Below are positions 1-64,000 of a DNA stretch of 64,000 nucleotides, piece after piece. Under the pieces are notes generated by a model. That model searched no databases. It was not told the DNA's origin and was given only the letters and a program-made list of their open reading frames with translations. Made by a program: the position numbers and the translations under genes. Each line of letters begins with the position of its first letter. Positions within the stretch are counted from its first letter, which is position 1. The DNA comes from Heterodontus francisci (taxonomy: Eukaryota), in contig NC_090380.1 in NCBI RefSeq assembly GCF_036365525.1, positions 60,478,712-60,542,711 of the forward strand, written 5' to 3'.

Positions 1-1560
1 CCTGATGGCCTACATCCTAGGGTCTGAAAGGAAGTGGCAGTGGCGATAGTGGATTCATTGGTTATAATATTCCAAAATTCTCTGGATACGGGAAAGGGTC
101 CAGTGGATTGGGAAAAAGCTAATGTAACACTCTTATCAAAAAGGGAGGGAGGCAGAAAGTAGGAAACTATAGACCAGTTAGTTTGACATCTGTCATTGGG
201 AAATTGTTAGAATCCATTATTAAGGAAGTAATAACAGGACATTTAGAAAGTCAAAATGCAATCCATCAGAGTCAGCATGGTTTTATGAAGGGTAAATCGT
301 GTTTGACTAATTTGCGAGAGTTCCTCAAAGCTGTAACAAGCAAAGTGGATAACGGGGATCCTGTAGATGTAGTTTAGCTGAACTTCCAGAAGGCATTTGA
401 TAAGGTACTGCACAAAAGGTTAATACACGAGGTAAGTTCACATGGGGTTAGGGGCATTGGCTTGGATAGACGATTGGCTAGCCAACAGAAAACAGACAGT
501 CGGGATAAATGGGTCTTTTTCTGGTTGGCAAGATGTAACTGGTGGGGTGCCACAGGGCTCAGTCCTCGGGCTCCAGCTATAAACAATCTATATAAATGAC
601 TTGGATGCAGGGATAGAAGGTACTATAGCCAAATTTGCAGATGACACTAAAATAGGTGGGACAGTAAGTTGCAATAAAGAAATAAGAAATCTACAAATGG
701 ATATGGATAGATTAGATAAATGGGCCAAAATTTGGCAGATGGATTTTAATGTGGATAAGTGTGAGGTTATCCATTTTGGTCGGAAGAATAGAAAGGCAAA
801 TTATTATCTAAATGGAGAGAAACTTCTGAGTGCTTCGGTGCAGAGGGATCTGGGTGTCCTTATGCATGAATCACAGAAAACTAGTTTGCAGGTACAGCAG
901 GTGATATGGAATGCAAATGGATTTTGGCATTTATTGCTGAAGGAATAGAGTATAAAAGTAGGGAAGTGTTGCTGCAACTGTACAAGGCGTTGGTGAGACT
1001 GCACCTGGAATATTGCATACAGTTTTGGTCCCCTTACATGAGAAAGGATGTTGGAGGCAGTTCAGAGGAGGTTCACTAGATTGATTCCAGAGATGAGGGG
1101 TTTGTCTTATGAAGAGAGATTGAGCAGTTTAGGCCTTTACTCTCTAGAGTTTAGAAGAATGAGAGGAGATCTAATTGAGGTATATAAGATGATTAAGGGG
1201 ATGGACAAAGTAGACATAGAGAGGATGTTTCCTCTTGTGGGGCAATCTAGAACGAGAGGTCATAGCTTTAGGATAAGCGGTAGCAGATTTAAAACAGAGA
1301 TGAGGAGAAATTACTTCTCTCAAAGGGTCATGAGTCTATGGAATTCTCTACCCCAGAGTGCAGTGGATGCCGGGACATTGGGTAAATTTAAGGAGGAGAT
1401 AGACAGATTTTTAATTAGAAATGGGTTGAAGGGTTATGGAGAACGGGCAGGAAAGTGAAGTTGAGGCCGAGATGAGATCAGCCATGATCATATTGAATGG
1501 CGGAGCAGGCTTGAGGGGCTGAATTGCCTGCTCCTGCTCCTAGTTCTTATGTTCTTATGT
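1..1560 (+). mobile_element. CR1 LINE, 3' portion (degenerate RT domain), runs off the window start
   Basis: Fragments [48 protein letters not shown]; ends in the CR1-type tail (TTCTTATG)n at ~1544-1559. Confidence 0.95.
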
Positions 1561-1677
1561 AAGTAGTGTTTTTTAGGGAGTTCTGTAGTAATGAGGATCA
1601 GGGAAGAAGGGCCTGAAAGTAATTGATATCATTCAATATTAAGATCTTCCAAAAGGTTTAATTTAAAGGGTTAAGTC

Positions 1678-2634
1678 ATGGCAGGAGAGCTCAAAGCCGT
1701 GTTGTGCTCTTTGTGTTCTATGTGGGAAGCCAGGAACAATTCCAGTGCCCAGGACCAGCATGTGTGCAGGAAGTGTCTCCAGCTGCAGCTCCTGGAAGCC
1801 AGGGTTTCGGAGCTGCAGCGGCAGCTGGGGACACTGTGGAGCATCCACGAGGCAGAGAGTATCATGGATAGCATGTATAAAGAGGTAGTCACACCGCAGG
1901 CTCAGACCCCACAGCCAGGAAGGGAATGGGTGACCACCAGGCAGAGCAAGAGGACGAGGCAGGCAGTGCAGGAATCTCCTATGGCTATTCCCCTGCAAAA
2001 CAGATATACTGCTTTGGATACTGTTGTGGGGAATTGCCTCTCAGGGGAAAGCAGCAGCAGCAACAGCCCAACTCATTGCACCATGGTTGACTCTGCTGCA
2101 CAGGGGAGGATTAAAAAGTGTGGGAATGCAATAGTTATAGGGGATTCAATTGTGAGGGGAATAGATAGGTGTTTCTGTGGTCACAAAAGAGACACCAGGA
2201 TGGTATGTTGCCTCCCTGGAGCTAAGGTCAAGGATGTCTTGGAGCAGTTACAGGACATTCAGAAGGGGGAGGGTGAACAGCCAGTGGTTGTGGTACACAT
2301 TGGTTCAAACAACATAGGTCAAAAAAAGGATGCGGTCCTAAAAGCAGAATATAAGGAGCTAGGAAGTAAGTTGAAAAGCAAGAACTCAAAGGTAGTGATC
2401 TCAGGATTACTACCAGTGCCACGTGCTAGTCAGAGTAGAAGTAGCAGGATATATCGGATGAATACGTGGCTGAAGAGATGGTGTGAGGGGGAGGGTTTTA
2501 GATTCCTGGGACACTGGGAACGGATCTGGGGGAGGTGGGACCAATACAAACTGGACAGGTTACACCTGGGCAGGACCGAGACTGATGTCCTAGGGGGAGT
2601 ATTTGCTAGAGTGGTTGGGGAAGGTTTAAACTAA
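1678..2634 (+). CDS. CR1 ORF1p: zinc finger/coiled coil + SGNH esterase domain
   Basis: CxxC..CxxC (CSLC/CRKC), leucine heptads, SGNH blocks GDSIVRG, LPGAKV, HIGSNN, DRLH; 318 aa uninterrupted. Confidence 0.9.
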   Translation: MAGELKAVLCSLCSMWEARNNSSAQDQHVCRKCLQLQLLEARVSELQRQLGTLWSIHEAESIMDSMYKEVVTPQAQTPQPGREWVTTRQSKRTRQAVQESPMAIPLQNRYTALDTVVGNCLSGESSSSNSPTHCTMVDSAAQGRIKKCGNAIVIGDSIVRGIDRCFCGHKRDTRMVCCLPGAKVKDVLEQLQDIQKGEGEQPVVVVHIGSNNIGQKKDAVLKAEYKELGSKLKSKNSKVVISGLLPVPRASQSRSSRIYRMNTWLKRWCEGEGFRFLGHWERIWGRWDQYKLDRLHLGRTETDVLGGVFARVVGEGLN

Positions 2635-2635
2635 A

Positions 2636-5552
2636 ATGGCAGGGGGATGAGAACCTTTGCCAGGAGTCAGAGGAGGGGGCATCAAAGACAAGAACAAAAG
2701 ACAGTAAGGGAAATAAGAAAAGTGATAGACAGAGAAATCAAGGGCCAAAATCAAATAAGACCACAGTGAAAAATAGTGGGAAGGGGCCAAGTAATGTCAA
2801 AAAGACAAGCCTTAAGGCTTTGTCCCTGAACACGCAGAGCATTTGCAATAAAGTGGATGAATTAATTGCGCAAATAGATGTAAATGGGTATGATATAGTC
2901 GGGATTACGGAGACATGACTGCAAGGTGACTAGGGATGGGACATGAACGTCCAAGGGTATTCAGTATTAGGAAGGACAGACAAAAAGCAAAAAGCGGTGG
3001 AGTTGCATTGCTGTTTAAAGAGGAAATTAACCCAATAGTGAGGAAAGATATTAGCTCTGACGAGGTGGAATCTGTATGGGTAGAGCTGAGAAACACAAAG
3101 GGACAAAAAACATTAGTGGGGGTTGTATATAGATCCCCAAACTGTAGTGGTGATATTGGGAATGGCATTAAACAGGAAATTAGAGATGCATGCGATAAAG
3201 GAACATCTGTAATTATGGGTGTCTTTAATCTGCATATGGATGGGGCAAATCAAATTAGTCACAACACCGTAGAGGAGGAATCCCTGGAGTGTATACAGAA
3301 TGGTTTTCTGGACCAATAGGTTGAGGAACCAACTCGAGAACAGGCCATCCTCGACTGCGTATTGTGTAATGAGAGAGGAATGATTGACAATCTAGTGGTG
3401 CGCGATCCCTTGGGGATGAGTGACCATAATATGATAGAATTCTTCATGAAGATGGAGAGTGACAGAGTTGATTTGTTGATCCTGAGACTAGGGTCCTGAA
3501 TCTTAGGAAAGGAAATATGAAGGTATGAGGTGCAAGTTGGCTATGATGGATTGGGAAAGGTTACTTAAAGGGACGACGGTGGAAAAGCAATGCCAAACAT
3601 TCAAAGAGCGCATGGATGAACTGCAACAATTGTTTATTCCTGCCTGGCGCAAAAGTAAAACGGGAAAGGTAACCAAACCATGGCTTACAAGGGAAATTAG
3701 AGATAGCATCAGATCCAAGGAAGGGGCATACAAATTTGCCAGGAAAAACAACAGACCTGAGGATTGGGAGCAGTTTAGAATTCAGCAAAGGAGGACCAAG
3801 GGATTGATTAAGAAGGGGAAAATAGAGAACGAGAGCAAGATTGCAGGGAACATAAAAACTAACTGTAAAAGTTTATATAGTATGTGAAGAGAAAAAGATT
3901 ACTGAAGACAAATATAGGTCCCTTACAGTCAGAAACAGGGGAATTTATTTTGGGGAACAAAGAAATGGCTGACCAACTAAATTCATACTTTGGTTCTGTC
4001 TTCAAAAAGGAGGACACAAATATCATATCAGAAACGTTGGGGAACACAGGGCTTAGTGAGAGAGAAGAACTGAAGGAAATCAGTATTAGTAGAGAAATGG
4101 TGTTGGGGAAATTGATGGGATTGAAGGCCAATAAATCCCCAGAGCCTGATGGTCTGTATCCCAGAGTACTTAAGGAAGTGGCCCTAGAAATAGTGGATGC
4201 ATTGGTGCTCACCTTCCAAGATTCTACAGACTCTAGAACAGTTCCTACAGATTGAAGGGTAGCTAATGTAACCCCACTATTTAAAAAGGGAGGTAGAGAG
4301 AAAGCAGGGAATTATAAACCAGTCAGCCTATCGTCAGTAGTGGGGAAAGTTCTAGAGTCTATTATTAAAGATTTTACAGCAGAGCACTTGGAGAACAGTG
4401 GCAGAATCTGACAGAGACAGCATGGATTTATGAAAGGGAAATCATGCTTGACAAATCTACTAGAATTCTTCGATGATGTAACTGATAGAGTTGATGAGGG
4501 GGAGCCAGTGGATGTGGTTTATTTGGGCTTTCAGAAGGCTTTCGACAAAGTCCCACATAAGAGATAAGCATGCAAAATTAAAGCGCATGGGATTGGTGGC
4601 AGTGTATTGTGATGGATAGAAAATTGGTTGGCGGACAGGAAACAAAGAGTACGGATAAATGGGTCTTTCTCCCAGTGACTAGTGGGGTACCACAGGAATC
4701 GGTCCCAGGACCCCAGCTATTCACAATATATATTAATGATTTAGATGAGGGACCTAAATGTAATATCTCCAAATTTGCAGATGACACAAAACTGGGTGGG
4801 AGGATGGGCTGTAAGGAGGTTGCAGAGAGGCTTCAGGGTGATTTGGACAAGTTGATTAAGTGGGCAAATGCATGGCGATGCAGTATAATGTGGATAAATG
4901 TGAAGTTATCCACTTTGGTAGCAAAAACAGGAAGGCAGATTATTATCTGAATGGCTATAAGCTGAGAGAGGGGAATATGCAACGAGTTCTTGTACCCCAG
5001 TGGCTGAAGGTAAGCATGCAGGTCCAAAAGGCAGTAAAAAAGGCAAATAGTATGTTGGTCTTCATAGGGAGAGGATTCGAGTACAGCAGCAGGGATCTCT
5101 TGCTTTGGTCTCCTTTTCTGAGGAAGGATGTTCTTGCTATCGAGGGAGTGCAGCGAAGGTTTACCAGACTGATTCCTGGGATGGCGGGACTGACGTATGA
5201 GGACAGATTGTTTCGGTTAGGGTTATATTCGCTGGAGTTCAGAAGAGTGAGGGGGGATTTCATAGAAACCTATAAAGTTTTAACAGGACTTGGCAGGGTA
5301 GGTGCAGGAAGGATGTTCCCAATGGTGGGGGAATCCAGATCCAGGGGTCATAGTCTAAGGATATGGGATAAACCATTCAGGACAGAGATGAGGAGAACTT
5401 TCTTCACCCAGAGAGTGGTGAACCTGTGGAATTCGCGACCACAGAAAACAGTTGAGGCCAAAACATTGTATGTTTTCAAGAAGGAGTTAGATATAGCTCT
5501 TGGGTTTAAAGGGATCAAAGGATATGGGGCGAAAGCGGGACCCGGTTACTGA
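2636..5552 (+). pseudogene. CR1 ORF2 (APE + RT), multiple stops and frameshifts
   Basis: GGVALL, VESVWVEL, GVVYRSPN, KPWLTREI, GVPQES, KFADDTKLGG spread across frames. Confidence 0.9.
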
Positions 5553-5652
5553 GTTGGATGATCAGCCATGATCATAATGAATGGTGGAGCAGGCTCGTAG
5601 GGGCGAATGGCTTACTCCTGCTCCTATTTTCTATGTTTCTATGTTTCTATGA

Positions 5653-7008
5653 TTAAGCTGAGACTCAGTGAGCTGACCCAATACTGAGAGAGTTAGCACA
5701 GGCTGCTCAGACTGAAATTGAAGCAGGGGGAGTCCCTGATAGCTATTATTTAAAGAATGGGGTACTGCTGAGGAAATGGAGTTCTCCTCACAGACCTGAG
5801 AGCAAAGAGCGGACAGTAGTTCACTGGTTAGTGGTGCCGCAGAGGTACCAGAAAGAAATATTAAGAATGGCCCATGAGATTACAGTGGCTGTATATGTCG
5901 GTATACGAAAGAACAAAGCCCGCATAAGACAGCAGTTTGACTGGCCAAAACTCCACTAAGATGTGGTGGAGTACTGAGGAGTTGCCACATGTGCCAGGTT
6001 GAGGGGAAACCCCAGCCCACAGTGAAATCTGCACCCCTAAGTCCTGTACTGGCGTTTGGAGGACCCTCCTGCAGAGGGCTGGTGAATTGTAAGTGACCAC
6101 TGCTGAGAATACAAGGGGACAGGCAGGCACAGGGCTGGCAAGTCGTTAGAGAGGAAAGGGGAAACAGGGAAAAAGAGGGCAGGTTAAAGGAGATCCAAGA
6201 GGATTCCCAAATGGAAAGCCCATTCTCTGGTTAGCCAACCCCGAAATGTTGGAAAAATTAGACCCCACATCCTCTTATGTAAATGCTGACACTAGAAGCA
6301 CCCCACCAGAGTGGCTCACAGCATTTACAAAAATCTGCAGGGAAAAAGAGAGTCATCAAGAGGGCAGAGAAACTGTGAGGGTGATGCCTTACCTAGTTGA
6401 AGTGCTGCAGTGGAGTGCAGTAGAATCTGGACAAATACCTGTAAGCAGGAATGTCCCAGAGGACAAAGGGAAGATTAGTAAAGAAGCCTCCCCCACAGTC
6501 AGGGGAAATTGGAAACAATCATACCCGAAAGTGAAAAACACTTGCATGATTCATCAGAGCACTGAAAGAGAGATCAGAGTGGATTTAGCCACTGCTGACT
6601 CCCATGATCAGAACTCCAAACCAGGGCTAATTAAATCTAACCCTCGCCCTGCAGACCTCAACAAGAACAAAGGCATCCTAAACAGTCACGGAAATGTGCA
6701 AACTCCAAACCACCCCAAAAATCACCTGTTTATTGGGATGCCCATTCCCAACATATTGCAGGCTGATTGTGAAGAAACTTTAAACCGCTTTGGGCAACAA
6801 ATAACTATATCAGACCCATGAAGGGAAAAGGGCAGTTTAAAGCAGCACTGATACAATGGAAAGACAGACTGTAACAATTTTTCAGATTTCTGAATTAATG
6901 AGAATGAATGAGAGGAATGCATGTGTGTTTTCCTGTACTTTCTCTTCTTTCTATTTTTATAATTATATGCTCCCCTAATGTTGCATTTCATTCAGCTGAA
7001 TGTGGAGC
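5653..7008 (+). mobile_element. Gypsy-type LTR retrotransposon internal remnant
   Basis: 5829-6000 translates as LVVPQRYQKEILRMAHE..VGIRKNKARIRQQFDWPKLH*DVVEY(fs)CHMCQ, an integrase H2C2 Zn-binding motif; directly followed by an LTR. Confidence 0.7.
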
Positions 7009-7999
7009 TTTGATGGAAACCACACCTGCCAAAATGAAACATATTAATTTTGTAATATGGAACATTATTTTTGAACTGTTACTGGACATTGAACAAACTT
7101 GTTTAAAAAGACCACAGAACAGTGGCTGAAAACATAGTTGCACATTTGCATTCTTAGAGACAATTGCATGGAGAGACAATGGGAGTAATCCCTGATCCAA
7201 TTAATCAGATAGGTTTTGTCAATAGTGATGATCAAAAGACATTGAGAGTTATTGACTGTGTAAGAGCCAGAATTCCATGCTGCTCCCCCATCACCCCACC
7301 CACTGAGAGTGTCTGGGATGCTTGGAGGAATCCACAAACCTCACAGGAGAGCCTGTTTCAAACAGGAAGCTAGTCACATGACTAACCTGCTGGCCAACCT
7401 GGAGTTAATTGAATGGTGCTCACACAACAATTTTTGGAAAAGACTGTAATTGAACTTCAAGAAGAGAGCACTCCCTCTCTCTGTCTCTCTCCCTCTCACG
7501 CAAAGTTCCAGAGACCCACGGAAGTAACTTAAGCCTCAAGATAGAATACCAGCAAAACAAGTTTGAAAGTGTGCACTGGGCCCCAATGCGAACTGCAAGA
7601 CTTGACTTCAATCAAAGACTTTACATCCGACCCAAAATCAGTAACTGAACTCCAGCTACTGCTTCAAACCTTTCCTCTTTAATTCTTTCTCCTCCTCTAT
7701 CTGTATTTGTGTTTGTGTTTATCATGTAGGCATGCTAATGTGGTTGCGTCGCATATTCTTAGTGGTTTTACCTGAGTTAGAGTTTTAAGGTTAATAAACT
7801 TATGCCCTTCTTGTGTAAATCTGAGAAAGCCTGTCTGGTTGATTGCTTTGCAATTACAATTAGAGAGCAGTGAGCAAGAACCCACTGAGGGGAAGCTAAA
7901 AACACTGTGTTTCAAAAGTTAAACCCTTCAAAAGTTACAGCCAAACCAGGAAAAGGCTGAGAGAGGACCCCTAGACCCCTTCCTCACCTGGTCGTAACA
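7009..7999 (+). mobile_element. 3' LTR of the Gypsy-type element
   Basis: Starts CCACACCTGCCAA..ATATTAATTTTGT and ends CTCACCTGGTCGTAACA, like the TSD-bounded solo LTR at 37956-38866; internal AATAAA at ~7793. Confidence 0.8.
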
Positions 8000-8168
8000 T
8001 AGGTCTCTTTTATTTCATTGAGTTACCCATGGTCCATTAGAGGCACAACTCATGGGTTTGAATCACGCCTTTGCTGGCCATCCTCATTTGCATTTATCAC
8101 AATAAGCTTCAGGCAGCATCGGGAAGGCACAAGACTTGGAAAAAGCAGTGCAGTCATTACAGAGAAGA

Positions 8169-8381
8169 ACTCAGCGGGTCTGGCAGCATCTGTGAAAAGA
8201 CAAGCAGAGTTAACGTTTCGGGGCAGTGACCCTTCTTCGGAACTGCCAGTTCCGAAGAAGGGTCACTGACCCGAAACGTTAACTCTGCTTCTCTTTTCAC
8301 AGATGCTGCCAGACCTGCTGAGTGGTTCCAGCATTTCTTGTTTTTATTTCAGATTTCCAGTATCCGCAGTATTTTGCTTTT
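8169..8381. mobile_element. Penelope-like element: inverted pLTR pair forming a 155-bp hairpin with two hammerhead-like motifs
   Basis: Arms 8169-8245 and 8247-8323 are reverse complements (3 mismatches); TSD ATTACAGAGAAGA at 8156-8168 and 8382-8394; same family as the GIY-YIG-linked copy at 59067-59736. Confidence 0.85.
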
Positions 8382-8909
8382 ATTACAGAGAAGAAACCTG
8401 GTGTAAATGGGATGAATGATGTGCTGTAAATGGTGTATATATTGTGCCATTGATTTATCCCTTTTTTGACTTTGATTTGTCCCTCTTCCTAGAAGCACAC
8501 TTTGTTCCCAACTCAAAATGCAGACAGATCACTTGTCACCAGATCTTTCTTGAGCTAACTGTTTTGTGAAACAGGTAGCTCATCCTGCATGTTTTTCTTC
8601 TATATCACAATGGATTGGAATATTATTAGACTGTGTCATTGTGTTACTGAATCTCTCATAAATATAAATTTGAAAACTGTTAGCAGATTTCCCACATTTG
8701 CAGATACAAGGAAATAGTTGTTAGTGCGGCAACAATGACCTCCACACGATTCAGGTCCATGTTTTTAACAACAAATCTTATGATTGTAAGAAATGACTGT
8801 TTAATAACCTTATAAAATCTTAAGAAAATTAATTGAATATGACTGAAATAGCTCTCTCTCTCTCTCCCTCATGTTCAGAAAGATTCTATAGCAGTCTGCC
8901 AAGGACATG

Positions 8910-9920
8910 ACATAGAAACATAGAAAAATAGGAGCAGGAGTAGGCCATTCGGCCCTTCGAGCCTGCACCGCCATTCAATACGATCATGGCTGATTATCCA
9001 AACTCAGTACCCTGTTCCCGCTTTCTCCCCGTATCACTTGATCCCTTTAGCCCTAAGAACTATATCTAATTCTTTCTTGAATATATTTAATGATTGGCCT
9101 CAACTGCTTTCCGTGCTAGATAATTCCACAGGTTCACCACTCTCTGGGAGAAGAAATCCCTCCTCATCTCAGTCCTAAATGGCATACCCTTTATCCTTAG
9201 ATTGTGACCCCTGGTCTTGGACTCCTCCGCCATTGGGAACATTCTTCCTGCATCTAGTCTGTCCAGTCCTGTTAGAATTTTGTTGGTTTCTATGCGATCC
9301 CTCTCATTCTTCTAAACTCCAGCAAATACAAGCCTGATCGACCCAATCTCTCTTCATACATCAGTCCTGCCATCCCAGGAATCAGTCTGGTGAACCTTCC
9401 TGCACTCCCTCCATGGCAAGAACATCCTTCCTCAGATAAGGAGACCAAAACTGCACACAATACACCAGATGTGGTCTCACCAAGGCCTTGCATAACTGCA
9501 GTAAGACATCCTGGCTCCTGTACTCGAATCCTTGCGCTATGAATGCCAGCGTACTGTTTGCCTTCTTAACTGCCTGCTGCACCTGCATGCTTACTTTCAG
9601 CGACTGGTGCACAAGGACACCCAGGTCTCGCTGCACCTTCCCTTTCCCAATCTATCGCGGTTCAGATAATAATCTGCCTTTCTGTTTTTGTCTCCAAAGT
9701 GGATAACCTCACATTTATCCACATTATACTGTATCTGCCATGTATTTGCCCACTCACTCAACCTGCCCACACTGGAGCTTCTCTGCATCCTCCTCACAGC
9801 TCACACTCCCACCCAGCTTTGTGTTGTCTGCAAATTTGGATATATTACATTTAATTCCCTCATCTATAATATATATTGTGAATGGCTGGGGTCTGAGCAC
9901 TGATCTTTGTGGTACCCCAA
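8910..9920 (-). mobile_element. CR1 LINE 3' fragment
   Basis: Minus-strand [28 protein letters not shown]; tail (CATAGAAA)n on + at ~8910. Confidence 0.93.
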
Positions 9921-11149
9921 TAATGTCCATTTCCGATTGCTATCTGGGTCACTTCTGCCGGATGTGCATGCATGGACATTGACTGAAAACAGGATTCAGG
10001 TTGACCGTAAAGTTCTTATGCTTAAATTGCTTGCCGGCAGTCATTATCAAGATTTCCAGATGATTATTTGGATAAGTAACAGAAGATGTCATGGAGCTGT
10101 ACTCCAGTGAGAGGATCTATGCTTACAGAAGAGAAGAGGGCAGCACAATTACCAAGAAAATAAAAAAACAAATAAAACTGATCTGAGAACATGACAACTG
10201 AAAACTGCACTGACTGAATATGCCACTATAGAGTGCCTTCAGCTGTAGAGCATTGCAGGCACAAAATTTGATAACCCACTAAAATGGGCATGGGGATGAC
10301 AATGTGCAATTAACCCTCACTTGTTGCCTCTGATGCAGGCAGCACACAAACATTGTGCCGCTGAGTATTTAAATGAACGTAGCGGGCAACCAGTGCTAAG
10401 CGTGTTGTTGAGTTACTGTACAACTAAGCAGGAGTCCCAAAGTCATGTGTTCAAGCTAGCCTGCACGACTTAAAGCCAGCCAGCTTTAGATGCTGGAAGT
10501 CATTCTAAAAGTGATTTTGGTGTGGGAAAAATGCAGGAATGGCACAATATGACAGAGAGCGAGCTCCAAGATGACTCTAGCACAGGCTCTGAATCAAGGC
10601 ATTCCTAAAGCTAAAAGGATGGTGCCTTGTACCCTCTCTGGACAAGTGGCTGGCAGGTTTACAAATAATACCAAGCATGAGGTATGGTGACTTTGGGGCA
10701 GAGTGGTGGGCATGGAAGGGGTTTACTTTTAGTACCTGTCCCTTTGTGATTGGGCATTTGGAATCAAACAAGTAATTGACATGGGACATCTACCAGCTCC
10801 TAGAAATAAAATATACAAACAAGTGCTCGGGAGGGAAATCTTCAGTCTTCTTCGGACAGAAGGAGAGCTTTCTGAAGCTTGGCTTTGGCCAAGTCTTAGG
10901 CTTTGGCTGAACACTTTGGTTCGCTCAAATACACTGAGGACTCAGAGGACCAAAGAGATCACCAAGACCTCGCCTGTCATCGGTTGGGGAGACTGCAAAC
11001 ACCATTCTGCCCCATTGTATGACCTAGGATCAGTAATCCTTTCAACCTATTAAGGGTCATATGCCTTTTCTGTCTGTTTAGCTTATGCATCACAATATTT
11101 AAACTGCTGCTTTTTAATTTACTACTTTAAAAGCTACCTATGACTTTTA

Positions 11150-11212
11150 CCCCCACCACCCGCCCCCCACAACGCCCCCCCACCCCCCACCCCCCCCCCC
11201 CCCCCCGCCCCC
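11150..11212 (-). repeat. C-rich low-complexity tract (G-quadruplex potential on - strand)
   Basis: More than 6 runs of 3 or more C, including a run of ~17 C. Confidence 0.7.
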
Positions 11213-11611
11213 TTGTTTGGGTATCTGTGATTCCCGAACCAAAATATTGCAATATGTATTGACGAATAGAAGTGTTGGTTACGGTTACGAGAGTACTTTT
11301 ATTTTTTGTAAAATATGTTTTAAGGACTTATAGTTGAATTATGGACATTCATTCATCTGGAAGCTTGAAGAGATGCTGAACTTTGTTTTTTTTTAATGGA
11401 GGTCACCAGAAGGTTTTTGGACTGAGCTTGAAAACAAACAGTTACTGGAAGGCACCTGTCTGCAGTTAATTACCCAGCAGGGGTTGTTTTTGACTTGCGG
11501 GAAAGATGTTTGCAGAGAAGTGACAAGTCAAGATTTATAGAGGTGAGGAGTCTTGTCACTTGTCACATTGTTTATGGCTTCATTTTGGACAGTGCGTTGG
11601 TATATAGAATT

Positions 11612-12834
11612 ATTTTTCTTTATTCGTTCATGGGATGTGGGCGTCAATGGCGAGGCCAGCATTTATTACTCATCCCTAATTGCCCTTGAGAAGATGGTGG
11701 TGAGCTGCCTTCTTAAACCACTGCAGTCCATGTGGGGTAGGTACACCCACAGTGCTGTTAGGAAGGGAGTTCCAGGATTTTGACCCAGAGGCAGTGAAGG
11801 AACAGCGATGTAGTTCCAAGTCAGGATGGTGTGTCACTTGAAGGGGAACTTGCAGGTGGTGATGTTCCCATGCATTTGCTGCCCTTGTCCTTCTAGTTGG
11901 TAGAGATCATGGGTTTGGAAGGTGCTGTCGAAGGAGCCTTGGTGCGTTACTGCAGTGCATCTTGTAGATGGTACACACTTCTGTCACTGTGCGTCGGTGG
12001 TGGAGGGAGTGAATGTTTGTGTATGGGGTGCCAATCAAGTGGGCTGTTTTGTCCTGGATGGTGTCGAGCTTCTTGATTTTTGTTGGAGCTAAACCCATCC
12101 AGGCAAGTGGAGAGTATTCCATCACACTCCTGAATTGTGCCTTGTAGGTGGTGGACAGGCTTTGGAGAGTCAGGAGATGAGTTACTCGCATCAGGATTCC
12201 TAGCCTCTGACCTGTTCTTCTAGCCACGGTATTTATATGGCTACTCCAGTTCAGTTTCTGGTCAATGGTAGCCCCTAGGATGTTGATAGTGGGGGATTCA
12301 GCGATGTTAATGGTATTGAATGTCAAGGGGAGATGGTTAGATTTTCTCTTGTTGGAGATGGTCATTGCCTGGCACTTGTGTGCGGCAATGATACTTGCCA
12401 CTTATCAACCCAAGCCTGGATATTTTCCAGGTCTTGCTGCATTTCTATACGGACTGCTTCAGTATCTGAGGGGTCACGAATGATGCTGAACATTGTGCAA
12501 TCATCAGCGAACATCCCCACTTCTGACCTTATGATTGAAGGAAGGTCATTGATGAAGCAGCTGAAGATGGTTGGGCCTAGGACACTACCCTGAGGAACTC
12601 CTGCAGTGATGTCCTGGAACTCAGATGGTTGACCTCCAACAACCACAACCATCTTCCTTTGCATTAGGTATGACTCCAACCAGCAGAGAGTTTTCCCCCG
12701 ATTCCCATTGACTCCAGTTTTGCTAGGGGTCCTTGATGCCATACTCGGTCAAATGTTCCCTTGATGTCAAGGGCAGTCACTCTCACCTCACCTCTTGAGT
12801 TCAGCTCTTTTGTCCATGTTTGAACCAAGGCTGT
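11612..12834 (-). mobile_element. LINE-B (CR1-group non-LTR element, distinct from canonical CR1), 3' ~1.2 kb
   Basis: [43 protein letters not shown]; 3' end ..CCCACATCCCATGAACGAATAA. Confidence 0.9.
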
Positions 12835-15800
12835 GAGTAAAGTAATAAAATAATTAACTAAGTAGAGATGGCTGGGCAGGTGATGTGCTGTAGCTGTATG
12901 ATGTGGGAGCTGGCTGACCCCATTGTGAACGGCAGGGACCACATCTGCAGCAAGTGTTGGTTGCTGGAAGAACTCCGGCTCAGAACTGATGATCTGGAAT
13001 CTGAGCTTCAAACACTGCGGCACATCCAGGAGGGGGAGAGTTACCTGGACGTTTTGTTTCAGGAGGCAGTCACACCTGGTAGATTAAGTAATTCAAATTC
13101 AGTTAGTGATCAGGGACAACAGGGTGTGATTGCAAGTGAGGCAGGTAGGGGGATCCTGAGTTTAGGAGTGGAGGAGCCTCAGCCTTTGACCTTATCCAAC
13201 AGCTATGAGATACTTGCTCCCTGTGTGGATGAGGAAAAGGGCTGCGGGGAGGATGAGCCAACTGACCATGGCACCATGGTACAGAAGGCCATTCAAGAGG
13301 GGGGAGCAAAAAGACAAGTGGTAGTTATAGGAGATTCTATAATTAGGGGGATAGATAGTATCCTTTACAAGCTGGATCGGGAGTCCCGCATGGTGTGTTG
13401 CCTGCCCGGTGCCAGGGTGCAGGACATCTCTGATCGGCTTGAAAGGATATTGGAGCGGGAGGGGGAGGAGCCAGTTGTTGTGGTCCACGTTGGGACTAAC
13501 AACATAGGCAAGGCTAAGATGGAGGACCTGTTTGGGGATTATAAAGCACTAGGAACGAAATTAAGGAACAGGTCCTCGAGGGTCATAATCTCCGGATTAC
13601 TGCCCGAGCCACGTGCAAATTGGCTTAGGGATAAGAATATTAGGGAAGTAAACATGTGGCTAAGGGAGTGGTGTGGGAAAGAGGGGTTCCATTTCATGGG
13701 GCATTGGCATCAGTTTTGGAACGGGGGGATCTGTATCGATGGGACGGTCTCCACCTGAACCGATCTGGAACCAGTGTTCTAGCGAAACGGATAAATAGGG
13801 TGGTCTCTAGGACTTTAAACTAGTGACTCGGGGGGAAGGGAAAGGGAAAACGAAAGGGAGTATGATGGTAAATAAAAAGGTAAGCAGCAGGTTAACATGT
13901 GTGCAGGAGGGTTTAAGTTCAAGGCAGACTATGAAAGAAGCAGAAAGGAAGGATAACTCAGGAGTTATTATTACAGATGTTGGAAATCATGAGGGTAAGA
14001 AAGCTAGCATAAAGGCACTTTACCTGAATGCTCGAAGCATTCGTAACAAGGTTGATGAGTTAACGGCACAAATCATCGCGAACGAATATGATTTGGTAGC
14101 CATTACGGAGACATGGTTACAGGTTGGTCACGACTGGGAGTTAAATATCCAGGGGTACCAGACTATTCGGAAGGACAGACAGGAAGGTAAGGGAGGTGGT
14201 GTAGCTCTGATATTCAAGGACGACATCAGGGCGGTGCTGAGAGATGATATAGGTTCTATGGAGAATGAAGTTGAATCCATTTGGGTGGAAATTAGAAACT
14301 CTAAGAAGAAAAAGTCATTGATAGGCGTAGTTTATAGGCCACCAAATAATATCACATTGGGGCGGACAATAAACAAAGAAATAACTAATGCCTGTAAAAA
14401 TGGTACGGCAATTATCATGGGGGATTTTAATCTACATGTAGATTGGTCGAACCAGCTCAGTCAAAGTAGCCTTGAGGAGGAGTATGGTTGAATTTAGAAT
14501 ACAGATGGAGAGTGTGAAGATAAAGTCCAATACCAGGGTCCTGCGCTTGAACAAGGGGGACTACAATAGAATGAGGGAGGACTTGGCTAAACAAAGATTT
14601 TATGGTGGGACAGTTGACGAGCAGTGGAGGACTTTCAAAGCAATTTTTCAAAGTGCTCAGCAAAAGTATATTCCAGTGAAAAGGAAGGACTGGAAGAAAA
14701 GGGATAATCTGCCATGGGTGTCTAAGGAAATAAGGGAGGCTATCAAATTGAAAGAGAAGGCATACAAAGTGGCCAAAAACAGCATGAAACTAGAAGATTG
14801 GGAAAACTTTAAAGGTCAACAGAAAGCCACAAAAAGAGCTATAAAGAAAAGTAAGATAGAACATGAGAAAAAACTAGCGCAGAATATAAAGACAGATAGC
14901 AAAAGTTTCTATAAATATATAAAACAAAAAAGAGTGGCTAAAGTAAACGTTGGTCCTTTAGAGGATGAGAAGGGGAATTTAGTTATGGGATATGATGAAA
15001 TGGCCGAGGCATTGAACAGGTATTTTGTATCGGTCTTCACAGTGGAGGACATTAATAACATGCCAGTAATTGACAAAGAGACGAACGTAGGTGAGGACCT
15101 GGAAACAATCATTATTACGGAAGAGGTAGTGTTGGGCAAGCTAATGGAGCTAAGGATTGATAAGTCTCCTGGCCCTGATGGAATGCATCCCAGGGTACTA
15201 AAAGAGATGGCGGGAGAAATAGCAGGTGCACTGGCGGTAATTTTCCAAAATTCGCTGGACTCTGGGGTAGTCCCAGCAGATTGGAAAACAGCAAATGTGA
15301 CGCCACTGTTTAAAAAGGGAGGTAGACAAAAGATGGGGAATTATAAACCGGTTAGCTTAACCTCTGTAGTGGGGAAGATGCTTGAGTCTATTATCAAGGA
15401 AGAAATAGCAGGGCATCTCGATAGAAATTGTCCCGTTGGGCAGACGCAGCATGGGTTCATGAAGGGCAGGTCATGCTTGACAAATCTTTTGGAATTCTAT
15501 GATGACATTACGAGCAAGGTGGACAATGGGGACCCAGTGGATGTGGTGTACCTAGATTTCCAAAAGGCCTTCGACAAGGTGCCGCACAAGAGGCGGCTGC
15601 ATAAGATAAGGATGCATGGCGTTAGGGGTAAAGTATTAGCATGGATAGAGGATTGGTTGACTAACAGGAAGCAGAGAGTGGGGATAAATGAGTGCTATTC
15701 TGGTTGACAATCAGTCACGAGTGGTGTGCCTCAGGGATCGGTGTTGGGACCGCAATTATTTACAATTTATATAGATGATTTGGAGTTGGGGACCACGTGT

Positions 15801-16680
15801 AGGGTGTCAAAGTTTGCAGATGACTGTGAAACTTTGCAGAGGAACATAGATACATTGAGTGAGTGGGCAAAGGTCTGCAGATGGAATACAATGTTAATAA
15901 ATGTGAAGTCATTCATTTCGGTAGGAGTAACAGTAAAAAGGATTATTACTTGAATGGTAAAAAGTTGCAGCATGCTGCTATGCAGAGGGACCTGGGTGTC
16001 CTTGTGCATGAATCGCAGAAGGTCGGTCTGCAGGTACAGCAAGTAATTAGGAAGGCAAATGGAATTTTGTCCTTCATTGCTAAAGGGATTGAGTTTAAAA
16101 GCAGAGAGGATATGTTGCAGCTGTATCAGGGACTGGTGAAGCCGCACCTGGTGTACTGTGTGCAGTTTTGGTCTCCTTACTTGAGAAAGGATGTACTGGC
16201 ACTGGAGAGGATGCAGAGGAGGTTCACTAGGTTGATTCCGGAGTTGAGGGGGTTGGCTTATGAGGAGAGATTGAGTAGATTGGGATTATATTCATTGGAA
16301 TTCAGAAGAATGAGGGGGGATCTTATAGAAACATATAAAATTCTGAAGGGAATAGATAAGATACAAATAGAGAGGATGTTTCCACTGGCAGGTGAAGCTA
16401 GGACAAGAGGGAGCAGATTTAGGACTGAATTAAGAAGGAACTTCTTCACCCAGAGGGTTGTTAATCTATGGAATTCCTTGCCCAGTGAAGTAGTTGATTC
16501 TTCTTCAGTAAACGTTTTTAAAGCTAAGGTAGATATCTTTTTGAACAATAAAGGAATTAAGGGAGACGGTGAGAGCGCGGGTAAGTGGATCTGAGTCCAT
16601 GAAAAGATCAGCCATGATCTTATTGAATGGCGGAGCAGGCTCGAGGGGCCGGCGGCCTACTCCTGCTCCTAGTTCTTATA
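12835..16680 (+). mobile_element. Near full-length CR1 LINE with internal deletions
   Basis: ORF1 from 12868, APE (LYLNARSIRNK, ITETWL, GDFN), 411-aa RT-proximal ORF 14472-15707; 3' end CCTACTCCTGCTCCTAGTTCTTAT. Confidence 0.93.
12868..13823 (+). pseudogene. CR1 ORF1p (Zn finger + SGNH esterase), frameshifted near C-terminus
   Basis: CCSC..CSKC, GDSIIRG, HVGTNN; after GHWHQFWN the DGLHLN block continues in another frame. Confidence 0.85.
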
Positions 16681-17283
16681 TCAAGTGCCTACGTGAGCTT
16701 CCATAATTCTGATTACCTTAGCAGTATGTCAATGCGATCTCTGACTGTGGTATGGAGTTTCAAAGTAACTGCCCCCTTATCCCCATGTCTGACTCTCAGG
16801 GCTCAGTGCATTTTGTTCATGCAGATTCACTCACTGGCTAAAATGCAAAACATGCTGGGAACTTTGTGCATTCTAACTTTTTAATAGCTTGTCTAATTGT
16901 GATAAACAAGGATATTGTTATCAGCAAAATAATACAAAAGAAATTCCAAATTCCAAAGGATGAATGTCAAAATATGTCTAAATTGCTATAAAAATTTTTA
17001 TGGGACTATATAAATGGCTCAGATTTTGAGGTCAGCAGTGAAAGAAAGGCAGCAGCCGTTCATTACACTTACACATGCTCACAGACTTTCTATGCGTTTT
17101 TGCACTGCAACTTGCTGTAATTAGAAACCTACATCAGCACAGTGCCCCCTTCAGAGGATCTGGGACCTGTGTGAACAAGATACACAACAGTGTATCTCCT
17201 TAACCAATCAGATTCAAGAATTCTTAATGAGAAATGCGGAATCTGAAGCAGGAATATTTAATTCAATGCCAAGCCATGTATCG

Positions 17284-18266
17284 TGTTGCAGTTAAGTGAG
17301 GAGGAGTCGAAGCGCTTCCCTCTTTTCCCTCTCCTTGTTTGACCACAACAGGTCTAATTCTTTCTTAAAGTGAATGTACTGGCTAATTCAGGAGGTGTTT
17401 TATTACTTACTTGCTATGATCATAACAAGAACCAATGGGACAGGTTTTCTTGAGTTAACAAAGAAAGAAGTTAACTTTATTGTATCTAAACTGAACTAAT
17501 AAAATAATAAACAATGCACCAACTTTCACTCTTACACACACACTAGAGGTTTACACACACACAAATAGGTTACAGAGTGGGGAAAGGTAGATTGATCGAG
17601 TTAGAGTCCATTGAAAAAGGTATACAGTCTGTGGAGTTTGGTGATTCAGCTGGCTTCGAGCTGAATTCAGTGGTCTTGAGGCTTTTAGTTTGAAGAGGTA
17701 GATGACTGGTTCAGTAAGTCCTTGGAAATAGCAATGCAGATGTATTCCTCTAATGGAATTTCTGATTGTAGCCGGAGTATGCAAAAGTAGTCAGTCAACA
17801 AGCAGGATTTGAAAGCTTCCATGCTGGAATGGAGAGAGAGAGTGAGAGGGATACAGGAACCCCTAATTAGGGTCTGCTCATGTCGGAGTCCAGTTGCTTC
17901 TCCTCTGCTGCAGAGAAAAACATCAGCTTAAAAACACGCGTGGGAAGGGGCTTGTCACATGATAGTCACACAGTCATTCAAACATAGCAGTTAGCAGTAT
18001 TTCTCTGCATGCTGAGAGAACAGGTAGTTTCTTTAAACTTTATGGGTTTTTGTTCTTGCTGGAGACTTAGCAGAAATGTCATCTCTCTCCTCACAAGCAT
18101 TGCAGTGTAGGGTACAGTATTGCAAATTAGATGATCATCTTAAGCTGAAAGGATGACTTTGCTGGCAGCTTGTCTTTTAAAAATGTCATTTAAAAAAATA
18201 CAAATTCAGATCTCCAGCCAGTGGACCAAAGAAAATCATCATTCAACAAAACACATAGGCGTAACA
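17284..18266 (-). mobile_element. Solo LTR (Gypsy-like)
   Basis: TGTTGC...CGTAACA termini; imperfect 4-bp TSD ATCG/ATAG; left end resembles the reverse complement of the CTCACCTGGTCGTAACA LTR end. Confidence 0.65.
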
Positions 18267-18811
18267 ATAGAAAATGAAATAAAGACAGGAAAAGAAAGAT
18301 GGGATTAAGAGAGATAAAAGGGATAGGAAAAAAGGTTAGTTTTTTTATTCTTTTAAAATCTCCAACAATAATTACAATTGGAAGGAAAGATACTCCACAA
18401 TTGTAAATTTTAATTTTCAGTGACAGAGAGGTTGGTTTCCAAGTAATTAAGACTTAGCATACATTTAAAAATTTACTTACACAGGAATGGACAAGCCCTG
18501 ACTTTTTCTGGTGTGTTTAGTGGTTATCTGTCACATAGTCACAGCAACTGCTTGCCCTTCCATGTAATTCAATGGCAAGTCTTTCAGCGAGATACCAGAA
18601 TAGCAGACCTTTTGGAGGACCATTCCAACTCGGACAGCAACTTCCTGATTTCCTGATTCAATTGCACATGTGTCATCCTTGGTAGTTGCTTTCCAAATTA
18701 CTCTATAATAACTACTAGTCTCACCATAATTTTTCCCACAAAATCCAGCACCAACATTACTTTATAAAGTCTACAAGAGAAAATTATTTGGTATTTTAAA
18801 AGGTAAGTCTT

Positions 18812-19130
18812 ATCTAGAACTAGGGGTCACTGTTTAAAAATGAGGGGTCACCCATTTAAGACAGAAATTAGGAGAAAAATTTTTCTCTGAGTGTCGTGTG
18901 TCTTTGGAACTCTCTTCCTCAAAAGGCAGTGGAAGCAGAGTCTTTAAATATTTTTAAGGCAGAGGCAGATAGATTCTTGATAAGGGGGTGAAAGGTTATT
19001 GGGGGTAGGCAGGCAAGTGGAGTTGAGGTTACAATCAGATCAGCCATGATCTCATTGAATGGCAGAGTAGGCTCGAGGGGCCGAGTGGCCTACTCCTGTT
19101 CCTAATTCGTATGTGCGTATGTTCGAATGT
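18812..19130 (+). mobile_element. CR1 3' tail fragment
   Basis: TCTAGAACTAGGGGTCA...GATCAGCCATGATCTCATTGAATGGC...CCTACTCCTG and (CGTATGTT)-like tail. Confidence 0.85.
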
Positions 19131-22100
19131 TTGAATTTATGTTGCTTTCTAACATGATACCATTATAGGCTATAATTCTGATGTAGAAGTTTAGATACCT
19201 CAAAGCTGTACATAAATCTGAAACTTAAACCATATTTACCAGTTGAACCTCCTCCTGCAATAAACGGAATAAACCATTTGGAAAGAAATATAATAGTCCT
19301 GATTCGTGATAACATATCAGGAGCAGATCGCAAAACCAAACTGTCCTCCCATCATAAATGTCCATTCCAGCAATTAATTACTTCTTTTCCAGAGAACTGT
19401 CCAATGTCAGTCCTAAATTTGATTTTTGCAATTTGAACTATGCCCATTTGTCTTACCGTTATGGTGTCTTTTGAAGTATACCAACTTTACCTTTTCCTCC
19501 ATGAGGTCCCCTTTTAAAACTGAATTTTTCTTCAACGATTATTCATAACTCAGGCTTCTGATGCTATGTGACAATCTCATGGCCCTTTGCACTACTTCCA
19601 GCATTTGAAAGTCTTCTTGGTATCACAGTAATCAGATTTGGACGTAGTACCTAGGTCGAGTCAGACCACCAAAACGTTTTAGTGTGATATCTTACTTCCC
19701 AGTTTTGACACATAGTTCAACATTTTATTGCTTTATAAAGCTCTGTAGTGGCCTGACACACCTTCACCATTATTTTCATACCATTCACCGACTATGTACT
19801 TCGCCCATTCTTTTCACTAACTGATTTTATTTTTATTCATTCATGGGATGTGGCCATCACTGGCTATGCCAGCATTTATTGCCTATCCCTAATTGCCCTT
19901 GAGAAGGTGGTGGTGAGCTGCCTTCTTGAATTGCTGCAGTCCATGTGAGGTAGGTACACCCACAGTGCTGTTAGGAAGGGAGTTCCAGGATTTTGACCCA
20001 GCAACAGTGAAGGAACGGCAATATAGTTCCAAGTCAGGATGGTGTGTGACTTGGATGGGAACTTGCAGGTGGTGATGTTCCCATGGATCTGCTGCTCTTG
20101 TCCTTCGAGGTGTTAGAGGTCATGGGTTTGGAAGGTGCTGTCGAAGGAGCCTTGGTGCGTTGCTGCAGTTCATCTTGTAGATGGTACACACTGTTGCCAC
20201 TGTGCATCAGTGGTGGAAGGAGTGAATGTTTGTGGATGGTGTGCCAATCAAGCGGGCTGCTTTGTCCTGGATGGTGTCAAGCTTCTTGAGTGTTGTTGGA
20301 GCTGCACCCATCCAGGCAAGTGGAGAGTATTCCATCACACTCCTGAATTGTGCCTTGTAGATGGTGGATAGGCTTTGGAGAGTCAGGAGGTGAGTTACTC
20401 ACCTCAGGATTCCTAGCCTCTGACCTGCTCTTGCAGCCACGATATTTATATGGCTACTCCAGTTCAGTTTCTGGTCAATGGTAGCCCCCAGGATGTTGAC
20501 AGTGGGGGATTCAGCAATGGTAATGCCATTGAATGTCAAGGGGAGATGGTTAGATTCTCTCTTGTTGGAAATGGTCACTGCCTGGCACTTGTGTGGCGCA
20601 AATGTTACTTGCCACTTATCAGCCCAAGCCTGGATATTGTCCAGGTCTTGCTGCATTTTTACATGGACTGCTTCAGTATTTGAGGCGTCGCGAATGGTGC
20701 TGAACATTGTGCAATCATCAGCGAACATCCCCACTTCTGACCTTATGATTGAAGGAAGGTCATTGATGAAGCAGCTGAAGATGGTTGGGCCTAGGACACT
20801 ACCCTGAGGAACTCCTGCAGTGATGTCCTGAAGCTCAGATGATTGACCTCCAACCACCACAGCCATCTTCCTTTGCATTAGGTATGACTCTAACCAGCAG
20901 AGAGTTTTCCCCCTGATTCCCATTGACTCCAGTTTTGCTAGGGTTCCTTGATGCCATACTCAGTCAAATGCTGCCTTGATGTCAAGAGCAGTCACTCTCA
21001 CCTCACCTCTTGAGTTCAGCTCTTTTGTCCATGTTTGAACCAAGGTCAGGTGCTGAGTGGCCCTGTCGAAACCCAAACTGGGTATCACTGAGCAGGTTAT
21101 TGCTGAGCAAGTGCTGCTTGATGGCACTGTTGATGACACCTTCCATCACTTTGCTGATGATTGAGAGTAGACTGATGGGGGTGGTAATTGGCCAGATTGG
21201 ACGTGTCCTGCTTTTTGTGTACAGGACATACCTGGGCAGTTTTCCACAATGCCGCGTAAATGCCAATGTTGTAGCTGTACTGAAACAGCCTGGCTAGGGG
21301 TGCGGCAAATTCTGGAGCACAGGTCTTCAGTACTATTGTCGGAATATTGTCAGGACCCATAGCCTTTGCAGTATCCAGTGTCTTCAGTCGTTTCTTGATA
21401 TCACGCAGAGTGAATCGAATTGGCTGAAGTCTGGCATTTGTGATGCTGGGAACTTCAGGAGGGGGCCGAGATGGATCATCAACTTGGCACTTCTGGCTGA
21501 AGATTGTTACAAATGCTTCAGCCTTATCTTTCGCACTGATGTGCTCAGCTCCCCCATCATTGAGGATGGGGATATTTGTGGAGCCACGTCCTCCAGTTAG
21601 TTGTTTAATTGTCCACCACCATTCACGGCTGGATGTGGCAGGATGGCAGGGCTTAGATCTGATCCATTGGTTATGGGATTGCTTAGCTCTGTCTATTGCA
21701 TGCTGCTTATGCAGTTTGGCATGCAAGTAGTCCTGGGTTCTGGCTTCACCAGGTTGACACCTCATTTTGAGGCATTCCTGGTGCTGCTCCTGGCATGCCC
21801 TCCTGAACTCTTCATTGAACCAGATTTGTTCTCCTGGCTTAATGGTAATGGTAGAGTGGGGGATATGCTGGGCCATGAGGTACAGATTGTGGTTGAGTAC
21901 AATTCTGCTGCTGATGGCCCACAGCGCCTCATAAATGCCCAGTTTTGCATTGCTAGATCTGTTCGAAATCTATCCCATTTAGCACGGTGATAGTGCCACA
22001 CAACACGCTGGATGGTATCTTCAATGTGAAGGCGGGACTTCGTCTCCACAAGGACTGTGCGGTGGCCACTCCTACTAATACAGTCATGGGCAGATGCATC

Positions 22101-22855
22101 TGCTGCAGGCAGATTGGTGAGGACAACCACCTGCCACAGACCCAGTCTAGCGGCTATGTCCTTTAGTGCTCGGTCAGTATTGGTGCTACCGAGCCACTCT
22201 TGGTGATGGACATTGAAGTCCCCCACCCAGAGTACATTTTGTGCTCTTGCCACCCTCAGTGCTTCCTCCAAGTGGTGTTCAACATGGAGGAGTACTGACT
22301 CATCAGCTGAGAGAGGGCGGTAGGTGGTAATCAGTAGGAGGTTACCTTTCCCATGTTTGACCTGATGCCATGAGGCTTCATGGGGTCCGGAGTTGATGTT
22401 GAGAACTCCCAGGGCAACTCCCTCCCTACTGTAGGCCATTGTCCCGCCACTTCTGCTGGGTATGTCCTGTCCCACCCAGGGATAGTGATTGCAGTGTCTG
22501 GGACATTGTCTGTAAGGTATGATTCTGTGAGTTTGACTATGTCACGCTGTTGCTTGACTCGTCTGTGGGACAGCTCTCCCAAGCTGGTACAAGCCCCCAG
22601 ATGTTAGTAAAGAGGACTTTTCAGGGTCGACAGGACTGGGTTTGCCGTTGTCCTTTCTGGTGCCTAAGTCGATGCCGGGTGGTCCGTCCCGTTTCATTCC
22701 TTTTTATTGACTTCATAGCGGTTAGGTACAACTGAGTGGCTTGCTAGGCCATTTCAGAGGGCCATTTAAGAATTAACCACATTGCTGTGGATCTGGAGTC
22801 ACATGTAGGCTAGACCAGGTAAGGACAGCAGATTTCCTTCCCTAAAGGACATTAG

Positions 22856-25411
22856 AATTAGAATTAGAACATTACAGCGCAGTACAGGCCCTTCGGCCCT
22901 CGATGTTGCGCCGACCTGTGAAACCATCTGACCTACACTATTCCATTTTCATCCATATGTCTATCCAATGACCACTTAAATGCCCTTAAAGTTGGCGAAT
23001 CTACTACTGCTGTAGGCAGGGCGTTCCACGCCCTTACTACTCTCTGAGTAAAGAAACTACCTCTCACATCTGTCCTATATCTATCACCCCTCAACTTGAA
23101 GCTATGTCCCCTCGTGTTTGCCATCACCATCCGAGGAAAAAGACGCTCACTATCCACCCTATCTAACCCTCTGATTATCTTATATGTCTCTATTAAGTCA
23201 CCTCTCCTCCTCCTTCTCTCCAACGAAAACAACCTCAAGTCCCTCAGCCTTTCCTCGTAAGACCTTCCCTCCATACCAGGCAACATCCTAGTAAATCTCC
23301 TCTGCACCCTTTCCATAGCTTCCACATCCTTCCTATAATGCGGTGACCAGAACTGCACGCAATACTCCAGGTGCGGTCTCACCAGAGTTTTGTACAGCTG
23401 CAGCATGACCTCGTGGCTCCGAAACTCGACCCCCCTACTAATAAAAGCTAACACACCATATGCCTTCTTAACAGCCCTATTAACCTGGTTAGAAACCTTC
23501 AGGGATTTATGCACCTGGACACCAAGATCTCTCTGTTCATCTACACTACCAAGAATCTTCCCATTAGCCCAGTACTCTGCATTCCTGTTACTCCTTCCAA
23601 AGTGAATCACCTCACACTTTTCCGCATTAAACTCCATTTGCCATCTCTCACCCCAGCTCTGCAGCCTATCTATGTCCCTCTGTACCCTACAACATCCTTC
23701 GGCACTATCCACAACTCCACCGACCTTAGTGTCATCTGCAAATTTACTAACCCACCCTTCTACACCCTCTTCCAGGTCATTTATAAAAATGACAAACAGC
23801 AGTGGCCCCAAAACAGATCCTTGCGGTACAACACTAGTAACTAAACTCCAGGATGAACATTTGCCATCAACCACCACCCTCTGTCTTCTTTCAGCTAGCC
23901 AATTTCTGATCCAAAGCTCGAAATCACCTTCAACCCCATACTTCCGTATTTTCTGCAATAGCCTACAGTGGGGAACCTTATCAAACGCCTTACTGAAATC
24001 CATATACACCACATCCACTGCTTTACCCTCATCCACCTGTTTGGTCACCTTCTCGAAAAACTCAATAAGGTTTGTGAGGCACGACCTACCCTTCACAAAA
24101 CCGTGCTGACTATCTCTAATGAACTTATTCTTTTCAAGATGATTATAAATTCTGTCTCTTATAACCTTTTCCAACATTTTACCCACAACCGAAGTAAGGC
24201 TCACAGGTCTATAATTACCAGGGCTGTCTCTACTCCCCTTCTTGAACAAGGGGACAACATTTGCTATCCTCCAGTCTTCCGGCACTATTCCTGTCGACAA
24301 TGACGACATAAAGATCAAGGACAAAGGCTCTGCAATCTCCTCCCTAGCTTCCCAGAGAATCCTAGGATAAATCCCATCTGGCCCAGGGGACTTATCTATT
24401 TTCACACTTTCCAAAATTGATAACACCTCCTCCTTGTGAACCTCAATCCCATCTAGCCTCGTAGCCTGAATCTCAGTATTCTCAACAACATTTTCTTTCT
24501 CTACTGTAAATACTGACGCAAAATATTCATTTAACACTTCCCCTATCTCCTCTGATTCCACACACAACTTCCCACTACTATCCTTGATTGGCCCTAATCT
24601 AACTCTAGTCATTCTTTTATTCCTGATATACCTATAGAAAGCCTTAGGGTTTTCCCTGATCCGATCCACCAATGACTTCTCGTGTCCTTTCCTTGCTCTT
24701 CTTAGCTCTCCCTTTAGATCCTTCCTGGCTAGCTTGTAGCTCTCAAGCGCCCTAACTGAGCCTTCACGTCTCATCCTAACATAAGCCGCCTTCTTCCTCT
24801 TGACAAGCGCTTCAACTTCTTTAGTAAACCACGGCTCCCTCGCACGACAACTTCCTCCCTGCCTCACAGGTACATACTTATCAAGGACACACAGTAGCTG
24901 CTCCTTGAATAAGCTCCACATTTCGATTGTTCCCATCCCCTGCAGTTTCCTTCCCCATCCTACGCATCCTAAATCTTGCCTAATTGCATCATAATTTCCT
25001 TTCCCCCAGCTATAATTCTTGCCCTGCGGTATATACCTGTCCCTGCCCATCGCTAAGGTAAACCTAACCGAATTGTGATCACTATCACCAAAGTGCTCAC
25101 CTACATCTAAATCTAACACCTGGCCGGGTTCATTACCCAGTACCAAATCCAATGTGGCATCGCCCCTGGTTAGCCTGTCTACATACTGTGTCAGAAAACC
25201 CTCCTGCACACACTGGACAAAAACTGACCCATCTAAAGTACTTGGAAAGTACTAAAGTCGATATTTGGAAAGTTAAAGTCCCCCATAACAACTACCCTGT
25301 TACTCTCGCCCCTGTCGAGAATCATCTTCGCTATACTTTCCTCTGCATCTCTGGAACTATTCGGAGGTCTATAAAAGACTCCCAACAGGGTAACGTCACC
25401 TCTCCTGTTTC
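22856..25411 (-). mobile_element. Young 5'-truncated CR1 LINE inserted in the 5' UTR of LINE-B
   Basis: Tail (TTCTAA)n; 3-bp duplication TAG at 22853-22855 and 25412-25414; the host sequence GGACATTAG/TGAACCAG rejoins. Confidence 0.92.
22933..25209 (-). CDS. CR1 ORF2, uninterrupted 758 aa (end of APE, complete RT and C-terminus; the listed start is not a true ATG)
   Basis: [65 protein letters not shown] all in one frame. Confidence 0.9.
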   Translation of the reverse strand: MQEGFLTQYVDRLTRGDATLDLVLGNEPGQVLDLDVGEHFGDSDHNSVRFTLAMGRDRYIPQGKNYSWGKGNYDAIRQDLGCVGWGRKLQGMGTIEMWSLFKEQLLCVLDKYVPVRQGGSCRAREPWFTKEVEALVKRKKAAYVRMRREGSVRALESYKLARKDLKGELRRARKGHEKSLVDRIRENPKAFYRYIRNKRMTRVRLGPIKDSSGKLCVESEEIGEVLNEYFASVFTVEKENVVENTEIQATRLDGIEVHKEEVLSILESVKIDKSPGPDGIYPRILWEAREEIAEPLSLIFMSSLSTGIVPEDWRIANVVPLFKKGSRDSPGNYRPVSLTSVVGKMLEKVIRDRIYNHLEKNKFIRDSQHGFVKGRSCLTNLIEFFEKVTKQVDEGKAVDVVYMDFSKAFDKVPHCRLLQKIRKYGVEGDFELWIRNWLAERRQRVVVDGKCSSWSLVTSVVPQGSVLGPLLFVIFINDLEEGVEGWVSKFADDTKVGGVVDSAEGCCRVQRDIDRLQSWGERWQMEFNAEKCEVIHFGRSNRNAEYWANGKILGSVDEQRDLGVQVHKSLKVSNQVNRAVKKAYGVLAFISRGVEFRSHEVMLQLYKTLVRPHLEYCVQFWSPHYRKDVEAMERVQRRFTRMLPGMEGRSYEERLRDLRLFSLERRRRRGDLIETYKIIRGLDRVDSERLFPRMVMANTRGHSFKLRGDRYRTDVRGSFFTQRVVRAWNALPTAVVDSPTLRAFKWSLDRHMDENGIV

Positions 25412-25509
25412 TAGTGAACCAGATGGGTTTTTACAACAATAGACAATGGTTTCATGGCCATCATTAGACTAGCTTTTTAATTCCACATTTATTAATTAAA
25501 TTCAAACTT

Positions 25510-25605
25510 CTGCTGTGGTGGGATTCGAACTCATGTCCCCAGATCAATATCCTGGGTCTCTGGGTTACTAGTCCAGTGATAATACCACTAGGCCACCGCC
25601 TCCCC
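25510..25605 (-). promoter_or_regulatory. tRNA-derived type 2 Pol III promoter at the 5' end of LINE-B
   Basis: A box TGGCCTAGTGG (25595-25585), B box GTTCGAATC (25530-25522), anticodon-like arm CTGGA-CTAGTAA-CCCAG, long variable-arm stem CCCAG..CTGGG (tRNA-Ser-like layout). Confidence 0.85.
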
Positions 25606-25937
25606 AACTATCTATACTGTGCTTCATCTGCCACTGGTTCTATCACTTAGAAAAAGAAATAACTCCATTTATGCATACCTCTGAATGGCTGTGAAGCACT
25701 GTAAGGCAATAAAGTACTTTTCAAATGTAGTCACTGTTGTAATGTCGGAAAATGTGGCAGAGAATTTGCATACCATAACGTCCTAAATTTCCTTTGTTCA
25801 TTAAAGCATAGACAAATGCTGTACATAAATAACGGACAAAAAACTGATTTAAACAATGCAGTGAATGCCAAATGTGCATTACAAATATGCCTCAACAGAG
25901 CTTTCAAGACAGGGTGTAAGACATAACATTTTATCCT

Positions 25938-27010
25938 TGTTACGACCGACCGTTCCAGTCAAAGCCCCCAATCAAAATATATGATTCTGATTGTGGTGGG
26001 AGAAACGCACTGTTCATTCAATCCCATCGCTCCACAGATCACCTAACATATCATTTTAAACTTTCCAAATTAAAGAAAGACCCAGCCAAATTGTACCATC
26101 TATTAACCCCCAAATGAGGCTAACCAAACCAGGTGTCTTTAAATCAACAAATTAACTCTTTAATTAGAAGAACTAAATTCTTAAACACTATGAAGATATA
26201 AACAACATTTAAAATAGAAAAAATTAGAGTCCTTGCAAATTTACAATCCAATGCTGCTTGAAGTCTTCACAGCCGTCCAATGTGGGGGAAAAAAAGGTTC
26301 TTCCACAGTAGAACAGTCCGTAGTCTAACTCCAACAGTAGGTGATGCTTTCCTTCCCCACAGAATTTCAACAATTAATGACTTGCAAATACTTTCAATAG
26401 AATCAATCTGACTTTAGAGTTTTTGAGGGATAAAAGATTGTCACAGTCTAACTTCCCTTCCTTCAGTTCAAATTACCAGAGATCTCTGTTTTTGGCTTCC
26501 GAAGAAGGGTCACTGACCCGAAACGTTAACTCTGCTTCTCTTTCCACAGATGCTGCCAGAAATGCTGAGTGAATCCAGCATTTCTTGTTTTTGTTTCTGT
26601 TTTTGGCTTGCCTTTTTTAGAATTTTGAGAGATAATAATTAAACAGACTAAAATCCTATTGCTTCAGTTTAAATCGTTGAAAGCTCTTTTTTCAGGTGCT
26701 AAACATCATAGCTGTCTGTCTGTCCTCTGTGTCTGTGTTCTGTTAGAACAAACTGTCTTCAACTAAAAAGCCAGTTAAAAAATTAAATTGTAACAATTTT
26801 ATCGCTTAATACTCACTCCCAGTGGCTATATCTATGGTAACGAGAATGCACCCTTTGAATCGCAGTCTCCAGATGGCTGTTTCTAAGGCAACAAAAATGC
26901 ACCTTTCTATAACTCCTGAGGCTTGCTGGTTCTTAAAGCAATACTGATCCTTTGCAAGCCTTAAAGGCAAACCGCATCTTCCCAGAAAAAAAAACTACAG
27001 GACCATGACA
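25938..27010 (-). mobile_element. Solo LTR (Gypsy-like)
   Basis: TGTTACGACC...CCATGACA are the reverse complement of the termini of 37956-38866; near-perfect 4-bp TSD TCCT/CCCT. Confidence 0.75.
26499..26595 (+). mobile_element. Penelope-like pLTR fragment starting at the hammerhead core
   Basis: CCGAAGAAGGGTCACTGACCCGAAACGTTAACTCTG..; 14-bp TSD TCTGTTTTTGGCTT at 26485-26498 and 26596-26609. Confidence 0.85.
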
Positions 27011-28497
27011 CCCTTGACTGATTACTCCATGATTTGAACATGAGAATTAGAATAAATAAGGAGACAACACACAAAGCTCAAATTAAACACTAACAACTTT
27101 ACTAGGTTCAGTAGGAATACTAGTTAATACAAAAACACCCATTAGCAAAACAGCTGTTAACAATACACCCATTAGTCACAAATACATTACAAGGAATCAT
27201 ACATTAAATGATGACCTAGTGAGCGGTCATCTCCCTGCTGAACATTCTCATCAGTAGCTGACCAAGCTACCTGACCTTATCACTGATTCACTATTTGCAA
27301 CAATTTTTATACCTTCCTTTCCAAGGTGGTCAGGAGGCTTCATATACAAGATTATTCTGTCCTATCAAAATCCACCTTAAGCTACAATTGTCCAATGAGG
27401 CATCTAATTCTTTGTTCAAACTACAATATCAGAAATTGCCTTGACGATGAGCATACCTTCACATTTTTTTCAGAAATTTCATGATCTCTGGTGGATGCTA
27501 CAGATGCCTTCGAGATCTTTATCAGTAGAAACAATAGCAGCTTCCTTTCCTTTCCTTTCCACACACATGTTTTAAAACCACTGGACAATTAAACAATCAG
27601 AGTCCCTTAAATTACTAACTTGGAGAATTTCTAGTTTCTAATTTCAAGCAGTTCTGGGTCCAAAAGGCTCAGTTTCAGACTGCACATCGTCAACATATGT
27701 GGCAGCGGTCTGGGCGGGCTGGCTGGGTGACAAGGGCACTGGCAGAGTGGCAATGGTGGCAGCATGAATGTTGTCATCCTGACACAATAGGTTTGTGCTC
27801 CATGGAGCCACTGTCACTCCCCCATAGTAGCACCTCAGCAATCCTAATGATCTATTGGAGGACAGATTGCTAGACAGCTGTGAGACCTTGAAAGCCCCTT
27901 TGAGCACTGGGATCTGCAGCCATGATGGCAGCAATCTGATCCTGCATGACAACAAGCTGAGATATCATGACCTCAGTCTAAGTATTCACTTCAGCACCCA
28001 AATGTTAGGTGGCTTCTGCTTGTGCTGCAATGAAAGCTAAGACATTGGCCATCATATGCTACATTATGATTGAGCCCACAGCGTTCTCATGGAGTTGGCT
28101 GCCACTTCCACACTGGAAGAGATGATCTGCAATCTCTGTGCGAAGCCCAATGCCAAGTTGGTGCCAGGCTCCTCCATGTTCCTTGACTGTGACAACAGGC
28201 TTTCTGGCAGGCCAGCCGATGCATCAGGCATTTCTGTATGCAAACCCATCAGCCTTTTTCTGTACGCCAACCCATCAAAGTCCTCATCTGAGTCCACTGC
28301 AGCAGAACTCATATGCAACCTCATCCTCTAGGAAGCTGGTACCCATGCTATCCTATCCCTCTGCCTTTGCTGCAGGTCACTCATGCCCAGCAAATTACCC
28401 CATTCAGAACCTCTCGACTATAAGCTGTACCAAGATCTGAGCTGGTGGCTGCAAATGTCAGATCAAATGACAGAGTTTTTTCCCATTTAGTCTCTTA

Positions 28498-28746
28498 TGT
28501 TAGGGTCTAAAGTTCTGTTAATGGATGATAAATACCTGGTAGTTCAAGATAATAGGGTGAACGGGTGTTGGATGTCAATTAGTTAATTGTATTCAAGTGT
28601 GTCTATAAAGAAGAGCCAGCCAGCACTGGCTGTGGGTATTGTTTGGATAGCAGAAATAAGCTCTGTGACAAGCAATAAACAATCTCCACCAAAGCATCCT
28701 AGTCTCAGTGTCTTTTTCACAAACAACTTTGGAAGTTTCACTCACA
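28498..28746 (+). mobile_element. Short solo LTR (~250 bp)
   Basis: TGTTAG...CTCACA termini, TATAAA at ~28604, AATAAA at ~28674, 5-bp near-TSD TCTTA/TCTTC. Confidence 0.6.
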
Positions 28747-28808
28747 TCTTCTCCTATTAGGCTTTCAGTCTACAGCAACAATAGCTAGTCATGCAGCAGC
28801 TCTTGGAG

Positions 28809-31313
28809 TTTTTTTTATTCATTCATGGGATGTGAGCATAATTATTGAGGCCATTATTCATTGTCCATCCCTAATTGCCCTTGAGAAGGTGGTGGTGAGC
28901 TGCATTCTTGAACCACTGCAGTCCATGTGGTGTAGGTACACCACCGGTGCTGTTATGGAAGGAGTTCCAGGATTTTGACCCAGTGACAGTGAAGGAACAG
29001 TGATAGAGTTCCAAGTCAGGATGGTATGTGGCTTGGAGGGGAACTTGCAGATGGTGGTGTTTCCATGCATCTGCTGCACTTGTTCTTTTGGTGGTAAAGG
29101 TCACAGGTGTGGAAGGGACTTTCAAAAGTGCCTTCGTGAGCTGCTGAAGTGCATCTTGTAGCAGGTGCACATTGTGCACCAGTGGTGGATAGTGTCTTGT
29201 TCAAGCATCCTGCTTTATCCTGGATGACATTGAGCTTCGTGAGTGTGATTGGAGCTGCACTCATCCAGGCAAGTGGAGAGTACTCCATCGCACTTCTAAC
29301 TTGTGCGTTGTAGATGGTGGATAGGCTTTGGGAAGTCAGGGGGTGAGTTACTTGCCGCAGAATTCGCAGCCTCTAACTTGATCTAATAGCCAAGTATTTA
29401 TATGGCTACTCCAGTTAAGTTTCTGGTCAATGGTAACCCCCAGGATGTTGATGGTAGGAGATTCAGTGTTGGTAATGTTATTGAATGTTATGAGGAAATG
29501 GTTAGATTATCTCTTGTTGAAGATGGTCATTGCCTGGCAACCACAACCATCTTCCTTTGCGCTAGGTATGACTCCAACCAGTGGAGAGTTTTCCCCCTGA
29601 TTCCCATTGATTTCAGTTTTGCTAGGGTTCCTTGATTCCACACTTGGTCAAATGCTGCTTTGATGTCCAAGGCAATCACTCTCACCTCACCTCTGGAATT
29701 CAGCTCTTTTGTCCATATTTGGACCAAGGCTGTAATGAAGTTTGGAGCCAAGTGGCCCTGGTGGAACCCAAACTGAACATCAGTAAGCAGGTTATTGCTG
29801 AGTAGGTGCTGCTTGATAGCACTGTCAATGACACCTTTCATCACTTTTCTGATGATTGAGAGCATACTGACTGATGGAAGAATAATTGGCCAGATTAGAT
29901 TTGTCCTGCTTTTTACGGACAGGGCATAGCTGGGCAATTTTCCATACTGCCAGGTAGATGCCAGTGTTGTAACTATACAGGAACAACTTTGCTAGGGGCC
30001 ACCTAGCTCTAGAGCACAGGTCTTCAGTACTATTGCCGGAATATTGTCAAGGCCATAGCTTTTGCTACATCCAATGCCTTCAGCTGTTTCTTGGTATTAA
30101 GTGGGGGAGTGAACCAAATTGGCTGAAGATTGGCATCTGAGATGCTGGGGTCCTCAGGAGGAGGCCAACTTGTATCATCCAAATAGTACTTCTGGCTGAA
30201 GATGGCTGCAAATGTTTCAGCCTTGTCTTTTGCACCAACCTGCTGGGCTCCCCATCATTGAGGCTGGGGATATTTGTGGACCATCCTCCCCCAGTTAGTT
30301 GTTTAATTATTAACTACCACCATTCATGGCTGGATGTGGTAGTACTGCAGCATTTTGGTCTGGTGCATTGGATGTTGGATTGCTTCACTCTGTCTATCGC
30401 AAGTTGCTTCCGTTGTTTAGCATGAACATAGCCCTGTGTTGTAGCTTCACCATCTTGGCCTCTCATTTTAAGGTATGCCTGGGGCAGCTCCTGACATGCT
30501 CTCCTGGACTCCTCATTGAACCAGGGTTGATTCCCAGGCTTGATGATAATGGTAGAGTGAGGGATATGCCAGGCCATGGGGTTACAGATTGTGGTTGAAT
30601 ATAATTCTGCTGCTACTGATGGTCCACAGCAACTCATGGAAGCCTGGCTTTGAGCTGCTAGACCTGTCCTGAATATTCCATTTAGTATGGTGGTAGTGCC
30701 ACACCGCACAGAGGATACCTTCCAATGTGTTAAGACAGGACTTCGGCTCCACACGGACTGTGCGGTGCTCACTCCTACCAATACTGTCATGGACATGCAT
30801 CAGCAACAGGTAGATTGGTGAGGATGAGATAAAGAAGGTTTTCCCCTCTTCTTGGTTCTTTCACCACCTGCTGCAGGTCCAATCTGGCAGTTATGTCTTC
30901 AGGCCTCAGTCAGATTGGCCAGTAGTGGTGCTATCGAGCCACTCTTGGTGATGCACATTGTAGTCCCCCACCCAGAGTATATTCTGTGCCCTTGCTACCC
31001 TCAGTGCTTCTTCTAAATGGTGTCCAACAGGGAGGAGCACTGATTCATCAGCTGAGGGAGGGCAGTAGGTGGTAATCAGCAGGAGGTTTTCTTCATGTTT
31101 GATCTGATACCAGGAGACTTCATGAGATTCGGAGTCAATGTTGAGGACTCCCAGGGCCTCTCCCTCCCAACTGTATACCACTGTGCCACTAGTTCTGGTG
31201 GGTCTGTCCTGCTGGTGGGACAAGACATACCCAGAGATGGTGATGGAGTAAACCACATTGCTGTGGTTCTGGAGTCACATGTAGGCCAGACTGGGTAAGG
31301 ACAGCAGATTTCC
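28809..31313 (-). mobile_element. Older LINE-B copy (APE+RT, internal deletions) retaining part of the SINE-like 5' UTR
   Basis: WVGDYNVHHQEWL, QFGFHQGH, MEYSPLAW; 31251-31313 matches the 5' UTR body at 22776-22836. Confidence 0.85.
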
Positions 31314-32180
31314 AGTCTCTGAAAGCATAAAGTTACAATGGCAAGATTGGGGTGAGGAGAGTGGAGGGAAGGAAGAGGTGCATGATTACACCATCTGCCA
31401 CTTATAAATCAGAAGAGTTTGTGGGATGAGGGGGAAGTGGGATGTGAGGAGGAGGATTATTTATGAACATATTGCCATCTTCGATGGCTTTAGCCCTGCC
31501 ACTGCTTCAGTTTTTCCTGCACTGTCTCCTCCATTGGGGTGAACACATGCAGCCGTGCCTGGTTAGCTGCTGCTACCGCTTATTATGGGCTATCTTGCCT
31601 GGTAAGAGAGTGATAAGTTTTTCAGTGAGTGGGATGCAATGTTTGAATGATATTCCTGCCACAGTTGAATAGCTGGCAGTGTGTGCAAGCTGTGAAATGT
31701 GAGTGTGCAAATGGCAGCAGTGTTAACTGTGTGAGGGTGAGATGAGGCTATGAAGGTGAAGTATGAGTTGTGGTTGACAGAGGTTGTTGGTAGGTGAGTG
31801 ATGAGGGTTTGGTGCATTGTGCAGTGCTAGAGGCTAGTGTGGGCTTGTTAGGGTACAGTATGCAAAGATTCACTGACCTTGACCACTCACGTGAGGTCAG
31901 TAAACTTCTTTCAGCACTGCAGCCAAGTCCTTGGAGCTAGACAGCTTGCATTGACCACAATGGCTCCCTGCTCCCACTGCCTTCTCAGTACCTGTCTGGA
32001 GGGCCTCCTGGCCCTGGGGCCCCCTGAAGGAAGAAGGCTCCTTAGCACTTCCTGCATCAAGGCCTCCAGCACAGCATCTCAGAACTTTAGGCCACGCTCT
32101 CTGGCCTGTGGTGCCATTTCTTTATGTTCTTGCTGGTCTTCAACTCCATGTAGCCAGTTCCAGCCCCTTCTGCAGCCAGA

Positions 32181-33233
32181 ATTTTTTTTATATTCATTCT
32201 GGGGATGTGGGTGTCGCTGGCTATGGCTGCATTTCTCGCCCATCCTGAATTGCCCTTGAAAAGGTGGTGGTGAGCTGCATTCTTGAACTGCTGCAGTCCT
32301 TGGGGTGTAGGTACACCAACAGTGCTGTTAGGAAGGAAGTTCCAGGATTTTGACCCAGCAACAGTGAATGGCGATCTAGTTCCAAGTAAGGATGGTGTCT
32401 GGCTTGGAGGGGAACTTGCAGGTGGTGGTGTTCCCATGCATCTGCTGCCCTGGTCCTTCTAAATGGGAGAGGTTGCAGGTTTAGAAGATGCTATCTAAGG
32501 TGCCTTGGTGAGTTTCTGTAGCGCACCTTGTAGATGGTACACACTGCCGCCACTGCGTGTCAGCAGTGGCGGGAGTGAATGTTGAAGTGGTGGATGGGGT
32601 GCCCATCAAGCGGGTTGCTTTATCCTGGATGATGTCGAGCTTCTTGAGTGTTGTTGGAGCTGCACCCATCCAGGCAAGTGGAGACTTTTCCATCATACTC
32701 GTGACTTGTGCCTTGTAGGCGGTGGACAGACTTCTGGGAGGTGATTTACTCACCGCAGAATTCCCAGCCTCTGACCTGCTCTTGGAGCCACAGCATTTAT
32801 GAAGCTGGCCCAGTTCAGTTTCTGGTCAATGGTGTCCCCCAGGATGTTGATAGTGTGGGATTTAGCGATGGTAATGCTATTGAACATCAACGAGAGATGG
32901 TTAGATTCTCTCTTGTTTGAGATAGTAATTGCCTGGCACTTGTGTGGCACGAATGTTACTTGCCTCTTATCAGCCCAAGCCTGGATGTTGTCCAGCTCTT
33001 GCTGCATTTGGACACAGGCTGCTTCAGTATCTGAGGAGCCGCAAATGGTGCTGAACATTGTGCAAATCATCAGAAAACATCCGCACTTCTGATCTTATGA
33101 TGGAGGGACGGTCATTGATGAAGCAGCTGATGATGAATGGGCCTAGGACACTACCCTGAGGAACTCTTGCAGTAATGTCCTGGGCTAAGATGATTGACCT
33201 CCAACCGCCACAACCAACTTCCTTTGTGCTAGG
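32181..33233 (-). mobile_element. LINE-B 3' fragment
   Basis: [27 protein letters not shown]; same 3' end as the other copies. Confidence 0.85.
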
Positions 33234-33538
33234 ATTGCATCTCATCTTTAAGAGCTGTAGTCTGGCTTTAGTAGTCCATGCTCACTTTAAGTGGTGCTAA
33301 TCTTACATGATCTTGGGCCCCCTGCCAAGGCGTGCAACCACTGAACATTGCATTCAGCACTGGGCAGCACACCATAATAATTATTAATAGCAGGCAGCAC
33401 AAAGTTTGCATGCTACCTGCATCACTTTGAACAGAAGCAGGTTAATCGCACATTGCAGTCTGATTTTGGAGCTATCGTGTACTGAAATACTAATACTCCA
33501 AAGCATAAAAACAGACATTTAACAAAAAAGGAACTTAA

Positions 33539-33863
33539 GGGCAGCACAGTGGCGCAGTGGTTAGCACTGCAGCCTCACAGCTCCAGGGGCCCAGGTTTGA
33601 TTCTGGGTACTGCCTGTGCAGAGTTTGCAAGTTCTCCCTGTGACCACGTGGGTTTTCGCCAGGTGCTCCGGTTTCCTCCCACAGCCAAAGACTTGCAGAC
33701 TGATAGGTAAATTGGCCATTGTAAATTGCCCCTAGTGTAGGTAGGTGGTAGGGAATATGGGATTACTGTAGGGTTAGTATGAGTGGGTGGTTGTTGGTCG
33801 GCACAGACTCGGTGGGCCGAAGGGCCTCTTTCAGTGCTGTATCTCTAAATAAAAATAAATAAA
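33539..33863 (+). mobile_element. HE1-type V-SINE (tRNA head, V domain, CR1-derived tail)
   Basis: GTGGCGCAGTGGTTAGCAC A box, degenerate B box, V domain GGTGCTCCGGTTTCCTCCCAC, tail GGGCCGAAGGGCCT..CTAAATAAA. Confidence 0.9.
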
Positions 33864-33879
33864 ACAACAGCCAGCCCAA

Positions 33880-35062
33880 AAGGATTTAGAACAAAAATGT
33901 GAGGATATTCACTTCGGTAGGAGGAACAGATGTGCTTAGTGTTTCTTAAACGGTAAGAGATTAGAAAGTGTAAATGTACAAAGGGTGTTCTCTTCAATAA
34001 GTCACTGAAAGCTAACATGTAGGTGCAGCAAGCAATTAGGAAGGCTAATGGTATATTACCCTTTATCACAAGGGAGAGGATTTGAGTACAGGAGTAGCGA
34101 AGTCTTGTTTACAATTATATGTCACTGGACTAGTAACCCAGAGACCCAGGTATTGCTCTGGGGACATGGATTCGAATCCCACCACAGCAGAAGGTGGAAT
34201 TTGAATTCCATTAATAAATCTGGAATTTAAAAAGCTAGTCTAATGATGGCCATGAAACCATTGTCGATTGTTGTAAAAGCCCATCTGGTTCACTAATGTC
34301 CTTTAGGGAAGGAAATCTGCTGTCCTTACCTGGCCTGGCCTACATTTGACTCCAGATCCACTGCAATGTGGTTGTCTCTTACAGTCCCTTGAAATGGCCT
34401 AGCAAGCCACTCAGTTCAAGGGAAAATAGGGATGGGCAATAAATGCTGGCCTGGCCTGCGCTGCCCACATCCCATGAATGAATTTTTAAAAAAGAACCTT
34501 GGTTAGACCACACCTGGAGTACTGTGTGCAGTTTTGGTCCCCTGACCTCAGGAAGGATATTATTGCCATAAAGGGAATGTAACCAAGATTCACCAGACTT
34601 GTTCCCGGGATGGCGGGAATGTCCTATGACGAGAGATTGGGGAAACTGGGCCAGTATTCTCTCGAGTTTCAAAGAATGAGAGATGATCTCATTGAAACCT
34701 GCAAAATGCTTAAAGGGATAGACAGGGTTGATGCAGGTAAGATGTTTGCCCTGTTTGGGGAATCTAGAACCAGGGGACACAATTTCAAAATAAGGAGGAA
34801 GTCACTTAGGACAGAGATGAGGAGAAATTTCTTTACTCTGAGGGTTGTTAATCTTTGGAATTCTCTACCCCAGAGGACTGTGGAAGCTCAGTCATAGAGT
34901 ATGCTTAAAGCAGAGATTGACATATTTCTAAATACCAATGACATAAAGGGATGTGGGGATAATGTGGGAAGAAGACATTGAAGTGGATGATCAGCCATGA
35001 TCGTATTGAATGGCAGAGCAGGTTCGATGGGCTGAAATGGTCTACTCCTGTTCCTATGTTCC
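33880..35062 (+). mobile_element. CR1 3' fragment carrying a LINE-B-derived SINE
   Basis: LEFQRMRDDLIETCK..RVVNLWNSLP; tail CCTGTTCCTATGTTCCT. Confidence 0.88.
34119..34493 (+). mobile_element. SINE composed of the LINE-B 5' end joined to the LINE-B 3' end
   Basis: 34119-34416 matches the reverse complement of 25580-25412 + 22852-22730; 34417-34493 matches the LINE-B 3' terminus (~19901-19830). Confidence 0.9.
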
Positions 35063-37030
35063 TCACAAGGCAGCAAGGTATGATCAAAAGATCCAACAAT
35101 TAACTGAGACAGTAATGACCTCTGCATAAACGACGCTATAAGTCATTCAGGAATCCTTATGAGGTTGGGATGCACTTTCTGTTCAATAGATACAAATGGT
35201 TTCTCAAAAATACCGAGTAGATAGGATTAACTTTTTTAACAAATAGCTAAGGTGCACTATTAATTAAGATTCCCCTCTCCACCAACACAAACTAATATGG
35301 GGATTCCAGACAGTTCCAACAGGAGGGGCTCACCCAAGAAGGACAAACATTCTCCTTGATGGACCATCTTTTATAGCATCCTGGTGGCCATGTCGATAGG
35401 TGTAGAAACTTCTCAAGAGATGTCACAAAGACCTTCCTGTACTTCTATTCGCCACCTATCTCAATGTGTACCAAAATCAGACAGTTCTATCCCTATGACT
35501 CATTCTGTGTTTCCCTTTCTAAATTTATAAACCCCTCTAGCGTGTGAGTATCCGAATGCTGCAAACTTCAAGTCATACTGATAACACAGTGCTGTGGTGA
35601 GACTTGTTGCTAAGATCGACTACTTACTACTCCTGAGGTTCAGATATATCTCTGGAATAAAAGAAGTACTTCTGATGAATATTTGTTGCCTCACAGATTG
35701 CACATGGCTTTTTTTTTTTACCAGACCACAGTTACTACTTTACACCCGTGGAAACACGTTTGCACAGGTAATCTACTAATTGATGCATGTTGAGACGAGA
35801 AGTATAATCATCTTCCGGCTTTGGAATCACCATGAAAAAAGCTTCCCATTTTATGGCCTCCCCGATTACCTCTTCTGGGCTGGTGAGGGGTTTTATGTGC
35901 CATACTTCACTGACAACTTTGGTCCCAGTGGCTCCTGTTCAATACAGATTCCGATAAGAAAAGAAAAAATGTACCTCGAAAGAGCAAGTATTTTGTCATA
36001 TGCATTTTTGACATTAAACTGAATATATTCCACTTACAGATGGTGACTGATTTGCGGTGTGTATAAGTTTTACATTTTATTGCCCCATTTTTGTAACATT
36101 ATGTATTACGTACTAGAATGTAAAGACTGGTAACTGAATTGAGTGCATTGAAATTGTCAAATTGGTGTGTGAATAATGATAGTTACAAATCTTTTTGACA
36201 ATTGTATCGGTTTGCGTCCCTTTTATACCTGCAGTCTATTATTTCCCTGTTGCAATTCCAACGAATGACTGGATCATTTTGAGTTCAGCATAATTAAGCC
36301 ATTGAAGAAAATCTGACTGAAATGTGGAACTTACTTTGTTTGGTTTCCTATAAATGGCAGCCTCCATCTGTGGCTGCCTCAGTTTATTCACATTCATCCA
36401 TATTACTTAAACTTTCTTCCACTTCTGTCGTCAGGTGTGGAACGTGGATAGACACTGGTCAATTATTGCCTCCTAATTATTTGTCAACTCTATACTGTCA
36501 ATGTTACTTTGCCGTCTACTCACACATCCGTTATTTAAAACTTCTTCAGCTTTGTACTTTATGTATTTTCTCTCCCTTGTCTCATGGAATCGCTTTATGT
36601 TGGTTAATTAGATGTTTTGTTGATTCAACGACATTAGATTAGGCAGGTTTGCTGTGGTCATTGTGTATTAATTATTACTTAGTATATAAGGTACAGGAAA
36701 AGGCCATTCGGCCCAACCAGTCCATGCCGGCGTTTATGCACCACTTGAGCCTCCCCCCATCTTTCCTCGTCTAAATTTATCATCCTAACCTTTATTCCCT
36801 TCTTCCTTATAATCTTGCCTAGCTTCCCCTTAAATGCATCTATACTATTTTCTTCAGACACTCCCTGTGGTAGCGAGTTTCACATTCTCACCACTCCTTG
36901 GGTAAAGAAGTTTCTTCTGAATTCTCTCGTGGATTTCTTGGTGACTATCTCATATTGAGAGCCTATAGTTCTGCTCTTACCCACAAGTGGAAGCATCCAC
37001 TCTATCAAAACCACTCAATTTTAAAGACTT

Positions 37031-37709
37031 CTATCTGATTCCAAGGATGGGGGATTTTAGTTGCAAGGTTAGGTTGGAAAAACTGGGGTTGTTTTCCCTG
37101 GAACAGAGGAGATTGAGGGGACATTTAATAGAACTGAACAAGATTATTACAGGCTTAGATAAATTAGACAAGGAAAAACTGTTCCCATTAACTTGCAGGT
37201 TGATAGGTAAATTGGCCATTATAAATTGCCCCTAGTATAGGTAGGTGGTAGGGAATTGAGGGAAGGTGGGAATTGCGGGAGGAATATGGGATTAATGTAG
37301 GATTAGTATAAATGGGTGGTTGATGGTCGGCACAGACTTGGTGGGCCGAAAGGCCTGTTTCAGTGCTGTATCTCTAAATAAATAAATAAATAATGGTACA
37401 AGGACTGAGGGACACAGATTGAAGGTTTTGGGCAACAGATGCAGGGGGAATGTTCTCTGTCCTATCCTGTAAATGAGAAAGAATTTTTTTATGTAGTGGG
37501 TGGTAATGACCTGAAACTTGCTGCCCACAAGGTGGAAGTGGAGACAATCAATGACTTAAAGGAAATTGGATGGCCACTTGAAGGAAATAGATTCATGGGG
37601 CTATGGGGAACAAGGTGGGGAGTGAGACTGACTGAATAGCTCCATGGAGAGCTGGCATGAATTCGATGGGCTGAATGACAGACGTCTGTCCTGTAAATGA
37701 CTCTATGGG
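37031..37709 (+). mobile_element. CR1 3' fragment containing a truncated V-SINE (37191-37392)
   Basis: LEKLGLFSLEQRRLRG; tail TGTAAATGACTCTATG; the insert matches 33691-33860. Confidence 0.8.
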
Positions 37710-37838
37710 TCACCTCTCTGCCGCCTTTTCACAAAATCAAAGAGACCCAGCCTATCAAACCTTTCCTGATATGTATACCCATGCATTTCTGGTGTCATCC
37801 TTTTCAATCTTCCCTGCACCCTCTTAGTGCCTCAATAT

Positions 37839-39292
37839 CAGGGTGGGCACATCTGGGTATAGATATTGTATGGGGGTGGAAATAAATGCTCAAGAAACTA
37901 ACAATTAAAATAAAGATAAATTTTGGCACAAATAAACATATTCTAATTATACCATTGTCATGCAGGCCCCCACCTGCCAAGAACGAGGCATATTAATTTT
38001 GTCATATGAACATTGATTTTAAACTGTTGCTGGGAAGAAGAGAAGGCCTATTACAAGGGCTGCCAAACAGTTTGCTTAAATATGTTTGCATACTAACAGA
38101 CAGTGCTTGTGGAGACAAAAGGACCATTCCCTGACACATTCAACCCACAATGGATTTTGATCATCTGGCATTGAAGGTGTAAGGAAGAGCAATCCAGAGA
38201 CTGCTAAGGTGATATAATCCACAAAAACCATGACTGGTTGAACCAGCTGGTCACATGACTAACTGGCTGGTCCAGGGTTTTTAGAACCAGCCACAGATTT
38301 TTTGAACTCAGAAAAAGACTATTTTCTCCTGGAGTGAGAAGACCTCTCCTGTCTGCTCCCATCTCTTTCTCACAAGCCTCTGGACGCACTGAGGACACAT
38401 GAACTTCAAGACAGAAAAGTCTCCTACATTGAACAAGGTTTTAGAAGAATACTGGGCCCCAACGAAAAGCAAGACCTACCTACAATCAAGGACTTTTTAG
38501 CGGGCTCGAAGAACAGTAACCAAAACCATCTTCAGATATTGCCTCAAACTTTTCCTCTTTATTTCTTCTGCTCTTTTCTGTCTCTATCTGCATGTGTGTA
38601 TCGCATATGCAAACTAGCGTGGGCATGTCGCGTATTCCTAGGCATGAACTGAATTAGAGTTTAAGTTTAATAAAGTTCAACCTTTTTTCTTTAAACCTAA
38701 GAAAGCCTGTTTGGCTAGTTTTTTTGCCTTATCATTGGATGTTAGTGAACAAGGATTCATCAAGGGGGAGCTAAAAAAAAATGTGTTTAAAATTAAACCC
38801 TGTTACAGTAAGACCAGGTGAGGGCTGAAAGGGAACCCTAAACCCCTTTCTCACCTGGTCGTAACACCATCAAAATGATGCATTACAATAATGAAACCAA
38901 ATGTAACCCCTTTTTCACATCCTCTTGGCTTAATGTGAACAATGCAGTTGGTCACCCCTTTTTACAATGGCATCAAAGTCCAATGTCATTCTTGTTGTGA
39001 AAATTTGCAATAAGGATCTGAGATGCTGGTCAGTTAACCATTCACTGAGATACCCAAGCCAAAATGTTAAATAAATCTTTGGTTCCCAGTGCATCACTTA
39101 ATCACAGCCAAAACAGCATTTGATGTTCTGACCTAAACAAATATTTGAATTGATAGATACTTTCAAGCTATTTGCTGAGAAGGGTATTTAATCACTTGAA
39201 TTTTGGAGTATACTTCCTGTGGTAATTTGACCCCTTAGTGTAGCCGTGGGCTGGAACAAAAGCTCCTGTGGGCTGTAGTTTGCCCATCCCTG
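37839..39292. mobile_element. Non-autonomous hAT (Charlie-like) DNA transposon
   Basis: TIRs CAGGG-TGGGCA / TGCCCATCCCTG; 8-bp TSD CTCAATAT/CTCTATAT. Confidence 0.75.
37956..38866 (+). mobile_element. Solo LTR (Gypsy-like)
   Basis: TGTCATG...CGTAACA, perfect 4-bp TSD CCAT (37952-37955, 38867-38870); related to 7009-7999. Confidence 0.88.
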
Positions 39293-40688
39293 CTCTATAT
39301 CCTTTCTATAATATGGTGCCAGAACTTCACGCAGTACTCTGAGTGTGGTCTAACAAAGGTTTGATACAGGTTTAGCATAACCTCCCTTTATTGAATTCTA
39401 TCCCTCTGGAAATAAAACCTAGTGCTTGGTTTGCTTTTTTTATGGCCTTGCTAACGTGTGGTGCAACAGCGATTGCTGTATTTGTACTCCAAGATCCCTT
39501 TGCTCAAATACCTCACCTAGACTCATACCTTCCAAGTAACAAGTGACCTTCATTTTCTTCCAACCAAAATGTTCTACCTCACATTTATCCACATTGCACT
39601 TCATTTGCCAATTATTTGCCCATTCTACAAGTTTATTAATGTCTTCCTGTAATTTGTTTCAATATTCTCTTCAATATTGACTATTTGTTCCCCCGACCCC
39701 CCCAATTTGCTGTCATCCACAAATTTGGAAATTGTGTTTTTGATTCCAAAATCCAAATCATTGTGTAAATTATGAGCAGCCGTGGTCCCAGCACTGATCC
39801 TTGTGGAACACCACTTCCCACCTTCTGCCCCTCTGAATAACTACCTTTTACTCCCACTCTCCACTTTCTGTCTTGAAGCCAGCTAGAAATCCTTTCAGCC
39901 ACTTTTCCCTTGACTCCACATTCTCTGACCTTATTCGTTAGTCTATTATGGGGCACCTTATCAAAGGTCTTTTGAAAATCCAGATAAATTACATCTACAT
40001 TAAAGTGCACCTAATGTGGAAATCGGACAAATTGGTAATTTTAGTTAAAATAATCAGGGGTTTATACTGGCTTCACACTGTATAATAAACATATACATTG
40101 TAGGCAACCCCTTTGGGATTTCTCAATTGCTGCCAATCTTGTAAGTGCAAACTCTTGTGGTTTTGCAGGTCTGAAGTAATTATTTAACAATGTGAAATAG
40201 GAGGCAGTTTTCAGTCAAATCTGATTACTGTAGTTACATGAGGGGTGTCAGAAAGCAATATATAGCTAGAACTGCAACTTCCTGCCCAGGACAGAGCTGT
40301 GTCACAAACATGTATACAGCATCACTCTCACAAACTCAATCTAAATATTTAGCTAGTGCAGGCATTTAAATGAATTCTTGGTAGGTTTATGTGTCAAATG
40401 AGAGTCAAGTCTTTTTCTTTAAATTTGATCACCTTCCTAGTCCTGTCAAACCCAAGAGGCATGAAACTAGCTAGTCTAGAGTCAAGTCAAGCCATAATTT
40501 ATAGCTTTACTAGGAAATAGAAATCCCTTTGCAGCTACCATTAATTACTGAACATGCACCCTTTAAAATAACTTCCATTAGTGATGGTGAGTACTGTGAA
40601 GTGTATATAACACACACACACACACTGAGACCAAATCTGACTGCAAGCAAAAGCATTTTACTGGTATAATAGCTTTATTACTGGTACA

Positions 40689-40985
40689 TGAAGTCCTGTG
40701 ACATTGACCACAAGTCCTGGGAGTCAGTTGCCAGTGATTGCCAGAGCTGGGGACAGCCATAAAGGTGGGGCCAAAGAGTGGCGAGTGGAAGAGACTTAGC
40801 AGTTGGCAGCAAAAAAGAAAGTGCAAGGAGAGAGCCAACTGTGCAACAGCCCCGGCAACCAATTTTATCTGCAGCGCCTGTGGAAGAGTCTGTCACTCTA
40901 GAATTGGCCTTTGTAGCCACTACAGGTGCTGCTCCACAAACCCTGCTTACCCATTGTTTCTCGAGACAAGGAGGCCAAAGAGAGA
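40689..40985 (+). mobile_element. RTE-clade LINE 3' fragment
   Basis: C-terminal C2H2-like motif FICSACGRVCHSRIGLCSH; 9-bp TSD ACTGGTACA (40680-40688, 40986-40994). Confidence 0.8.
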
Positions 40986-41399
40986 ACTGGTACAACTAAA
41001 ACGTCTGAATCGAAGATTATTGTAGGTCGGAATAGTCCAAATGTAACATGCTGTACTACTAACCTCGACTGAGAAGAGTATATTTCTAAATACGCTCTCC
41101 AACAAACTGTTTACACCTGATAAGCACTTGGCCACGAATTTTATCTGTAATCCTGTGCTATTTAAGTACAATGTGTCAATCATTTGAATTCGACTTGAGT
41201 CGCGCTTGCTTTTAACGAAATAATTGATCACAATTTTCAATGCGAGAACAAGTCGAGGAACAACACACCGGTTCTCTTGCGCTATTTAGTTCAGATGTGT
41301 GTGAAATGTGCGAGGCAGCTGAATTTATTTCTCTCAATAGCCGTTTCATCAACTTTCCTATAAATCGAGACAAATGGTGATTTATCTGACCCACAAGAA

Positions 41400-41956
41400 A
41401 TTCGTAATTACCGGAAGTATTACGTGTATTTGGACTGGAACAATCTATAGTTTTCCAATATATCTAAATGAAACGAAATCATATTAACAGTTGGACGAAA
41501 TAAATCGAGAATCGGAAGCACGATTCTACATATATACTTCTAAATTATGGGCTGTTTTATTTCCGTGTCAAGATATTATCACCTGAAATACTATGTCCCA
41601 TTCGTTAATTAGAACATATATAACACCACAACATGGAAATTCTGATCTGGCAAATAGTAAAGCCCGTAATTTAAAAGCTTTACTTGAAATATATTTCCCC
41701 CATAAGCACAGATAGTCAGATGAACACTGACTCGCCCTACGTGCCGTACAGTGACCATCATTGCCACCCCGCCTGACTTTCGCTTACCACGTACTGAGCC
41801 AGTTATTGCAGACAGTTGGCAGTTTGGTTTTGTAACTCGCCCCTGCTTTCCTCTAACCACTATCTGAGCTGAGGCGAGAATCATTAGCAGAAGCACGGAG
41901 ATTAAGATAACTGCAATTGTTCTGTAACGGATTGAAAGTGTAGGATTGGTTCCGTG
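41400..41956 (+). promoter_or_regulatory. Putative promoter/5' UTR of the Ig-domain gene
   Basis: CpG-retaining unique DNA; ETS ACCGGAAGT 41410-41418, GAAACGAAA 41470-41478, ACCACA 41625-41630, GC box CCCCGCC 41767-41773. Confidence 0.45.
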
Positions 41957-42011
41957 ATGAGCTGGTCAAGAAAAGCCCTGAGAGCGACACTATACAGCTG
42001 CTGGCTGCAAG
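41957..42011 (+). CDS. IgV membrane protein exon 1 (signal peptide start)
   Basis: ATG, MSWSRKALRATLYSCWLQ, phase-1 donor G|GTAACT; 99-bp intron ending TCTCTTTCAG. Confidence 0.75.
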
Positions 42012-42110
42012 GTAACTCCCTGCCGACCTGTCACTTCTGTTAACCTCGTCCCTCTACTGTGACCTGTTGGACTAATTCTGTTACCTAACCCTGTGTACGA
42101 TCTCTTTCAG

Positions 42111-42458
42111 CTGTACTGCAAGTAGCGGCCACTGAAACCAGCCCCAAGGTGGCAAATGGAACGGTTAATGGGACCATATTGCTGGCAGCACCAGCCGCGA
42201 TCATTGCTGAACAGATACAAGCTGTAGAGTGGAAGTATGTGAACTTTACAACATCGCGCTCTATCGTCAAATTGATGTTGGATGAAGGCAACCAGAAACC
42301 ACATGTGTTCGGCGATTACTCGCGCCGGGTTCACATCTACCCGAACGGCTCGCTCTCCTTGCGAAATGTGAGGCGAAACGATTCCGGGAACTATTCCTGC
42401 ACTGTCACAGATCAGAGTGGAAGAGAATCCACCGAGTACACCATAGTGAATGTGATCG
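42111..42458 (+). CDS. IgV membrane protein exon 2 (V-set domain, VSTM5/HEPACAM/CD2-family-like)
   Basis: 348-nt phase 1-1 exon; C-strand W (VEWKY), RVHIYPNGSLSLRNVRRNDSGNYSC; donor G|GTGAGT. Confidence 0.92.
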
Positions 42459-44414
42459 GTGAGTTTTAAACGAATTTTAAGCATGAATTATTTCATAAAA
42501 CTATTGGGGAAACATAATTGTAAATTGTCAGAAACTTCCGCAATGCCTGTACATGTAAAATTACTTAGGAAGGCCTTACCTTAATTCCCTGGAACTAAAT
42601 CCTATCGTTGTAGAACAAAATGTTTTTGACATTTTTAAGACGCCTTGGCTTGGGACTCTCAGTTTGCATAAACCAGGTGGTCTGTGCAAAGTAGACCAAT
42701 GATCCCCAGTCCCGAAAACTTAGTCGCCAAATCATCACTTCCCAGTTTCATAAGTGTAATGGTTTCAGAGGAAGCTGTACTGGAACAGAGACTGGGTTAA
42801 ACAGTAAAGCTGTGACTCTCCCACTCAACCCCCTTCCACTGCTGCTGGCTATTGGGAACCCGGGAGCGCTGGATTTATTCTAGTATTTATCCCTCGAACT
42901 ATCTGTCTTTGATATGCTGCGGCAAGTCACAACTTTTAAAGCCTAGTCTTTCATCTAGAAATATTAGAGATTGACCTCGTTATTTTGTCATCATGAATAA
43001 TTTTTAAGTTATTGTGATAATGTATCAATTATCGTATTTCATAATTCGAGTTACATAGACACGGGCTATATAGTGTTGAATACAATTTTCAAAGCTCCAT
43101 GTATCTGCCTGACAGAAACCAGTGAGAATCGGAGCACTTCTGTCTTTGGCGCTTCTGGTTTTTCTAACCAATCCATCAGTTTTATCCTGGGATATCCCAG
43201 TTGGAGCAACAAAACAAATCTACAGGTGACCGCTATTTTTTTTAAAGGCATTAGGAAGAACATAAATTAAAACACGCATTTAACAAAACAAAAGGAAAGT
43301 TATAAAACTAAATGATATTATTACAGACATCTATATATAACACATTCCAGTGCTCAGCATTCGAGGGTGGGGCACTTTTACAGTTTAAATCACAGGAGTT
43401 TACAGTTCTCCCAGTCAGAAAATAAAACTCTGAATGTAAACATGTGAGCCCAGTGGAAGGATCTCTGTCCTAAATACAAAGGTGTCAAAGATTCAACGAA
43501 AAAGCATGTACCTGTGCTTTTTCTGAGGTACATGTACCTTACTGTACCTGTGCAAGCAGCACGAAGGATTGCCAAAGGAATACCAGTTCGATTGCATTAA
43601 GATTAAAATTATCTGTCATTGAGACAAGTGGTTAGGTCAGTCCTTTAAATGACTCACTCACAGTCATCTACACCTCCCCATGTCTGGCTTTTTAAGGGTC
43701 GATACATAAAATTCTCATCGACAATTTATTATTTTGAGTTCTCTTTTGTTATTGGATTTCACACCTCTCTCCATTTTCATCCCTTCCCTAAATGTAACTA
43801 AATTACGGCCATTATTTTCTTTTGTGGGTCGGAAAAGAACCAGCAGTGCTGGAAGCCGCAGTATTCTGCTTTTGTCTGGTTGCCTTGGTGTAACGATTGC
43901 CTAGCTAGGAAAACCCCACGCAATATTTAAAGGTTAAAGCGGGTTTCTTAAATCCTGTAAAGGTTATCGTTTTTCGGCTGATAAATAAGCGACAGGCCAC
44001 TTTAAATGGTGAGAATAGTACTTTCCATATTTCGCAGTTTGCTGGGGGTGGCGGGTGAGCTCCAGCTTTCCCCTCCAAGTTACGGCAGAGTCCGCCTGCC
44101 CGCCCGAAATTCATTCGCAAGTGGCCACCGCTGCAGCGATCAGACCAGGGGTAAGCCAGCGGGAGAAAACTGGGGGGCGGGAGAGAGTCAGGGGCACTAA
44201 TCTGTAGGGTGGAGTGTAGAATTTGGAGAAGTAAGAGCAAGAAAGTTACCACAAGGGAAAAAAAACAGAGTGGCCGCACAGGCTGAAGGAAGAGAAGGAA
44301 AATAGGGTGAGCACTGGACAAAGGGATATTTTCCCTCTGTTTTGAGCCTGTCTACCTGTCTACGTATCTCACACAAAGTAGATCATTTTATTAAAATTCG
44401 TCAATTTTATATAG

Positions 44415-44771
44415 TATGGTGACGTAATGCTTATGATATTGGACTAATGTTCCAGACAACGAGTTCAAATCCCACTATGGCAATTTGAGAATTTGGATTC
44501 AGTTTAAATAAAAGGCTGGTGTAATTAAAAGTGACCATCTCAAGTTGTTGGATTATTCGAGAAACCCCAACTGGTACAGTAATGTCCCTTCAGGAAGCAA
44601 ACCTGCTGTCCTTACCCGGTCGCCGGTATGTGACTCCAGTCCACGCCAATGTGGTTGACTCTCAACTGGCTTGCTAGCAGACGGCATTCGGTTGTATCAA
44701 ATGGCGACATGAATTGCAACTCCTTCTCCGGGCAACTAAGGAGCCACCTTTCCCATGATATTAAACAAAAA
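44415..44771 (+). mobile_element. Old LINE-B-related tRNA SINE (intron 2)
   Basis: GAGTTCAAATCCC B box, body TAATGTCCCTTCAGGAAG..GTCCTTACC..GTGACTCCAG..AATGTGGTTGACTC, degenerate LINE-B tail. Confidence 0.7.
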
Positions 44772-46108
44772 TAATTGGTTTCAGCAAGCAGAAACCAAAT
44801 GTTGTGGGCATCTGCATGGGCCTCTGGTGTTCCTGCTATCATTTTATGAGTGGCTGCTCCAATGCCAACAAGTTCTCCTTTTTCTAACTTTGTGAGAGGG
44901 AAATGTGCTGATGATTCTGCCAGGTATGTTTGCGTTATCACTGCGTCCTGTTTTGGACGGCTAACATTTGTGCACTGCTTTCTCACATAAGCTGCTTTGC
45001 TTCTTAGATTTAATAAGGTACTAGTACTATTAAATATGTCTGCACAGTGGTCTGCCTTAATGAATTCACATGTTTAATTAGAGGTTGCTGATGCCTGTGC
45101 AAGACCTGTGCAGGAGGAACCAGCAGCACAAGCACCCTGTTAATTGTAATATAAAAGCATCATTATACTTGGGCATTGGCTGCAATTTTATAAGGTGATT
45201 CGCCAACAGCAAACATTATGGGTTGAATTCCCCAATTCTCTGTTATCCCGACTTAATCATAATCCATATTTTCATTGTTTGTTTCTTGGAACTAGGGGTT
45301 GTTTGCACTATAGAGTATATCTCATGGGTGAAAACCCATGCAACTGCAGTCGGCTACACTCCGATAGTGTAGAGTTTTTATGGCCTGACTAAAGTGACGG
45401 TTGCGGTTTATCAGATTATTGTGCATGAAGTTCAAATAGATCAGGATACTGTCAGATTTGCGCATTAACCAAGCAGCTGATGCCGAACATATCTGCAAGT
45501 TCTTTTTATATTTCACATTTGCAGCTCTGGCAGCTATAGTTATTTTACTCAGTCCACTTTTTCAAAATGGCAAACGTTTGGTAAGTACAAATACAGTTCC
45601 ATTTATATTGCTAAAAACATGTCTAGTCCATCTGATTAATCTCCTCAGTGAGTGTACAGTCCTGGAGATTTCATTGCTCTGTGGATCAATTGCCAAATCT
45701 GATAGGATTTGTCCATCGAAAAACAACAATCATGACAGAGGGCCAACCAATGGGAATTGACTGGTTAGCAATAAAAACATTTTGGCTGCAAGAAACCCTC
45801 AAAATCATCACTTGCCACTGGCCTCAGCTGCTGCTGATCTTCCTAACAATCTTCTACAGGACTGTGCTCACCTCCTCAGTAGCCTTACTCAGCTTCCACT
45901 TGCTGCCCAGTCTTCAGATTTTCTCCACTGGTCTTGACCTATGAGCAAAACCATGGGAGATCAACTAACCATCATTAAAAATGCAAATTACCTACACTTC
46001 AAGATATCTTGTACATCTGATAGTAGCCTAATTCACAAAAATATGTATCTGTAACAAGATGTCCATCCATGTTTATTATTGATTCCTTATAACCATTGTC
46101 ACTTTCAG

Positions 46109-46165
46109 ATGGAGAAAAGACTCTAACTAATCAAACTCATTATGGGAAAACAAATGAAGCCAATG
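46109..46165 (+). CDS. IgV membrane protein exon 3 (stalk)
   Basis: CTTTCAG acceptor, 57 nt in frame (DGEKTLTNQTHYGKTNEAN), donor G|GTAAGA. Confidence 0.7.
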
Positions 46166-46870
46166 GTAAGAATGCTGTTTGATCAGCAGACTGATCTTTT
46201 GTGTAAAACCAATGTGATGTGATTTTCCCAAAAGTTCTAAAATCAGAAATAGCAACCTAAACTTCTAAAATAATGCTTGGGATGTTATAAGTTAATACAT
46301 AAGAAAAGACAATGTTTCTATTACTTCTGATATTCTATTCTTATTTCTGCCAACCTCTAAAAGCTACCTCCCAAAACTTCTAACCCTCTCTCCAATCCCC
46401 TTTATTCATTTGTTTGAAATATATAGAGGAAGTTGCAGCCTTTTGACTAAACTCAAAGACATTTATATCCTTTACCACAGTCTATATGATACAAAGCCCA
46501 AAGCAAGGTTTGAGCTCTTACGTAGGTGGACAATTCAGCAGTGTACGGAAGGCATGCTGTACTGTTGGAGGTGTTTAACCTGAATCTCGGTCAGCATGTA
46601 GACAAGTGCATATGCACAGGCCTCCATTTTCCCTGGTCAAAGAGTCAATAGTTGTAGCTACCAATATAACTCACTTTATATAAGTGCTAGTCTGAGATCA
46701 GAATGTATGATAAGAATGTCCATTAATACCCGATTACAAAAAAGTAAATTGCACAACTGCTGCTGGAACAGGTACGAATCTCTGTCCTATTGAACTATTG
46801 TCACCTTTATTTATGAAATATCTGTTTGAACCCACCTGCTGTCATCAAATATCCTTGATTTTTTTTTTAG

Positions 46871-46990
46871 GTTACTGCATGGAAAATTGTGTTTACTTAG
46901 GTGTATTCTCTGGAGCAGGAGTACTGGTCATCATAGCTATTTTAATATGGACTTGTGTGAGATGTCATAGGGCAAGGTCAAGCAGGCAAG
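46871..46990 (+). CDS. IgV membrane protein exon 4 (transmembrane)
   Basis: Poly-T AG acceptor, GYCMENCVYLGVFSGAGVLVIIAILIWTCVRCHRARSSRQ, donor G|GTAAGT, 120 nt phase 1-1. Confidence 0.88.
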
Positions 46991-47142
46991 GTAAGTGAAG
47001 ACGAAGTAAAAATATATAGGTAAATTATTAAGAGAGCAAAAAAATGGATTCCATGCTAAGTAAAAATTAGAGACAAAAAGTTTATTGAAAATAAAACATT
47101 AATTAAACTCTTTTTTTAAAAATCTGTAATTTCAAAAAAGTA

Positions 47143-47477
47143 AGCTAGTATCAGTAAAATAAATTAAAGCAGTCAGATTGTCGCAACAACCCAACTAGTT
47201 CACTAATGCCCTTTAGTGAATCACAGAATTGTTACAGCACAGAAGGAAGCCATTCAGGCCATTGTGTCTGCCTGCTGTCCTTACCTGGTCTCTATGAACT
47301 CTAGTACCACACCAATGTTAGCTGCCCTCTGAAGTCATCTAGCAAGCCATTCAGTTTTATCAAGCTACTATGTGGTTCAAGAAGAAGGCCCACCATCACC
47401 TTCTCCGGGTAACTAGAGATGGGTAATAAATGTTGGCCTTGCTAGCAATATCCACATCCAAGAATTAATTAAAAAAC
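47143..47477 (+). mobile_element. LINE-B-related SINE with a longer 3' LINE segment (intron 4)
   Basis: Body ..CTAGCAAGCCATTCAGTT followed by GTGGTTCAAGAAG..CACCATCACCTTCTC..AATAAATGTTGGCC. Confidence 0.7.
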
Positions 47478-48814
47478 AGCCAATAATGTAAATGCCATAA
47501 CATAATTTATTATTGCCTATGACCAAAATTCCCACACTGCATTCTATTCCTAAAATGTGGGCTACTAATTAAACAATTGCTATATCAATACAGATTTGCT
47601 GAAAGACTATGAATGACAGCACAAAGAATTGGGGAGGAAATATTTAAAAGTCTTCAAGTGTTAACTTCTGCAAGGAGTCTCTCCCAGGTCTGCCCTAACT
47701 TTGGCGGAAGACCTGCGGAAAACTCCCACAGAAATGCACCCTCTTTTTTTTTTACAAGAGAACAATTTGCATTTATATAGTACTGTTAACATGACACAGG
47801 CATAAATAGGCAAAATGGAGACCGAGCCAGTGAAGTTATAATAGATATTAGGAGAGATGACCAAAAGCTTGAGCACAGATGGGAGTTTTAAGGAGGAGAG
47901 GGAGGTGGAGAGGTTTAAAACAATAAATGCACTAAAGCAATAAAAGTAAACATTATCAGGATTGGATAAATTTGAAAAGCTAAGTTATTCACTTCCTGAC
48001 AGTTAATTTTTATCAATAAAGTGCCGAGATCCCACAGGGGCAGTAAAAAGTGTTTTATTTTTAAATGATTTGCATCACTGTATTTGCTGCTAGTGATTTC
48101 CCAATTCCATTTCATGCAGAATCCTTACAGCATTTTTGCACAACTCAGTAACTCACTCATAATCACCTATGACTGTAATGGCTTTGAAAAATGGAACTTT
48201 AAAATTTACAGATGTTTCTGAAATTTTCTACAGAATAATATATAGTTAAATTATCAATGATAATTTGTTGCAATGATACATTGTAAATAATCTCTTGTAA
48301 GTATTAGAGTAGCATTGTAAACTAATAGTAATATAAATAAACACAACCATACATCAAATAATATTTTGTGCAATTTTGTTGTCACGTCTTCGCTATGTTG
48401 TATTGTTCATCAGACTGGTTGTTGTATAGCTTTGGAAAATACAGAAGACATCATAGACCACAACCACAGACATCTCGTGGGCTGATGAACCACAAACACT
48501 GCTCGCCAATATTTTTCATAATGCTGATTACACAAATATGTAAACTAGTACGCATACATGGAAAGAATAAAGCAATTATCTCAGACTCCATACAATGTAA
48601 TAGACTTTAAAATGGCGTGCTGCATAACAAGTAAACCCAGCAGACGACTCATACTGAGAGTGCAAAATAACTCATTCTATCAATGTCTGCACCTGTAAAT
48701 GTCATGTAAGCAAGATGTACGACTGCATCAGATTATATACCATTTTGAATTTCTGAAGAAAATACCCTTTATTTTCTTGTAGTAGATACAATAAATGGAA
48801 TAATTCACATACAT

Positions 48815-48920
48815 AAGCAAAATACTGTGGATGCTGGGAATCTGAAATAAAGACAGAAAATGCTGGAAATACTCAGCAGGTCAGGCAGCATCTGTGGAGA
48901 GAAAAATGACTTTTCATCAT
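48815..48920 (-). mobile_element. Penelope-like pLTR fragment
   Basis: AAGCAAAATACTG..CTCAGCAGGTCAGGCAGCATCTGTGGAGAG matches 59070-59160. Confidence 0.75.
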
Positions 48921-49171
48921 TTATATACATATTTGATATTTAGTACTAACCCAAAATGATGTGGAAGCAGAGTGTAATTATTTAGAAAAAATAACATAAT
49001 TCTAAGATATCACGAATTGAAGTATGGCATTTCAAAATCATACTGACATGTAAGATGCACTGAGGGGAATTTTAACCCCAAAAAGTGGACGGATTTAGAT
49101 CGGGTTGGGAGATTAAAGTGTTAAAAATCTAAATCCTGAGTCCAACCTGCCACTCACCCGTCCACTTCTGT

Positions 49172-49642
49172 GCCAGTGTCAGCTGTGCTCAGTTGTTGGC
49201 ACTTGCAGCTGAGTCAGAAAGTTGTGGGTTCAAGTACCACTCCAGAGACTTGAGCACACAACAAGTTGGCTGACATTTCAATGCAGTACTAAGGTTGTGC
49301 TGCACTGTCAAAGGTGTTGTCTTTCAGATGAGTTGTTAAACCAAGGCCCTGTCTGCTCTTTCAGGTGACTGTAAAAAATCCTATGTGCTATTTTGAAGAA
49401 AAGCAGGGGAGATAATCCTAGTGACCTGGTCAATGTTAATCTTTCAATCAACATCACAAAAACAGATTACATAGTGGTTAATACATTGCTGTTTGTGGGA
49501 GCTTGCTGTGTTTAAACTGGCTGTTGTGTTTCCTGCATTCCAACAGTGACTATGCTTCAAAAAGTACTTCATTGGCTGGAAAGCACTTTGGCACATCTTG
49601 AGGTCATGGAAGGCATGAAATAAATGCAAGGCTTTCTTTCTA
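49172..49642 (+). mobile_element. SacSINE1-like DeuSINE
   Basis: tRNA head (GGGTTCAAGTACC), Deu-domain-like GTCTTTCAGATGAG..TTAAACCAAGGCCCTGTCTG, tail ATTGCTGTTTGTGGGA..AAGTACTTCATTGGCTG..ATAAATGCAAG. Confidence 0.85.
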
Positions 49643-52089
49643 TTTCAGTTTTTAGCAGAGGCAAGATGGAGGGAGGGTAGCCAACCTAATCTCAGGAAGC
49701 GGACTGGCAATTTAAACATTATGAAGTTGCATGCCTCATATTTACCCACTATTTGAAATTTAACTATGGCCGGCCAGGTTTCCTGAATCTCAGGAAACCC
49801 GATAGCTACAAAAAGGTGGTAACTGTTGGATGCAGAAGGAAATTGCCTTTACACTTACCTGCTGGATCTAGTGTACCTGCCTCGCCAACCCCCTTGTGAT
49901 TGGTCCTCCCCCAAGATCTCCAATCTCCCCCTAGCCTCTGATCCTCAAAGCCTCTGGACCCCTGGCCCCTGTTTGGTGCTTGGACATACCTTGTCTTGTG
50001 GCTTTTTCTCTAGCATTCCCTGCCCGATTGGAAGCCAAGCCTGGAAATCAGGCTGGCTTCTGGGTGGGGAAACTGTCAGTGATGTCTCATGCACAGAATC
50101 CCCACAGAATACAGGAAAATCTGGACCTCTGACTTTCCCATGTGCTACCCAGCACTCCCCATTCCCAGCAGGCCAAAATGTTAACATTTCCCTCATTGTC
50201 AGGGAAAAGAAGTCATGGTTTTCTTATAGAGATTGCTAATGGCTTTGAAAGGCAAATTGGCAAGTACTTGGCAGAAACATTACATTAGCTTTAGCAGTGA
50301 CGCCTTATTTATTTTCATTTGCTTCAGTGGCAGTAGTGAAAAGGAGGGTCTGTGACCCACCAAAAGGTGGGTTCTCTGGTACATTCACTAGCAAAACCAA
50401 AAGCAGCTATCATTTTTTTACCACTTGCACCAGGCCAGTGATGCAGTTTTTTCCCCAGCCATTGAGAAAAATACAAGTTCTGGAAATAAAATTTAAAATC
50501 ATAATTTCAAAGCAATTGTGCTTGGCACTTGCATTTATTTTGCTTTCGTGCAATTTGTCCAGAGTAGATTTCAAAGCACTATAATCTCAGGCTACATTGT
50601 CATTGCAATGAAAATTTGGAAAACTAGGTGGGGGAAAAAAATGAAACTAGCTTCCGAGAGGCTGGTCTGACAGAGCTTGAAAGGCAATTTTTAATTGTAA
50701 TTATTCAAATACTGTCAGGCTATATAGCTGATGCCTATCGGAAACCAGTATTCACATAGTGTAATGGACAGATGTCAAACCCAAGTTACAGTTGGTCATC
50801 TGGTGTTTTGCTTATGTATGCTTGGATGCTGATTTTTAATGTTAGCAGAGGAAGAGCCACTTCTAACTGTTAAACATTATGTTCTTAGTTTTAAAAATGC
50901 CTGTGTAGTTTTTAAATGTAACACTGCAATAACTCACAGCTACCTAACATTTACTGTGAACTTTAAGTGGTGTGAGAGTTCCTAATAGACAGTTTCTCAC
51001 GCCTCCAAACTTCAGTGGTCTCTGGAGTCAGATCAGGAACTGACTTCCAAGTTATACCACTATTTTCATTTTGATTCACATCAAAGTAAAAGTGATAGTG
51101 TATATTTATATAAGCAGGATTAAACTGAGACATTGGCCTCAATTTTATCCCCACTAATGGGCAGCAAGGTAAAATGGATTCTGCAGAAAGATATTTAATG
51201 ATGTGTGCTGTCACGATGCTTCTGATATGGTTTGTGGTGATCTGCTTTTCTTGCTGCTTTTATTTGGTGTCAGCATTCCACTTAAAATAGGCAATAAAAA
51301 GGGGTCAGTGTCTGTTCTTGGAAAATAGAAATACTCCTATTAAATAACAGCAGTCAAATAAACTGATTTTAGTTTCCTACAGCTGGAAGTAAGGCTGAAC
51401 ACACCTAGTGATGTTAATGCAAGGCATTTATCATTTGGATCAAGATCATGAATTTGGCTCTACTTAAATTCAGCAGTGTCAGTAGCTTCCTTAAGTGATT
51501 TGCCTGCATGCTTCTTACAGAAGTTGATTGCCACTGCCCTAAGTCGACTAGCATGGTAAGTGGTTGCCCACAGTGTTGCCCACTTGTATTCTGTGGGAGG
51601 CTAGGATCAAGTGCATCTCTATTTACCATTGCACATCTTCTGGAGTTTACATGTGATTCCCAATATGGTGAGTTCATAACCATAGCTGTGCCATCAATGA
51701 GAGCATCATTAAAAAATGCCTTTTTAAAAACATTTTTGTTTCAATAACTGGGAGCAGTCTCTGCAACTTGCTTTTTAATACTTCCTATTAAATCAAAAGC
51801 ACTGTTTCCAGAAGCTTCCTGTTTACCTCTAATCTAAGAGTGTATGGAGGTCTTGGAGGGAGAGAATATAAAGCAATTACACACTAATGGGGGAAAAACA
51901 TGTGATTTGACAGTCTCACTGCTTTGTGTTGAAGTTATACAGTCACAAGTCAATGTTCTGAAACTCCATGCCGAGTGGAAAACACATATCACATCATAAA
52001 ATCTAAGTTCAGCATGCAATTATATGTAATTTTTTTTACCTTTTTCTTGAAGAAACATTGACCATTATTATATATTTTTGCCTCAACAG

Positions 52090-52178
52090 GTCAAAGAACA
52101 AAGGGTGAACAATCCCGTAGAAAGAGAAGAAATCAGAATGATGATATCTATGAAAGTATGGGAAGGGTACCACAATAA
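52090..52178 (+). CDS. IgV membrane protein exon 5 (cytoplasmic tail, stop)
   Basis: TTTTTGCCTCAACAG acceptor; phase 1 gives GQRTKGEQSRRKRRNQNDDIYESMGRVPQ*. Confidence 0.72.
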
Positions 52179-52206
52179 GTGTGAACAGAAAGCCATGTAA
52201 AAATGT

Positions 52207-52212
52207 AATAAA
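52207..52212 (+). promoter_or_regulatory. Candidate polyadenylation signal
   Basis: AATAAA ~30 nt after the stop codon. Confidence 0.4.
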
Positions 52213-53661
52213 CTCAGTTATGCCAAAGTTATTGTTTTTAATCGCTTGATCAGTAAAGGGACAAAAATCATTGATGCTTTCTACACACTTCTGCCGTAAC
52301 TCTGGTAAGAGTGCGGCGGAAAGGCTGCAAATTGGTCGGGACCCAGATATGCCAGGTCTCTCCTTATATGGGAAATTCAGGTAACCTTTTTTTGGACGGT
52401 GGAACTTCCGTCTGCTCCAAACAATGGCACTGACACTGAGAGGGTGGGCACTCCACATACTTGGACCACCTGTATCTCTGACCTCAGAAACATAGCGCCT
52501 CTTTAGAGGACAGTATGCCAAGAAGATAGAGGCATATTAACTTCTAACAAAGAGGCAACAGAGAGGATTTTTAAGTGCCTTTTGGGGAGGGAAAATAGCC
52601 CAGACACCAAGACTGTGTTTTCCAGTCCGATCTGACAGCCTGAGATGTATTCTTGGAGGTGCTGCCACTCACCGGGCTGAATTTTATTGGAGCGCTGCCA
52701 TCCCCAGTGGCGCACTTTAAACTCAGTGCAGCGCCCGCATTTAGTGGCTGCCACCGAGCCCCCATGATATTAATCGTGGAGGTTCATTTCCATAGATGCT
52801 GTGTGCTGTCCTCCCCATATTGTATGGGGAGAGGCGGGACATTCGGCGCAGTGAGAGACTGTTTGACAGTTGTGCAGAGGTGCTGGAGCCCTATTTTACA
52901 CTCCAGCACCTGCTTCCTGAAAACTGTTAAAGAAATACTTACCTGACTGCTGAAGAGTGGAGCTGCTGTCAATCTGGCAACAAAACAGAAAGTGCTGCAG
53001 AAATCCAGCAGCATCTGTGGAAAGAGAAGTAGAGTTAACTTTCAGGCCTGTGAACTTGGTCCTGCTGAGTGACCCCAGCACTTTCTGCTTCGCTGTCACA
53101 TACTTACCCTGCTGTGTCCCAGTGTCCGATGAAGTTGCAATCCTCTTCTTGCACTCAAGTGTAACATTCCTTCTTGTAGGCATGCTGTACCTGGGTGAAT
53201 AATCTTAATTTTGCACATTGCATGACGTGAGACTGAAATAAAACCATAATTGAAGAATAATTACCTACAATGAGCATCTAATCATCTGACAGTGAAAAGC
53301 CACAGACTAATACGCATTTGGAATCTGTATTCATTTCTTTCTCTGCTAACTGTTATGTAAAAATACATGTAACTGCAATTATACGATCTTTGTTAAAAAA
53401 ACAGGGGAATATGTTCATATTCTAGCTGCATTGCCAACTACAAATATTACACCAATAAATATGATCAGCTGCTGCAGAAGCAAAGTGTTCGTGGACATGT
53501 GTTGATGTGTAATTGTTTAAAAACCATGACAGCAGCACAGATGATCCCTCCAGTCCTGCATTGGTTTTCAAACATCTGCAAGACAAACCTTGCAGCCAGA
53601 TGTTAGAGCTGTTACATGGTGGAGTCAACTTTGCATTTAAAGGACCACACCAAAAGCTGAG

Positions 53662-53880
53662 GATGGCAGAGGGGTATTCTAGGGTGGTCCCACAGTGTAG
53701 TGAAGCGTCCCTACTCTCCTCCAGGCTGTGTGGGTGAAGCGGGAGGTTCTTTTCACCAGTGATAGTAAGAAGAGGCTCTCCCGCTTGAACAAGGCAGTCT
53801 GGCTGGAGGTGGCAGAGAAGGTGAGTAGCCTTGGGGCCATCTGGCATCAAAGTGTCCAATGCCGGAAGGGGATGAATGCT
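53662..53880 (+). pseudogene. Harbinger Myb/SANT-like gene fragment
   Basis: REVLF..AVWLEVAEKVSS..QCRK. Confidence 0.7.
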
Positions 53881-54113
53881 CACTCTCCCAGCCAGCTGGG
53901 GCCCTCTAAGCTTCCTGTGCACTGGGTACGACTGCCAAAATCATCCACAGCCAAAGGGCTATCATAGCAGCAGCCTTCCTACAGCCAGGCTGCTAGCGCA
54001 GAAGTGGCACCGTGTAGGAGAATCTACAAGCATTTCCAACAAGCATCCTGACACAGATGTGTCTGCATGGGAGACACAACACCCTAGAAAGGCCAGAAAC
54101 AAATTTGTCTTCA

Positions 54114-54460
54114 CTAACATACAAGCTGCACATTGACTGAGTGGAAGCCCTTACAGTTTATGTATTCAGCTGGTCGCCCAGCGGGAGCTTTGATGGCCAC
54201 ATGGGTGCAGTCTATGACCCCTTGCACCTGTGGGAATCCCACAATGGAGCTGAAACTGGTGACCCTCTCAGCTTGGTTTCCAGGGTCCATCGTGAAGCGG
54301 ATATAGTCACCAGCCCTCCGGAACAGGGCATCTGTGACCTCCTGATGCAGCAGTGCACTGCTTACTGTGTGACCCCACAAAGGTCTCCGGTGGGCCCCTG
54401 AAATAATGTAGAAGTGTAAAAATTGAGAGCTGCTGTCACTTTGAGGGCCACAGGCATAGG
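54114..54460 (-). pseudogene. Harbinger DDE transposase fragment (HARBI1-like)
   Basis: GFPQVQGVIDCTHVAIKAP..YINCKGFHSVNVQLVC. Confidence 0.88.
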
Positions 54461-55099
54461 ATGTCCCCTGAAGTCACTGGGATGCAGGTCATCATTCAGC
54501 AGGGCACAGAGATGTGCCACCACCTCTCTCAGCATCCACAGTCACATCTGACACTGGCACTCTGACATCTGCATGTATGTCATGCGGGACCTGTAAATGC
54601 ATGGCGATCTGTAGTGGCGAGCTCTCCTTGGGTGCTGCTGCTCATAACCGGGGGCCTCTATGTGTGCTGCATCTGCCTATTGGTTTTGCCTGTGGCGCAT
54701 ATGGATTCTCTCCAGAAGCGCATCAATGAATATAGGGTGAACCATCCCCATCTTCAAGTTGCAATTCAATTCGGTTCCTTCAATGCTTTGAAGATTCCTG
54801 ACAGCGCAGAGATTGATGTTGAGTGGTGCATCAGGTGCTTTCAAGCAGCAGCTGTGTGGTATGGCATAACATTGCCCGTCTTAGCTCCCATTAACAGTGG
54901 CACCACATGACCACATAAAGATTGAACATGGTGCATAGATTGACCCACAAGACATATAAACATCACATGCCTACCGTTGGTGGCCCTCTCCCCACATACC
55001 GGGTGATACAAGTGCCATTGCTCCTTCAATGACAGCGGCAGTCAATGGCACAGAGCTGCCAACCATTATGGAGGGCGGAATCGCAGTGGCTCCCTTTGG

Positions 55100-55268
55100 T
55101 GATGCAGAGTTAAACCCCTGCATATCCCCGCTCGCTCATCCCTTTAAGAATGCAGAGTTACATTCATGCATATCGCCCCTCCCTCCTCCCTTTAGGAATG
55201 CAGAGTTAGATCCCTGACTATCCCCCCCTCCGTCCTCCCTTCCGTAATGCAGAGTGAAACCCCTGAAT
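55100..55268 (+). repeat. Minisatellite, ~48-bp unit, ~3.5 copies
   Basis: Repeated ATGCAGAGTTA..CCCTG..TATC..CCCT..CCCTT. Confidence 0.75.
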
Positions 55269-55856
55269 AACGGAACTTACCTTCGCTGGCGACAATGTCT
55301 GCCTCTGAGGACCCGCCAGCTTTTCAAATCATGAATGGAATGGCACGTGACAGCTGCCCGTTCAACGAAAAATCCGGAAGTGTCGGTGGAGAGGCGGCGG
55401 GCTGCATAATCAGCAAAGGTAAGTAATCATTACCATATGTTAATTGTGGTGCCACCGCCGTGCGGTGGTGGGGGTGGGGGGGGGGACTGCACCGAGGTCC
55501 CGCTGCCACTGGTAATATGCGGCCGGCCTTTCTCGACGGCATGGGGTGAGGTGGGTCTCTCCCCGCAGCATTTTACCAGCCCCCCCGCCGCAACCCGCTG
55601 TGTCGAGGGGCCGATAAAATTCAGCCCACCATCTGTATGAAGTGATGTGACTTTGTACTGACTCCCTGTAATGCAGCAGCACCTGTATCAGAGATCAGCA
55701 GTGAACCTGTTTCTGGCAAAATTGTCAAGAGCAGCACCTGAGGAATTTCAGTGCCTAAATATGTAACTAGTCTTCCAGTTTTATAGACTGACCTTACTTC
55801 TTGTAACTGATTACAAACGGTAACTTGTTTATTAACTACTAACAAGAATGACTTTT

Positions 55857-56650
55857 AGAATCATAGAATTTTAAGAAACAGAAGGAATCCATTTGGTCCA
55901 ACATGCATCTGCTGACCTTCTGAAGGAACAGAGCGGATAATTCTATTTCAGTTCCCTTTTCTCAGATTCTGTTACTTTAAAAAAATGTTCACTCTCCTTT
56001 TAAAAGCTAATACATATCTTGTTCCTACCACTGTTAGGACACTCCATTTCCTAACAAACTCTGCATAAAAAAAAGCCCTAACCTTTCTCTTGGTTCATTT
56101 GGTGATCATCTTACTTAAAGCCCTCTAGTTACTGAGTCACCAATCAGTGGAAATCATTTCTCCTTATTTATACCATTAAGACGTTTCAGAATTTTGAACA
56201 CCTATCAAAGCTACTCTTTACCTCCTCTCTTCCTATTAAAAGAGTCCCAATTTCTCTGGTTTCTCTTCATAACTAAAGCCTCTAATCCTTGGTATCATCG
56301 CAGTGAATCTCTTGTGGCTGTGACATAGATAGGGCACCCAAAACTGGATACAATATTCAAACTGTAGCCTACCTAATGAGTTGTATAGGTATAATATTAC
56401 CACTTTTCTCATGTACTCTGAGTCTCTTGTTATAAAACCTAGGATACCAATAGTTTGCTTTAAGCAGCATTGTTAACTTGTCCTTCTACTTTTAAAGATT
56501 CATATATCTGCTCCTTTAGTCCTTATAAAGTTTTAGCACTTAGTATGTTTATTTTCTTTTACTTTCTTTCCTTTTCTATTTTTATAATCCATACTCTTCC
56601 TTCAATAATGTATCACTTCACATTGCTCCCTATTCAATTTCATCCAATAG
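55857..56650 (-). mobile_element. Highly decayed CR1 3' fragment
   Basis: AGAATCATAGAA tail; CCCAAAACTGGATACAATATTCAAACTG corresponds to the LEYCIQFW region. Confidence 0.65.
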
Positions 56651-59066
56651 CTATCTGTTTAATTGAATAATCGATGGCCTTGTCCAAAATTGCATAGGCA
56701 GAAATTTCCTCAAAACTGCTCCCATTCTCCTCTCCACACTTCACTGGATGTGTGGCAGAAACCCTATTTACATGTGTAAATAGGGTTTGACACTGCACTT
56801 CCAGCGAAGCTACTGTGGCAGAGCCAGAACAGCTCTGAAGAAATTCCCAACCACAATTCAGATGCTATTTGTTTGTCATATGCAAATTTTGAGATTGTGC
56901 CCCTATATAAAAGTGCAGATCCAGATGATTTAGTAACTAGAGGCATAAATTTAAGATTAACATCAAAAGAATGAAGGGAGGGGTTAGGAGATCTTTTTAT
57001 GCAAAGTATTGTTCGGATATGAAAGTACACATGTTTAATTAAGTCCCTACTTTGCGGTTCTCTTGCAATTTTACTCTTTCTTGAGTGAATTATACAGCAT
57101 TCCAGTGCACCATGTTCCTAAAGAGTTTTCCTTTAACTTTAATTCTTCTAAAGTACCGAGACAAAAATGTATTTTTGCCTATATTCAATTTTTTTCTTAC
57201 ATTTTCCTTCAGGGTGCATGTTTGTTATGGTCCACAGAAAATTGTCTGAAGTTGCGGGGTGGGGCGGGGGTTGCAGTTGGTGGGGGACATTGTTTGCAAT
57301 CTCAAACATCTTAAGCTATTGTCAAAGATTGCCTGCATTGTTCCTGCTTAAGGTGCCATTCTATTCAATTATTTAATTTGGCCATCATGGCAAATAGGCA
57401 GTTGGATTAAGACAAGCCCCTAATCATGAAAGATAGGCTCTAGTTTAGGTTAAAAACTTTAATAACTTTAATTGACAGATGCTATTGGGTTCTTTTGGGA
57501 AGAAGGCAAGAGTGGAGCTCCCTATGACAGTCAGAGCTTTTCCAGTTCAGAATTATACTGACAGTCTACAGACAGTTTACTGACTGCAGCCAGTGCGTGG
57601 ATCTTGCAAACAATAAAGGGCTGTGTGTATTTTTTAAAAGTGAGTGCAAGTTTAGCAAAGGGCAATGATTTAGAGAAGGTTTATAGTAAGTGGACATCTG
57701 TTTAAGGACAGCCTTTAGCAAGAAAGTGCGTAGCAACTTTGTTGTTTTTTATATCAGGGAGCATAGGGAATATATATCTGTATAATATTTGTTCATTTAT
57801 CTTGTGTAAATAAAACCCTTTATTGATTCAAGGCCCATGTCACTTGTGTTTTTTCATACACCCTTCAGGAAGAGAGAGAGAGACGAATTCATATAGCAGC
57901 ATGTAGTATATGTCAGTGTATAGAGTAAAGGTTCCCATTACAATCCATTGGTCTTGCTATCGTTTGCTGATGGTAAAAGAAAAGGTGCACTCCAGATTGT
58001 AGGGAACTTTCACAAGTAACTGATGACTCAGAACCGGAAATAATATCTCATCTAATAACCCAAAAACTGATACCGATGCACAGATAGTAAAATGATACAC
58101 TATTAATTTCCATGGGGGGGTCTCCAAATCAACCATGATAACCTCAGTGGGAGATCCATGAAAACGCTAGAGAAACAAAGTAAATTGTGTTTTCACTGTT
58201 TCATCAGGATTTATGTGTATCTTATGCCAAAGTTATGGCAGACAATTGGCAGAATGCCCCAGTTATTCAACACCACAATTTTCTTTCGGTGTTAATTGGG
58301 CAGAAAGTCTAGAAAACACAGAAATACTTTTTTCATTTCTCTCAACATTGTACGCAGTCATTGTGGAGACAGAATGGAAAATATAGAAAGATATGAATAT
58401 CTATAAATATGAATTAACACAATTCTATGAGAGAGATTGCTACGTAAAGGGAGGAACTAGATCTTGTTGCATCTGGGTTAAAAATGGGGACAAAAAGGAC
58501 CAATTTTGCTGGGCGGTGTCTTATCCCCCATAGAAGCCTGAAAGATTTCCAACCCCCATATCAGGTCAGTGATTTTTCAGGCAACCCTAGAAACCACCTA
58601 AAACAGGCCTTTGTTTCCTAGCAAATGTTAATGAGGGGCCTAACACAACTTTTCAGGGTTTACAAGGGTATTTGGGAAATACAAGGAACGGGAAAAAAGG
58701 AGGGGATCTGGCAGTATTGATCAAAGAAACTATTATAGTACTGGAGAGGGATGATGTAATGAGGAGTCAAAGACAGATTTGATTTGAATTGAGGAACAAT
58801 AAAGGAACTATTACACAACTTGATGCATATTACAGGCAACCATATAGTGGGAAAGGGATAGAGGAGATAATTACAAAATGATTCAAGAACTATAGAACTG
58901 AATTTTCCTGGCCGATTGGAGAAGGGCTGGGAGGAGGGAGGAGTGGCAAAATGATGGTGAAAGGCAATGGAAGGAACCTGATGTCTTCACATCGCAACCC
59001 AATATTACCAAACGTGGCCAGGCTAGTGGGAGGAGGTGGCACTGGAACGCAGCAAGAAGGTAATTA

Positions 59067-59736
59067 ATAAAAGCAAATACTGAAGATGCTGGAAATCTGA
59101 AATAAAAACAGAAAGTGCTGGAAATATTCAGCAGAGTTGGCAGCATCTGTGGAGAGAGAAACAGAGTTAACGTTTCAGGTCTGTGACCTTTCATCAGAAC
59201 TGGCAAAGGTTAGAAATGTAATAGGCTTTGAGCAAGTGAAAAGGGGGAGGGGGGAAGAAGAACAAAAGGGAAAGTGTGTGATAGGGCAGAGGGCAGGAGA
59301 GATTAAATGACAAAGATGTCACAGATCAAAGGCAAAGGGAGTGCTAATTTTTGTATGAAAAGACAAAACATTCATTCAGTCTGGGTTAATGGCAGAATAA
59401 TGAACAGCTCTGTCCAAAAGCAAAAACCTGAAAACAAGTTTAAGACAGGCCCATGGTTAAAAAAATAGAATAAAATAAAACAAAATAAAATTTAAAAAAG
59501 GCAGTCATGCTCTGAAATTGTTGAACTCATTGTTGAGTCCAGAAGGCTGTGGGGTGCTACCGCCGTGGGGGGCTAGCGTTGAAGTTCACTGGAACACTGC
59601 AGCAGGCCCAGGACAGAAATGTTGGTATGGTGCAGGTTGGTGAATTAAAATGGCAAGCAATCGGAAGCTCAGGGTTATGGTTGCGGACTGAGCAGAGGTG
59701 TTCCACAAAGTGGTCACCCATTCCGCGTTTGGTGGA
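59067..59736 (-). mobile_element. Penelope-like element 3' end: GIY-YIG C-terminus, 3' UTR and pLTR
   Basis: Minus strand TKRGMGDHFVEHLCSVRNHNPELPIACHFNSP and QPSGLNNEFNNFR, then the pLTR with a hammerhead. Confidence 0.85.
59165..59201 (-). ncRNA. Minimal type I hammerhead ribozyme
   Basis: AGUU-CUGAUGA-A-AGGUC(ACA)GACCU-GAAAC-GUU^AACU: stem I, canonical core, stem II, loopless palindromic stem III. Confidence 0.75.
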
Positions 59737-60240
59737 ATCATAGAATCATAGAAAGTTTAAGGCACAGAAAGAGGCCACTTGGTCCATTATGTCTGTGCCA
59801 GCTGAAAAATGATCCACCCATTCTAATCCCACCTTCCAGCATTTGGTCTGTAGCCCTACAGATTACGGCACTTCTCGTCACAGTTCTAAATGGTCAACTC
59901 CTTATTCTGAGACTGTGACCCCTAGTTCTAGACTCCCCAGCCAGGAGAAACATCTTCCTAGCATCTACCCTATCAAACCCCTTAAGAATTTTAGATGTTT
60001 CAATGAGTTCACCTCTCATTCTCCTTATCCCCAGGGAATATAGGCCCATGTCACTTAATCTCTCCTCATCGGACCTCCCCATCCCAGGAATCAGTCTAGT
60101 GAATCTTCATTGCACTGCCTCTAAGGCAAGTATATCCTTCCTTAGGTAAGGAAAACAAAACTGTACATAGTACTCCAGGTGTAGTCTCACCAAGGCCCTA
60201 AGCAATTACAAGCAAGACTTCTTACCCTTATACTCCAAAA
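59737..60240 (-). mobile_element. CR1 3' fragment
   Basis: (GAATCATA)2 tail; LYSLGIRRMRGELIET. Confidence 0.85.
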
Positions 60241-60244
60241 ACAC

Positions 60245-63200
60245 ACAAACACAAGAAATAAGAGCAGAAGTAGACCATATGGTCCATAGAGCCCGCTCTG
60301 CCATTCAATACAATCATGGCTGATCTTAGGATTCAATTCACTTTCCCACCCATTCCCCATATCCCTTGATTCCCTGCGAGACCAAAACTCAATCTATCCC
60401 AGCCTTAAATGTATTCAATGATGGAGCATCCACAACCCTCTGGGGTAGAGAATTCCAAAGATTCACAACCTTTTGAATGCAGTAGTTTCTCCTCATCTCA
60501 GTCCTGAATGATTGGCCCCTTATCCTGAGACTATGCCCTCCACCTTCTAGATTCCCTGACCAGCGGAAACAATCTCTTAGCTTCTACCCTATCAAGCCCT
60601 TTCAGAATCTTGTATGTCTCAATTAGAATGCCTCTCATTCTTCTAAACTCCAGAGAATATAGGCCCAATTTACTCAGCCTCTCATCAAAGGACAACCCCC
60701 TCATCCCAGGGACCAACTTAGTAAATCTTCGCTGCACTGCCTCCAGTGCAAGTATATCCTTTCTTATATGTGGAAACCAAAACTACACACAATATTCCAA
60801 GTGTGGTCTCACCAAAACCCTGTACAATTTTAGTAAGACTTCTTTATTCCTGTACTCCAATCTCCTTGCAATAAAGGCCAACATGCCATTTGCCTTCCTA
60901 ATAACCTGCTGCACTTACATGTTAACTTTGTGCGTTCCTTGTACGATTACACCCAAGTCTCTCTGAACATCAACACTTACCAGTTTCACACCTTTTAAAA
61001 AATATTCTACTTTTCTATTTTTAAGACAAAAGTGAACAACTTCACACTTCCCTACAATATGCTCCATTTGTCATCTTGTTGCCCACTCACCTAACCTGTC
61101 TATATCTCTTTGCTGCCTCTCTACATCCTCCCCACAGCTTATCTTTCAACCGAGGGCTTTGTATCATCAGCAAACTTTGATACATTACTCTGACCCTTCA
61201 TCCAAGTCATTAATATAGAGTGCAAATAGCTGAGGCCCCAGCACTGATCCTTGTGGCACCCCACAATTCACTGCCTGCCAACCTGAAAATGCCCTATTTA
61301 TGCTCACTCTCTGCTTCCTGTCTGTTAATCAATCCTCTATCCATGCTAATTACCCCCAATACCATGAGCCCTTATCTTGCCTATTAATCTTTTATGTGGC
61401 ATCTTATGGAATGCCTTTTGGAAATCCAGGTATACGACTAGTTCCCCTTTGTCTACCCCTCTAGTTATATCCTCAAAAATTTCTAATAAATTTGTCAAAC
61501 AGGATTTCCCTTTAGTAAAACATGCTGACTTGTTCTAATTATATTATGCTTTTCCAAGTGCATTTTGTTAAGACTTCTTTAATAATAGTTTCCAGCATCT
61601 TTCCAACGACTGATGTTCGGCTAACTAGCCTGTAGTTCCCTGTTTCTACCCCCTTTCTTGAAAAGCGGTGTAACATTTGCCAACTTCCAATTTGATGGGA
61701 CCATTCCTGAATCTAAGGAACTCTGCAAAATCATAGCTAGCGCATCCACTATCTCCGCAGCTATCTGTTTTAGAACCCGAAGGTGTGGGCCATCTGGTCC
61801 GGGGACTTGTCAGATTCAGTCCCTCAGATTTCTCCAATACTTTTTCTTGGCTGATATTAATTTCCTTAATTTCCTCATTCTTTTTAGTCCCTAGGTTACT
61901 GCCCATTTCTGCTTTGGAACTTATATCTTCTACTGTGAAGACAGACACAAAGGGCTGCATTTTAAGAGCCCGCCACCGAAGTAGGCAGAGGAATAAAAAC
62001 ATTCTGTCTGCCTGCATGAGCGCCACGTCACGAAGCAACCGTGATTTCAAACGCAGCGGCTCATTAGCATGGACGCGGCGCCCATCCCCCGCGATAACAT
62101 GGAGGGGGCAGGCGAGCCACCGAAGGCAACAGCGTCCGGTGCCAATACACAGGCGCAGGTGACATTTTTAAAGGGTTTACAGTCCTCAATGCACAGTTAA
62201 AATTTAAAGGGACAGTTAAGTATAAGTTACCTAAAACTAAATAAAATAAATGTACCATGCACTCTCCCACCCGCCACATCCCCCCACCCCCATGGCAAAT
62301 CACAACATTCCTACCCTTTGCCCTCCCAGAATACAGATATTTAAAATTTGACCTTTCCCCCCCACCAAAGTTCAGCACCTTTGCCCTTTACCCCTTCCCA
62401 ACAACCCCCCAACCAATCCACAGCGTTTTAAACCCACTCCCCCCTCCCGCATAGAGAAAAATCCCCCTCCCCCTCCCCACAGATGTTGCGCCCCATTTCC
62501 CTGAATGAAGATCGGTGCCACGATTAAGGAGGCGATGGGACCCTCATTAAATCTGGTATGTTAATTAGTTTACATATTTAAAGGGGGTCCCGTCGCCGAG
62601 CAGTGGGGCGGTTGCCACTGGGCCACACCGGCGCTGCCGAGATCAGCACGGGGCCTGTCGCCATCAGGGTCAGTGGCGGGCCTCCTCCGCACGAATCTTC
62701 ATTTCCCCCCCTTCCAACGTTCCATAAGGTGGAGGGGCTTTAAAATCCAGCCCAAAATATTTCTCCAATGTCTCTGCCATTTCTTCGTTCCCCATGATGA
62801 TTTCTCCTGTCTCTCCCTGTAAGAGACCAATGTCTACTTTAGCTACTCTCTTCCTTTTTATGTACTTATTAAAGCTCTTACAATCTGCTTTATATCGCTT
62901 GCTAGTTTACACTCATTCAATTTTTTCCCTTTTCAACTTTTTGGCAGTCCTTTGCTGGTTTCTAAAACACTCCCAATCCTCAGACTTGCTACAACTTTTT
63001 GCAACATTGTAAGCCTCTTCTTTTAGTCTAATACTCTCCTTAATTTCCTGAGTGAGCCACGGATGGGTCTTTCTTGACAAGTTTTTGTTTTTGAACAGAA
63101 TGTACTTTTGTTGAACCTTTTGAATTGTTTCTTTAAATGTTTCCCACTGTTCATTTACCACCATATCTTCCACTCTATTTACCCAATTAACCTGAGCCAG

Positions 63201-64000
63201 TTCTCCCCTCATACCTTTGTAATTGGCTTTGCTGAAGTTTAAGATTCTTGTTTGTGATTGAAATGTGTCACTTTCAAACTTTACAGGAAATTCAATGGTA
63301 ATTTGATCAGTATTTTGCAGTGGATCTTTTACTACGACATTCCTTATTAACCCTGCTTCATTACACAATACTAGATCTAAGATAGCTTTATCCTTAGTCA
63401 GTTTTATAACGTACTGCTCCAAGAAACTGTCATAAAAACATTCTACAAATTCATCTTCTAGACCACAGTTGTCAATATATGCAGATTAAACTCCCCCGCA
63501 ATTAATACATTACCTTTGTTACAAGCTCGAATAATTTCCCATTTAATGTTCTGTCGAATAGTATAACTACTGTTAGGAGGCCTGTAAATTACTCCCACCA
63601 GTGTTTTCTGACTCCTGTTATTCCAAATCTCCACCCAAACTGATTCTACTTCATGATCTTCTGAGGCTAGATCCCTTCTTATTAATGTCCTTATGTCATC
63701 CTTTACTATCAAGGCTACCCCTCCTCTTTTCCCATTCTGTCTATCTGTCTAAAATATTGTGTACCCTGGAATATTAATTTCCCAACCTTGATCTCCTTGT
63801 AACCATGTTTCGGTAATGGCAATTAGATCTAGATCATTTACCTCTATTCATGCCACAAGTTAATCTATCTTATTACAGATGCTTCGTGCATTCAGATAAA
63901 AGAACTTTAATTTCATTTTTTTACCTCTATTCCCTGCAATGACCTTATTTGCTGATGTACATTTTTTTGTTAAAATCTCAGTACCTTCCAGTCCCATTCT
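60245..64000 (-). mobile_element. Long degenerate CR1 ORF2 (APE to 3' end), interrupted by a MITE
   Basis: VESVWVEI, GVIYRPPN, ILDLVLCNE, HPWLTQEI, QRRFTKLVPG; continues to the window end. Confidence 0.9.
61952..62753. mobile_element. Harbinger-type MITE
   Basis: TIRs GGGCTGCATTTTAA / TTAAAATCCAGCCC (13/14), 3-bp TSD AAA; the CR1 sequence ACAGACACAAA|ATATTT rejoins. Confidence 0.85.

What the first reader, a model, noticed from the sequence alone, without database searches (positions are those of the whole stretch)
19824..25605. Candidate Pol III-transcribed, protein-coding LINE: tRNA head, no ORF1, no TTTT terminator in ~3.2 kb
Seen in sequence: removing the nested CR1 (22856-25411) leaves a contiguous minus-strand element. 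It runs tRNA-like head (A box TGGCCTAGTGG, B box GTTCGAATC), ~330-nt 5' UTR in total, ATG 22716 in frame with the APE N-terminus, RT, 3' tail, leaving no room for ORF1. A manual scan found no AAAA on + (no TTTT on the sense strand) over the whole element, although about 15 runs of exactly three occur. About 5 runs would be expected at my rough estimate of ~21% sense-strand T. The co-oriented CR1 nested inside has about 12 such runs in 2.55 kb. Copy 11612-12834 also has none, and the three runs in older copies (~29124, ~32259, ~33074) lie at positions where other copies lack them. Established: T4 or longer runs terminate vertebrate Pol III, and LINEs normally use Pol II promoters. Inference: this autonomous LINE uses a captured tRNA promoter, its ORF is under selection against Pol III terminators, and it would need cap-independent translation. 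I cannot tell whether this is already described.
Basis: partly seen in the sequence, partly recalled or inferred. Interest (0 to 1): 0.92.

Follow-up and report, generated by a model that had tools for sequence, protein, structure and literature searches.

The report
Shark LINE with a tRNA-type SINE head
A dead 3.2-kb copy of a protein-coding shark jumping gene (a LINE) begins with the tRNA-like promoter module normally seen only on short SINEs and has no TTTT stop signal for RNA polymerase III, so it may be copied by that polymerase; transcription was not tested.

Summary
With the nested CR1 removed (really 22853-25411), the minus strand carries one collinear 3,238-nt unit. It runs tRNA-derived head with intact A and B boxes, about 330 nt of leader, a degraded endonuclease-RT reading frame, and a 65-nt tail. 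There is no room for ORF1.

The sense strand has no T4 run and 15 T3 runs. Synonymous-codon shuffling expects 3.2 T4 runs (P=0.024) and dinucleotide shuffling expects 2.8 (P=0.037). A, C and G runs are as expected. Eight CR1-type ORFs in the same window show no depletion (26 observed, 25 expected).

The SINE at 34122-34483 is this element's first 335 nt joined to its last 75 nt. Older SINEs keep more of the LINE at both ends, so the SINEs are internal-deletion derivatives.

Two corrections. ATG 22716 is not in frame in this copy. The copy has five frameshifts and four in-frame TGA stops.

That full-length copies normally carry the head therefore rests on earlier scan notes. The scan found this before on other DNA of this genome, with three follow-ups reading it the same way.

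Pol III transcription is an inference. I found no prior description in the searchable literature.

The parts
25511..25605 (-). tRNA-derived head of the unit. A box is at 25585-25595 and B box at 25522-25530, 65 nt apart start to start. The A box begins at element position 11.
   Evidence: Sequence and motif positions. Shared at 94% with the SINE at 34122-34189. Not called a tRNA by ARAGORN or Rfam. No cloverleaf fold.
25412..25510 (-). 5' UTR, first part. It equals the first part of the SINE body.
   Evidence: Collinear with SINE 34190-34290.
22853..25411 (-). Nested, 5'-truncated CR1 in the same orientation. It has an open 758-aa ORF (22933-25209) and an (ATTCTA)n 3' end. It is a later insertion and not part of the unit.
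   Evidence: Junctions. The most frequent joint, 22852->25412, stands in contigs of four species. ORF. It carries 12 T4+ runs.
22730..22852 (-). 5' UTR, second part. It equals the second part of the SINE body. The young SINE leaves the LINE sequence after 22730.
   Evidence: The SINE-type joint 19901->22730 appears in all four runs.
22698..22729 (-). LINE leader not present in the young SINE but kept through 'CTATG' in the older SINEs. It contains ATG 22714-22716, which is out of frame in this copy.
   Evidence: Alignment A1, sequences, positions.
19889..22697 (-). Degraded single ORF of about 936 codons: apurinic-type endonuclease, reverse transcriptase and a C-terminal WNSLP..FK motif. It reads in six frame blocks with four in-frame TGA stops. 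The stop codon TAG is at 19889-19891. It has no T4+ run.
   Evidence: Translations. Pfam PF14529 and PF00078. T-run tests. dN/dS.
19824..19888 (-). 3' UTR tail with a predicted hairpin carrying AATAAA in its loop region. It ends in ...CCCATGAATGAATAAA plus an A-rich run. From 19901 downstream the sequence is shared with the SINE.
   Evidence: Tails of all copies, fold, BLAST.
34122..34483 (+). Young partner SINE, 5'-truncated. It equals element positions 42-335 joined directly to positions 3163-3230, that is, the LINE minus its ORF.
44415..44775 (+). Older, diverged SINE with head, body and the LINE leader (GGTTGTATCAA...).
47111..47474 (+). Older SINE, 5'-truncated. It keeps the LINE leader through CTATG and a longer LINE 3' piece (from about element position 3135), so its deletion junction differs.
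11613..12830 (-). 5'-truncated copy of the same LINE, 92% identical (element positions 2020-3239). It has no T4 run.
28809..31313 (-). Old copy of the LINE, 78-80% identical, with two internal deletions. A SINE-body piece (element positions 228-290, 91% identical) is joined to the middle of the endonuclease. It has one private T4 run at 29127.
32181..33226 (-). 5'-truncated copy of the LINE, 85% identical. It has two private T4 runs, at 32262 and 33077.

Best explanation
This is a dead, full-length copy of a single-ORF LINE of the CR1/L2 group that is very abundant in this shark. Its whole 5' UTR is the head plus body of its partner tRNA-derived SINE.

The most likely working model has four steps:
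1. TFIIIC binds the A and B boxes in the first 95 nt, and Pol III starts at or near the first base. The promoter is therefore internal and is copied to every full-length daughter.
2. The 3.2-kb unit has been purged of T4 runs, so Pol III can reach the 3' tail.
3. The LINE's own reverse transcriptase recognises the tail hairpin and copies the RNA.
4. Internal deletions that keep the promoter end and the tail give the SINE family.

Shown here: the collinear anatomy, the T-specific run depletion, the SINE-as-deletion-derivative relation, and purifying selection on the protein.

Inferred: that the head is the normal 5' end of the family, that Pol III actually transcribes it, and how the protein is translated from such an RNA.
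For: - The head has an A box that fits TRGCNNAGTGG exactly and a B box that fits the minimal consensus. The A box sits 10 nt from the element's first base.
- Head, body, leader, ORF and tail are collinear once the later CR1 insert is removed.
- The unit has 0 T4+ runs. Synonymous shuffling expects 3.17 (P=0.024); for T3+ runs it is 12 observed against 19.3 expected (P=0.004). A, C and G runs are as expected.
- Dinucleotide shuffling gives P=0.037. TT odds ratio is 0.80 here against 1.14 in the CR1.
- Eight CR1-type ORFs in the window carry 26 T4+ runs against 25.2 expected.
- T4 runs in older copies are private C>T changes.
- None of 13 well-supported majority differences in the species' contigs would create a sense TTTT.
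- The young SINE is element positions 42-335 plus 3163-3230. Older SINEs keep the LINE leader through the ATG and a longer 3' piece. Several deletion junctions appear as joints in four species.
- dN/dS falls from 0.74 to 0.35 with divergence.
- Unchecked leads: at least 16 first-reader notes and three follow-ups describe 3.1-3.3-kb headed copies elsewhere in this genome.
Against: - Only one copy in this window reaches the 5' end, so family-level regularity was not tested by me.
- T4 absence is only P 0.02-0.04 under shuffle nulls. The other fragments add no power, with 0.9-1.3 runs expected in each.
- The head is too degenerate for ARAGORN or Rfam and has no cloverleaf fold.
- No TSD brackets the unit.
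- Natural Pol III transcripts are short, and uncapped Pol III RNA is translated poorly (my own knowledge).
- There is no expression, ChIP or inhibitor evidence.
- The tail carries AATAAA and A-rich ends, which would also suit a Pol II, polyadenylated transcript.
Confidence: 0.45

Rival explanations
1. The head is a regular part of the family's 5' UTR, but the coding, retrotransposing RNA is made by Pol II from the 5' UTR or from upstream host promoters. The head would be a passenger, or serve another role such as TFIIIC-bound open chromatin or RNA stability. The T-run paucity would come from composition, codon-pair bias or chance.
For: - The tail has a conserved AATAAA and A-rich ends in all LINE and SINE copies.
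- TT is generally under-represented in the ORF (rho 0.80). Allowing for that lowers the T4 expectation to 2.1-2.8 and raises P to 0.04-0.09.
- One of eight control ORFs also showed a T3+ deficit at P=0.005, so run statistics are noisy.
- All characterised LINEs use Pol II (my own knowledge).
Against: - The depletion is specific to T on the sense strand. It is absent for A, C and G runs and in CR1-type ORFs of equal T content.
- The A and B boxes are intact and correctly placed at the very 5' end.
Confidence: 0.25
2. Headed LINE copies are chimeras. The real LINE RNA starts inside the shared 5' UTR/body. During reverse transcription the enzyme switches, within about 120-300 nt of homology, to an abundant SINE RNA and so adds the head. 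This could be recurrent, and the headed form would not be the master.
For: - SINE and LINE share the body or leader over at least element positions 228-351, which offers homology for switching.
- Only one headed copy could be examined.
- The old copy at 31313 shows no significant head upstream.
- Template-switch chimeras of LINEs with small RNAs are well known (my own knowledge; discussed in PMC5786205 and PMC4494074).
Against: - Scan notes report many 3.1-3.3-kb headed copies, one TSD-bounded, and one follow-up says the LINE 'always' starts with the head. These are unchecked.
- Chimerism would not explain T-run purging of the ORF.
Confidence: 0.12
3. The headed 3.2-kb form is a 'long SINE'. 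Pol III transcribes it and head-less autonomous relatives mobilise it in trans through the shared tail. Its ORF need not be translated from that RNA.
For: - T4-free sequence is required for any full-length Pol III product, whether or not it codes.
- LINEs of this stringent type mobilise tail-bearing RNAs in trans, as the SINEs show.
- This model avoids the problem of translating uncapped RNA.
Against: - dN/dS of 0.35 between diverged subfamilies shows long-term protein constraint in the lineage.
- No head-less full-length form was seen, although only one full-length copy was available.
Confidence: 0.13
4. The tRNA-like head is an RNA-processing signal. RNase P would cut at its 5' side and release a precise element RNA from read-through host transcripts, as ribozymes do for R2.
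For: The head sits exactly at the 5' end, and other LINEs are known to use 5' self-cleaving ribozymes (my own knowledge).
Against: - The head does not fold as a tRNA (z = -0.25; not called by ARAGORN or Rfam).
- This model does not explain T-run depletion.
Confidence: 0.05

Closest known systems
SINE bodies derived from LINE 5' UTRs; bipartite LINE derivatives (Kojima 2018, PMC5786205; Bov-A/Bov-tA/Bov-B, Okada and Hamada 1997 as cited there)
   Same: The SINE equals a small-RNA head plus the LINE 5' UTR plus the LINE 3' tail. Internal-deletion derivatives occur with several junctions.
   Different: In that model the head is added to a head-less bipartite LINE, and only the RTE and Vingi clades were found to contribute. 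Here the coding LINE itself carries the head. It also looks like a CR1/L2-group element (WNSLP..FK C-terminus, PF14529 endonuclease), though I did not assign its clade rigorously.
SINEU and Tx1 LINEs with U1/U2 snRNA-derived 5' ends (Kojima 2015, PMC4494074)
   Same: A LINE/SINE system whose mobile units begin with a piece of a small-RNA gene.
   Different: snRNA genes have no internal promoter, and SINEU elements contain oligo-T, which that paper takes to exclude Pol III. Here the head carries internal A and B boxes and the unit lacks T4.
Stringent SINE/LINE tail partnerships in fishes and sharks (HE1/HER1, UnaSINE1/UnaL2; table in PMC3747384)
   Same: A tRNA-derived SINE and a CR1/L2-type LINE share a 3' tail that the LINE enzyme recognises.
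   Different: Those pairs are described as sharing the tail only. Here the 5' 335 nt, including the promoter head, are shared too. I could not establish identity with HE1/HER1 because those sequences are not held.
LINE-small RNA chimeric retrocopies made by template switching (U6-L1 type; my own knowledge)
   Same: A small Pol III RNA sequence fused 5' to LINE sequence.
   Different: Those are one-off insertions with variable junctions. Here the junction lies in sequence shared with old SINEs, and scan notes report many equal-length copies.
RIME/ingi and NARTc/L1Tc non-autonomous deletion derivatives (cited in PMC5786205)
   Same: The short element equals the 5' end plus the 3' end of the autonomous LINE.
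   Different: Those have no Pol III-type head.

Membership tests
Non-LTR retrotransposon (LINE), CR1/L2 group | Apurinic-type endonuclease followed by reverse transcriptase in one ORF | tested here: met
   PF14529 (E=3e-6) and PF00078 (E=3e-19) in consecutive frame blocks. The nearest full-length relatives are 935-990 aa.
Non-LTR retrotransposon (LINE), CR1/L2 group | C-terminal domain with the WN.LP ... FK motif, and a short 3' UTR hairpin with a short-repeat or A-rich end instead of a long poly(A) | tested here: met
   The C-terminus reads RSFTVAGSKSWNSLP...LQQFKK, parallel to the nested CR1's RAWNALP...RAFK. Tails are and the fold. No clade tree was built because no labelled references were available.
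Non-LTR retrotransposon (LINE), CR1/L2 group | Copies mostly 5'-truncated, with a lineage under purifying selection | tested here: met
   Four of five copies in the window are truncated. Contig depth is biased towards the 3' end. dN/dS falls to 0.35.
Non-LTR retrotransposon (LINE), CR1/L2 group | Pol II transcription from an internal 5' UTR promoter | not testable with these tools
   I obtained no RNA data.
tRNA-derived SINE (SINE2) | 5' head derived from a tRNA, with A and B boxes | tested here: met
   A box TGGCCTAGTGG and B box GTTCGAATC are 65 nt apart. The head is 94% identical to the SINE head. It is not recognised as a tRNA by ARAGORN or Rfam.
tRNA-derived SINE (SINE2) | Short (under about 600 nt) and non-coding | tested here: not met
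   The unit is 3,238 nt and carries an EN-RT ORF.
tRNA-derived SINE (SINE2) | No internal Pol III terminator (T4 or longer) within the unit | tested here: met
   0 T4+ runs in the whole unit.
One-off template-switch chimera | A unique junction not shared by other copies or related elements | tested here: inconclusive
   The head-body-leader order is shared with old SINEs.
Pol III-transcribed gene (type 2 promoter) | Occupancy by TFIIIC, TFIIIB and Pol III; 5'-triphosphate transcripts; resistance to low-dose alpha-amanitin | not testable with these tools
   These are experimental tests only.

The most novel reading that the evidence does not exclude
This shark LINE family would be the first autonomous, protein-coding retrotransposon driven by its own internal tRNA-type Pol III promoter. 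Its 2.8-kb ORF would be kept free of oligo-T terminators, and its partner SINE would be nothing more than the same element with the ORF deleted. That would give a one-step origin for a SINE family and require translation of a Pol III-made RNA.
Probability: 0.38. Interest if true: 0.9.

Novelty: new variant of a known kind. Interest (0 to 1): 0.75.

Why it matters
LINEs must carry their promoter inside the transcript, and all characterised ones do so with Pol II promoters. SINEs solve the same problem with Pol III promoters borrowed from small-RNA genes.

A coding LINE that uses the SINE solution would do three things:
- It would blur the line between autonomous and parasitic elements.
- It would show how a SINE can arise from its LINE by a single deletion. 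This extends Kojima's 'LINE 5' UTR becomes SINE body' idea beyond the RTE and Vingi clades.
- It would give a natural test case for long-range Pol III transcription, and for translation of Pol III-made RNA, in a vertebrate.

If the head turns out to be a passenger, the finding is still a clear example of a LINE and SINE sharing both ends.

Tried and rejected
- **Fetching other genomic copies.** Exact-pattern scans for LINE-leader 20- and 21-mers found nothing in metagenome contigs or genome contigs. Protein-based scans of viral contigs and genome contigs found no relatives.
- **Read laying.** Read laying on 19824-25620 in four species was saturated by hundreds of thousands of repeat contigs. 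It listed no contig bridging head to ORF. It gave only joints, a depth gradient and majority differences.
- **TSD search.** There is no shared word of 6 nt or more between the flanks.
- **tRNA identity of the head.** ARAGORN and Rfam are negative, and the fold is no better than shuffles.
- **Head upstream of the old copy at 31313.** The alignment score equals that of shuffles.
- **T4 tests on the four other fragments.** These were not informative, with 0.9-1.3 runs expected in each.
- **LINE inserted into a SINE.** Rejected, because no SINE tail follows the LINE's 3' end.
- **SINE inserted upstream of a LINE.** Rejected, because the SINE-like part has no tail of its own and runs on collinearly with old SINEs into the LINE leader.
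- **RTE-clade membership.** Considered because of the 3.2-kb single-ORF layout. The C-terminal WNSLP motif and the PF14529 endonuclease point to CR1/L2 instead, but this is not proven.
- **Literature.** Searches found no description of a tRNA-headed or Pol III-driven LINE. The V-SINE paper (PMC155270) is not held. Repbase and Dfam could not be searched.
Full report
**Anatomy.**
On the minus strand, 25605-19824 is one retroelement interrupted by a later insertion. The parts in order are:
- a 95-nt tRNA-derived head (25605-25511), with an A box that fits TRGCNNAGTGG exactly (25595-25585) and a B box GTTCGAATC (25530-25522);
- about 235 nt of further leader (25510-25412 and 22852-22730);
- a 32-nt LINE-specific leader;
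- a degraded ORF of about 936 codons (22697-19889);
- a 65-nt tail (19888-19824).

The interruption is a 5'-truncated CR1 in the same orientation, with an open 758-aa ORF. Its true limits are 22853-25411. The SINE copy in the window reads straight across the site. The commonest contig joint in four species is 22852->25412. A 3-nt CTA is duplicated or ambiguous.

Pfam finds an endonuclease (PF14529) and a reverse transcriptase (PF00078) in consecutive frame blocks. The C-terminus carries the WNSLP...FK motif, which the nested CR1 also has. I therefore place the element in the CR1/L2 group. I had no labelled references for a clade tree.

- Head, boxes, leader length and absence of ORF1 are correct. 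The leader is SINE-homologous almost up to the start codon, so nothing else fits.
- Zero sense-strand T4+ runs and exactly 15 T3 runs: correct.
- Twelve T4+ runs in the nested CR1: correct.
- Copy 11613-12830 has none: correct.
- The three T4 runs in older copies (29127, 32262, 33077) are private C>T changes where every other copy has C: correct.
- Wrong in detail: ATG 22716 is 19 nt upstream of ATG 22697, which opens the N-terminal block, so it is out of frame here.
- The copy is dead, with six frame blocks and four in-frame TGA stops. Many contigs of the same species differ from this copy by small indels within about 10 nt of three of its frame-shift points. This fits those lesions being private.
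- ARAGORN and Rfam do not recognise the head as a tRNA. Its fold is no better than shuffles. 'tRNA-derived' therefore rests on the boxes, the T-arm remnant and its identity with the SINE head.
- No TSD of 6 nt or more flanks the unit. This is not unusual for this LINE group (my own knowledge).

**Is the T4 absence more than chance?**

| Null model | Expected T4+ | P (0 observed) |
|---|---|---|
| Base composition | about 5.5 | not computed |
| Dinucleotide shuffle, whole unit | 2.8 | 0.037 |
| Dinucleotide shuffle, LINE-only part | 2.1 | 0.09 |
| Synonymous-codon shuffle, ORF (within six frame blocks) | 3.17 | 0.024 |
| Rate in co-resident CR1-type ORFs with T of 0.20-0.23 (about 2.1 per kb) | about 5.8 | about 0.003 (Poisson) |

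- Under the synonymous shuffle, T3+ runs are 12 observed against 19.3 expected (P=0.004). A, C and G runs sit on their expectations.
- The same test on eight CR1-type ORFs in this window gives 26 T4+ observed against 25.2 expected.
- TT is under-represented on the sense strand, with rho 0.80 against 1.14 in the CR1.
- The four other fragments of the family add no power, with 0.9-1.3 runs expected in each.
- None of the 13 best-supported majority differences between this copy and the species' contigs would create a sense TTTT.

My reading is that there is a real, T-specific and family-specific depletion. From this window alone its statistical weight is moderate.

**Relation to the SINE.**
- The SINE at 34122-34483 equals element positions 42-335 joined directly to 3163-3230.
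- Two older, diverged SINEs (44415-44775 and 47111-47474) keep more of the LINE. The 47-kb copy also has a longer 3' piece, from about position 3135.
- The old LINE copy at 28809-31313 has a body fragment joined to the middle of the endonuclease.
- Contigs of four species show several distinct body-to-tail joints. The joint 19901->22730 is in all four. The joints 19898->22766 and 19898->22775 are in three. The joint 19968->22716 is in one.

The SINEs are therefore a series of internal-deletion derivatives of an RNA in which head, body, LINE leader and LINE tail were already contiguous.

**Family and distribution.**
- dN/dS between this copy and the others falls from 0.74 (92% identical pair) to 0.35 (78% identical pair). 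This is the pattern of an active LINE lineage under protein constraint, with neutral decay added after insertion.
- Protein fragments of the family are annotated in Heptranchias perlo, Heterodontus francisci and Rhincodon typus.
- Contig word depth over the LINE interior is roughly 3- to 80-fold higher, depending on the bin, in the window's species than in three others. The CR1 is comparable across species. Depth is not copy number.
- The nearest full-length relatives are single-ORF proteins of 935-990 aa at 28-40% identity, some on 3.6-3.8-kb contigs.

**What I could not do.**
The decisive structural test is whether full-length copies regularly begin with the head. No eukaryotic genome collection was available, and scans of the metagenome, prokaryote-genome and viral collections found nothing. 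Read laying was saturated.

The scan's own notebook holds at least 16 first-reader notes on 3.1-3.3-kb tRNA-headed LINE copies in other windows of this genome. One is described as TSD-bounded. Three follow-up reports reached the same reading, and one says the LINE 'always' starts with the head. I treat these as leads, not tests. They are the main reason I rate a one-off chimera as unlikely.

**Mechanism and rivals.**
- Best model (0.45): the head is an internal type-2 Pol III promoter that travels with the element. The T4-free body lets Pol III reach the tail. The LINE enzyme recognises the tail. Deletions give SINEs.
- Pol II with a passenger head (0.25). The conserved AATAAA in the tail and the A-rich ends fit this. 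They also fit AAUAAA-dependent polyadenylation of Pol III transcripts, which is known for some SINEs (my own knowledge).
- A trans-mobilised 'long SINE' (0.13).
- Recurrent template-switch chimeras through the shared leader (0.12).
- An RNase P processing signal (0.05), disfavoured by the lack of a tRNA fold.

Uncapped Pol III RNA is translated poorly, though functional mRNA made by Pol III has been reported (my own knowledge). This is the weakest link of the best model.

**Comparison with what is known.**
- Kojima 2018 (PMC5786205) showed that SINE bodies can come from LINE 5' UTRs. That was found only for RTE and Vingi, with the head added to a head-less bipartite LINE.
- Kojima 2015 (PMC4494074) described snRNA-headed SINEs and Tx1 LINEs. 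These lack internal promoters, and internal oligo-T was taken to exclude Pol III.
- Shark HE1/HER1 and other fish pairs are described as sharing tails only (PMC3747384).
- Five literature searches found no LINE with a tRNA-derived promoter head. Repbase and Dfam were not searchable.

I class it as a new variant of a known kind. It would become categorically new only if Pol III transcription of the coding unit is shown.

Noticed in passing
window 22853-25411 (-): The nested CR1 still has an open 758-aa ORF (22933-25209) and an (ATTCTA)n tail. It is therefore a young insertion, younger than the LINE copy it sits in. Its T4+ count (10 in the ORF) matches shuffles.
   Followed up: partly
window 28809-31313 (-): The old LINE copy has two internal deletions (element positions about 291-553 and 2210-2477). 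Its SINE-body fragment is 91% identical to the focal copy while its ORF is only 78% identical. This may mean stronger conservation of the leader, or recombination.
   Followed up: partly
window 19824-22733 compared with 22853-25411, contigs of four species: Contig word depth over the headed LINE is roughly 3- to 80-fold higher, depending on the bin, in the window's species than in three other species. CR1 depth is similar in all. This suggests a lineage-specific burst of this LINE, though depth is not copy number.
   Followed up: no
window 20962, 20401, 20209, 20122 (-): All four in-frame stops of the focal ORF are TGA. This would fit C>T decay of CGA codons at CpG; CpG odds ratio in the ORF is 0.26.
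   Followed up: no
tails at 19824-19888, 11613-11680, 28809-28880, 32181-32250 (-) and 34440-34500, 47430-47480 (+): Most copies keep AATAAA in the loop region of the tail hairpin (two old LINE copies have it mutated). All LINE copies and the SINE at 34 kb end in ...CATCCC(A/C)(T/A)GAA(T/C)GAAT plus a short A-rich run; the older SINE at 47 kb has a diverged version. The SINE at 34 kb has TTTTT just before its A run. This could be a polyadenylation and terminator arrangement like that of poly(A)-acquiring SINEs.
   Followed up: no
window 1678-2634 (+) and 12868-13758 (+): Two ORFs begin MAGE/MAGQ...C..C..W.. They lie upstream of CR1-type RT ORFs (for example 14472-15707) and are probably CR1 ORF1 proteins. 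The CR1 families here do have an ORF1, unlike the headed LINE.
   Followed up: no
window 47345-47356 (+): The old SINE at 47 kb has a private TTTT (CAGTTTTATC) where the LINE and the 44-kb SINE read GTTGTA.
   Followed up: no
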